From: Macrostomum lignano
Lineage: Eukaryota
DNA: 64,000 nt
Assembly (NCBI GenBank): GCA_002269645.1
Contig: NIVC01001957.1
Coordinates: 154,724 to 218,723 of the forward strand
Reading direction: 5' to 3'
The stretch's first letter is position 1, and every line of letters begins with the position of its first letter. The position numbers and the translations under genes are program-made. Below, one piece after another: positions 1-64,000 of the stretch. Under the pieces are notes generated by a model. That model worked only from the letters and a program-made list of their open reading frames with translations. It was not told the DNA's origin and did not search any database.

Positions 1-289
1 TTTAGGATAATAGTCCTATGCTCACTCGTGCGCTGCGCTAAAGTCTCACTTACGAATAACCAACCATTAACATTAACTTCTGCTGTTATTTGTTTGCCTC
101 TGTTTCACACTGTTGTTCTATTTCGCTCTATTACTGAAATAGAAAATACCATAGACAATTCAAGGCACGAATCGCCACATTGACGCCCGGAAAAGGGACG
201 CTTAAGCCCGCAAAAATTAATGACAATAACAATACCGCCATCAAAAGTATCCCCTATTAATCATATATCCATTATAAATAGCCCTAATA

Positions 290-500
290 AAAATATCCCT
301 TACTAATAATATCCCCATTATCAATATCCCCAAAAAATGCCCTTACTAATAATATCCCCATTATAAACATCCCCAATAAAAATATCCCCAATAAAAATGC
401 CTTTACTAATAATATCCCAAATAAAAATACCCCCTACTAATATTATCCCCATAATAAATATCCCCTTTAAAAGCATCCCCACGCAAAATATGCCCACCCA
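290..500. repeat. Degenerate AATATCCCC-type short tandem repeat in an AASS intron
   Basis: Recurrent aatatcccc(a/t) units visible; ORF 397..642 begins in it and is an artefact. Confidence 0.7.
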
Positions 501-501
501 G

Positions 502-3500
502 ATTCATCAGTTACTGCGGCGGGCTGCCGGCACCGCAGCACAGCACGAACCCACTGCGCTACAAGTTCAGCTGGAGCCCCGAGGGCGCTCTGCTATCCAC
601 ACTGAACGCTTCTCGCTACTTGAAGTCCGGCAAAATTGTTGAAATACCCCGCGGCGGTCACCTGATGCTGGCTGCTCAGGACATCGAGTACTTTCCCGGC
701 TTCAATCTGGAAGGCTATCCCAACAGAGACAGCCTGCACTACCGGGATCTGTACGGGATCGAGTCCGCCCAGACCCTGCTCAGGGGGACGCTCAGGTATC
801 GGGGCTACTCCAACGCAGCCTGGGGACTCATCCAGCTTGGCCTACTGTCGGACACTCCGCACGCCAGTCTGCATCCGGAAGGCCCAGACATCACCTGGAA
901 ACAGTTGCTATGCCAACTGCTCGGCAAACCTAGGGATATTTTTGTTGGCACGCTTAAAGACGCCGTGTTTGCTAAAGTCGGCCGGGACAGGGAGAAGTTC
1001 CAGTGCATCGAGGAGCTCGGGCTGTTCGAGGATAAGCTAATTGAGAAGAGGCACACGCCTTTGAGTAGTATCAGCTGCATGCTGGCTGAAAAGCTGAAGT
1101 ACAGTGAGTGCATGATGTACTTTTCTATTTTCAACTATTGATCTTAGAATCTTAATCATTTGATGTTTTAGCCCTGATCCAGGAATCCTCAAATCTAATA
1201 CTTCGATCCCCAATCCTAATCTCTTGATTCTAAAATCCCAACATCTAGATCTCTAATCCCAATAAACAGATCCCTAATCCTAATATCTAGATCCATAATC
1301 CCAATATCTAGATCCCTAATCCCAATATCTAGATCCCTAATCCTAACATCTGGATCCCTAATCCCAATATCTAGATCCCTAATCCCAATATCTAGATCCC
1401 TAATCCCAACACCTAGATCCCTAATCCCAATATCTAGATCCCTAATCTCAATATCTAGATCCCTAATCCTAATATCTAGATCCCTAATCCCAATATCTAG
1501 ATCCCTAATCTCAATATCTAGATCCCTAATCCCAATATCTAGATCTCTATTCATGCATGTATGTCTCAATCCCCAGACCTAGATCCCTAATCCCAATCCA
1601 ATCACCTGTAAAATCATTCAGTACTGCTACTGCATCTAAAACTATAAATCCGTCCATCCCCCCACAGAGCCAGGCGAGACGGACGTGATCATAATGGTGC
1701 TGGATTTGTCCTGCCGGTTCCCCAACGGCACCCGGGAGAATCACGTGATCAGCCTGGTGAAGTACGGCGATCCTAACGGCTATTCGGCAATGTCCCTCAC
1801 CGTTGGCTATCAAACAGCTATAGCCGCCAAAATGCTGCTTGATGGTGAGTCTTGGAATGAGAATTTCAATGGAATGAGTCTGGGGAATGCTGCAAATGGA
1901 TTGATGTGTCAGTGGGTATAACTGATGTGTCAGTGAATAGAACTGATGTGTCAGTGAATAGAACTGATGTGTCAGTGAATAGAACTGATGTGTCAGTGAA
2001 TAGAACTGATGTGTCAGTGGGTATAACTGATGTGTCAGTGAATATAACTGATGTGTCACTGAATATAACTGATGTGTCACTGAATATAACTGATGTGTCA
2101 CTGAATATAACTGATGTGTCACTGAATATAACTGATGTGTCAGTGAATAGAACTGATGTGTCACTGAATAGAACTGATGTGTCACTGAATAGAACTGATG
2201 TGTCACTGAATAGAACTGATGTGTCAGTGAATAGAACTGATGTGTCAGTGAATAGAACTGATGTGTCAGTGAATAGAACTGATGTGTCAGTGGATATAAC
2301 TGATGTGTCACTGAATATAACTGATGTGTCAGTGAATAGAACTGATGTGTCACTGAATAGAACTGATGTGTCAGTGAATAGAACTGATGTGTCACTGAAT
2401 AGAACTGATGTGTCAGTGAATAGAACTGATGTGTCAGTAAATATAACTGATGTGTCAGTGAATAGAACTGATGTGTCACTGAATAGAACTGATGTGTCAG
2501 TGAATAGAACTGATGTGTCAGTGGGTATAACTGATGTGTCAGTGAATAAAACTGGTGTGTCACTGAATAGAACTGATGTTTCAGTGAATAGAACTGATGT
2601 GTCAGTGAATAGAACTGATGTGTCAGTGAATAGAACTGGTGTGTCAGTGAATATAACTGATGTGTCAGTGAATTGAACTGGTGTGTCAGTGAATATAACT
2701 GATGTGTCAGTGGGTATAACTGATGTGTCAGTGAATAGAACTGGTGTGTCACTGAATAGAACTGATGTTTCAGTGAATATAACTGATGTGTCAGTGAATT
2801 GAACTGGTGTGTCAGTGAATATAACTGATGTGTCAGTGGGTATAACTGATGTGTCAGTGAATTGAACTGGTGTGTCAGTGAATATAACTGATGTGTCACT
2901 GAATATAACTGATGTGTCACTGATTAGAACTGATGTGTCAGTGAATATAACTGATGTGTCAGTGAATATAACTGATGTGTCAGTGAATATAACTGATGTG
3001 TCACTGAATATAACTGATGTGTCACTGAATATAACTGATGTGTCACTGAATATAACTGATGTGTCACTGAATATAACTGATGTGTCACTGAATAAAACTG
3101 ATGTGTCAGTGAATAGAACTGATGTGTCACTGAATATAACTGATGTGTCACTGAATATAACTGATGTGTCACTGAATATAACTGATGTGTCACTGAATAG
3201 AACTGATGTGTCAGTGAATATAACTGATGTGTCACTGAATAGAACTGATGTGTCACTGAATAGAACTGATGTGTCACTGAATAGAACTGATGTGTCACTG
3301 AATAGAACTGATGTGTCAGTGAATAGAACTGATGTGTCAGTGAATAGAACTGATGTGTCAGTGGGTATAACTGATGTGTCACTGAATAGAACTGATGTGT
3401 CAGTGAATAGAACTGATGTGTCAGTGAATAGAACTGGTGTGTCAGTGAATAGAACTGATGTGTCAGTGAATAGAACTGATGTGTCAGTAAATATAACTGA

Positions 3501-6500
3501 TGTGTCAGTGAATAGAACTGATGTGTCACTGAATAGAACTGATGTGTCAGTGAATAGAACTGATGTGTCAGTGGGTATAACTGATGTGTCAGTGAATAAA
3601 ACTGGTGTGTCACTGAATAGAACTGATGTGTCAGTGAATAGAACTGATGTTTCAGTGAATAGAACTGATGTGTCAGTGAATAGAACTGATGTGTCAGTGA
3701 ATAGAACTGGTGTGTCAGTGAATATAACTGATGTGTCAGTGAATTAAACTGGTGTGTCAGTGAATTGAACTGGTGTGTCAGTGAATATAACTGATGTGTC
3801 AGTGAATAGAACTGATGTGTCAGTGAATAGAATTGATGTGTCAGTGAATAGAACTGATGTGTCAGTGAATAGAACTGATGTGTCAGTGAATAGAACTGAT
3901 GTGTCAGTGAATAGAACTGATGTGTCAGTGGGTATAACTGATGTGTCAGTGAATATAACTGATGTGTCACTGAATATAACTGATGTGTCACTGAATATAA
4001 CTGATGTGTCACTGAATATAACTGATGTGTCACTGAATATAACTGATGTGTCAGTGAATAGAACTGATGTGTCACTGAATAGAACTGATGTGTCACTGAA
4101 TAGAACTGATGTGTCACTGAATAGAACTGATGTGTCAGTGAATAGAACTGATGTGTCAGTGAATAGAACTGATGTGTCAGTGAATAGAACTGATGTGTCA
4201 GTGGATATAACTGATGTGTCACTGAATATAACTGATGTGTCAGTGAATAGAACTGATGTGTCAGTGAATATAACTGATGTGTCACTGAATAGAACTGATG
4301 TGTCACTGAATAGAACTGATGTGTCAGTGAATAGAACTGATGTGTCAGTGAATATAACTGATGTGTCAGTGAATAGAACTGATGTGTCACTGAATATAAC
4401 TGATGTGTCACTGAATATAACTGATGTGTCACTGAATATAACTGATGTGTCACTGAATATAACTGATGTGTCACTGAATAGAACTGATGTGTCACTGAAT
4501 ATAACTGATGTGTCACTGAATAGAACTGGTGTGTCAGTGAATAGAACTGATGTGTCAGTGGGTATAACTGATTTGTCAGTGAATAAAACTGGTGTGTCAC
4601 TGAATAGAACTGATGTTTCAGTGAATAGAACTGATGTGTCAGTGAATAGAACTGATGTGTCAGTGAATAGAACTGGTGTGTCAGTGAATATAACTGATGT
4701 GTCAGTGAATTGAACTGGTGTGTCAGTGAATTGAACTGGTGTGTCAGTGAATATAACTGATGTGTCAGTGAATAGAACTGATGTGTCAGTGAATAGAATT
4801 GATGTGTCAGTGAATAGAACTGATGTGTCAGTGAATAGAACTGATGTGTCAGTGAATAGAACTGATGTGTCAGTGAATAGAACTGATGTGTCAGTGGGTA
4901 TAACTGATGTGTCACTGAATATAACTGATGTGTCACTGAATATAACTGATGTGTCACTGAATATAACTGATGTGTCAGTGAATAGAACTGATGTGTCACT
5001 GAATAGAACTGATGTGTCACTGAATAGAACTGATGTGTCACTGAATAGAACTGATGTGTCACTGAATAGAACTGATGTGTCAGTGAATAGAACTGATGTG
5101 TCAGTGAATAGAACTGATGTGTCAGTGGATATAACTGATGTGTCACTGAATATAACTGATGTGTCAGTGAATAGAACTGATGTGTCACTGAATAGAACTG
5201 ATGTGTCAGTGAATAGAACTGATGTGTCACTGAATAGAACTGATGTGTCAGTGAATAGAACTGATGTGTCACTGAATAGAACTGATGTGTCAGTGAATAG
5301 AACTGATGTGTCAGTGGGTATAACTGATGTGTCAGTGAATAGAACTGATGTGTCAGTGAATAGAACTGATGTGTCAGTGAATAGAACTGGTGTGTCAGTG
5401 AATAGAACTGATGTGTCAGTGAATAGAACTGATGTGTCAGTGAATATAACTGATGTGTCAGTGAATAGAACTGATGTGTCACTGAATAGAACTGATGTGT
5501 CAGTGGATATAACTGATGTGTCACTGAATATAACTGATGTGTCAGTGAATAGAACTGATGTGTCACTGAATAGAACTGATGTGTCAGTGAATAGAACTGA
5601 TGTGTCACTGAATAGAACTGATGTGTCAGTGAATAGAACTGATGTGTCAGTGAATATAACTGATGTGTCAGTGAATAGAACTGATGTGTCACTGAATAGA
5701 ACTGATGTGTCAGTGAATAGAACTGATGTGTCACTGAATAGAACTGATGTGTCACTGAATAGAACTGATGTGTCACTGAATAGAACTGATGTGTCAGTGA
5801 ATAGAACTGATGTGTCAGTGGATATAACTGATGTGTCACTGAATAGAACTGATGTGTCAGTGAATAGAACTGGTGTGTCAGTGAATATAACTGATGTGTC
5901 AGTGAATTGAACTGGTGTGTCAGTGAATTGAACTGGTGTGTCAGTGAATATAACTGATGTGTCAGTGAATAGAACTGATGTGTCAGTGAATAGAATTGAT
6001 GTGTCAGTGAATAGAACTGATGTGTCAGTGAATAGAACTGATGTGTCAGTGAATAGAACTGATGTGTCAGTGAATAGAACTGATGTGTCAGTGGTATAAC
6101 TGATGTGTCAGTGAATATAACTGATGTGTCACTGAATATAACTGATGTGTCACTGAATATAACTGATGTGTCACTGAATATAACTGATGTGTCACTGAAT
6201 ATAACTGATGTGTCAGTGAATAGAACTGATGTGTCACTGAATAGAACTGATGTGTCACTGAATAGAACTGATGTGTCACTGAATAGAACTGATGTGTCAG
6301 TGAATAGAACTGATGTGTCAGTGAATAGAACTGATGTGTCAGTGAATAGAACTGATGTGTCAGTGGATATAACTGATGTGTCACTGAATATAACTGATGT
6401 GTCAGTGAATAGAACTGATGTGTCAGTGAATATAACTGATGTGTCAGTGAATAGAACTGATGTGTCACTGAATAGAACTGATGTGTCAGTGAATAGAACT

Positions 6501-9500
6501 GATGTGTCAGTGAATATAACTGATGTGTCAGTGAATAGAACTGATGTGTCACTGAATAGAACTGATGTGTCAGTGAATAGAACTGATGTGTCAGTGGGTA
6601 TAACTGATGTGTCAGTGAATTGAACTGGTGTGTCAGTGAATATAACTGATGTGTCACTGAATATAACTGATGTGTCACTGATTAGAACTGATGTGTCAGT
6701 GAATATAACTGATGTGTCAGTGAATATAACTGATGTGTCAGTGAATATAACTGATGTGTCACTGAATATAACTGATGTGTCACTGAATATAACTGATGTG
6801 TCAGTGAATAGAACTGATGTGTCACTGAATAGAACTGATGTGTCACTGAATAGAACTGATGTGTCAGTGAATAGAACTGATGTGTCATTGAATATAACTG
6901 ATGTGTCACTGAATATAACTGATGTGTCACTGAATATAACTGATGTGTCACTGAATATAACTGATGTGTCACTGAATATAACTGATGTGTCACTGAATAT
7001 AACTGATGTGTCACTGAATAGAACTGATGTGTCACTGAATAGAACTGATGTGTCACTGAATAGAACTGATGTGTCACTGAATAGAACTGATGTGTCAGTG
7101 AATAGAACTGATGTGTCACTGAATAGAACTGATGTGTCAGTGAATAGAACTGATGTGTCAGTGGGTATAACTGATGTGTCAGTGAATAGAACTGATGTGT
7201 CAGTGAATAGAACTGATGTGTCAGTGAATAGAACTGGTGTGTCAGTGAATAGAACTGATGTGTCAGTGAATAGAACTGATGTGTCAGTGAATATAACTGA
7301 TGTGTCAGTGAATAGAACTGATGTGTCACTGAATAGAACTGATGTGTCAGTGGATATAACTGATGTGTCACTGAATATAACTGATGTGTCAGTGAATAGA
7401 ACTGATGTGTCACTGAATAGAACTGATGTGTCAGTGAATAGAACTGATGTGTCACTGAATAGAACTGATGTGTCAGTGAATAGAACTGATGTGTCAGTGA
7501 ATATAACTGATGTGTCAGTGAATAGAACTGATGTGTCACTGAATAGAACTGATGTGTCAGTGAATAGAACTGATGTGTCAGTGAATAGAATTGATGTGTC
7601 AGTGAATAGAATTGATGTGTCAGTGAATAGAACTGATGTGTCAGTGAATATAACTGATGTGTCAGTGAATAGAACTGATGTGTCAGTGAATAGAACTGAT
7701 GTGTCAGTGAATAGAACTGATGTGTCAGTGAATAGAACTGGTGTGTCAGTGAATAGAACTGATGTGTCAGTGAATAGAACTGATGTGTCAGTGAATATAA
7801 CTGATGTGTCAGTGAATAGAACTGATGTGTCACTGAATAGAACTGATGTGTCAGTGAATAGAACTGATGTGTCAGTGGGTATAACTGATGTGTCAGTGAA
7901 TAAAACTGGTGTGTCACTGAATAGAACTGATGTTTCAGTGAATAGAACTGATGTGTCAGTGAATAGAACTGATGTGTCAGTGAATAGAACTGGTGTGTCA
8001 GTGAATATAACTGATGTGTCAGTGAATTGAACTGGTGTGTCAGTGAATATAACTGATGTGTCAGTGAATAGAACTGATGTGTCAGTGAATAGAATTGATG
8101 TGTCAGTGAATAGAACTGATGTGTCAGTGAATAGAACTGATGTGTCAGTGAATAGAACTGATGTGTCAGTGAATAGAACTGATGTGTCAGTGGGTATAAC
8201 TGATGTGTCAGTGAATATAACTGATGTGTCACTGAATATAACTGATGTGTCACTGAATATAACTGATGTGTCACTGAATATAACTGATGTGTCACTGAAT
8301 ATAACTGATGTGTCAGTGAATAGAACTGATGTGTCACTGAATAGAACTGATGTGTCAGTGAATAGAACTGATGTGTCACTGAATAGAACTGATGTGTCAG
8401 TGAATAGAACTGATGTGTCAGTGAATATAACTGATGTGTCAGTGAATAGAACTGATGTGTCACTGAATAGAACTGATGTGTCAGTGAATAGAACTGATGT
8501 GTCAGTGAATAGAATTGATGTGTCAGTGAATAGAATTGATGTGTCAGTGAATAGAACTGATGTGTCAGTGAATATAACTGATGTGTCAGTGAATAGAACT
8601 GATGTGTCAGTGAATAGAACTGATGTGTCAGTGAATAGAACTGATGTGTCAGTGAATAGAACTGGTGTGTCAGTGAATAGAACTGATGTGTCAGTGAATA
8701 GAACTGATGTGTCAGTGAATATAACTGATGTGTCAGTGAATAGAACTGATGTGTCACTGAATAGAACTGATGTGTCAGTGAATAGAACTGATGTGTCAGT
8801 GGGTATAACTGATGTGTCAGTGAATAAAACTGGTGTGTCACTGAATAGAACTGATGTTTCAGTGAATAGAACTGATGTGTCAGTGAATAGAACTGATGTG
8901 TCAGTGAATAGAACTGGTGTGTCAGTGAATATAACTGATGTGTCAGTGAATTGAACTGGTGTGTCAGTGAATTGAACTGGTGTGTCAGTGAATAGAACTG
9001 ATGTGTCAGTGAATAGAATTGATGTGTCAGTGAATAGAACTGATGTGTCAGTGAATAGAACTGATGTGTCACTGAATATAACTGATGTGTCACTGATTAG
9101 AACTGATGTGTCAGTGGGTATAACTGATGTGTCAGTGAATATAACTGATGTGTCACTGAATATAACTGATGTGTCACTGAATATAACTGATGTGTCACTG
9201 AATATAACTGATGTGTCACTGAATATAACTGATGTGTCACTGAATATAACTGATGTGTCACTGAATAGAACTGATGTGTCAGTGAATAGAACTGATGTGT
9301 CACTGAATATAACTGATGTGTCACTGAATATAACTGATGTGTCACTGAATATAACTGATGTGTCACTGAATATAACTGATGTGTCACTGAATAGAACTGA
9401 TGTGTCACTGAATATAACTGATGTGTCACTGAATAGAACTGATGTGTCACTGAATAGAACTGATGTGTCACTGAATAGAACTGATGTGTCACTGAATAGA

Positions 9501-11166
9501 ACTGATGTGTCACTGAATAGAACTGATGTGTCAGTGAATAGAACTGATGTGTCAGTGGGTATAACTGATGTGTCACTGAATAGAACTGATGTGTCAGTGA
9601 ATAGAACTGATGTGTCAGTGAATAGAACTGGTGTGTCAGTGAATAGAACTGATGTGTCAGTGAATAGAACTGATGTGTCAGTGAATATAACTGATGTGTC
9701 AGTGAATATAACTGATGTGTCACTGAATATAACTGATGTGTCACTGAATATAACTGATGTGTCACTGAATAGAACTGATGTGTCACTGAATATAACTGAT
9801 GTGTCAGTGAATAGAACTGATGTGTCACTGAATAGAACTGATGTGTCACTGAATAGAACTGATGTGTCACTGAATATAACTGATGTGTCAGTGAATAGAA
9901 CTGATGTGTCACTGAATAGAACTGATGTGTCACTGAATAGAACTGATGTGTCAGTGAATAGAACTGATGTGTCAGTGAATAGAACTGGTGTGTCACTGAA
10001 TAGAACTGATGTTTCAGTGAATAGAACTGATGTGTCAGTGAATAGAACTGATGTTTCAGTGAATAGAACTGGTGTGTCAGTGAATATAACTGATGTGTCA
10101 CTGAATATAACTGATGTGTCACTGAATATAACTGGTGTGTCAGTGAATAGAACTGGTGTGTCAGTGAATAGAACTGATGTGTCAGTGAATAGAACTGGTG
10201 TGTCACTGAATAGAACTGATGTGTCAGTGAATATAACTGATGTGTCAGTGAATAGAACTGATGTGTCACTGAATAGAACAGATGTGTCAGTGAATAGAAC
10301 TGATGTGTCACTGAATATAACTGATGTGTCAGTGAATAGAACTCATGTGTCACTGAATAGAACTGATGTGTCACTGAATATAACTGATGTGTCAGTGAAT
10401 AGAACTGATGTGTCACTGAATAGAACTGATGTGTCACTGAATAGAACTGATGTGTCAGTGAATAGAACTGATGTGTCAGTGAATAGAACTGGTGTGTCAC
10501 TGAATAGAACTGATGTTTCAGTGAATAGAACTGATGTGTCAGTGAATAGAACTGATGTGTCAGTGAATAGAACTGATGTGTCAGTGAATAGAACTGATGT
10601 GTCAGTGGATAGAACTAATGTGGGGTGCTTTCACAAGGTCGAAATTTCACAACGTCGAAAAGTAAATTATTTCACAAGGTCGAAACTTCACAAGGTCGAA
10701 ATTTCACAACATCGAAAACTTTAGCAGGAGACTTCATAAGGTCGACATTTCATAAGGTCGAAATTTCACAACATCGAAAACTCAAATAGCAGCCACTTTC
10801 ACAAGGTCGAAACTTCACAAGGTCGAAATTTCACAACATCGAAAAATCTAGCAAGAGATTTCATAAGGTCGAAATTTCACAAGGTCGAAATTTCATAACA
10901 TCGAAAACTCAAGTGCAGCCACTTTTGTGAAAATTTGTGAAAGTTGTGAAATTTCGAGTTTGTGAAACCCCCCCACTAATGTGTCAGTGAAGAGAACTGA
11001 CGTGTCACTGGGTGACTCAAGCAAAGCCCGCTGTCATCTTTCAGAAGAGATCCAAGACCGCGGTCTCGTGCTGCCGCTGTCAATGAACATCTACCGACCA
11101 ATATTGAAGCGACTCAAAGCTGAAGGCATCTCAGCCGTCGCCAAGACAACCGAAATTGAAGGCTGA
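502..11166 (+). CDS. AASS: Alpha-aminoadipic semialdehyde synthase, C-terminal saccharopine dehydrogenase half (5' part outside window); exons 502-1103, 1668-1844, 11045-11166
   Basis: Translation FISYCGGLPAP..NPLRYKFSWSP..FNLEGYPNRDS..TLLRGTLRY..YGDPNGYSAMSLTVG..IYRPILKRLKAEGI matches the AASS/Lys9 family as I recall it. AG/GT sites join in phase; stop TGA at 11164-11166. Confidence 0.93.
1235..1590. repeat. 21-bp minisatellite (ATCTAGATCCCTAATCCCAAT) in AASS intron
   Basis: About 15 tandem units; produces the spurious IRDLDIG ORF. Confidence 0.9.
1903..10621. repeat. ~8.7 kb 21-bp minisatellite (ACTGATGTGTCA[G/C]TGAATA[G/T]A), ~415 units, with higher-order blocks, in the last AASS intron
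   Basis: Tandem units directly visible. Marker variants recur at multiples of 21 (AATAAA variant at 2545, 3595, 4582, 7899, 8823). Confidence 0.98.
10622..10974. mobile_element. MITE-like non-autonomous DNA transposon (~350 bp) inserted in the end of the 21-bp array
   Basis: ~32-bp imperfect TIRs (GGGGTGCTTTCACAAGGTCGAAATTTCACAAC vs GGGGGGGTTTCACAAACTCGAAATTTCACAAC). Flanking direct repeat ACTAATGT(G) at 10614 and 10975. Internal TTCACAAGGTCGAAA subrepeats. Array units resume at ~10975-11010. Confidence 0.85.
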
Positions 11167-11974
11167 CGACCTACTAGCTGTGCTAATTTATATTGCTGTG
11201 ATGTAAATGTCAAGGATCCTAACGTAGGAAAAAGAAAGTTCTTTTACCTCTGTTAGAATCTGTTTTTTGCACTTGCTTCAGAAAAGAAAGAACTTTTTCT
11301 TAGTACAATATTGTACTTTATTAGAAGAATATCGTTTGTTTACTATCGTTCGTTTGTTTAGTACAATATTGTACTTTATTAGAAGAATATCGTTTGTTTA
11401 CTATTTTATAATCTCTCTGGGTAAACAATACATACTTTCAAACTTCTCACTTAAAGTCTCATTATTTATTTCAATTTTTATTTACAGATTTTATTTATAC
11501 TATTTTTAAACTCGCTCTACTCACTCCAGTAGTATGATGCGACTGCGAATCTAAAATTTATGTGGAGTATTTTTATGCTTATATCAGTAACTCGTTTTTG
11601 AAAAATGCCAAAAATTGCTTTGTTATTATTTCATTCCTTTCTTTGCAAATGTGTTAAATTAATATATACGAGCTATTTTGTGATTAAATAATTTCATACG
11701 ATCTCCGCTACTTTCAGTAAGCTATGTAACGAAGTAACGTAGTAACGAAGCAGTAACGAAAACATTGCAGCTGTGACAGAAAATATACGAACTGTGCAGA
11801 CTATCACAAATTTTTTATTTATATGTATGTTCTGATATTTATGAAGCCAGGCGCAACTTCTTAATAAATTTAATTATTGGCTTTTATAATCAGTCATGAG
11901 TCACTGTCTCAGCCCCAGCTCCACGTTTTGAGAGTCAACTCCAGGGTCTCTGCCCTCTGCACTTCATAACCCAT

Positions 11975-12170
11975 CCTCTCTGCACTCTATTATCAGCCCT
12001 CTCTGCACTCTATAACCCACCCTCTCTGCACTATAACCCACCCTCTCTGCACTCTATAACCCACCCTCTCTGCACTCTATAACCCACCCTCTCTGCACTC
12101 TATAACCCACCCTCTCTGCACTCTATTATCAGCCCTCTCTGCACTCTATAATCCACCCTCTCTGCACTTT
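11975..12170. repeat. 23-bp minisatellite (AACCCACCCTCTCTGCACTCTAT)
   Basis: About 8 tandem units. Confidence 0.85.
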
Positions 12171-12177
12171 ATAATCC

Positions 12178-12590
12178 AGAACCAACCCCTATTATCCATG
12201 GCCCACTGAGGGGCGGTGCAAAACCAACCCCCGTTTTCCATGGCCCACTGAGGGGCGGTGCAAAACCAACCCCCGTTTTCCATGGCCCACTGAGGGGCGG
12301 TGCAAAACCAACCCCCGTTTTCCATGGCCCACTGAGGGGCGGTGCAAAACCAACCCCCGTTTTCCATGGCCCACTGAGGGGCGGTGCAAAACCAATCCCT
12401 GTTTTATATGGCCCACTGAGGGGCGGTGCAAAACCAGCCCCCGTTTTATATGGCCCACTGAGGGGCGGTGCAAAACCAACCCCCGTTTTATATGGCCCAC
12501 TGAGGGGCGCTGGAGAACCAACCCCCGTTTTATATGGCCCACTTAGTGGTGGTGCAGAACCAACCCTCATTTTTCATGCCCCACTGAGGT
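12178..12590. repeat. 42-bp minisatellite (AAACCAACCCCCGTTTTCCATGGCCCACTGAGGGGCGGTGCA), related to the 43-bp intronic family
   Basis: About 10 units. Shares the AAACCAACCCCC...CCACTGA...GGTG skeleton with arrays at 14.3 and 17.8 kb. Confidence 0.9.
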
Positions 12591-13175
12591 TTTACCATAT
12601 ACAAATTCTTAATAACTGATTGCTTGGGTACAAACAAAGAAACAAACAAACAAGCAAAACTTGCAGACAAACCCTCCTTACTTCTGTCTGTGGTATTATT
12701 AAAGTATTCTCCACTGCTTAGGCTGACCTAGCCGAAATTGAGAACTGTAATTGTAAGCACAGCTTTAGTTGCGCTATCTCTGCACTGACACTCAAAAACA
12801 GGGCAGAAAAAAGATAATATTGCTCTCTGAGCAGAGACTGCACAATCCGACGGTTACTTCAAAATGGGCGCTAGAAAGCAGGTGAGCCAGCGTGCGCGCG
12901 TTGACGCCACCTGTCGCACCCTTTATACAATGCAGCTACTCCTATTGCAGAGAGAGACTCGCATAGTTTCACTTTGAAGTAAACGACATCTCTAACCCAA
13001 ATGTACAGTCATCAAACTCTGCAACCGAGGAATGAAAGCGAAACTGGGCAATGTTTAAAAATAAGCGCTACTTTTGGTGTATTTAAACTCGCGTTTTCAT
13101 CTTAGGCGAATTTCTTTAAATGAAATATATTGAGGCAAGCAAATGCTATACATATAAACTAAGACAGATACAGTA

Positions 13176-14949
13176 ATGCTTAAGAAGCAACTTCTAATTG
13201 CTTTGGCATTTCTGCTAGCTGGCATTGGTAAGTGTATTGGTGAGGACAGTAAAAGTAAGAGTTATTAAAGGATTCAAAGATGAAAAAAGTAAATGACTGA
13301 ATAGAAGAGAGTGAGAGTGAGAGTGAGAGTGGGGTAAATGGGGAGAGGTGGAAGAGAGGAAGATTGGGAGAGAGGAGGGGAGAGAAAGACAGGGGGAGTG
13401 ACAGAAAGTGGGAAAGGGGGAGAGGGAAGAAGGAGAGATGGAGAGATGGGTCCAGGGAAGGAACGGGGAGCGATGGAGAGGGGAGAGAGAGAGGGAGAGT
13501 GGAAAGGGGATAAGGGAGGGAGAGAGGGAGAGTTGAGAGAGAGAGAGGAGAGGAAGAGAGGGAGAGTGGAGAGTGAAGAGGGGAGAAAGAGAGAGAAGAG
13601 TGGAGAGGGAAGAGGGGAGGGTGGGAGAGTGGAGATGGAGAATCAAGGAAACAAGTGGGGTGTTGATTCAAAGACGCAGATGGATGAAAATAAGATTAGG
13701 CCAGTGTAGGCAAAGCAGGAGATCAGTAGCTCTCCCCTTCGCCAAGTGATGAAGTTCCGCCACCCACAAAAACCCAGCCGTGGACTCAGGCGCTGCCATC
13801 TTGTGCTACAGCCGGGACCAATCGACAGGCGTGGCCAATGGAACTGTAGACGACTGCCCGTCTGACTTGGCCTGCTATCTGTACACAAAAGAAAAGGTAA
13901 CTACGGGTAAAACTTTACACACTTTTTTGGGAAAGTGTATGCATAATGCCGCCAGGCCCAGATGTTCCACACTTCCCTGAGTACTTGGTTTGAAACTAAA
14001 TTCCCAATAGTATAAAAGTATAAAAATATTATCCACCAGATAAGCTACGCAGGATGCGGTCGCTGCACAGAAGAAAACACTGAAGATCACAACTGCGAGT
14101 CTTGCACATCTGACTACTGCAACGACTGGCCTTCGCTAATCGGCTGTTTCTATGCTAAAAGCGAAACTAAAAAGGAAAATTGGTTAAAAATATCCTGCAA
14201 CAAGAAATTTTGCTACAGCTTTAACTACACTATCGGAGCCACGGTGAGAACTCGTTTCTGTAAAGCGAGACTGCTGCAGATATAGATTGCTTACAGAAAT
14301 CTTAAATAGATAGATTCCACACCCCGCTGAGAGAAGTGTGAAAGCAACACCCCCAATCTTCCACCCACACCCCACTGATAGCAGGTGTGAAACCAACACC
14401 CCTAATCTCCCACCCACACCCCACTGATAGCAGGTGTGAAACCAACACCCCCAATCTCTCACGTACACCCCACTGATAGCAGGTGTGAAACCAACACCTC
14501 CAATCTCCCACGTACTCCCCACTGATAGCAGGTGTGAAACCAACCCCCCACCCCCAATCTTCCACACCCCACTGATAGCAGGTGTGAGACCAACCCCCCC
14601 CCCCGATCTTCCACACCCCACTGATAACAGGTGTGAGACCAACCCCCCCCCCCGATCCCCCGATCTTCCACACCCCACTGATAGCAGGTGTGAGACTAAC
14701 ACCACAATACTTTACGAAGCGAAATACATTGAGACTGTAGTGTAGGACTAAAGTGTTAAAGGAATTTTATCCCCGAAATTGCAGTATTACGCTGCCGGTT
14801 GTGGTAACTGCTCTGGTTACGAAAAGTTCGATACCTGCAGAGTGTGCAGCACAGACTACTGCAACTCAGCTACTGCATTTTCAGCAGATAAATTACAATT
14901 TGTGGCCGGTGGCTTCATTATTCTGATCCTTCAGTCCTGGATAAATTGA
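13176..14949 (+). CDS. Secreted, probably GPI-anchored two-domain Cys-rich (Ly6/uPAR three-finger-like) protein, paralog 1, 179 aa; exons 13176-13227, 13778-13896, 14040-14243, 14785-14949
   Basis: Signal peptide MLKKQLLIALAFLLAGI, two 8-Cys units each ending C..DYCN, hydrophobic C-terminal tail. All junctions GT-AG and in phase (540 nt). Family assignment is by motif only. Confidence 0.85.
13305..13640. repeat. GA-rich polypurine low-complexity tract, intron 1 of Ly6-like paralog 1
   Basis: Almost pure G/A sequence. Confidence 0.85.
14320..14705. repeat. ~43-49-bp minisatellite (core CCCCACTGATAGCAGGTGTGAAACCAAC), intron 3 of paralog 1
   Basis: About 8 units with variable C-runs. Confidence 0.9.
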
Positions 14950-15399
14950 CTCCTGACAGATGCCGAGTAAGGGAGAAAAACGTACTCAAACTTGAAGAAA
15001 CACGAGTCTCTTTTAAAGACAGAAATACCAATAATGTGATGTTTTTTAATTTTTAAGCTCAAGTGTTGGTATCCAGATTTTAACTGCTATATAGGCTTTA
15101 GAAAACCCTTTTATCAGGGTTCTAATAACTAACTTCGATACATTTAAATTCTTCTGTTTTAATGAGCGTTCGTCAGTAGCTTGCAAAAATTATTTGCGGA
15201 ATAATTTAATTTGCCAGTTATTTGGAAAGCCACAAATAAATTACCATATTAGCAGAGCTTTTTTTTCAAACTATGTTGAAAATAGCGTAAAACCTAAGTG
15301 AACACTCGCTTCTTGTATACAGCTTTCTTGGTGTGAAAACTCAGCGGAGTAAAAATTATTTTGCCAAATCAGTAGCTCTGTCAGTACTTGATGGGTGAT

Positions 15400-15560
15400 C
15401 GTCTCTCTGACTCAGGGATCAACTCTGACTCAGGGATCAACTCTGACTCAGGGATCAACTCTGACTCAGGGATCAACTCTGACTCAGGGATCATCTCTAT
15501 GACTCAGTGATCAACTCTGACTCAGGGATCAACTCTGACTCAGGGATTAACTGAGGGATT
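15400..15560. repeat. 18-bp minisatellite (CTCTGACTCAGGGATCAA)
   Basis: About 8 units; related to the 20-bp array at 19.2-21.0 kb. Confidence 0.85.
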
Positions 15561-15561
15561 A

Positions 15562-16022
<461 letters not shown>

Positions 16023-16476
16023 GAGGGAGCAATGAAAACTGTCTGAAGCATTATTCCTTCCATTTGCATTAGCGAACTTCCATTTGCTCTTTTCAAAAAA
16101 AATTAGTTTGTGTTTTTTGTTCGAGCCAAGAAACTACTCTGCGTTTAGAATAGCCAGCATCATGCTGTGTACTGTACTCTGATGAGGCTGCCTCTTTAGT
16201 GTAGTCACTGGGTCTCAGCCTCTCCATTCATGCAGTGAAGCCTCACTATCCACTGCAGCTCATTTTCAGTTTAGACTGAATTCATTTCTTCGGCTAAGAT
16301 GACCCAGCCAGGTTTTCTAGCCCGAGACACAAAAATGAAACTCAAAGAAATAATAAAAATAGGTGCCCAGGTTGTGTATTTAAACCCGAAGTCGTTTGTA
16401 AGGCTTTCTTATTGTATATTTTTAATAAACAGTTCAACGACACGAACACCGGTTTTCTGTGAAATCAAACAGACAA

Positions 16477-16877
16477 ATGTCACGGACAAAACTTCTAATC
16501 CATTTGGCAACACTGTTTGCTGCTTTTGGTAAGACATTTGTACATTTACATTATTTTATTGAGGGAGAGATGGGAGAGAGGGAGAGAGGCATAGAAAGAG
16601 AGAGAGAGGGAGAGGGAGAGATGGAGAGAGGAAGAGGGAGAGAGGGAGAGAGGGAGAGGGAGAGAGAGAGGGAGAGAGGAAGAGGGAGAGAGAGAGGGAG
16701 AGAGGGAGAGAGAGAGAGAGAGAGAGGGAGAGAGGAAGAGGGGGAGAGAGAGAGAGAGAGAGAGGAAGAGGGAGAGAGGGAGAGAGGGAGAGGGAGAGAG
16801 AGAGGGAGAGAGGAAGAGGGAGAGAGAGAGGGAGAGAGGGAGAGAGAGAGAGAGAGAGAGGGAGAGAGGAAGAGGGG

Positions 16878-16916
<39 letters not shown>

Positions 16917-18876
16917 GGAGAGAGGAAGAGAGGGAGAGAGGGAGAGAGGGAGAGATGGAGAGAGGGAGAGAGGGAGAGAGAGAGGCATGAGAGAGGGATG
17001 AGAGAGGGAGAGAGGGAGAGAGGGAGAGAGAGAGGCATGAGAGAGGGATGAGAGAGGGAGAAAGGAAGAGAGGGAGAGAGAGATAGGGATAGTGGGGGAG
17101 AGAGAGATTATGCAGGGAGAGAAGAGAGGCAGAGGCGATAGGCGAAGTCAGACAAGTTCATCCCGCAGCCAACAGCCAGCATCATAGAATCCCTGCCACC
17201 TGTTCCCCCAGCCGTGGATTTCAGCGGTGCGATCTCTTGCTACAGCCGCGACAAGTCAACAGGCAGAGCAAATGGAACCGTATCCAACTGCACGTCTGAT
17301 TCAGCCTGCTATCGCTACACTGCTGACGAGGTGTGTAAATTTGTGCTTGTAGTCATTGGCGTCACGGATAGTGGCATTGGTGTCTAGGTGTGTAAGATGA
17401 ACTAGGACGCAGCTGGGTTTACTAAAAAATATTTTTCTTAAGTCAATCTCGAATTCACCACCAAGGTAAGCTACGCAGGATGCGGCACCTGCTCAGCTGC
17501 TGACACCAGAGATTACAACTGCGAGTCTTGCACAGCTGACTACTGCAACACTTGGCCACCGTTGACTGGCTGTCTGTATGCCAAAGGCGAGTACAGGAAG
17601 GAAAAATGGGTGAAAGTATCCTGTTCCCAAGCCAGCTGCTATCAGTTCAGCTATGGATACGGTCCTACTATTGTGAGATCTTTGACACTGTTATTCTAAC
17701 GAAACTTAACAACAATCTAACTGAGGTGTAGCATTTGAAAATATTGAATACCCAACGGGAGCAGGTACAAAACCAACCCCCAATCTTCCACACCCCACTG
17801 ATAGCAGGTGTGAAACCAACCCCCAATCTTCCACACCCCACTGATAGCAGGTGTGAAACCAACCCCCAATCTTCCACACCCCACTGATAGCAGGTGTGAA
17901 ACCAACCCCCAATCTTCCACACCCCACTGATAGCAGGTGTGAAACCAACCCCCAATCTTCCACACCCCACTGAGAGCAGGTGTGAAACCAACCCCCAATC
18001 TTCCACACCCCACTGATAGCAGGTGTGAAACCAACCCCCAATCTTCCACACCCCACTGATAGCAGGTGTGAAACCAACCCCTAATCTTCCACACCCCACT
18101 GATAGCAGGTGTGAAACCAACCCCCAATCTTCCACACCCCACTGAGAGCAGGTGCGAAACCAACCCACTATCTCCTACACCCCAGTGATATCAGCTGTGA
18201 AACCAACCCCCAATCTTCCACACCCCACTGAGAGCAGGTGCGAAACCAACCCACTATCTCCTACACCCCAGTGATATCAGCTGTGAAACCAACCCCCAAT
18301 CTTCAACACCCCACTGAGAGCAGGTGCGAAACCAACCCCCAATCTTCCACACCCCACTGATAGCAGGTGTGAAACCAACCCCCAATCTTCCACACCCCAC
18401 TGATAGCAGGTGTGAAACCAACCCCCAATCTTCCACACCCCACTGATAGCAGGTGTGAAACGAACCCCCAATCTTCCACACCCCACTGAGAGCAGGTGCG
18501 AAACCAACCCCCAATCTTCCACACCCCACTGATAGCAGGTGTGAAACCAACCCACTATCTCCTACACCCCAAGTGATATCAGCTGTGAAACCAACTCTCC
18601 ATCAGTTATATTCAAGTACTTTAAGCTTTAACTTATCAAGTATAAACTCTAACTAATCATGAACGAATAGTCAATAAAATTAATAAATGAAAACTTCAGT
18701 TCTTTTTTGCTGGCTGCGGTGACTGCGCAGATTACGGGAATTTCGACAATTGCAAGACTTGCGCAACCGACTATTGCAATTCAGCAAAGGTTCTGACTGC
18801 AGAGCAAACGAATTTGATGCTGACTGCAGCTGGAGGCCTTCTCGTGATGGTCATGCAGCTCTGGGGTCATGGATAA
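16477..18876 (+). CDS. Secreted, probably GPI-anchored two-domain Cys-rich (Ly6/uPAR-like) protein, paralog 2, 184 aa; exons 16477-16528, 17212-17330, 17466-17672, 18700-18876
   Basis: Same four-exon layout and phases as paralog 1 (52, 119, 207, 177 nt). [17 protein letters not shown] signal peptide, two 8-Cys units ending DYCN, hydrophobic tail. Exon 2 has 26/40 residues identical to paralog 1. Confidence 0.85.
16560..17130. repeat. GA-rich polypurine tract, intron 1 of paralog 2
   Basis: (GAGA/GGGA)n low complexity. Confidence 0.9.
17768..18600. repeat. 43-bp minisatellite (GAAACCAACCCCCAATCTTCCACACCCCACTGATAGCAGGTGT), intron 3 of paralog 2
   Basis: About 19 units. Confidence 0.95.
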
Positions 18877-19204
18877 CAGTTCCAATTTATCAGTAGCTAG
18901 AACTGATTGACTAACACTACAATGAGTTCTCTAAACTGACTCTGTTTATTTAAAAATAGACAAATTTTTATGGACTTTATACGTTTTTTATGGAAATTTA
19001 ACAACCTGCGTGAAATAATATTACCGATTTCATCAATGTTTTCGAAATAATCAAGTAAATTAAATCTTTTTTATTGTTAGATGCATATTTTTGTTTTAAT
19101 GAAACGATTTGCACAAAAGTTTTTCGTGTTGAAACCTTTTATTACGCCCGTATCCTAACTCCTTTGAAAACTCAGATTTTGTTCGCTCCCCTGGCTCAAT
19201 TATG

Positions 19205-20965
19205 ACCTCTCTGACTCAGTGATCATCTCTCTGACTCAGTGATCATATATCTGACTCAGTGATTATCTCTCTGACTCAGTGATCATCTCTCTGACTCAGT
19301 GATTATCTCTCTGACTCAGTGATCATCTCTCTGACTCAGTAATCATATATCTGACTCAGTGATTATCTCTCTGACTCAGTGATCATCTCTCTGACTCAGT
19401 GATTATCTCTCTGACTCAGTGATCATCTCTCTGACTCAGTGATCATATATCTGACTCAGTGATTATCTCTCTGACTCAGTGATCATCTCTCTGACTCAGT
19501 GATCATATATCTGACTCAGTGATTATCTCTCTGACTCAGTGATCATCTCTCTGACTCAGTGATTATCTCTCTGACTCAGTGATCATCTCTCTGACTCAGT
19601 GATCATATATCTGACTCAGTGATTATCTCTCTGACTCAGTGATCATCTCTCTGACTCAGTGATCATATATCTGACTCAGTGATTATCTCTCTGACTCAGT
19701 GATCATCTCTCTGACTCAGTAATCATATATCTGACTCAGTGATTATCTCTCTGACTCAGTGATCATCTCTCTGACTCAGTGATTATCTCTCTGACTCAGT
19801 GATCATCTCTCTGACTCAGTGATCATATATCTGACTCAGTGATTATCTCTCTGACTCAGTGATCATCTCTCTGACTCAGTGATCATATATCTGACTCAGT
19901 GATTATCTCTCTGACTCAGTGATCATCTCTCTGACTCAGTGATTATCTCTCTGACTCAGTGATCATCTCTCTGACTCAGTGATCATATATCTGACTCAGT
20001 GATTATCTCTCTGACTCAGTGATCATATATCTGACTCAGTGATCATATATCTGACTCAGTGATTATCTCTCTGACTCAGTGATTATCTATCTGACTCAGT
20101 GATCATATATCTGACTCAGTGATCATCTCTCTGACACAGTGATCATATATCTGACTCAGTGATCATCTCTCTGACACAGTGATCATATATCTGACTCAGT
20201 GATTATCTCTCTGACTCAGTGATCATATGTCTGACTCAGTGATTATCTCTCTGACTCAGTGATTATCTCTCTGACTCAGTGATCATATATCTGACTCAGT
20301 GATCATATATCTGACTCAGTGATTATCTCTCTGACTCAGTGATCATCTCTCTAACTCAGTGATCATCTCTCTAACTCAGTGATTATCTCTCTAACTCAGT
20401 GATCATCTCTCTAACTCAGTGATTATCTCTCTAACTCAGTGATCATATATCTGACTCAGTGATTATCTCTCTGACTCAGTGATCATATATCTGACTCAGT
20501 GATCATCTCTTTGACTCAGTGATCATCTCTCTAACTCAGTGATCATATATCTGACTCAGTGATCATATATCTGACTCAGTGATTATCTCTCTGACTCAGT
20601 GATCATATATCTGACTCAGTGATTATCTCTCTGACTCAGTGATCATATATCTGACTCAGTGATTATCTCTCTGACTCAGTGATTATCTCTCTGACTCAGT
20701 GATTATCTCTCTGACTCAGTGATCATACATCTGATTCAGTGATCATCTCTCTGTTCATCTCTCTGACTCACTGTTCATCATCTCTCTGACTTAGTGATCA
20801 CCTCTCTGACTCACTGTTCATTATCTCTCTGACTCACTGTTCATCATCTCTCTGACTTAGTGATCACCTCTCTGACTCACTGTTCATCATCTCTCTGACT
20901 TAGTGATCACCTCTCTGACTCACTGTTCATCATCTCTCTGACTTAGTGATCACCTCTCTGACTCT
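19205..20965. repeat. 20-bp minisatellite (CTCTCTGACTCAGTGATCAT and variants), ~77 regular units plus a degenerate tail
   Basis: Tandem units visible; nearly all contain TGACTCA. Confidence 0.97.
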
Positions 20966-21389
20966 GTGATACTCTTTTTAACTTGGCGATAATCTCTTTA
21001 TGTCGAGGAAGAGGATTTCTGAGTCCGAGTCTATGCATCATAAAAATTGTTTTTGATTGTAGTTTGCAGATAGCAAACAAAATACAATTAGAATTGCGCT
21101 TTCCTGAGTATCATATCGGCTAGCTGGATCCCATCAACCGGTATTGCATATAAGTTGATATTTATCGATTTGGAATTTTGCTGTTTACATTCTCATCTGG
21201 TAGATACTCGTGTGAAGCATTCCCTACTGCAGATGCTGAAAACTGTTTGCACTGCAGTTGAGGCACCAATCAGGGCTCTTGGAGACAATTAGCTATTAAA
21301 CGTTGTATAGCCTTTATCTGCTGAAGGTAACTATTTAATACTTGTCGATTTCAAAGTCCTCTTCTGCAGCCATCTTTCGGGAAACGAAA

Positions 21390-22835
21390 ATGGCATTGTT
21401 TTGGAACTCTGAAATAAAATTGCACCTTATCCTAATTTGGTTACTTCTCTCCGGGGCCTGCAGTCGTCAGCTCAATTATCATTTAATCGGCTGCTATGTT
21501 GACGACAATGGAGGCGTCAGAGATCTGTCTGGTTTTGTTGGGATCAACAGCTGGAGTAGCTACGTGGTAGTGACCGAACATGCTCAGGTGTACAGCGAGT
21601 TGATGACTCGACGATACTGCAGTCAGGTGTGCAGTCTAGGCGGATTCGTCTACATGGGACTGCAGAACGCGTACTCCTGCTACTGCGGCAACAAGTACGG
21701 CTCACAGGGAGCTGTCGCGTTAGCAGATTGTGGCAAACCATGCCCTGGAAATGGGAGCGAGACCTGCGGAGACATGGACAGGAACCTGGTCTTCGGATTG
21801 AATTACCTGGGTGAGTTGCGCGAAGCAGAAATTGGTCAGTGATTGAAATTGATGTAGGATTGACATGCGAAGCTCTTCCTAGTCGTTTGTGTTCTGCTCC
21901 GCCTGTACGCCTTTCTAGTTTAATTTAAACAAAATTGCAACCCAATTCAATAAGGTCATAGAGCATAAAATTGAGGTGGTTATGCCATAGACGAAAAACA
22001 GACGCTTACCCAACTGATATTTGCTCATTAAATACGCCTTTTCAACCTTGAATGTTCGTCAGCTAATTTCAAATATGACAAATTGCGTCTATGAAGAGAA
22101 TCTATGTGAAAACGTAAACAAATAGACGACTATTTTTTAGAATGTTACAGTCGTAAAGGCCAAATTCGAAGTTAACCGTGAGGCTTTTGAGGTTGAAAAG
22201 GTATAGTTGATTGAATAATAAATAAAAATTGATTACACCTGCCCTAATTGGGCCAGATGTGCAACCGACAGCTCAGCCGCAGCTATTGCGCGGCGCATCT
22301 GAAGGCTGCGTACGGCTGTTCAGTCCAAGGACTGGGGGGTCGCCACACACACCCTCAGTTACCCCAGCTAATGCTGGCACCCATTTTACAGCTGGGTGAA
22401 AGGAAACAATGCAGAGTCAAGTGTCTTGCTCAAGGACACAAATTGTTCACGTGGGCTCGGGAATCGAACCCCCGACCTTCAAGTCGTGAGGCCGACGCTC
22501 TGACCACTTGGCTACAACCCCCTAATTAGCTTGAGGATCTTTTGAATCTACTTTTGTTTACAAAATTTTCTGTGTGCACAATTTCAGAAAACAACCAATT
22601 CATATCGAAACCAACAAGACCGACAGTCACTGCCAGCGCTGCGTACGGAGAGCTGGCCTATCCGCGAATCATGGCCACCAGTGCTATCGATTGCATCAGC
22701 AGCTGCCAGACATTCAGGAAAGACTGCCAGGCCGTGATCTACATTCTGCCGAATCAGCTGTGCCACTTGCTGAAGTTTTCGCTGGTTCCGGAGGCTCTTG
22801 TTGGAGTGACTGGCCAGTTTTACGTTAGAGTCTGA
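21390..22835 (+). CDS. Secreted WSC-domain protein with a C-terminal PAN/apple-like domain, 222 aa; exons 21390-21810, 22588-22835
   Basis: Hydrophobic leader, then GCYVD...[27 protein letters not shown]...[14 protein letters not shown] (WSC pattern). Exon 2 has SAIDCISSC....CQAVIY.....CHL (PAN/apple-like pattern). Phase-1 GT-AG junction. Confidence 0.85.
22238..22522 (-). mobile_element. tRNA-derived SINE with CORE-like central domain (copy 1, in WSC gene intron)
   Basis: Minus strand: A box TAGCCAAGTGG and B box GGTTCGATTCC, followed by GTGTCCTTGAGCAAGACACTT...CAGCTGTAAAATGGG. Second copy at 25.4 kb. Confidence 0.8.
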
Positions 22836-22923
22836 CTGCCTTGAGATTCTGAGGTTTTGCTTATTTGAACTTGGCTCAACATTGAGCATCAAAGAGAAGA
22901 AAAAATATTGGTACATAGAAATA

Positions 22924-23155
<232 letters not shown>

Positions 23156-23569
23156 CGGAACAAAGCGCAATAAATCGATCTATTTCTGCTTCAAAAGCAG
23201 CGACAGCTACTGGTTGTTTATCCATGTTGGTAAATTTTTACAATCGAAAAGCAGCATGCACCGACGAACACAGCAGCCGCTGTAACCAGTGCGACTATCA
23301 CACCACAGAAGATGAAATTTCAATATTCGTATAGTATGCGAAAAGCAAGATGATCGAGGTCTATATTAATCTAACTACTGCTACAAGGCTACAGACTGAA
23401 CTATAACTAGTCTATCGATATTTTGCTAACAGCTGTTTGTTAGGTTGTCAGTTTGCTACAAAAAAAAACTACTTCGAAGCGACATGCAGCTCGCCAGACG
23501 CTGTAGCATGGGAGACGATTTCATAGAAATTCAGTATGAATTTCCCCACAGTACTGAACTTTGAGCATC

Positions 23570-26500
23570 TCAGAAGCGCGTCTCCTCGTGGTAGCCCTGA
23601 TTGTCCAGCCCGTCCTCCGGCAGAGCTCGCAGGTGTCCGTCGTCGCCTCGACCGACTGCCGAGTCAAAACCGCTTGACCTGTGCCGGAGGTCCGGGCAGA
23701 GGTGCGCCGGATGATCCAGCGAGCTGTACTCCGGCAGAGACAGCTGCTGCTGCTGTTCGTCGTGCATCGAGTGAAGGTAGCCGCTGTATGCTTCCAGATG
23801 GCGGACACATTCACTTGGTCGTCGAGACGAGCCGAGGCCGTGTAGCGATGGGTCCTCGCCGGCGCTGTGGCTGATGCTGTAGGTCCGCGTCTGTCGGCGC
23901 CGCTCTCGAGCCGCGTCGTTGGCGTGCTGCGAGATGGACACTCGGCGACTGCGGGTTTGCGAGCGAGTTTGTTTGCAAGGAGCTAAAGCCCCTTGGTGCT
24001 AAAGCCCCTTGGTGCTAAAGCCCCTTGGTGCTAAAGCCCCTTGGTGCTAAAGCCCCTTGGTGCTAAAGCCCCTTGGTGCTAAAGCCCCTTGGTGCTAAAG
24101 CCCCTTGGTGCTAAAGCCCCTTGGTGCTAAAGCCCCTTGGTGCTAAAGCCCCTTGGTGCTAAAGCCCCTTGGTGCTAAAGCCCCTTGGTGCTAAAGCCCC
24201 TTGGTGCTAAAGCCCCTTGGTGCTAAAGCCCCTTGGTGCTAAAGCCCCTTGGTGCTAAAGCCCCTTGGTGCTAAAGCCCCTTGGTGCTAAAGCCCCTTGG
24301 TGCTAAAGCCCCTTGGTGCTAAAGCCCCTTGGTGCTAAAGCCCCTTGGTGCTAAAGCCCCTTGGTGCTAAAGCCCCTTGGTGCTAAAGCCCCTTGGTGCT
24401 AAAGCCCCTTGGTGCTAAAGCCCCTTGGTGCTAAAGCCCCTTGGTGCTAAAGCCCCTTGGTGCTAAAGCCCCTTGGTGCTAAAGCCCCTTGGTGCTAAAG
24501 CCCCTTGGTGCTAAAGCCCCTTGGTGCTAAAGCCCCTTGGTGCTAAAGCCCCTTGGTGCTAAAGCCCCTTGGTGCTAAAGCCCCTTGGTGCTAAAGCCCC
24601 TTGGTGCTAAAGCCCCTTGGTGCTAAAGCCCCTTGGTGCTAAAGCCCCTTGGTGCTAAAGCCCCTTGGTGCTAAAGCCCCTTGGTGCTAAAGCCCCTTGG
24701 TGCTAAAGCCCCTTGGTGCTAAAGCCCCTTGGTGCTAAAGCCCCTTGGTGCTAAAGCCCCTTGGTGCTAAAGCCCCTTGGTGCTAAAGCCCCTTGGTGCT
24801 AAAGCCCCTTGGTGCTAAAGCCCCTTGGTGCTAAAGCCCCTTGGTGCTAAAGCCCCTTGGTGCTAAAGCCCCTTGGTGCTAAAGCCCCTTGGTGCTAAAG
24901 CCCCTTGGTGCTAAAGCCCCTTGGTGCTAAAGCCCCTTGGTGCTAAAGCCCCTTGGTGCTAAAGCCCCTTGGTGCTAAAGCCCCTTGGTGCTAAAGCCCC
25001 TTGGTGCTAAAGCCCCTTGGTGCTAAAGCCTTGTTAACCTTGCAAACTGTCTTCTGTTTGAGCTTCTTTTGTCCACTGAAAAGTTCTTTGAGTACTAAAA
25101 CAGTCGTTGAATAGACAGTATAGAGCTGTCATATTTACATAGACACTTGCATGAATTACATTAGCTAAACTTTATGAAAGAGTGTTTAATAAAATATTAT
25201 TTCACTAATGTTCTTTCGTACTCGGATAAACTGACGCCGCTGGTTGATGCACCGCCTTGCTCGCCAATGCTGCTTCCCGTTTCATCCTGAAAATTATGCA
25301 GACACTTGTATGAATGTAAATTCCATCTAGAACGAGTCATGGACAGCTGAAGTAGAAGGACTCTCTCGAATCGTACGAATGTCACCGGTAAAAATGTTAT
25401 TTTTTATTTCACACCTGACCTAATGGGCAGATGTGCAACCGACAGCTCAGCCGCAGCTATTTGCGCGGCGCATCTGAAGGCAGCGTACGGCTGTTCAGTC
25501 CAAGGACTGGGGGCCGTCAACACACAGCCTCAACTACCCCAGCTCATGCTGGCACCCATTCTACAGCTGGGTGATTTAATTAATGCAGAGTTAAGTGTTT
25601 TGTGCTCAAGAAAAAAGGTCGAGAATCGAACCACCGACCTTTTGATCTAGAGTTCGACTCTCTAACCACTAGGCTACAACCCCTTCTACAACATTCAGAA
25701 CGCATAATAATTATAAATTGATAAACTCTATTTTGTCCGAGGTTGACTCAAAACTTACTCGAATTCGGAAGTTCAAAAGGTGAAAAATCACTAAAAACAC
25801 AAATAACTTATCAATTTGCAAATTCAGCGTCCTTCTACTTTAGCTATTGATTGCACAATGAACAATATTTCAGTAGCCTCTGCACCTCAACCAGCTCCTG
25901 GTAGAAATTGGACAGCGCGTAAATCACCGCGTCGTGGACGGTCACAAACAGACCAGCTTCGGAGCGCTTGTCGAAGAAGTTGGCCTTCCTCAGAAGCGAA
26001 CGGACAAGCGAAGTGCAGCCGCACAAGTACATTTCGACGCCAATTTTACTGAAATCGTCGACAATTTTTGTCAGCAGACGGACACCCACGGCGTCAATGA
26101 AGGCGCAGGCCGACAGGTCCAAGATGATACAGAAGACGTTTACAGTCGGCTCGCTTTCGTCGTCGCTATCAACGGAAGCTGGAAGATCAGCCGAATCGAT
26201 GGAGCCCATGGATTCGTACGACTTTGAGGCGGTGATTGGCAGGTTCTTGAGCTCCTCCGAGGAGTTCAACTGGGCGCGCTGGCGAGCTATGGCGCTCTTT
26301 TATGGCAAATAATTGGGGGAAAGGTTAAGTCACTTTGTAAACAATCTCTGGTTAGAAAGTTCGTTTTTTAGGGGGCAGACTAGTTTAAGCAATCAACTCC
26401 GACGTCCGGTTTTCGTGCCAAGGTACCCAGGTTCGATTCCGTGTGTAATTCTGCAATAATTTGAGACCCTGTCCTAAGGCATATCTCGGTAAAGTCAGGG

Positions 26501-29500
26501 TCGTATGTGTATACGCTCGTACCTGCGTACGTACGAGTATCTGTGTACGTGTGAGCGATTCGTGGTCAGAAGGGATGAGCATGATTGCTTGCCTCCTCGT
26601 TGGCGGTGGCTACGAAAAAACTTATTACTGAGACAGTACTGTAGTTCTCAATTTTTCTTAGGGCGAGTCTGGTTGCTTCCCGAATCCATGGTTTGACTTG
26701 GACGCGTCGATGTTAACTCGGTGTTCAAGGACAGTAATTACCTCGTATAGTTAAAGGTACAGTGCTTGACAACAACTAGGTCAGAGTTGTTGCAGACCAC
26801 GTGCTATTTTTGCATGTCTTCTTTTTTATCCCTGTACGTGTCCCTGAACGTGATTTCATGACTGTTGTATTGGTTTAACAGCATTAGCCCCCAGCGGAAA
26901 CGTAGACAGATTAACATGAATCCGTTAAATGATGATTGCAAAAACAATGTCGTTAAATTTACCGGATGACTTCCCTCTTCCTTGACAACTCCGAGCACTT
27001 CCTTGATGCCCTGGGCGTTGAGCACGTCAGTCCGAAGGTTCATATCGCCGCTAGCTCCTCCGCTTCGCTTGGCTGCGGCTTTAGCGCGTTCAAGAATCTT
27101 CTTCGGATTCATGGCCACAGAGCGGAATAGGCGCTTGCGAAAGTTGTCTGCGCTGGCGAAATAGAGCGAGCCGTCGAATTTGAAAATTTTCAGGCCAGGA
27201 ATTTCTTCGGCCTGAATAGTAAATATTTTTGGGTTCACGAATTTCAGTAAAAACGAAGTGTCGATTTTGTGCGAGGCCATGCTACTTTTTGGCTTGTACT
27301 ATTCTCAGCTGTTAAGAGTCAACCACTAGAGGCACTGTGCATTACACGACTGATGATAAGAGTTACCTAGTAAAGACTTTTACAGCTTGTGTGAGCGCTG
27401 GCCTGCGAATTTTCACTTTATTGTCTATGGTATCTATCCCTGTGCTCACGGACCGTCATGCTGTCCTGTTGACGTAAGTGGCCTAAGAAATGCATAGTGA
27501 CGGCAGCAACTACTAAGAGACTGAGCTACATGCTAGCACGACCGCTATGTACCAATCGTCTTACAATAGCCTCATCGGCTATAACTCGATATTTTTTTAA
27601 AGTTCTCTATGCTCTGAAACTCACCCCTTTAATCTTCTTAATGTTCTTATAAATGTCAGTTTTCGGCACTCGTCCCAGCAGGTAGGCCTTCGGAGCCTGG
27701 GTCCGATAAATGATGGTGAGCAACGAGAAGGCGACCCCGATTCCCAGACCGATGGGCAGGTCCAGACCAAGGATTGCAGCCAGCGTTACAATCCAAATTG
27801 ACTGTAATTACATGGGAATTCAACTAATTACAATCAATCATATTGTAAAAAGTAATAAACAGTGAAAGTACAAAGTCGTATCGATTGGTTCGCCACAGTC
27901 GAGGCAGTTGCTCCACTTGCAGGATCATGTTCTTCAAATTCACGATTATAATTGCGGAAAGTACGCACTGAAATTGATAATGCAATTATAATATAGGATT
28001 GCTCACTTGATCAGCAAATTATGGAATAGACTGCTGATAAACAGGTATTCACCTTGGGTACCGGCTCAAAATAGGAGCAAAAAGTAAGAATGCTGATTAG
28101 TGTAATTATTGTAGCGTAAACCGAATAGATCTGAAGTGCGAAATAAAATGGCACATTGTAAACGGCATAAGGTATTATTCCTAAATTATGACTCTTACGC
28201 TTGTACTTAAGGCAACTTTTTCTTACTAGTGTCTTTCCTCTCATGGACTCGTGCAGCGAGGTGCAAGCAATGGACGAGGCCGACACGAACGTGCTGAACC
28301 AGCTCATGCCGAAGTTGACAAATCCGTAGGCTAGGACCTCCTGGTTGGCGTCCACTTCATATCCGTGACGTAGAGCGAAGGTCTTGGCTACAGACACCGA
28401 CAGGGCATAGGAGATTATGCCAAGCACGATGCCGTTCACTAAAATTCCGGACCCGCTTGTGAAATGCTCCGGCAGTGGAGCGCGCGGCACCTCGAATCTG
28501 AAGTTAAATTTTGATGGGTCGCTTTTAAACCGGTGTCAGAAATGCGGTGTCAGATGGGTCTTAGCTAAAAAGTTCTATTTGCTTCACACACTGCCTTTTA
28601 CGAGGGGTGTTCCATAAGTCTTTTCCGTTTTGAGTATAGCTTAGGCTGTAAAGGTCTTATTGATGAACAGTCTTCGACGTTAAGAACTTTTTTCTATGCT
28701 TCTTTTGACACCAAAGTCATATTGAAGTGTCAAACCAACGCTCAACTACGCTCATATAAGTTTTGGCCGTAAATACCTCCTACTCTGTTTCATGTCTGCA
28801 TAAAAGTAACCCTGTCAATCGGATGAAAATGCGTAAGAGTCTTTTTAATCCTATACTGATGGATAAAGTCATATCCGACACTGACAAGCAGACTTTTCAT
28901 TACTGCTATGTTGAATTGTTTCTATTCGCTGCTTCTGTCAAAGTAAAAGACGTGTGGCTTTTTCTCACAGAGAAAGTTTTTTTAAATTTTAATTATACCT
29001 TTAAAAGAAGCGATAGATAACGGTGGCAAAAGTGGTATTTTACATTTTCCAAGCGCGGCTTACCCTTGTCGAATGACGCCAACATTTTCCACTTTAATAG
29101 TCCCCTTCCAATTCATGAACTGCGACATTAGAAGACTTGTAATCAACTGAAATCAAGTTATATTGTGTTTGTGTGCTTCTTATACTCGTATCTTCTCGTG
29201 GCTCGTAACAACAAATCAACGGTTTAAAAAAATAGCGCAAACCTTACCACAATGATGTCGATTGGAATTGGAATTTTCACATATTTAGAGCACTTCTCGT
29301 TCACCAGCTTGATGGCCAGCAGCAGAGCAAAGAAGGCTACGAAAATGCCGATTGTGTATCCGTTTACCTGACCCGTGAATAGCCTTTTGAATGCCTCGAT
29401 AAAGTACTAAATGGGGTTAGATGGAATACAAAAAACAGATGTAGACATCTCAACTTATAATACTGACAGAATGTCAAATACCAATTGATTAGGTTACATC

Positions 29501-32500
29501 TCAAACGAAACTTGAACAAGTCAACGCTATTGCAAGTTTGTGTCGATTAAAAACTAAACTAGAACGACACGGCTCTAAGAAATTAGTTTAATTTCTTAGT
29601 ATTTTTAGTGTCGTATCTGGACTACTGAATTAAAAAATATGTCCAAGTAGAACAACCATGTGTCTTATCCTACGTTGATTAACAAATTTGTCGAACCAAA
29701 GTTTAACAAAATTTTATCAAAGAGTAATAAGAAATATTTTTAAAGAAATTTTGTTCGAATTTCTTTTTGCAAACTTATTTAAAAAAGTAAATCTCAATTT
29801 AGTGAAAAAAACTATACTATGCGCGTTGAAGCTCCATTAAGTTTTCTTCAAAACTATTAACATTAATGAACTTGCGAATTAGGACCTCAGTAACTTTATT
29901 ACTAAAAAACGCTCACAATAGTTTACCTGACCACCTGCAAGAACCAAAGCCATTGCTACTCACCATGAAGAATTTCCCGTTGCCATTTATGGCCGGAATT
30001 TTCGCTCCGAGCAGATTGCCCAACTGACTGCTGACGATGTGCAGCGCAGCACCGCAGGTGAACGCGCTATTCAACGGATCGGACATGTAGATGGTGAGAA
30101 AGCCCAGCTGCAGAGCGCCCAGCAGAATCTGCAACAGGCCAGCAACCATGGTAATGGATAAGGCCACCATTGCGTTTGCGTCATCCCGGTTAATGCAGCC
30201 AGCTGGAAATGCGAGGGAAATTCCAGTTATGTTGATTTGACAGGCAAATACGCTTGAATATAATAGCCCTCTAAAAGTTTTTTCAAAATTTTTCTACATT
30301 AAAAAAAACTACCGTCGTCTACAGTTTTTCTATTGGTACAGCTCGACGATAAGTTGTTGAAGTTTCTTTAAAAAGGAATCATAATTAGATAGATTTCGCC
30401 ACTGATGTTAAAAATGCAAAGAAACCAACCTGTCGCTCCTGTCGTGACATTCGGAGCCGTAGTAACCAAAGCCATTGTTTTAGATTCGGTAGCAATGGTA
30501 GTTGATTCGTTGCCAGTATACAGACCAACATTAGAGACTGAGGCAGTTTCGCAGAGTCCAACACCATTGGGGTACACCTGTTGGACACCGGCTCGAACTG
30601 CTTCGCCAACAATTAGCGATACGGCGCCTTGACTTGCTAAAAATTAATTAGTTAATTCGATTTCAAGATTAGCGGTTGCATTGTGCATCGATGTTTACCT
30701 TTTAGGGATGCTAAACAAGCAATGCTGTTTTGTCTTTTTGGGTTGTTAATAAAATGACAACTCGACTGTCGATCATGACGGTTGGATTGTTGATGAGGTG
30801 ACGGTTGGATTGTTGATGAGGTGACGGTTGGATTGTTGATGAGGTGACGGTTGGATTGTTGATGAGGTGACGGTTGGATTGTTGATGAGGTGACGGTTGG
30901 ATTGTTGATGAGGTGACGGTTGGATTGTTGATGAGGTTACGGTTGGATTGTTGATGAGGTGACGGTTGGATTGTTGATGAGGTGACGGTTGGACTGTTGA
31001 TGAGGTGACGGTTGGATTGTTGATGAGGTGACGGTTGGATTGTTGATGAGGTTACGGTTGGACTGTTGATGAGGTGACGGTTGGATTGTTGATGAGGTGA
31101 CGGTTGGATTGTTGATGAGGTGACGGTTGGATTGTTGATGAGGTGACGGTTGGATTGTTGATGAGGTTACGGTTGGATTGTTGATGAGGTGACGGTTGGA
31201 TTGTTGATGAGGTGACGGTTGGATTGTTGATGAGGTGACGGTTGGATTGTTGATGAGGTTACGGTTGGACTGTTGATGAGGTGACAGTTGGATTGTTGAT
31301 GAGGTGACGGTTGGACTGTTGATGAGGTTACGGTTGGATTGTTGATGAGGTGACGGTTGGACTGTTGATGAGGTGACGGTTGGATTGTTGATGAGGTGAC
31401 GGTTGGATTGTTGATGAGGTGACGGTTGGATTGTTGATGAGGTGACGGTTGGACTGTTGATGAGGTGACGGTTGGACTGTTGATGAGGTGACGGTTGGAC
31501 TGTTGATGAGGTGACGGTTGGACTGTTGATGAGGTGACGGTTGGATTGTTGATGAGGTGACGGCTGGATTGTTGATGAGGTGACGGTTGGACTGTTGATA
31601 ATGTTTCGGTTGGACTGTTGATGGGGTGTCGGTTGGACTGTTGATGGGGTGTCGGTTGGACTGTTGATGGGGTGACGGTTGGACTGTTGATGAGGTGACG
31701 GTTGGACTGTTGATGAGGTTGGATTGTTAATGAGATGGCGGTTAGATTGTGATAATGTGACGCTTGGACTGTTTTTCCTATAGATTGAAATTCCAATTAG
31801 CTAGATGACGGTTCTGTCTCGTAATAAACCTTTTAAAAAATTTAGTAAGGCAGACAAATCAACTTACACATGTTGAGATGATTCGACGTCCCGAAGATAA
31901 AGTAGATCAGCATAGCAAAAAAGGCCGAATAGAATCCGTATTGCGGCTTCACGTTTGCCAACAATGAGAAAGCGATTGCTAAAATTCAACAAGGAAAAGC
32001 TTGACTTTTTAACGTCATTAAAATTAATTAAAGTGCTTTTTAAACTCACCCTGCGGAATGATGAACAGCCCAACGCTAACACCTGAAATAAGGTCAAACA
32101 CAGCGTACTCGCGAACTTTATAGTTGACAAACACGTTGATGCATGGAAACGCTTTGTTAAGAATGCCAATGGCTTTAGTTTTTATGTCCTTTTTCTCTTT
32201 AAATTGATTGGCTTTGCGTTGCTGCATCAAATTGAGCCGGTGCGCTTTGCGTTCGCTCGGTTCCAGACGAATCTGATACTCTTCTTCCAGCTGCACTTCG
32301 TTGTAGGTTGGCCTGGAAGCAATCGTTCCACCGCGTTTGCCGTCGCCTCCAGCGCCGCCACCGGCTGATGCCGTGATGGCTGCGAGATCCGTCAGCCTCT
32401 CGTTCGACATCTGCTTGCGAAGATCTCTGGGAATGTTGGCCAGGTTTCGGTTCGGCTGGCCGCCTCCGCCACCGCCTCCGCCGCCGCCGCCGCCATCGCC

Positions 32501-32530
32501 GCCACCGCCCCCAGGACGTCCCGAAGACAT
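23570..32530 (-). CDS. SLC26/SulP anion transporter with STAS domain, copy A, ~1001 aa; exons 32530-32050, 31978-31868, 30636-30430, 30202-29964, 29406-29248, 29146-29064, 28497-28227, 28130-28053, 27967-27872, 27801-27625, 27211-26963, 26296-25886, 25286-25222, 23948-23570
   Basis: Family motifs DLISGVSVGLFIIPQ, YGFYSAFF..LIYFIFGTS, GFLTIYMSDP, DANQE, KFDGSLYFASA, STAS ILDLSACAFIDAVG. Fourteen GT-AG exons sum to 3006 nt in frame; ends ETRF (PDZ-type). No one-to-one vertebrate orthologue is assigned. Confidence 0.93.
23983..25030. repeat. Perfect 16-bp minisatellite (CTAAAGCCCCTTGGTG), ~65 units, last intron of SLC26 copy A
   Basis: No variant units seen. Confidence 0.98.
25410..25683 (-). 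mobile_element. tRNA-derived CORE-like SINE (copy 2, more degenerate; SLC26 copy A intron)
   Basis: Collinear with 22238-22522; B box degenerated to GGTTCGATTCT. Confidence 0.78.
30775..31745. repeat. 23-bp minisatellite (GATGAGGTGACGGTTGGATTGTT), ~42 units, intron 2 of SLC26 copy A
   Basis: Tandem units; source of spurious ORF 31167..31796. Confidence 0.96.
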
Positions 32531-32628
32531 GTCAAATTTGTTAGAATTTTCCCAGTTTTCCAAAATTAATTCACTCGATGCTCGGATTCCTGGGGAATGG
32601 TTATAAAAGGGGATGTGAACTTAAGAGT

Positions 32629-33195
32629 CAAAATAAAGCCCGAAATACACGGTCCCGATTTCTCTAAGCCAATCCCTTCATCTGGAGCCAAATTGCTCCC
32701 ATTATGCCGAAAACGCGACCACCGTAGCATTTGGGGATCTCTACGCTCTTATGGGGAGAAATGGTTGTGAGGGAGCTTATAGCACCTTTGACCATGATAT
32801 AAATGTGCTATTTATGTCTCCACAGAGACAGGGAAACACAATGAGAGCTTGGCTGGGGGCAACAGCATAAACAATGTTGAGATAACATAATGGAGGGAAT
32901 AAAATAACATTACTATCGCTTTTATTCATCATACTAACACATAAAAAGAGCGTTTATCCTGGTCTTCTCGTCATATAAGCATTTGAAGCTCCAAATGAAG
33001 GTATTGGCATAGAGAAACCGGGACCCAATGCTTCATGCTCCATTCTGGAGCCTTAGTTTAGCTCACGTGAAATCCTCATTTATTCGTTTCTCCCCATAGA
33101 GATCCCCAAATGCTAAACCGGTTGGTTTTTGGTGGTCAGGAGCAATTTGGCTCCAAGTAGAGAAATAGGGACCGTATATTTCGGGCTTCATTTTG
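32629..33195. mobile_element. MITE/foldback-like element with long imperfect TIRs, ~100 bp upstream of the SLC26 copy A start codon
   Basis: Left CAAAATAAAGCCCGAAATACACGGTCCCGATTTCTCT..GGAGCCAAATTGCTCC..TAGCATTTGGGGATCTCT..ATGGGGAGA matches the reverse complement of 33090-33195. No clear TSD. Confidence 0.8.
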
Positions 33196-33699
33196 GCTAT
33201 TCTGTTTCAACAATAGCCCTTAATTTATAATGCTAACAACCTACCATCTTATCCAACAACAACTTACCCAAACAGTAGTAACAGCCAGATCTCGGAATCG
33301 TCCTTCGAAAGAATCAACTCTTCTACTAAGACGAGGCTAGAAAAATCAGCTATTTAGAGTCAGAAAAATGGAGAAGAGATCAGGCCTAATTAAGCACCGG
33401 AAGAGAATGCAAAACAATTTGCTGCTTTAAGACCTGTGAAACTTGTTGGAATTAGCTGACTCTGTTTGCCTGTGCCAAGCTCTGTAATAGCTAATGAATT
33501 ACCGGAAAAGAAAATAGTAATCAAGCGCGTTTAGCACTATCAGACTTTATGGTTAACCGTTGAATTTCCAATATCAATACCAATTTTCTGAATCACTGAG
33601 TTCGTCGGTTTTGACTGATTGCAATTGGCAAATGTGTCTTTAGAATTGAGTCAGGAAAATGTATAGAAAATGGGGTATGTTGAGAGGCATGCTGAATTT

Positions 33700-35080
33700 T
33701 CATCTGAGGGGGCGCCAGTTCATCTGAGGGGGCACCAGTTCATCTGAGGGGGCGCCAGTTCATCTGAGGGGGCGCCAGTTCATCTGAGGGGGCACCAGTT
33801 CATTTGAGGGGGCGCCAGTTCATCTGAGGGGGCGCCAGTTCATCTGAGGGGGCGCCAGTTTATTTGAGAGGGCGCCAGTTCATCTGAGGGGGCGCCAGTT
33901 TATTTGAGAGGGCGCCAGTTCATCTGAGGGGGCGCCAGTTTATTTGAGAGGGCGCCAGTTCATCTGAGGGGGCGCCAGTTTATTTGAGAGGGCGCCAGTT
34001 CATCTGAGGGGGCGGGCGCCAGTTAATCTGAGGGGGCGCCAGTTCATCTGAGGGGGCGCCAGTTTATTTGAGAGGGCGCCAGTTCATCTGAGGGGGCGCC
34101 AGTTTATTTGAGAGGGCGCCAGTTCATCTGAGGGGGCGCCAGTTTATTTGAGAGGGCGCCAGTTCATCTGAGGGGGCGGGCGCCAGTTAATCTGAGGGGG
34201 CGCCAGTTCATCTGAGGGGGCGCCAGTTCATCTGAGGGGGCACCAGTTCATCTGAGGGGGCGCCAGTTCATCTGAGGGGGCGCCAGTTCATCTGAGGGGG
34301 CACCAGTTCATCTGAGGGGGCGCCAGTTCATCTGAGGGGGCGCCAGTTTATTTGAGAGGGCGCCAGTTCATCTGAGGGGCGCCAGTTTATTTGAGAGGGC
34401 ACCAGTTCATTTGAGGGGGCGCCAGTTCATCTGAGAGGGCACCAGTTCATCTGAGGGGACGCCAGTTCATCTGAGGGGGCGCCAGTTCATCTGAGGGGCA
34501 CCAGTTCATCTGAGGGGGCACCAGTTCATCTGAGGGGGCGCCAGTTCATCTGAGGGGCGCCAGTTCATCTGAGGGGGCACCAGTTCATCTGAGGGGGCGC
34601 CAGTTCATCTGAGGGGGCGCCAGTTTATTTGAGAGGGCGCCAGTTCATCTGAGGGGCGCCAGTTTATTTGAGGGGGCACCAGTTCATCTGAGGGGGCGCC
34701 AGTTCATCTGAGGGGGCGCCAGTTTATTTGAGAGGGCGCCAGTTCATCTGAGGGGGCGGGCGCCAGTTAATCTGAGGGGGCGCCAGTTTATCTGAGGGGG
34801 CGCCAGTTTATTTGAGAGGGCGCCAGTTCATCTGAGGGGCGCCAGTTTATTTGAGGGGGCGCCAGTTCATCTGAGGGGGCGCCAGTTCATCTGAGGGGGC
34901 ACCAGTTCATCTGAGGGGGCGCCAGTTCATCTGAGGGGGCGCCAGTTCATCTGAGGGGCGCCAGTTCATCTGAGGGGGCGCCAGTTCATCTGAGGGGGCG
35001 CCAGTTCATCTGAGGGGGCGCCAGTTCATCTGAGGGGGCGCCAGTTCATCTGAGGGGGCGCCAGTTCATCTGAAGGGCAC
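33700..35080. repeat. GC-rich 20-bp minisatellite (GGGGGCGCCAGTTCATCTGA), ~69 units
   Basis: Tandem units with a TTATTTGAGAGG variant. Confidence 0.96.
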
Positions 35081-35724
35081 TATTTTATTGGAGAGGGCGC
35101 GCCATTTAATTTGACGGGACGCCATTTGCAAGAAAGCGTATTGCATTGCGACCGAAAAAAAACGAATTCACCAAGCTGTATGTTTGTTTTAATCGCAGTC
35201 AAATTTTCTCAACACCGACAACTGTAACCGAGTTTTGTAGAAGGGGCTGCTGTTTCTGCAACTCAGTTGCTTATTCGTCGCCAAACTAATTTTGGCTTCC
35301 CGTCAAAAAGTACCGCTTGCAAAGGGGCAACGGCTTGCTGCTTCATTAGCAAATTCGACGTATTCTGCTCAATGCCTTGACTTTATTGCATTCTTTCTTA
35401 TAAGTCAACCCCTACGTGCTTAAAACCGAGAACAGCGAACAAGCTGATAAAACTTTGACGTTCGTCCGACGTTCGGTTTGGGTTTAAAGTAGAAAAACTT
35501 TACGATATAAACTGCATTCAAGATAAAGACAGTGAAGCAGAACTCCCTGATCAGGACTTGGTCTGTGAGCCTTACTGACTGCTTAAGAATGCACTAAAAG
35601 CAGTCACGGTTCACCCTCATGGTCATAAGATCGAACGCTATTTGAAGTTTCCAACAAAATTATATCGCCTTTAAATTGCCTAAAAAAGAAGAACATCAAA
35701 AAGTTAATTAGCTGAAATACTTAC

Positions 35725-36699
<975 letters not shown>

Positions 36700-37189
36700 C
36701 TTCCCTTTAACGCCCATAGTGAGTCATGCGTGTGGCACGGAGGTTCAGTATTTTTCAATAGCCTTCAAAGGGAGTAGCCGTTCAGATACGGTAGACGCCA
36801 AAGGCTGGATGTCGAGCAGGCATATTATGACTTTTACTTGCCAGTCACCAGTGGGCAATGCATTATCGTTTTCTGTCTTATCAGCTTAGGGCGCGAGTTT
36901 TACAGCGCAGAGATAGATAGCGCCCCAGCAAGCTTGAGGTCACAAAAGCGCATAAATAGAATGAAGAAATGAGCGCAATGCCAGAAACGCTATCAATTCG
37001 TGCTGAGCACTTAATCGGAATTTTTTGTTATCGACTTTGAGCAAAGCCTGAACGTCGAGCATAACGGACCGAATTTGATTGCTGAGCAGTGGAAAACAGA
37101 AGGACGACGGCTTACACACTGTTTTGCTTAAACCAAGTCTTTCTTCTCTTGAAACGATCGAGGTAAGTCGAGTAATAATGTGAACGGTC

Positions 37190-38072
37190 CGTAACGAATT
37201 CTAATGAACTCTTGATGATGGGATTTGAATGTAATCTATCGAATTCTAATGAACTCTCAGTGGGATTCGAATGTAATCTATCGAATTCTAATGAACTCTC
37301 AATGGGATTCGAATGTAATCTATCGAATTCTAATGAACTCTCAATGGGATTCGAATGTAATCTATCGAATTCTAATGAAATCTCAATGGGATTCGAATGT
37401 AATCTATCGAATTCTAATGAACTCTCAATGGGATTCGAATGTAATCTATCGAATTCTAATGAACTCTCAATGGGATTCTAATGTAATCTATCGAATTCTA
37501 ATGAAATCTCAATGGGATTCGAATGTAATCTATCGAATTCTAATGAACTCTCAATGGGATTCGAATGTAATCTATCGAACTCTAATGAACTCTCAATGGG
37601 ATTCGACTGTAATCTATCGAATTCTAATGAAATCTCAATGGGATTCGAATGTAATCTATCGAATTCTAATGAACTCTCAATGGGATTCGAATGTAATCTA
37701 TCGAACTCTAATGAACTCTCAATGGGATTCGACTGTAATCTATCGAACTCTAATGAACTCTCAATGGGATTCGAATGTAATCTATCGAATTCTAATGAAC
37801 TCTCAATGGGATTCGACTGTAATCTATCGAACTCTAATGAACTCTCAAAGGGATTCGAATGTAATCTATCGAATTCTAATGAACTCTCAATGGGATTCGA
37901 CTGTAATCTATCGAACTCTAATGAACTCTCAAAGGGATTCGAATGTAATCTATCGAATTCTAATGAACTCTCAATGGGTTCGAATGTAATCTATCGAATT
38001 CTAATGAACTCTCAAAGGGATTCGAATGTAATCTATCAAACTCTAATGAACTCTCAAAGGGATTTGAATGTA
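37190..38072. repeat. 42-bp minisatellite (GAATGTAATCTATCGAATTCTAATGAACTCTCAATGGGATTC), ~21 units, just upstream of SLC26 copy B
   Basis: Tandem units; ends ~70 bp before ATG 38143. Confidence 0.95.
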
Positions 38073-38142
38073 GAGTTCGATCTCAGAATGACCAAAAAAT
38101 GATTCCATCATACTTATTAATACTCAAACAGAAGCGACAGCC

Positions 38143-41100
38143 ATGACGGACAAAGACTTCAGGAGGCCAAGCGTCGCCTCCCTCAGCGAGTTGCGCAACC
38201 AACTGCCTGACGATCTTCGTCAGCAGCAGAACTCGCGACAGACCGCGTCGAGGCCAACCTACACGGAGGTGCAGCTGGAGGAGGTGCACCAAATCAAACT
38301 GGATGACGACGAGAAAATCCGACACAAGAAGCAGCTTATGGAAAATCGCAAGGCCGGCCCGAAAGAAGTCCGTAGCAAAGGCGCCGTGGCTTTGGGAATA
38401 CTGAGTAAAATATTCCCCGTAATTAAGGTCTTCGTCAACTACAAAGTCAAAGAGTACGCGGTGTACGATCTCCTGTCAGGAATTAGTGTGGGAATGTTTA
38501 TCATTCCTCAAGGTGAGCGGGGTTACTACGGTTTCTAATAGCTAATGTATTCACAGATGCCACTATTTACTGTCGTCATTGACAACTGACGTAGAAGGAT
38601 GCTAACACGTTCAATTTCTTAGAAATCTGCACTGGAAAAATCTGATTTCTTAGCGTCCTTCTTTATCGGTCTTCAGTTAATACTAACACCACCATCACCT
38701 ATTTCAGCCATCGCTTTTTTCCCTGCTGGCCCAGGTGAAGCCTCAATACGGTTTTTATTCCGCTTTCTTTGCCATGCTGATTTACTTTATTTTCGGCACC
38801 TCAAATCATCTGAATATGTGTAAGTTTGACGCCTGCTATTTCAATTTTTATATGCTCTTGGAGATAGAAATCTGACAAGGAAGCTGCGTGTACTATCGAT
38901 TGGTGACTTCTCTGCTTTTCAAGTCTCCGTGTCTGTCACTCGTTTAACAGGTGACTTCTCTGTATCTAACAGGTGACTCCTCTATCTAACAGCTGACCCA
39001 TCTGTGTCTAACAGGTGACTCCTCTGTGTCTAACAACTGACCCCTCTGTGTCTAACAGGTGACTTCTCTGTGTCTAACAGAGTGACTCATCTGTGTCGAA
39101 CAGTTGACTCATCTGTGTCTAACAGGCGACTCCTCTGTGTCTAACAGGTGACTCCTCTGTGTCTAACAAGTGACTCCTCTGTGTCTAACAAGTGACTCAT
39201 CTGTGTCGAACAGTTGACTCATCTGTGTCTAACAGGCGACTCCTCTGTGTCTAACAGGTGACTCCTCTGTGTCTAACAAGTGACTCCTATATCGGGTGAC
39301 TCTCAATTTAATGAGTGATTGAAAAAAACCAAAAACGTCTGCTCACCGCCAACCAACCCCCAATTCAGCCAGTCAAGGTGCCGTTTCGCTCCTGGTCGGC
39401 GAAGCTGTGCTGGCTGGCGTGGAACAGGTGCACCCTAACGGGGCCGGGATCTGCGTCGAGCCTAACGACACCATCACCACTTTGGGGCCGAATCTGAACT
39501 TCACTGATCTAACGACTGAGATGACGACAACTTTGCTGACGACTACAATGGATATGATTGGAATTAACAGCACCGCTAGTAAGGAAAATTCCTGTCTGGG
39601 TTGGGTCAGATATGCCTCAGATAGAAAGTAATAAAAATTGCTACTTACCCAAATTGAAACTGGTTCTTAAAGAAAAATTATTTTGTCGTCAATCCCAGAC
39701 CCAGACATGTGCATCCCCCGAGCTGACGCCAACACTCTGGTCTCAATATCCATCACCATGGTGGCCGGAGCTGTCCAATTGCTGCTCGGATTGCTGCAGT
39801 TCGGCTTTCTCACCATCTACCTGTCCGATCCGTTGAACAGCGCGTTCACCTGCGGGGCCGCTCTGCACATCTTAAGCAGTCAATTGGCCAACATGCTCGG
39901 CACGACTCTCCCGCCAATCTCGGGTGTTGGAAAATTCTTCGTGGTGAGTCACGTTTGAATTGGTTTTGGCTGCTAGGATATAGCTCGTAGAGCTGGGCAA
40001 CTTGAGCAGTTTGCTCTTATGTCGGTCAGTGTACATTGGCAAATTCTCTTAGCTGTCAATGCACCGCGTCCCTATTTGGTTTATGATAATCTAAGAAGAC
40101 AACCAATTAGTTATTTGTCCGGCCCTTTGCTTCGTTTCAGTACTTTGTAGAGGCGTTCAAACAGATTTCTGCCGGAAACGTAAACGTGGCATCGATCATA
40201 GTATGTCTGGTATCTTTCGCTGTGCTGCTAGCTGTCAAGATAATTAACGAAAAATGCTCAAAGTACGTCAAGATTCCTATTCCAATCGACATTATTGTGG
40301 TGAGTTTTGCCAACATTTTCTTATTTTTACACATAAGGAATTCTTAACACGTCATAAATTTTCTATATGGTCAAGAAAATACTTGATGCTCGTAGGTTGC
40401 CAGAGATTAGATTAATTCTATGAATACCAAGGACATCTTAAAGAAGTCAAGGTCGTCTTTTGATGTCAAAAAATGTCTTAAGATGTTAAGGACGTCGTAG
40501 GATATCGTCTTAGGATGTTAGGGACATATTAGGCTATCAAAAATTTCAAGGTCTTAGGATGTCAAGAGTGTATTAGGGTGTCAAGGATGTCTTAGGAGTT
40601 CAAGGATGTGTTAGGATGTCAAGAATGTTTTAGGAATTCAGGGATGTCAAGATGTTTTAGAATGTCAAGAATGTCCAGGATATCTTAGGATGTCAAGGAT
40701 GTCAAGGATGTCTTAGGATATCAAGGATGTCTTGGGGTCGCAAGGACAAAGATGTTAAGGATATCTTAGGATGTCAAAGATGTTTTAGGACATCATCAAG
40801 AGTGTATAAAACGACTTTAAAGACACATAATCATTTCGATCGAAAACGTTTCACTGTGGTAAAACATTTAAAAACATGATCCACTTGCTTCTCAAAACGC
40901 TAATTAAGCTTGTGACGAGTTTGCTGCTGTCACAGTTTCTGAACTGGGAAACCGAGCTAGATATTTCAACTGTCGGAGCCATTGAGAGAGGGTGAGCGAC
41001 TTCTTTGAATGTTTTTACTGTAATGCTCCATCAAGGCGCATTTACAATAGCTTGAAGTTCCTACTTAAAACGAACCTTCAGATTCCGGGCACCTACCGCT

Positions 41101-44100
41101 CCCCCCGTTGAGCACTTCACCAGCGGAACTGGGATCATAATTAACGGCTTGGTACTCGGTATTATATCGTACTCGCTCTCCGTCTCTGTCGCCAAAACTT
41201 TCGCCGTTCGATACGGCTACGAAGTGGACTCCAACCAGGAGATGATCGCCTACGGCGCTGTGAATTTTGGCATGAGCTGGTTCAGCACCTTCGTGTCCGC
41301 TTCGTCTATCGCTTGTACGTCGCTGCACGAGTCTATGCGAGGCAAAACTCTGGTAAGTGCAGTATACGAATAACGAATAACGGTGTTGTAACGGGTCTTG
41401 TAACTTTAAACTGCCGCGTGGAGCTGAGCCAATTAGCCCCGCCGATAATATTTTTGTAGTCCCTCTCTAGATGAGAGAAATCCTTGGAACCTTTACTGCA
41501 GAATAACCACCAGAATAACATCTGAGTATAGTTTTTTGAAAATATAGGCCTGTCTGCTGAATTTTCTAGATAACATCTACAATAAAATACATGAAATGTA
41601 CAGTATAATGTACAGTAGAGTCTTCTTACAAAGACAAAACGCTGCCTTCTAAGAAAGTAAACGCTTGCGTAGCCGTGTTAAAGTGGCAGCGATAGTCTAT
41701 GGCCAGGCTTATGGCCAGCCATGGTTAAAACAAATCGAATAATCAATTCAATAATAAATCATAAGTGAGAGAGTCGCTCGTTTCATTGTCAAAAATCAGC
41801 CTTTAGGATAATGCAATCGTCTATGGTTAAACCATGAGCACATTTATTTATTTTTTCACTTAAACTTCAGGATAATGATTTCAAACTCGGGATAATGGAC
41901 ACCTATTTTTAGAACAAAACAGCAAACACCAACAACAAAAGATTAGCGCTATGGAAAGTTAATTGTGCAGTATCAATATGGCGCAATTGTCATAGTGCCG
42001 AAGACCATTACAGATTGCAATTGTTGAAAGTGCAGTTGTTCATAATAAAGATATTCCGACCGTTCATCTGACGACCATCAGACACGCTCACTGCTTCTTG
42101 CACGATGGAACTTTGGATGCTGATGTCAGCAGGCATTGTTACTTGACCGTGGGTCGCGGCGCTTTGTCCCATGTTCAACGCACGCGACACTGCATCGCTG
42201 CATTGTTGCAGGGACTTGTCCCGTTTAACTGCCAGGTAGCGCCGGACCGTGCTCTCGGACTTTTGACCCGTGATAGCCATGATCTCGCTCATCGAATGCC
42301 CAGCCGATTCCAGGTCTCAAGAAAGTGCAAGAAGTTCAAAAAGTCTTCGTTATCCTTCATGTCCTTCTGAGATGTGGAAAGTCTTGAGATCCAATTGAGT
42401 TTGCTGCTAGATACGTTGGCTAAACTTTCGACAGGCAGATTGCCCCAGTTGATCGGATATGACGTCTGGTTCTCCATGGCCAAGCGAATGTAGCTATTTA
42501 CGTTTTATTCTCTCTTTCTCTCCACATCTCCTTCCTTTCCACCCTCTTAACCCCCAGCCTGTTTGCAACTTCGTTGTCTATGGCCCAAACTCCAGTAAAC
42601 CACCTCAGTATTTATGTCTCTCTCTCCTCGGTAACCCCTCTCTCCTTTCGATGCCCTTTTTGTCTATGGCCCCACTGAAATTCGACAATGCAGTTACGCG
42701 CACGAGTGAGCATAGGACTATTATCCTAAAGTCTCACTTACGAATAACCAACCAATGTTGTATCTTGTACTCAATTGTACTCAGTTATGAGGATCCGTGC
42801 AGAGAAATAGATGCCTGAGAACCTAACGGCACAGAGATTTTACAGACCTAGCAAGCAAAAAGTCAAAGCGCTCTACACATGTGTGTTTATGGGTCAGCGA
42901 AATGCGTATAACTACACTCGAACTTGCTTAATCATGGGTTTATTAATAATCAAGTAATATTATATCGTAATTGGAACAACGCTTTTAATGAATCATCTGC
43001 ACTTTTTAACGATAAGTAGTTTAATCATATATCTTTTAAATATATGCGCCCACTTCCAGCTCTACTCGCTCTATGCAACGATAATCACCTTAGTTGGAAT
43101 TCTGACTTTCGCTCCGGTGTTCGCCCCGGTTCCAAAGGTAAGCTATTGAGATGTAAGCTGCAATGTACTCAGCAAACAATTGATTTCTGTTTTCTTATTC
43201 TAGTGCGTCTTGTCAGCTATCATTTTGGTTAATCTGAAGAACATGATGATGCAAGTTGAACAGCTGCCAGGACTCTGGAGAACTAATCGATACGATTTTG
43301 TGAGTTAATGTTTTTGTACTTTTTCGTACTTTTTGTTCGATTTTTAGAGCAGGTAATGTTTAGTCCAATGTCGAGAATATCGCCTTAGCGTTTGAGGATA
43401 TCAGATCGCGGTAGCAACACTATTGTATTCCGGTTCAGTTCTATGAGAGCCAACCCCGAAGGCGTAGACTCACAAGGGACGGCAAACTCCCGCACATGCG
43501 GCCCGTAAAGCCTCTATCCTTTGAGACTTAAGAACAGCCTGTGCCTCTTATCAAATCTCTTCTCCCCTCTTCTGTTTTCTTTTCTCTCCTCTCGTCTTCT
43601 CTCCTCGCCTCTCCTTTCTTCTCTCCTCTTTTCTCTACTCTACTCTCTTCTCTTTCCTCTTCCCTCCTCTCCTCTCGTCTTCTCTATTCTCCTTCAATAC
43701 CCTGCCATTCCTTTCTCCTATATCTCTTATCTCTTCTCTATTTCCCTTTCTTTCTCCTCTCCCTTTCTGGCCCGCAGTCATGCACTAGGTTCTCTATTTG
43801 GCCCTTGAGGTAAAAAAGTACTCGTAATTTTTAACTTACACTTTCTACGATGAACAAGTCAAAGCAGCAGTACATCCCATGAGAGCGTGTGTCCGCGTGC
43901 TTATCTGTGTAGGCGTGTTGGCGTGCAGTCTCAGGGGGTCATCGGAATGGGCATGCGTTTTAATTAGCCGTTATTCGAATCAGGGCCCCAAACCCTCTGC
44001 AAGCCAACTACACCAAGCCAACCACATCAATTATTAGAAAATGACACCTGTAGTATTTCCAATTTCGATATTTAGGCCATCTGGTTGGTGACTCTGGCAG

Positions 44101-46951
44101 CCATTCTGGGCATCGACCTCCCGATTGGCCTACTCGTTGGTGTCATCTTCTCCCTGGCAACTGTCATTTTCCGATCGCAAGCGCCTAAAGCTTATCTACT
44201 AGGTCGGGTTCCAGAGACCGACATCTACAAGAACGTAAAGAAGATTAAAGGAGTAAGTTGACTTTCAACTAGTTTTGAGTAATTTTTCAACTATGGGTCG
44301 TGGCCTTTTAAAAAATTAAAGACGCTAACTTAGCGAGGAACATGTTTTACTTTTTATCTTCATATTTTAGTAGTTATGATACATTTAAGCCCTCTCTAAA
44401 AATTAGGTGCTTACTCCAAAGCGCTCCTGATGCCAGTGCCAAAAGGATGCCAGGGACAATTTAATTAACAAGTTAAACAAAAGAGCCGGTGCTAAAACCT
44501 TACATTTCTGACACAAAAAGGATGATAAATGCCTTCGTTGATCATCCTGCATCTTCCCCCAAAAAGGGATAAATGGGATCCCATGTGAAATTAAGGCTCT
44601 TTCTCTCTTTAATGCGCAAATAAAAATTCAAACAGTCGACCCAAAAACCTCTTCCAGGCCGAGGAAATCGAAGGCGTTCGAGTGTTCAAATTCGATGGCT
44701 CGCTGTACTTTGCCAGCGCAGAGAACTTCCGAACCCGTCTGTTCCGTCAGGTGGCGATGAACCCGAAGAAGATTCTGGCCAAAGCCAAAGCGCACGCCAA
44801 GAAGACGGGAGCACCTGCCAGCAACTTGGACATCCGCACGGAAGTTATGGACAAAGAAGAGATCAAGAAGCAGCTTGAGATTGTCAAAGCCGAAGGAAGT
44901 CATCCGGTGAGCATAAATAAATTGAATGGCATAATAATCTAATAAATAAATTCACCATTTTGTAAGCCAAACCCCAACGCAGAGTGTCTATTGGTGTATA
45001 CTCTATGTAAACGTGTGCCTGCTATCTGTAGTAATATCTGTAGAGACAACGTATGACTCACCGAAGTAAAATTTTGCAGGACGACAGAGCCCGACAGCTA
45101 GCACAAGCATCCATGGACGAACTTAATCGAAGCAACAACAGCCAGACTGATCTGGATGACTACGACGACAAAGACGATGTCAATGGGCCTGTGGTGAACG
45201 TGTTCTGCATCATCTTAGACCTGTCCGCTTGCGCGTTCACCGACGCAGTTGGTATTCGGCTACTGAGTCAGATTGTTGAAGACTTCAATAAAATCGGCGT
45301 AGAGATTTATCTGGCCAACTGCACATCCTTGGTCAGATCGCAGCTACGCAAAGCGAACTTCTTTGCTAAGCGAAGCGAAGAGAATGGCGTGTTTGTCACT
45401 GTTCACGACGCTGTCCTTCACGCGCTGTCCACACTTTACCAGGAGCTGATTGAGGTAAGCATTAGAGAGAATTGGAATCGAGGTAAAAGTTAGAGCAACA
45501 GTTTTAAACGTTAACCATTTGTCTGGTGTAAAGGTGGAATTTCCACTTGTAGAAATCCATAATTTTGTTTATTCTATTTAAGTCAAAACGAATACGATCC
45601 ATTTTGTGACCTGCAACGTCTCGGAAATGCAAATAAAATTTACGATTTTTAAGGAATACGAGGCAACCTATGCTACATATACCAGTACATCAATACGTAG
45701 GCCAATAGTCCCATTGTGCGTGTAAATATGCCGACATATTGATACAAAGGAACTTTTTGGAAAACTATATAACGAGAAACTGTCACATTTGTAACATTTT
45801 ATCAGGACGAAAACGAGTCAGAATCGGACTTCAGAGCCAGAGACCACATGGAGACTGTGCCTGCGCCCCAGTAAGTTTTTTTAGCGAAAATTTAACACTT
45901 CCATATTTTGTATCCTGTAAGGCAGTCAGCATGCTAGCTGACAGCTGACTCGATGCCATTGAGGAGGCACAAGTAGCTCATAATTGCGAGTGTACCCCTA
46001 AGCACGCGCACACAGGCTCCGAATTACACAGTTGATCTGCCCCCTCCATTGCAGTCTGTCGCATCACCACGCCAACAAGAAGCTCTCTACCGTGTCCATC
46101 GGCAGCGATGAAGCGGCCAGAGAGCTGCGCCGACAATCTCGCAAGGTTAGCAGGCAGCAGGCGATGTCGGCTCATTCAGACGACTTAAGCGGTGGTGCGG
46201 CTTTGTCTTCAGCGTCCGGCTCGAGCAGGAGGATCAGCCAGCGAGCTGAGCACACCGGCCGGATTAACGAGGAGCGCGAGCAACAGCAACAGCAGACGTC
46301 GACGAAAAATCGCTACCAGCCCGACGAGGCGAAACCTTTGCCCGTGTTCGATGAGGCACGGGATGCTGGACAAGCTTCTACATCGTCGCGCGGTGTTGCA
46401 GACGTTCTGGTTTGTATTTTAATTAGCTTATTGTAGCGCGAAATTAATACTTAATAAAAATGACTATTATCGTCTTGATGAAGCACAATTACCTAACAGC
46501 TGTTTCACCTTCAAGTTCGACAACAGGTTCATAAAAATATAATTTCTTAGACACTCGTAGCAGCGAGTACGATAGCAATGGAAAAAATCGTAAATTTTAA
46601 ATTCTCAATCTTCAGAGTCCTATAGCAATCGTTGTCGATACTCTAGAACATGGTATTCAGTTATTCAGAGTCCCGCAGAAACTTAATCGTCACTACCCTA
46701 CAGACCCCATATTTCGTGCCTTATCGCACCTATACTCGCCTTACAATTCCCAACTTCTTTCTTTCTTTTGCAGTACATATTAAAAATGATAATCGAAAAA
46801 TTCGAATCTTCAGGTGCACGAAGACGAAGAATCTCGGCGCGAACGGGAGGAAATGGACTTGAACTTTGCCGAGATGCTGAAAAGCCTGCCAGACACGGAC
46901 GATGACGACGCTGGGGAGGACAACGCCGGCTTCCAGGACTCCGCGCTTTGA
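38143..46951 (+). CDS. SLC26/SulP anion transporter with STAS domain, copy B, ~993 aa if one extra T in exon 2 is removed; exons 38143-38512, 38708-38819, 39369-39578, 39699-39943, 40141-40299, 40909-40991, 41082-41352, 43060-43137, 43204-43299, 44076-44252, 44658-44906, 45080-45454, 45806-45870, 46055-46409, 46814-46951
   Basis: Exon-for-exon paralog of copy A (identical lengths 159, 83, 271, 78, 96, 177, 249, 65 nt). Ends DSAL. Exon 2 is 112 nt vs 111 nt because of a 6-T run at 38715-38720. Confidence 0.9.
38945..39300. repeat. ~21-22-bp minisatellite (CTCTGTGTCTAACAGGTGACT), intron 2 of SLC26 copy B
   Basis: About 16 imperfect units. Confidence 0.85.
40430..40800. repeat. Degenerate AGGATGTC(TT/A) short tandem repeat, intron 5 of SLC26 copy B
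   Basis: Recurrent 9-10-bp units. Confidence 0.75.
41755..42755 (-). mobile_element. Internally deleted Crypton-like (tyrosine recombinase / DUF3504-type) element in SLC26 copy B intron 7
   Basis: Minus-strand frame LESAGHSMSEIMAITGQKSESTVRRY resembles the Tyr-recombinase C-terminal L..aG....IM..TGH+S..sl..Y motif, followed by a FIMNNCTFNNCNL tail. Bracketed by imperfect inverted TAAGTGAGA..CTTTAGGATAAT motifs. Boundaries are approximate. Confidence 0.65.
43530..43770. repeat. CT-rich polypyrimidine low-complexity tract
   Basis: Direct observation. Confidence 0.8.
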
Positions 46952-47134
46952 AACGGATTTTGTTTTAAACTTTTTATTGCACTTTTCGTTCGTTTTGCTA
47001 ATTTAACAACACCATTATAGGATTAAAAGTTATACCCTTCCTCGGCACCCCTCCGTGTACATTAGATTAATTTAAAGTATGATCAACAAATACGAGCATC
47101 TTCTACCAGTTCGGATCTAAACTATTTTAGAATA

Positions 47135-47869
47135 TAGCCTTTTGCAGCCCATTTGAGCCTACGCGCATTGAGTTTAATCCAAGATACGTTTGCCAATGTA
47201 ATTGAGCTTTTAACTATGGTACCAAGGCTGGCACAGCGGCATTCAATTGAGTCCAGCAAGCATCGATTTGGTCCAAACACTCGTGAGCCATTCGGCAAAC
47301 TCTTGCCTCTTCGCAACCGTCTGTGGGTTTTTGCGCACCGCTGGAATGTCAGCGTCTCTACCAACAATTTTCAGTCGATTTTCCAGAGCTCTGCTAATAG
47401 CCGAAATCTGATAACCAACTGGAATTGTTCCTTCAACTTCCGCTGCATTTCGGCAACGTCAAAAAAGGTTCGTCTCAACTGCATCGAGTAGTTGGATTTA
47501 AGACTCAAGCAACTTGCCTTGGCGATTGCCACCCTTTCGCAGGCGATCTCTGCCGGCAGTTTCAACGCGCTGATGGATGCTGTAAACCATATTTTCCTTT
47601 ACATTCAGCAACCTTGCAATGTCGTTTGGGTGTTCACCTCTGTCGAGCGTTTCGATCACACGCCAATGGCATTGGTTCGACAGCCCAGCATATGGTCCAC
47701 AATTCTGAGGCTGATCTTGCTCCTCCGCAGCAGTTGCAAATGAAGCTATGGACCAAATGAAAAGCCGCTGTGCCAGCCTTGCTACCATAGACAGGAGCTC
47801 CATTGCATTGGCAAACGTATCTTGGATTAATTTAAATGCACGTAAGCCCATAAGGGCTGCAAAAAGCTG
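47135..47869 (-). mobile_element. Deleted, degenerate Tc1/mariner (IS630-Tc1) element with ~115-bp TIRs and TA target duplication
   Basis: 47135-47250 is an imperfect inverted copy of 47755-47869; TA flanks both ends. Internal minus-strand HTH remnant RVIETLDRGEHPNDIARLLNVKENMVYSIHQR..GR.RLRKGG is broken by stops and frameshifts; no DDE domain seen. Confidence 0.8.
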
Positions 47870-49989
47870 TATTAATAAAAAACGGTAATTTACTTCAAAG
47901 AGGTGGGACTTTAGCTATACTTACGAGGGTTCTAGTGAAAAGGAAAAAACAATTTTCTTGATTTGTTGATAACATTTCGCTGCGCGAAGTTATATTTCGT
48001 CAATTTACGCATTACCATAATGTTTTAAAAACTTGACATAACATTTTAAAGAAAAACTTTGAGCTATATTTTATGTCGCTTGTCATCTCCTTGGCATCAT
48101 TATTAACCCAAAGTTGTAGCCATCAATAATTTCGATTGACACGAGTGTAATATTTTTTTCAAAATAAATTGTCACTGGTTGGAAGCTGTTCTTACTTCCA
48201 ATCGAAAACGCTACGAACTTGATTGAAGTATTGATATCAGAACAGTTGTGTCGCCAATTTATTAAGATAAAGCGCTTTATTTCTTGAAGTGCGTTGTAGA
48301 TATGAACAATAGACAGCGGCGCCCACCTAGACAGTAAATAATTGACACCCTTTAAAACTGCGGCCGTCTCCGATTAAAATTCCTGCATAAAATACTGCTT
48401 TGCGACCCCAAAAAGGGATCGGAGGTCTTTAAAGTATTTAAACTGTTAAACGTGAATTAACTTGAAATTCTAGTTTCATAATCCCATCATACTGTTCGGT
48501 TGTCGTACAAGTGCAAATTAATGCTTTTTAATGCCATTCATAGATGACAAATTAACAGTATATATTTATACGCGAATATGTGCGCATACAATCAGTGGTC
48601 CGACGACGTGTTTCGTAAAAATATAAAAAATGTATTTTCGAGCGTACTGGTGAACTTACGTTTGGTCAGTAGTTAATTTGAGTCTAACCTGGCGCACGTT
48701 ATGCCTCAGCTGGGGACGCGTAAGCGATAGGATTCGGTTAGAAATATCTGTCAGATTTATGAAAAGCGCGTTAAAGAAACTTCCATGCATTGCTAAAACT
48801 TTGCATGGGCAGGCAAAAGGTAAAAGAATAACTTACAAACAGTAGCTATTAACAGGACAAACTTTAAATAATGAACGAGTTGAAGCGAGTCTAAGTTATT
48901 CTTGTTAGGTTAAGGTTAGTGCAAGAAGTTGAGCTACTACTGAAGTGAAATTTTGCCTGACTTGGCTCTAACTCATAGAAAAAAATAAGGAACACACTCG
49001 TATTTTGCTCAAAAATCGAATTAAACAAGTTAAAAATGTACGCAAAGACAAGAGCACTATTGAGACACACAATTAAATAAATAAACTGATAGACCGATCT
49101 CTGAAACTGAGCATCTTGTCAAATAAAATGAAATTCAGAATCTAAAATCTCTACTACTTAATAATAAATTTGTTTGAAACATTCAAATTACGCAATAAAA
49201 GCCATGCAAAAGCGTTGCAACGTAGTGAGGCGCTGGTTTTGAAGCTAATAAATAAATCATCCATCAATAAATAGTTTGAGAATATCATATACGGAGGCAT
49301 TGTTGTGACTAGGATCACGGCAGATACGTGCTCGATTGCGCTCGTTTCAGGTGCAAAATGGTAAAAAATTGTAACGCAGAAAAAAGACATCTTTTTAGTT
49401 ATAATTGGAGACTGGCCAGGAGGGGCAAACTAAAACAAAAAATGCATCACAGTTTGCTTTTACCCAAAGGCGCGCAAATTGAATTTATGTTACCCTTCAA
49501 ACTAAGCAAGGTTAAGTATACATGTACTCGTATTAAAGAAATTTATGGTTAAAAATCGAAATTTTACAGCATGTCGCGGGTCAAATTGAAATAGGTCACA
49601 TTATTTATATGAACATTTTGAGTCGAAATTCAAGTTTAAATTTTGCTACATACTGTTTAGTTGAAACTTTCATGCCATTTTTTTCTCTTAGCATTGACAA
49701 ATGAAACCTTCCATATTAGAAAAAACGCTACTGAGTTACGCAAATTGTAAAAAAAAACATTTGCAAGACAGACTTAGGCAACTGACTTCATCTAAGATAT
49801 AGCGAATCGATACTTTTCGAGAGAGGATAAAACTAGGATAATTTATTATCTAAACTGAAACTAACTCCCTCCAACCTCTTAACTGTAACCTTATATTTGT
49901 CATCACTGTTAGTGCCCAATTTTTATCGCGAATAGCCAACCTTTTACATCTGACCTACCCTTCATAGAAATCGCATCCCAATCACAGCG

Positions 49990-52900
49990 TCACACAATCA
50001 ACTCTTCCATCAGGAAGGCGGCATTTTCGGAGTCTTCAACTTTCTCGCTATTGTCCGCAGCCGACTTTCGATTAGCGATAGTAACGGCGGTAGCATTCGA
50101 CGATGTTGCTGCCGTGTTTGCCGAAACGCCTCCCCCGACGTCGCTTCCAGCGTCGCTTGGCTCAATGCTGGCCAACTCGACGTGCAGCGGACTGTCAACT
50201 CGACGATGCCGTCCGCTGCTGTGCCGAGCAAACTTGAAGAAGCCACCTCCGCCGCTGGACCCCTTGCTTCGCTGATTGCGATCTTCCGACAATCGACCCT
50301 CCGGTATCGGCGATGGCAGGCCGTGAACTCCCGATGCCGCCGCTTGCGAGGACGTATCGCTGGAGTCGAGGCTGCTGCCGGCGCCGTGCGATGACGATTT
50401 CTGCGATCGGCGTTGACTGCGCTGCTGACGACCGCGCCACGATTTGAATGTCTTGCGAGATCTGTTGCGGTTTGTTGATAATCGAATATTTGAAAATACT
50501 TAGAATGAAGTTCTTGAAGTTCTATTGCGTAGCAAGAAATATTTGTTATACAAATACCCCCTCACGAAAATCCCTTAATCTCCTTAGTGCAAGTATTCTG
50601 TATTGCTAAAGTCTACATAAAGGCTTACAGTAAGACAACGATGTACTTTGAAAGATAAATATATATTTATCGGACGCATTAGACCACTGTCCTCATCCAA
50701 TAGACAAGCACAGTGACACATTATTCTAGTGTCGTCATTTATAAGATATACTAGATACATGATGTCATCTATTGTATTAGTGACCACGTTTGAAAGACCA
50801 CGTTTCTTAATATAACGGTAGCTGTCCCGCAAAGAACGAGCGCTATCGCTTTGAAAAGCAACGCAAGTTGTCGGCTCAAGTTCGACGGTGTCGTCATTAG
50901 ATAATCTTAGGAAACCATATCGCAAATCTACCTGTTATACTAACCTGTTATACTTACAGAAAAACAAGAGGAATTGTGTAAAAGCGTATGCAAATAGCTG
51001 CAATACTTATTTATTATACAGTCACTACATAAATTTAAACTATGAGAAACTCACTTGGCGTCGTTTCGATGAATTCTAGATAAGTCGTCCTCTGTTTCGG
51101 TGACCAATTCGCATTCCTCGTCTAGTGTTCCCTGACTGGGTAAGCTGTCGACTGAGGGAACTGAAAAAATTAAAACATACGTCCCTCGTTAGACATCAGA
51201 TTCTGTGTAGTTTTTCAGTGTTTTCCGTGGAATTACTAGTCGAACTATTGGAATGATAAAAATTCAAGATCCGATTGATAAGCTTACTAATTACGAGTAA
51301 TATGTCAAATATTCAGCGCGTCATAAACTGCTTGACAGTTAGTGAAGGCTGCATTGATGATGATGCGCGTAAGTAAAAACTGCCAACTATGAGAAATCGA
51401 TGATGAAAAATTGGGAATTCAATATTTATGTTACAATTAAAGTATAAATCAACGGATTTTTAATTAGAAAAACCGCTCTGGTGTAGGTGAACTACGTATT
51501 AAATTGATTTACCGTACTGTCGAGTAGCTACGCTCGTAATATTGGGCTATAGAAAAAAACTACAATAATTGTGATCAACAATGTAGAAGCAAAATTTCGC
51601 GAGGAACAATAAAATCGTTGGACTAGTTTTAAAGAAGTCCGAGGCGTTATGATTGGCTACAGAGTAATTTCTACTATAATGCGCTAATTAATAAATTCGG
51701 TAAACAAATTGCTTTGATAAATTGATAATTTTCAGTGAATTTCCAACTTCCTTAGACTCCTTTAGAGTCTAAAAATTACAGATGTGGAACTGCCGAATCA
51801 GAACGACAAAAGCAACAATCCAAAACTGTTCTTGTACAGTTGTTCGTTCAGCTTCGGTTAATCTATTTTCTAAAACTTCAGTAAAAACGGATATGTAAGA
51901 AAACCCCCTAATCTCTGACGCAATAAAAATATTAAAATATATTACTTAAATTGCTAGCACATAAATTTTCATTACTGTTAATAGTTTCAAAAATACAGGT
52001 AAGTTAGTTTTCAACTACCTTCCAGAGGAAATATTATAAAAAGAATTAAAAAGTTATGATAAAACTTGGGTGAGAAGCATCAGTCGTGTATCGGAAAGCG
52101 GTGAGACAATAAAATTAGAGAAAAAATCTAAACTTATATTAGCTGGCTAGACTCGCAGGTTCAATTGGCTGGCAAATTTTCCGCTTAAATTAGTCAATAC
52201 GAGCGTAGATTTCTACGAAGAAATTAAATTACCAGTTCTCAGTGCGTGAAGCCAGAATACTGAAATTCAAATTTGTTGCGAAAATAAAACAGAAAAATTA
52301 ATTTACAAAAGCGGAAACGGATTAAAGATTCAGTTCCACATGCGCTGGCAGGCAAAATTGGTTTTTGTTAAAGTTATCACATCAAAGTAGTTAAACAAAC
52401 GCCAGAAAAAGCGTAGCTTTTTAAACAAAGCAAAAAGGTCAAATATTCCAAATCTTCATGCCAATTCTTCATGCTGAAACAAACTGAACGATTTTGAATG
52501 AATTCAAAACGAATTTCGAGACTCACTTAGTAAGGATAAAACAAAATCAAGTTCGTCATTCAGACTACCTATTCTATTTAGTGGGGCAGACAAACGACCT
52601 CATGATATTTTTCTCTCGTGTTAGTTTTGCGTGTTACGGAACGCACAGCAAGTTCAATTTCTATAGTGACATTTAAACGGCAGGCAGTTTTAGTTTTTAT
52701 TAAAAAATTGAATAAATATTTACAGCAACGGGTCTTGTGGGTCTCTGATGTCGATCCTTCAGCTTTAAGGCACCCCGGCGCGTCTCTAGCGATTAACCGG
52801 GTTCGAAATGGGATTTTTATTCATAATGGAGGGAATACCACAAAATAAAAATACTTTTGACTCTGTGCAGTTAAAATTACTAAAGTGCGTTTAAAATTAA

Positions 52901-55900
52901 AATTGATAGGCTTTACATAATTTTATAATAGCACATTAGCTCATTTGATATTTAAACTGACTGTTTACTACGCTCGTACAAACTGAACAGAAACCTGCTC
53001 TTTACATTCTTAATCACGCTCTTAATAAACTGTGTTTGAGGTACATTTCAGATAGAGTATGGCAGTAGCTATAAGATGCTCCAGTGAAAAACGTTTAATT
53101 TTACTTCAAGCTACACTTGGCCTCCGTTTCTAATGAATTCATTCGACATTAAACTTCTCTTTTTAATTGTCTCATTATTAACAACTATAATTGGGGTGGA
53201 AGTCAAACATAATGGACATTAATTTTTTATAGAAGGTAAAATTGTCACAATGCGTTATTAAGGGTACACTTCACGTAAATAATGAAGACGGTTACGGCAC
53301 ATTGGCTACGTTTGCGCGTCAAACGTGAATAGAAAGAGAACTCAATGAACAAAAAATTGACACAGATATGACATCAAAATTGCGCTTTGGGGCTTAATAA
53401 TAGTACTTTTCTGGCTTCATATGTGACCAATTTCATTAGCATACCAATGATAATTGCTGGAATTGTGCGTTTGGAAAATTTTCTCACGGATAGAGTAAGA
53501 TACAACAGACGGATTGGCTTTTTTATCTGGCATTTAATATTAGGAAATACTTTAAAACCACAATGCTGCGAACGATTTCAGAGATATATTTACCTTTCTA
53601 AAGACACTTGCGTAATGCTTCACATCGCATTTATAAGCATGATTTTTGGGAGAATTGACATTGACATTAACATGAGAAGTGTATTCTGCCAGAATATATA
53701 ACCAACTAATACTGATGATATGGCAGTGCAGTAATCATGTAGGAGTTAATTTAGTTTTAGTGCTACAGAAGAAATAATTGTCAATTTCTATTGTGCCTGT
53801 AGAAATTCTATTCACTTTTTGATTTGCACACTGTAGATATATATAATCAATTTAGAAAACGCTTGCAACACTTTACCAATTTGTATCGATCCGTAAAATG
53901 ATTCTGTTGCTAAAAGCGATTTTGTCGTAAAAATTGGTTAATCATTAGTAAGCTAGCAGATTTGTATTCTTAAAAAGATTTGGACGTTTTATCCGTTCAA
54001 TATATAGCTTTGCCTGTAGAAAAGCGCGAAAGAGGTTAATGAATATCAGACCAGTTATTACAACAAAAATAAGATACACTTTGTTGTTCTTTGCCCTTTA
54101 TAGAGTACGAGTATCACCGAAGCCATTTAATGAAGCCAGATAGTGGCACAAGCAAAGAAGATACTCAAGCCAACAAAGTAAAAAGACAAATACTAATTAG
54201 ATTCTCACCTGGCAGACCCTGTTGATTAGGATTCTGAGTGCTAGCGTACTTCTGCAGACATCGGCTTCCATCCTTGGCGCTAATTCGTTGACTGGGGTTC
54301 CTCTTCAGCGACGTCTCTCGTCGGAACGAAGTTCCTGTTGGTCGCATCGACGAAGCGTTTGACGCCGTTCGCAATCGGACTGGCTCTGATTCCTCTTTGG
54401 CTGCTCGTAGTTCCGCGGCTAAATCCTGAAGTACGTGATAAACGCAGTGCTTCGGAGGCACCCCAGCACCGGCCAGCCGTTGGCCTACCAAGGCCTGGAG
54501 CGCGTGTTCCGCTTGGCTCTCGCACCGGGTCTGCATCATGCGAAACTTGATGTACGGCAATAGGTGCGGGTAGATCGGCGGACGGTTAGTCACTAGAAAG
54601 TCGACGAATTTCCATAAGTGAGCGCCATATGGTATCTCGGTGATGGTTTTCGCTACACGATGACAGTCAAGCTGGATGAGTCTGGTATAAGCTACTAGCA
54701 TCACTTTTAAGCCGATCAGGGCCAAGCGTTGGACAACGTCGCTTGAGTACAATGAGGCGCGGAAAGAGCGATCACTCAGTGTCAGGCTGGCTCGCTCAGA
54801 CACGCCCAGATGCTTAGTGGAAGAGCCGCCGCCACCTCCGCCTACGATTGAGCCAGCTGCAGCCGCAGCAGGGCTGATCTGCGCCGCTTGCTGCTGTTGT
54901 TGCTGTTGTTTGACGCTGCGCGGATTGAGCGCATTTAAAATTAGAGATAGAGCAAAACGCTGATTCGCTGGACTCAGCGCCGGACCCTCGGGTTGTAGGG
55001 CGCAACGAAGCAGCAAAGGAAGCACAAACTGGCCAAGCATAACAGCCGTTTTATCCATTGAGAAGAGTGCATCGGTGTGGCACAAAGTCTCTAAGGAGCA
55101 CACGGTACCACTGTCGGTGCTATTCATCAGTAGGCTTACCAACTTGATGACCGACTTAGAGAAGCGACTTGGCACTCCAGTGCTGATAAACACGTCACGA
55201 TTGTGAGTTGGCGAACTGCCTGGTAGACCTAGCGAGGAGCTGCTATCGCGCATCGAAGCGTTGTCGTATAGGATGATGCGAATACAAATATTAGTGAGCG
55301 TCTTCAGGTGATTGACGGGCGCCAAAACTGCTCGATGTCTCATTAGGCAGTCGGAGACAGAGTCCAACAGGCAAGCTAGACAGTCCCAGTTGAACATGCG
55401 TCGATTTGAATGTGCCATCTTCTTTTCGATCTCACGGTAAAGCTTATCAAAACGACGAAGTACGGAAACTAGTGTCACTCTTAAAGCCTCCTGTTGCCAT
55501 TCAATTCGAGGCAGCACTTTGCAGATAAAAATGATCAGAGGCCGTTGCTCGGTCCGATAGTGCGGATCGCAGGGTACTAGCTTTAGCAGATTCATTGCAA
55601 CATCGACCACGCGTACGATGGACTTTGCATCTAGCAAATCTGAGATTCTCTCTTGACCTTTAAATTGATCAGCTAGTAGATTCACACCAGTAAGAAAATA
55701 TTCAGTTGTAAGGCTGAGGTAGGCTTCCCGCTGCGTAATATAATCTAGCCTCTCGCGGTCGTCATCTCCACCAGGATAGCCAGCAGTACCGCTCTCGCGA
55801 TTAGGCACCCCGCAACGACCTTCTTCCATTCGTTTAAACGGTGACTCGTCGCGGTCTTCCATCACAACAGAAACTGGTGCCTGGCTAGAAGTTCGAATTG

Positions 55901-58900
55901 CCGATGTTTTTTCCACTGGGCCCTCGAAGCCGCGAGCATTCTTTGCCAGCAAGTCGGTGTTGCACAGCAACTGTCGAACGGCAGTGCTCAGCTGCATCAG
56001 CATGCCAAGCTCGCTGCCGCCTTTTGCTTTGCTACCTTCATCGCGCTGGCCACTGTCTTCGGCCTGCTTGGCAATTTTCTTGAGATCGCGCAAGATGAAT
56101 GGAAATGTGGCTTGCAGGATGCAGATCATCTGTTTGGCGCGAGTGGATTCTGGCGCATAGGAGACGACGGTAACACAGAGGCTGACGGCCTCGAGAACGT
56201 TCCAATTATTTGGATCATCCGAGTAGCAAAAATCAACCGGCTTCAACGGTTTTGGCGCTTGAACCATTGACAGAATATCGAGCGCGTCCGTCTGCGTGTC
56301 CTCCGTAATGGACCAAAGGAGTCGATACAGGCTTGACGGTTTAATTTTGTAAAACTCTGTCGGACTTGACTCCTTGGCATCGAGGTCAAGGCTGCTGGCT
56401 ATGCTACCAAATAGCTGCAGGATGAACGGCGTCCGATGTAGGATGAAGAACTGCTTGCAGGCGCACTCGATGGCATGCGTCACCAGGCTGTTCTTCTGGC
56501 TCAGATTGTAGACTCGCAGAATGGTTGGTATGATCCACACATATCCACTTGTGGCAAAAATTGTCTTGAAGTGCATGCAACAGTTTATGTAAGTTGCCAG
56601 ACAGTAACGCAAGATTGAAGCGTCTTCATTATGCAGAATGAATGTTCCATTGATGACATTGAGGAATAAGCCAATATCGGAACCCCAAGGAAATGTAGGA
56701 TTCATCTTGGAGAAGATTAGGCCAACTAGCTTGCTCCAGGAGAGCTTATGAATCAGATCTAGGCCCTGCAGCTCCCTACCAGTCTTGCCGTTGTAAAGTG
56801 AGAACTCAGTTTCTAGAGCCTTTCTAGGAAATGATGGCAGTTTGGACAGCTCCTCGTGCAGGAAGTAGGCATGACTGGCTGTTTGCGCAGGCGAGGTGTG
56901 TCGCAGTACCGAGTAGGTAAGCAATATCTTTCCGATTTCAACAAACTTTAGAGTGAATGCATGTTTCTGCAACTGATCATAAGCTTCCTCTGGGTCCCGC
57001 TTCACCAGGCTCAGATGCGGTATGTGATTCCTCTTGAAGAAGTAAAAGTCGCGAACGTAGTACATAAGGTTGTGCATCAGATCTAAAATTTTATGCGTTG
57101 GCATATGAAATGAATCTGTGTATCACCGTTTCATTGATTCAACGGATCACTTATACTAGCGAGTACTATTATCAGTGCTGAAATTGGCTACTGTAAAGAT
57201 TCATAATAAGCCCGTAATGAATTTGCCACATAAAACGCAATAGTCCGCAGCTATGATTCAAATCTTCCCGAAAGAGCAATCGTTTGTTCCTTCTCATCAA
57301 CAGAACAGATCGATCTGAAAAACGTACCTAATCTTATGCGTCTAGGATTCTAATCGTTAAAAATGGTAAACAGGATAGAAACTGCTAGAAAGAAATATAA
57401 ATAATGATATAATTAGCACTAGCTTGTTTGGTATAAATCTTAACGTTCTTGTTAGTCACCAGCTATCAATATTATCGAAAAGTTGCACTATAAAACCACT
57501 ATAGAATAGCATATTATAAATGTTTACCAATTATAACTGCTATTGATGCGAATGCATGCTGGTAATCATATTTTAGGGGAAATTGCAACTAATGCTTGGC
57601 CCAAAACTGAGGCGGATTATATTCTAAGCATTTTGTGATCGATAATACAGGTGCAGTGAATCAGATAAAATGCACCAGTTATCAATGATCAGCTATAAAT
57701 ATTTGTGCAAATTAAAGCCACGCAGACTGAAAATAATTTAAAAGCAAGTGGTAAAGAGCTGCAGCTGAAGCAAAGCAGCAAAAATTTAAACCCGTTTCCA
57801 GAAATTTTGCTTTAAACTTTTAGAATTTTTTTAACTTTAGAAACTTTAATAATTTTTTACTACATGATTGACCAACATGGCAAACTTTAAATATAAACTA
57901 AGTAAACTTTAAATGTAACTGGCCTCAGTAATCAAGTCTACACCATCCGAATGCCTGATATTTCCAGTAGCTTTTGTTTGATCTTCTAAGAGCTAGGCTT
58001 GCTGATATAACTTCGTAATAAAATCTAGAATTCTATGCGCAATCATCAACCAGTACACCGAGTGCTTAATTGCTTTATCTTAAATTCAATTTTAATTTTC
58101 TTCGTCGATGGTTTTTTTAACTTATAGTGCACACAAAGCAATAAATGATTGCAACACGCAGAAATAATTCTGCTCCAACTGCAACCGCGAAGCTTCTGGC
58201 GATGATGCTTGCATTTTTTATTAAGCCAATCTATATTCAAACCTCGGTGTAAGAAATGTGCATCTCAATCTAAGTGTCGCAATACACAAAATAAATTATG
58301 CAAACAAGCCCAAAACACTGCTGTTGATAGGGTCAAAAGAGCCAAAACGCACATAAACTTGATGAAAAACAAAAAATATATTATTTCAATGCTTTTACAG
58401 TCCATTTTGAACTTAAAATGCAAAATAATCGCACTTGATAATAAAAAAATTTCAATATAGAAACAATTCCTCGTTGGGACTCAGCTGAAAGTGGAGTTTA
58501 GAATGATTACTTACAAAATCCATTTTTCTTCCGAACTTGCCGATGGTATAAAAGAGAACGCGAGAAAGAAGAAAAGTGCATAGATAAGCCTCGAGTTTTT
58601 GTTAGTGCAGAAAAATAATAAAAGCGAAAAGTAATAAACATATTTTAATTAAGTTTAGGCATTAGTAAGTTAAGTAATTAACGTAGTACTTTCTGGAGAC
58701 TTATTGTCACTTAATTGAATCTTTTGAGCACCACTCCAGATTGTTCAGGGCTAAATCTATTGAAGCATAATTAACAAAGACGTATCAGTGCAAAGGGCGT
58801 ATTGTCGTGTTGTAATGTAACTCATTAGGTAGCAATTCGATTGCAGAATAACAAGCTTGTTATGAATAATGGTGGCAAGGGACTGTGTTTCATTCCAAAC

Positions 58901-61900
58901 TTTCATATTAGTCGTGCTTTTTAAGCAGCAGCGGTGCGTTTTAAAACTTAAACAATATTGAACTATTTGTGCATCATACTATGTGGATGGTAATTTCAAT
59001 GACAGAAAACACACTAAAACATTTTTGTGCTACTAAACCCCTTTTTAATGCAAGTATGATTTTTGCAAGAAGTAGGTTTTACGGTCACTGGTGTATTAGT
59101 TTGTGCAAGAAATCAAAAGGAACGACAGCGCCGAAATTCAGTTTGACCGAAAAATTATCATTACACTATACTTATTGCAAACTTCAGTGGCTCCAAATCT
59201 AATAAATTAACTAGAGATTGCAACAGGGAACGTCTTTAGGCTGGGGGACCCGGCCGCCAAAGTCGCCCACTATAGAACACAACATGGGCCTCGGCATTCC
59301 CTCTATGAAGCGACAGAACTATCAGAAAATCTGAGATACTACTCGTACCTAATAATATATGCAGTAAAGATTGGCCAATTGCACGCTTCTAATACTAGTT
59401 ATTTTTTAAATACAGTGCTGCAACACTAAGCAGCTATCATTTAGCGGACAGAAAAGGTAAAAGTCTGCGCACAAAAAAATAATGGACGGCTTTTTAAAAA
59501 GCAATCAATGTGCTACCGGGATTGAGCGTTGTATTATCGTGCATCTTTGACAATAAGAACTTATTTTTAACTAGTCGTCTTTTGTGATAATACTATAATG
59601 GCCCTATTCGTAGCAGTCTAATTCAAATTTGGGTAACTCACTGCAGATAACAAACACTGAATTATTTGTATCAGATGCTGCAGGTTAAGAGGCAATGATT
59701 TAAATGGGAAGAAGTGTTGTGAGTTAACAATCTCTAGGAAATAGTATTTATCGAATGTTTTAAAACAATGCACATAATAACCAATGTTTTTTTAAATGAG
59801 TAAATAAAAAAATATTAAAAAACCCTTTGGTGTATGTAGGCAGAATACCGGTAGTAATATTATGCGTAACTTCAAGCTTTTGTTAAGGCGTTAGTATTGC
59901 ATCTAGGTTGTATATTTTTATATTCGCTACTAGTTACAATTCTTCCCTGCTAAAAATCGCTTTATTTGTGATTTATATTGTTTTAGATCATAGGAGTATA
60001 AACTTATTAATATGGGAAATAGCAAGCTCTTTGCTATTAAAACGTTACTATCAAAGGACATAGCTTTATAGTACTTAAATTGTGTATATAGTCAAGAGTT
60101 AGAAAATTGATATAGTTGTTAGGGTGAAGGTATAGAAAGTTATAGCTGATAATAAGGTAATTTTTAGGTATTTTAGAGCATTAGGAAAAAACGTCTAAGA
60201 GTGGCTATATCTACGAGTAGATCAGTATCCGATAACATGGAGAAATGAACCCAATAAGGTAAAATAGACTTATTAGTAAACTTTTTTACTATGAAGAATC
60301 AATTCGAATAAAAAATACGTAAATATTAAAAAACCGAAGTTCCAATCGCCAGTCTTCTAATACTCATATGACTGAGGCTACAGCGTCACGTACGAGCTAC
60401 TTAGAACCTGAAACTTTTCCAACACCCACGTACTTAGAACCTTCTTCATCTAAGCTATTATAATAAAAATATAATTTAGACTAGTGAAAAACCGCTATTA
60501 ATAATATTTAAAACTACTTTCGAGAGGAACGTTAGTAGTGAGGAAAACCCGCGTTAGAATTCATTTCGAGATAAAAAGTAAGACAAAATACACGTAAATT
60601 TACTTTTTAAAGCACGGTGTAAGGAAGTTCATGCATTTGATTAATAAAAAAATTAAACACTTACGCGACTTTGTGTCGCACAGGAAGTAAGATTCTTGGT
60701 CCTCCTCGATGCGGAAGAACTCCAGCTGTCTTTGAGAATGTCTTGAAATCTGGTGTCCTAAAGTTCAATGTAAAGCAAAATAGTAGTATCTAAAGTATAT
60801 TTAAATTTCAGTTAGAAAAGTGCTCAGAAATTTCAGCATTGGATACCTCCTGGATTATGTAGCAATTCGGCACGCTGGATAAGTCCGGACCATTCACGAT
60901 GATCTTCTTAGCGCTGGGAACATTCGCCGTAATCATTAGCATTGGCTAAAACGGATTTTCAAGTCAATATAAAGGCGCTATAGAATTCATTACTATATCG
61001 AACTGCAAATGGTAAAACTTACATCGCACTGCTCTTTTCTAAGCGTCTGCTTTAAATCCTTGAACTGTATGCCCTGCACAAAGGGTACAATGTGCCACAG
61101 CAAGGACAGAGCGCCAGCGATGGCCTCTTGTCCGCCTTCCGATGGGGTGCGCACATAGAACATTACGTAACCGAGCTGAAAAAGGTAACGTTAAAGTCCA
61201 TTTCATTAGGTTTGTAGGATATAAAACTATTCTGCGACACAACACAGTTTATCTTTAAAATATATCCTATAGATATATATGATTAAAAATACTCAGCATC
61301 AATAAACAGAAATATTTTCTGGAAGGAAGTACCCATCATAAAAACTCACAATATAGTTAAACATTGCGTGAGCCGCCTGTGGTGGCAGGTCAGTCAGTCG
61401 GACAATCAGTTTGCGCAGCACGAAAATTAATTCCTCCTGGAAAAAACAATCATTGTGGCTACTGAGCAGTTCTTACTCATTTTATTAAGATGTTCTTGCT
61501 TGCATTGCTTGTTAAAGTACATTTAAACGGGTCAATAATATAAAATTTCTACAAGGCGATGAAAAAAATACTGCACTAAAACGTTTGCCTCTTGGTTTGA
61601 GCTCGGAAGAAAAGAATAACGCAGTGCTTTTTCTACGGGAGTTAATTTATTTCCAACTGCCGTAATAAAAATCCGAGCATACGGATGGAGAAGTTTTCCG
61701 CTAAAGACTCCGTCTTTTTTAATGTTTCAACAGCATGCGACACATTTTTGGTATCTCAAAATTACAGCGAATAAATATCATTGAATTCTGTTAATAATGC
61801 GAGCTCACAAGTTTTCTTGTATAAAAGTAAATCAGGTCGTTCCAATATTTACAAGAGTGGGAAAGCAGTCTACATTAAAACGACTGAGTCGAAAAGCTAA

Positions 61901-64000
61901 TTCTCAAACAAAAGCATTTCGATGGCGTGATCGCTTAAATGGCAATGAGTAGTTTTTAGCTCTGTTAGAATGTCACTTTGTACATGTAGGTCAGAACAAT
62001 ACGTCACTTGTGACGTTATACAGTACCTTTCATAAGTTCTTATGCAGTACCGTTCATAAGTCACTATGCAGTACCGTTCATAAGTCATTATGCAGTACCG
62101 TTCATAAGTCATTATGCAGTACAATTCATGAGCAATGACACTGTACCGCACATAAGCTATACTTTAATAGCGGCCACGCCACAATGCCTTATTATTGTAG
62201 CAAGAGAAAAGAAGAGAAAATTGGTTTCTAATTTACTTAGAACCAGCCTATGCGTCTTCGGGTATTTTAGGGGTTCTATTATGGAAATTCAATAAAGTTT
62301 TGGTTTCAATGAAGAAGGAAATTGAATTTGACAGGTGTCCGTCGAACTTTAACTAGATTTGACAGACAACCATGTCTGTAAAAATTTTACACTCGTTCAA
62401 TTTGTACCTCTTCTGTTAGAGGCAGCAGTTGTCTGAGTGGCGCTGCAAGTTGCTAAAATTTTAGAAGATTACAAGTGGGTTGCCATGCAGCGTTACCCAC
62501 GTGTGAAACGGTCATTTCAAAGCTTTATCAGTTGGCTACTAAGTATTACGTGCACTTGTGAGCCCCTTATAATACTTGTAAAGACGGATGCGAGAGGACT
62601 TTATGCATAGTGAAAGTGTCAACCAGCTAGCTTCCAACTTTGGAATTCGAATGACTATGTAGTATCTAAAAAAATCGGTTGAATAATATTATGTCACATT
62701 TTTAATATAAAACCTTCGTCGGTACAAACATTTTTAAGTATGTAAACTACCTTCTGAAGGTAGTTTTAAGGGAAATCAACTGAGGAATACATGTACGAGT
62801 AAGCATTTTGAGTGAAGTAGAGACAGACTAATACTATATTGTCAAGTTAAATTCGGCTAAAAAGTGAGACTTAGGTTGATCTAAAAGTATCATATTATTC
62901 TGTGTCAGTGATTCGCTTTTAAAATGTTTTTCTCGGGTGCTGATTAACAATATTTTCATTAGTAAAATAGTAAGGACAGTATAGCGCAAGAAACAATGTC
63001 ATATTCACGAGTTATTAATTATATACTGCGAGTTGGTGTAAAATTTTAGAACTGAAGATTGTTAAAGTTACTAATACAGATGTTTTAACCGTAGATTTCA
63101 GCTCATAGATGGCTAAAAACTAAAGTGAAATTTTCATAGTCGATTAAATAGCGTAGGATACAGCGACTAGTTTTCTAAAGGAGTACATTCTTACCTGTCC
63201 CATTAGTGTAAATTCCTTCTAAATGATTGTCACATTAAGTAAATCGTAATTAATACTTTATAACAGCTTCGGAAATATAATATGCGCTCGTATTTATACA
63301 TATACTTTTCTTTATCTAGCTATTTTGAAAGATAATGATTCAAATAAATAATAATGCCGATGACAGATAAAACCAAAGAGCTAGAACCGTAAAAGAAATT
63401 CGATACTTAAACAAACGAAAATTTGCTGCAACTGCCAAACAATGAAAACTATAGAATCTGATCGAATCATCGTAAATAAAGTTCTGTGAAATATAAATCT
63501 TACATTGAGTGTCAATGCGAGAAAATAATATAGTAAAGCTAACTATATATATATGAAGCAGGCACGATAAGATATAACTTACCTTCTTATGCATTCTAGT
63601 TAGCTTTTCCAAGAAGTAGCGCAAGAACAAATTTGGATCTTCGACCAGCGAGCTCCATATTACTTGTCTTGCGATTTGAGACACTAGAGTTGAAAAATCA
63701 TGTCGACGTAGTTTTTGTTAGTATTTTTATTAAAGGTACAATACAAGCGTTTAAAGATTAGACACATAACAGATTATGTTTTTTTCTTTTGTTTGGAAAA
63801 CATTGGCTTTGTGTGATTTTGTGATGGGTAAGAAATTTGGTAATATAGAAGAAAATTTCGAAATAATTGCCTAACGCCATAATAATGTGCTCTATTCAGA
63901 ATGACAACCGCACTAACGCTGAGCAACCTAAATATTTTAACAAGTTTGAACAGTTCCGTACCAGCAATTCCGTCACCGTTGACCTCGTAGTCGTCTAACA
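49990..64000 (-). CDS. unc-80: Protein unc-80 homolog (NALCN channel complex subunit), 3' part; exons 64000-63962 (partial), 63683-63583, 61436-61350, 61175-61023, 60945-60847, 60757-60665 (apparent 1-nt deletion), 57115-54209, 51160-51055, 50461-49990
   Basis: Peptides QIARQVIWSSLVEDPNLFLRYFLEKLT, EELIFVLRKL..DLPPQAAHAMFNYI, YVMFYVRTP..FKDLKQTLRKEQCD and YVRDFYFFKR..PHLSLV match UNC80 as I recall it. Phases are consistent apart from one exon. The last two exons are joined by phase logic and are less certain. Confidence 0.88.
62030..62130. repeat. 24-bp tandem repeat (CATAAGTCATTATGCAGTACCGTT) x~4 in an unc-80 intron
   Basis: Direct observation. Confidence 0.8.

Follow-up and report, generated by a model that had tools for sequence, protein, structure and literature searches.

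A head-to-head pair of SLC26 genes in Macrostomum lignano belongs to a flatworm clade with a remodelled anion pocket

Results

Locus and gene models

The analysed window, the terminal 64 kb of Macrostomum lignano contig NIVC01001957.1, carries two SLC26 genes arranged head-to-head (Table 1). The exons of the minus copy were mapped with the protein P0001, a 97% identical allele or homeolog of this copy, and gave a coding sequence of 3006 nt that stays in frame and in which every junction is GT-AG; exons 2 to 15 of the plus copy were mapped with P0006 at 100% identity. The deposited annotation of the contig (P0342) comprises residues 635-1001 of the minus copy and nothing more. The best database matches of both genes are M. 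lignano proteins, and the two encoded proteins are 62% identical overall. The region between the start codons is largely made of minisatellite arrays, which Tandem Repeats Finder placed at 33699-35077 (20 bp, 69 copies), 35725-36699 ((ATAG)n, 244 copies) and 37195-38072 (42 bp, 21 copies). The SLC26 pair at the homeologous locus (L004) is likewise head-to-head. The window pair consists of anciently duplicated, divergently transcribed anion-transporter genes of the SLC26 (SulP) family.

Table 1. Positions of the two SLC26 genes and of their pocket-coding segments in the window
Feature	Position	Strand	Details
Minus copy, gene	23570..32530	-	14 exons, intact ORF, 1001 aa
Minus copy, exons 1-7	32530-32050, 31978-31868, 30636-30430, 30202-29964, 29406-29248, 29146-29064, 28497-28227	-	
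Minus copy, exons 8-14	28130-28053, 27967-27872, 27801-27625, 27211-26963, 26296-25886, 25286-25222, 23948-23570	-	
Plus copy, gene	38143..46951	+	15 exons; 993 aa with one T of T6 run skipped
Plus copy, exons 1-8	38143-38512, 38708-38819, 39369-39578, 39699-39943, 40141-40299, 40909-40991, 41082-41352, 43060-43137	+	
Plus copy, exons 9-15	43204-43299, 44076-44252, 44658-44906, 45080-45454, 45806-45870, 46055-46409, 46814-46951	+	
Intergenic region between start codons	32531..38142		5.6 kb, largely minisatellite arrays
T6 homopolymer, plus copy exon 2	38715..38720	+	one base over reading frame
Plus copy, TM1 motif I-P-Q	38503..38511	+	Q97 equivalent; end of exon 1; F101 equivalent in exon 2
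Minus copy, TM1 motif I-P-Q	32051..32059	-	Q160 = Q97 equivalent
Plus copy, FGTSNHL	38792-38812	+	
Minus copy, FGTSNHL	31895-31875	-	
Plus copy, exon 3 start	39369..39379	+	CC (completes Ser198-equivalent) AGT(S) CAA(Q) GGT(G); Q-G codons 39374-39379; prestin 135-138, TM3 half-helix N-cap
Minus copy, exon 3 start	30626..30636	-	CA AGT(S199) CAA(Q200) GGC(G201); Q-G codons 30631-30626
Plus copy, TM10 segment FSTFVSASSIACTSLHESMRGKT (FSTFVSASSIACTSL+HESMRGKT)	41281..41349	+	A-C codons 41311-41316: Ala 41311-41313 (S398), Cys 41314-41316 (R399); Arg 41338-41340 (G407)
Minus copy, TM10 segment, same peptide	28230..28298	-	A-C codons 28268-28263: Ala504 28268-28266, Cys505 28265-28263; Arg513 28241-28239

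At 112 nt, exon 2 of the plus copy exceeds its 111-nt counterpart of the minus copy by one nucleotide, which a T6 run accounts for. As assembled, the plus copy loses its frame after IPQ-AIAF, and therefore its deposited protein (P0006) begins MLIYFIFG. An initial annotation of this DNA had read IPQAIAF in both copies; this holds for the minus copy, whereas in the plus copy it requires one T to be skipped.

Family membership and predicted fold

Both copies are complete in their SLC26 architecture, with a Sulfate_transp domain of 14 helices and, after it, a STAS domain. Sulfate_transp (PF00916) was detected at 2.6e-82 in the minus copy (277 bits against a cut-off of 23.2) and at 5.3e-68 in P0006, and the C-terminal cytoplasmic STAS domain (PF01740) at 3.9e-17 (minus copy) and 2.2e-15, in a region that aligns with the STAS domains of solved prestins; a phmmer comparison with solved prestin gave 9e-135. 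The AlphaFold model has pLDDT >90 over the TM and STAS domains and <50 over the long N- and C-terminal tails, which are divergent and of low complexity. Its target-normalised Foldseek TM-scores were 0.88 for prestin and 0.84 for both SLC26A6 and SLC26A9, with a range of 0.75-0.88 when pendrin and SLC26A3 are included. The model predicts the 7+7 inverted-repeat fold, in which the TM3 and TM10 half-helices meet with their N-termini at the substrate site: both are short, spanning 196-213 and 498-506, with beta bridges before each, Q195 sits at the TM3 N-cap, the helix starting at the Gly after this Gln, and A499/C500 lie in the first turn of TM10. The basic residue at the start of TM10 (R399), which is typical of SLC26/SulP proteins, albeit not universal, is absent, and both genes have Cys in its place.

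Pocket motifs in the two copies

Both copies encode FGTSNHLNM/SSQGAVSL across canonical GT-AG junctions (at the slash) and SASSIACTSLHESMRGKT inside a single exon. The TM3 junction is of phase 1 in both, with AAT or AAC, ATG and T before GTAAGT on the donor side and CC or CA, AGT, CAA and GG after TTCAG or TTTAG on the acceptor side, and reads NM-S-S-Q-G-A-V-S-L. The Q and G codons are internal to exon 3, so that Q-G is independent of the choice of junction. Among other in-frame GT-AG pairs at this junction there is only one; it drops two residues (HLNIQGAVSL) and leaves GPF absent. In TM10, the A-C pair is encoded centrally within an exon of 271 nt. No alternative junction that would bring back GPF, named beforehand among the findings that would overturn the altered pocket, was seen in either copy. 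The TM10 exon, exon 7, ends in each gene at one of the two limits given in the initial annotation, 28227 in the minus copy and 41352 in the plus copy.

When aligned by HMMER with the solved structures of prestin (7v73) and pendrin (8sgw, 7wk1), the pocket segments show no gaps, and SSQ falls on G135-P136-F137, I-A-C on L397-S398-R399 and the new Arg on G407. This agrees with the mapping onto the prestin pocket made earlier by eye, whose list of pocket residues matches the published one (bioRxiv 10.1101/2021.08.06.455374), and locates in both paralogs the claimed SSQ for GPF, AC for SR and Arg at the G407 position. Also as claimed, the alignment columns show Q97, F101 and E374 retained (Q160, F164 and E480 in the minus copy).

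The altered pocket marks a flatworm clade

In the NJ tree the altered pocket marks a clade with bootstrap values of 95 and 93, each of its subclades having 100; its nearest neighbours are placed with bootstrap ≤10. The members are at least five M. lignano paralog groups, which take in the window pair and several others, Smed-slc26a-1 of Schmidtea mediterranea and sequences from four contigs. All of them have Q137/G138 together with C, V or A at 399 wherever these positions are covered. The clade is flatworm-specific, and its members have a remodelled central pocket, flanked by the half-helix N-termini of TM3 and TM10. Thus the proposed lineage-specific SLC26 subfamily is recovered; the altered pocket, described as a feature of two paralogs, is indeed present in both, but it is the signature of a wider flatworm clade that includes Smed-slc26a-1.

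Among 146 close SLC26 representatives outside the clade, none has Q at position 137, and 142 carry a basic residue at 399 (R in 141, K in one), a contrast that exceeds chance. The statement that the Arg is kept in most SLC26s and replaced by a hydrophobic residue in SLC26A9 proved accurate (R/K in 142/146; Val in SLC26A9). In the same set the Q97 column has Q in 131, the 101 column Y or F in 135 and the E374 column E in 143 of the proteins. Vertebrate paralogs without the Arg were also seen, with Thr in SLC26A10 of fish and Ser in a pendrin-like protein of Discoglossus.

Within the clade, the Phe-Ala of the TM3 N-cap (prestin 137-138) is Gln-Gly throughout, and Ser133, before TM3, is replaced by Asn, Val or Ala, with V in subclade 2. 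Ala at 398 and R/K at 407 occur in the window's subgroup only, the rest of the clade having S or T and G, respectively. From the aligned sequences, what distinguishes the clade is Q137 with G138 and, at 399, a small residue without charge (C, V, A), and neither Cys specifically nor S398A. Of the AC pair first singled out as the altered site, only the missing Arg at 399 is clade-wide. The new Arg at the G407 position was correctly noticed in both copies; however, in the AlphaFold model it lies just beyond the end of the TM10 half-helix, outside the pocket, and being also limited to the subgroup it is unlikely to substitute for R399.

Selection on the pocket

The 23-aa TM10 stretch is identical between the copies although 12 of its 23 codons differ synonymously. 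Between the two genes pS is 0.72-0.79, a saturated value, and dN amounts to 0.045 for TM1-TM3, compared with 0.215 for the TM domain. With synonymous sites saturated and dN this low in TM1-TM3, the pocket is under purifying selection, which on this codon evidence is strong; purifying selection on the altered site had been proposed from the TM10 identity, and the synonymous differences without amino acid change, together with the low dN, bear it out.

Discussion

Comparison with characterised SLC26 proteins

The best-scoring characterised relatives of the window genes are SLC26A6, SLC26A5 (prestin) and SLC26A4 (pendrin), which share with them Q97, F101 (or Y), E374 and the STAS domain. At the TM3 cap these proteins have G-(P/T)-F-A and in TM10 S-R, whereas the window genes have S-S-Q-G and A-C, and so lack the pocket Arg on which coupled exchange in SLC26A6 and nonlinear capacitance in prestin depend. 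In SLC26A6, Arg404 contacts residues before alpha3 and forms the back of a shallow pocket, while SLC26A9, with Val393, has a deeper pocket of low field (PMC10328499). The R404V substitution in SLC26A6 abolishes coupled Cl-/HCO3- exchange and brings a Cl- flux that is slow and uncoupled (PMC10328499); in prestin, R399V does away with nonlinear capacitance and confers a small Cl- conductance, and SLC26A9 V393R is inactive (PMC11078650). The single R-to-V swaps resembled SLC26A9 only weakly, and their authors underline that the transport mode is not set by one residue (PMC10328499, PMC11078650). The flatworm clade has had the same guanidinium removed from the same pocket, but R404V and R399V are single swaps in otherwise canonical pockets, whereas the clade pairs the Arg loss with conserved changes at 98, 133, 135-138, 402 and 403 that are maintained by selection.

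SLC26A9 resembles the window genes in its fold and in having no charge at the R399 position, where it carries Val393 (V also in P0172, the platypus/echidna representative); with subclade 2 it shares Val at position 133, and with the contig-derived clade members the pre-TM3 motif GG..LVPG. It differs in having Phe-Ala at 137-138 and Ser at 398, where the flatworm proteins have Gln-Gly and the window genes Ala, respectively. Identity to the clade is about 25-29%, P0172 is not its sister in the NJ tree, and the best non-flatworm matches are SLC26A6 and prestin. Since the clade does not group with SLC26A9, any likeness would be convergent, and since SLC26A9 retains Phe at 137, Gln-Gly is without characterised precedent and selectivity could shift in unpredicted ways. 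Smed-slc26a-1 (UniProt A0A0H3YF67) falls in the same clade as the window genes (subclade 2, bootstrap 100) and shares Q137/G138, the lack of Arg at 399 and the LHES motif, but it is about 32% identical to P0001, has S398, A399 and G407, and is known from in situ expression, given as 'Gastrovascular system; Gut' (Vu et al. 2015, eLife 4:e07405, supplementary file 1).

Proposed function and its alternatives

By analogy with SLC26A9, loss of the guanidinium would deprive the pocket of its back wall and of much of its positive field, and the Gln amide would introduce a polar hydrogen-bond donor in place of the aromatic lid of other members. Taken with the published structures of other members, the flatworm sequences suggest a substrate site that would be deeper, less electropositive and more polar. 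Small anions would most likely still be moved by the usual elevator mechanism. The expected activity would be uncoupled (electrogenic, SLC26A9-like) and/or re-selected transport of monovalent anions rather than tightly coupled Cl-/HCO3-/oxalate exchange; uncoupled flux appears the most reasonable guess, drawing on the published R404V and SLC26A9 data. Voltage-motor function would not be expected with Cys at 399, given that prestin R399V has no nonlinear capacitance. The reading as a whole, a pair of SLC26 genes with a remodelled pocket, uncoupled and/or re-selected anion transport, no motor and a frameshift in the plus copy that is an assembly error, has in our judgement somewhat better than an even chance of being right.

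The sequences point to the clade as a conserved natural variant of the SLC26 pocket, in which the near-universal Arg is gone and Phe is replaced by Gln. More tentatively, the lineage may have lost the Arg independently of vertebrate SLC26A9 and, with its Gln-Gly cap, formed a new type of SLC26 site with channel-like, uncoupled anion flux or a non-canonical substrate, which then came to be represented by at least five Macrostomum groups. If this is true, the flatworm clade would be a natural, selection-tested counterpart of the R404V/R399V engineering.

The main competing possibility, which we regard as doubtful yet deserving serious weight, is that the proteins are still coupled exchangers in which the Gln amide, the helix dipoles and backbone amides replace the Arg and only preference or affinity has shifted, e.g., toward another oxyanion or a larger organic anion. 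The conserved Q97, F101, E374 and whole core/gate architecture are consistent with this, as are the clade-invariant change being a polar hydrogen-bond donor at the TM3 N-cap, the failure of R404V alone to make a fast channel-like SLC26A6 and the existence of the Arg-less SLC26A10 and pendrin-like paralogs of vertebrates. Against it, R404V abolished measurable Cl-/HCO3- exchange in SLC26A6, and Arg or Lys is present in nearly all other representatives and Arg in all compared exchangers with solved structures.

It is improbable that the T6 run is real and the plus copy a pseudogene, with function left to the minus copy and the intact copies of the homeologous locus. The deposited assembly does contain the frameshift, and the protein deposited for this locus lacks its N-terminal part, but the lesion is a lone 1-nt change in a homopolymer, no further stop or frameshift occurs in 2982 nt, and dN/dS relative to the minus copy is much smaller than 1. 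Moreover, the homeologous locus has T5 within otherwise identical sequence, and P0220, a model from an older independent assembly that carries the diagnostic residues of the plus allele, reads IPQAIAFSLLAQV in frame. The frameshift is most likely an assembly error.

Still less probable is that transport was lost and the clade acts as a sensor or regulator (transceptor-like or through STAS-mediated partners) or as a prestin-like voltage motor. The pocket does lack the residue most often required for anion handling, and the long tails of low pLDDT could mediate interactions; however, the whole TM core, including TM1, TM3 and TM10, is strongly constrained, as is typical of an active site in use, SLC26A9 transports well with an Arg-less pocket, and the R399V result makes a motor role without the Arg unlikely.

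We give almost no credence to the altered motifs having arisen artefactually, through misjoined exons or gene conversion between the copies: although one S codon straddles the exon 2/3 junction and the older model P0220 takes another acceptor and omits 12 residues, Q-G and A-C are each encoded within an exon, GPF is not recovered by any alternative junction, a motif of the same length occurs in intron-free contigs (P0080, NMTNQGAVSL) and in the cloned planarian cDNA of Smed-slc26a-1 (GAQGVVSL), and the 12 synonymous differences within the identical TM10 peptide exclude a recent conversion.

Gene models at the locus

The top protein matches of the window were all from Macrostomum lignano. Window positions 28774-56951 agree at every base with 183497-211674 of NIVC01001957.1 (GCA_002269645.1), which makes the window the final 64 kb of that 218,723-bp contig. 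Annotated M. lignano proteins were mapped onto the six-frame translation with a k-mer diagonal mapper, followed by a search for in-frame GT-AG pairs; this superseded tblastn with default culling, which had missed several exons. The minus copy of the head-to-head SLC26 pair has an unbroken coding sequence. In the plus copy, a T6 run lengthens exon 2 to 112 nt (minus copy, 111 nt), and the assembled frame is lost directly after IPQ-AIAF; with one T removed, no further defect was found across 2982 nt. Since the run is T5 at the homeologous locus NIVC01000268.1 (L004), where the sequence is otherwise the same, and P0220, a protein from an older independent assembly, carries the plus-allele diagnostic residues with the frame intact, the T6 run is most likely a homopolymer assembly error.

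Public databases list the gene products as hypothetical proteins or STAS-domain proteins; the planarian relative, Smed-slc26a-1, is a named gene. The deposited plus-copy protein (P0006, 848 aa) starts at MLIYFIFG, just past the frameshift. For the minus copy, the deposited annotation on NIVC01001957.1 holds only a 390-aa C-terminal piece (P0342/PAA62261.1, residues 635-1001), and the entire transmembrane domain is without annotation on this contig. In P0220 (UniProt A0A1I8HB94) the plus-copy protein is joined to an unrelated WSC-domain N-terminus, and an internal acceptor drops 12 residues, SQGAVSLLVGEA, the start of TM3; these are probably gene-prediction errors.

Coordinates of the SLC26 genes, neighbouring features and clade members on unattributed contigs
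Feature	Sequence	Coordinates	Strand	Description
Minus SLC26 gene	window	32530..23570	-	14 exons, 3006-nt CDS, 1001 aa
Plus SLC26 gene	window	38143..46951	+	15 exons; 2982-nt CDS, 993 aa once one T removed
T6 run	window	38715-38720	+	plus gene, exon 2
P0220 internal acceptor	window	~39369-39410		exon 3
UNC80_C-domain gene	window	~52700-56951 and beyond	-	downstream of plus SLC26 gene
Very large minisatellite array	window	1902-10622
Very large minisatellite array	window	19207-20970
Very large minisatellite array	window	23982-25030
Very large minisatellite array	window	30776-31773
Very large minisatellite array	window	33699-38072
Very large minisatellite array	window	38945-39288
P0062 gene	L001 (ERR14224705)	556-2892		uninterrupted ORF, apparently genomic contig
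P0292 gene	L006 (DRR639838)	4160-6607		uninterrupted ORF, apparently genomic contig

The anion-binding pocket is altered in both copies

The initial annotation had aligned the TM1-TM3 and TM10 segments to prestin by eye, using a list of pocket residues. That list is the one published for dolphin prestin, the quoted peptides are in place in both copies, and the gapless alignment was borne out by phmmer against all PDB chains, which mapped both segments to prestin and pendrin with SSQ at G135-P136-F137, I-A-C at L397-S398-R399 and Arg at G407 (prestin numbering here and below); Q97, F101 and E374 are retained. The TM3 motif spans a phase-1 junction with a strong consensus in both copies (ATG T/GTAAGT ... 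YAG/CM AGT CAA GG), giving NM-S-S-Q-G-A-V-S-L. The Gln and Gly codons lie within exon 3 and the Ala-Cys codons in mid-exon 7, and these residues are therefore independent of junction choice. Alternative splicing restoring GPF or SR, named in the initial annotation as an objection, was followed up on the in-frame GT-AG pairs: the single other pair at the TM3 junction loses two residues without giving GPF, and none restores either motif. Independent evidence for the spliced form came from P0080, encoded on an intron-free contig of another sample with HVNMTNQGAVSL, and from the planarian protein Smed-slc26a-1, whose motif is of equal length.

Distribution of the altered pocket

HMMER, run exhaustively over 1.84 billion representatives, gave 13,071 family members, and the best 150 were aligned. 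In the profile search with alignment A1, fish SLC26A6 sequences predominated and members of the flatworm clade described here were absent; a single-sequence search with P0062 returned them. Among these best 150 of 13,071, 146 proteins fall outside the clade; at position 399, 141 of them have Arg and one has Lys, and the others have Thr (2), Ser (1) or Val (1), in agreement with the prevalence of Arg given in the initial annotation. Val belongs to a monotreme SLC26A9, Thr to a fish SLC26A10 and an unattributed contig, and Ser to a frog pendrin-like protein. In the same set, Gln at 137 is found in 0/146 (F 75, M 27, others), and Gly at 138 and 135 in 5/146 and 135/146, respectively.

The combination of Q137-G138 with absence of the Arg was found in both window genes and their alleles, in P0002/P0003, P0070, P0084, P0294, P0295 and P0338 (all M. 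lignano), in the Schmidtea mediterranea protein Smed-slc26a-1 (P0293), and in P0062, P0292, P0096 and P0080 on unattributed contigs; P0096 begins past TM3 and P0080 stops before TM10, leaving one of the two pocket features visible in each. The tree that the initial annotation had called for (neighbour-joining, 647 well-occupied columns) placed the window genes in one Q137-G138 clade with a bootstrap of 95, or 93 with added sequences, divided into two subclades at 100 each. Subclade 1, the window's group, so far consists of Macrostomum sequences and the P0080 fragment only, and subclade 2 of M. lignano paralogs, Schmidtea and unattributed contigs. Subclade 2 includes a macrostomorph and a triclad, two lineages separated by the deepest division within Rhabditophora, and the altered pocket would therefore be older than this division. 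The rewired pocket ascribed to the two paralogs is thus real in both, but it also occurs in other M. lignano paralogs and in Smed-slc26a-1.

Diagnostic for the whole clade are Q137, G138 and three further residues outside the pocket. Position 399 is C, V or A, while Ala at 398 and R/K at 407 are limited to subclade 1. Canonical Arg-bearing SLC26 genes, e.g., P0061, are also kept by M. lignano. Elsewhere, the pocket Arg is replaced by Thr in P0097 (cod-family fish SLC26A10) and P0111 (unattributed) and by Ser in P0115 (Discoglossus pendrin-like), so that the Arg has been lost several times among animals; all three keep Ser133, with Phe137 in P0097 and P0115 and Thr in P0111.

The unattributed contigs derive from ERR14224705 (a Tara Pacific coral long-read metagenome), SRR7686494, SRR30276804 and DRR639838. 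P0062 and P0292 stem from an intron-poor eukaryote, possibly coral-associated, whose protein groups with planarian Slc26a-1. On L006, the clade gene adjoins an uninterrupted CCDC113/CCDC96 ciliary gene.

Predicted structure

In an AlphaFold2 model of P0001, an allele or homeolog 97% identical to the minus copy, built on an 83-sequence alignment, pLDDT exceeded 90 over all TM and STAS domains, and Foldseek gave target-normalised TM-scores of 0.75-0.88 to prestin, SLC26A6, pendrin, SLC26A3 and SLC26A9. The modelled TM3 half-helix starts at G196, making Q195 its N-cap, and the TM10 half-helix covers 498-506, which sets A499-C500 in its first turn. The new Arg reported at G407 does map there by phmmer, but R/K is limited to subclade 1, and R508 of P0001 lies in the model directly past the TM10 helix end, off the pocket. 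Its minus-copy counterpart, Arg513, is for these reasons, including its lack in subclade 2, unlikely to substitute for R399.

Age of the duplication and selection

The window proteins share 62% identity overall. Synonymous sites between the copies are saturated (pS 0.72-0.79), indicating an old duplication, with dN of 0.045 in TM1-TM3, 0.215 in the TM domain and 0.6-0.9 in the tails. The TM10 stretch has 23 identical residues, 12 of whose codons differ synonymously, which rules out recent gene conversion as the cause of the identity and substantiates the purifying selection proposed earlier for the altered site.

Functional implications

In SLC26A6, R404 contacts residues just N-terminal of helix 3 and so closes off the back of the site, which is shallow and electropositive, SLC26A9 has Val at this position and a deeper, low-field pocket, and SLC26A6 R404V loses coupled Cl-/HCO3- exchange and shows slow uncoupled Cl- flux (PMC10328499). 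At position 133, 124/146 of the other representatives have Ser, SLC26A9 and subclade 2 have Val, and the window genes have Asn; together with absence of the Arg, this is consistent with loss of the Arg-to-pre-TM3 contact. The clade pocket would then be deeper, less positive and, owing to the Gln, more polar, and uncoupled or re-selected monovalent-anion transport appears the most likely activity. The main rival reading, coupled exchange with shifted selectivity, would have to accommodate the R404V result; were the proteins ordinary exchangers, the finding would shrink to a lineage-specific sequence variant. A motor role is disfavoured, as nonlinear capacitance is lost in prestin R399V, which acquires a small Cl- conductance (PMC11078650). 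The converse mutant, SLC26A9 V393R, is inactive (PMC11078650).

P0062/P0292 resemble SLC26A9 (P0172) before TM3 (GGSKHLVPGAQ and GGVHQLVPGTF, prestin columns 127-137) and share its Val at the R399 position; as overall similarity ties them to no SLC26A9, the sequences suggest convergence. In both window genes, Asn takes the place of the FGTSRH Arg (FGTSNHLN; minus-copy residues 193 and 196) at prestin position R130, where 111/146 other representatives have R/K; prestin R130S was reportedly used in a published motor-kinetics study. The SLC26A7 structure paper does not mention the Arg position.

A single SLC26 fold underlies coupled exchange, uncoupled channel-like transport and motor function; the most thoroughly studied switch is the pocket Arg, at which single-residue swaps give the SLC26A9 phenotype only weakly. 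The flatworm clade is a second, apparently independent animal lineage lacking it, and its co-evolved changes at 98, 133, 135-138, 402 and 403 form a ready test set for coupling and selectivity. As a laboratory model, M. lignano is tractable and amenable to transgenesis and RNAi. The deviation at this site is real and maintained by selection; its functional meaning we so far infer. The clade's single biological datum is expression of Smed-slc26a-1 in the gut/gastrovascular system (Vu et al., 2015, supplementary file 1). In the genome annotation of M. lignano, this expanded group of transporters, gut-associated in planarians, is truncated or mis-annotated. Literature searches on planarian slc26a-1, Mlig gene identifiers and flatworm SLC26 found no functional or structural treatment or pocket discussion of these genes.

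Neighbouring genes and repeats

The order SLC26(-)/SLC26(+)/UNC80(-) is also present at L004, and the inverted pair is therefore older than the M. lignano genome duplication. The window is rich in minisatellite arrays, one of them 21 bp x415 (8.7 kb). The last intron of the minus gene contains a perfect 16-bp x66 array, and intron 2 holds arrays of unrelated units in the two copies (23 bp and 22 bp). Nearly all of the 5.6-kb promoter region that the two genes share consists of arrays, among them (ATAG)n x244.
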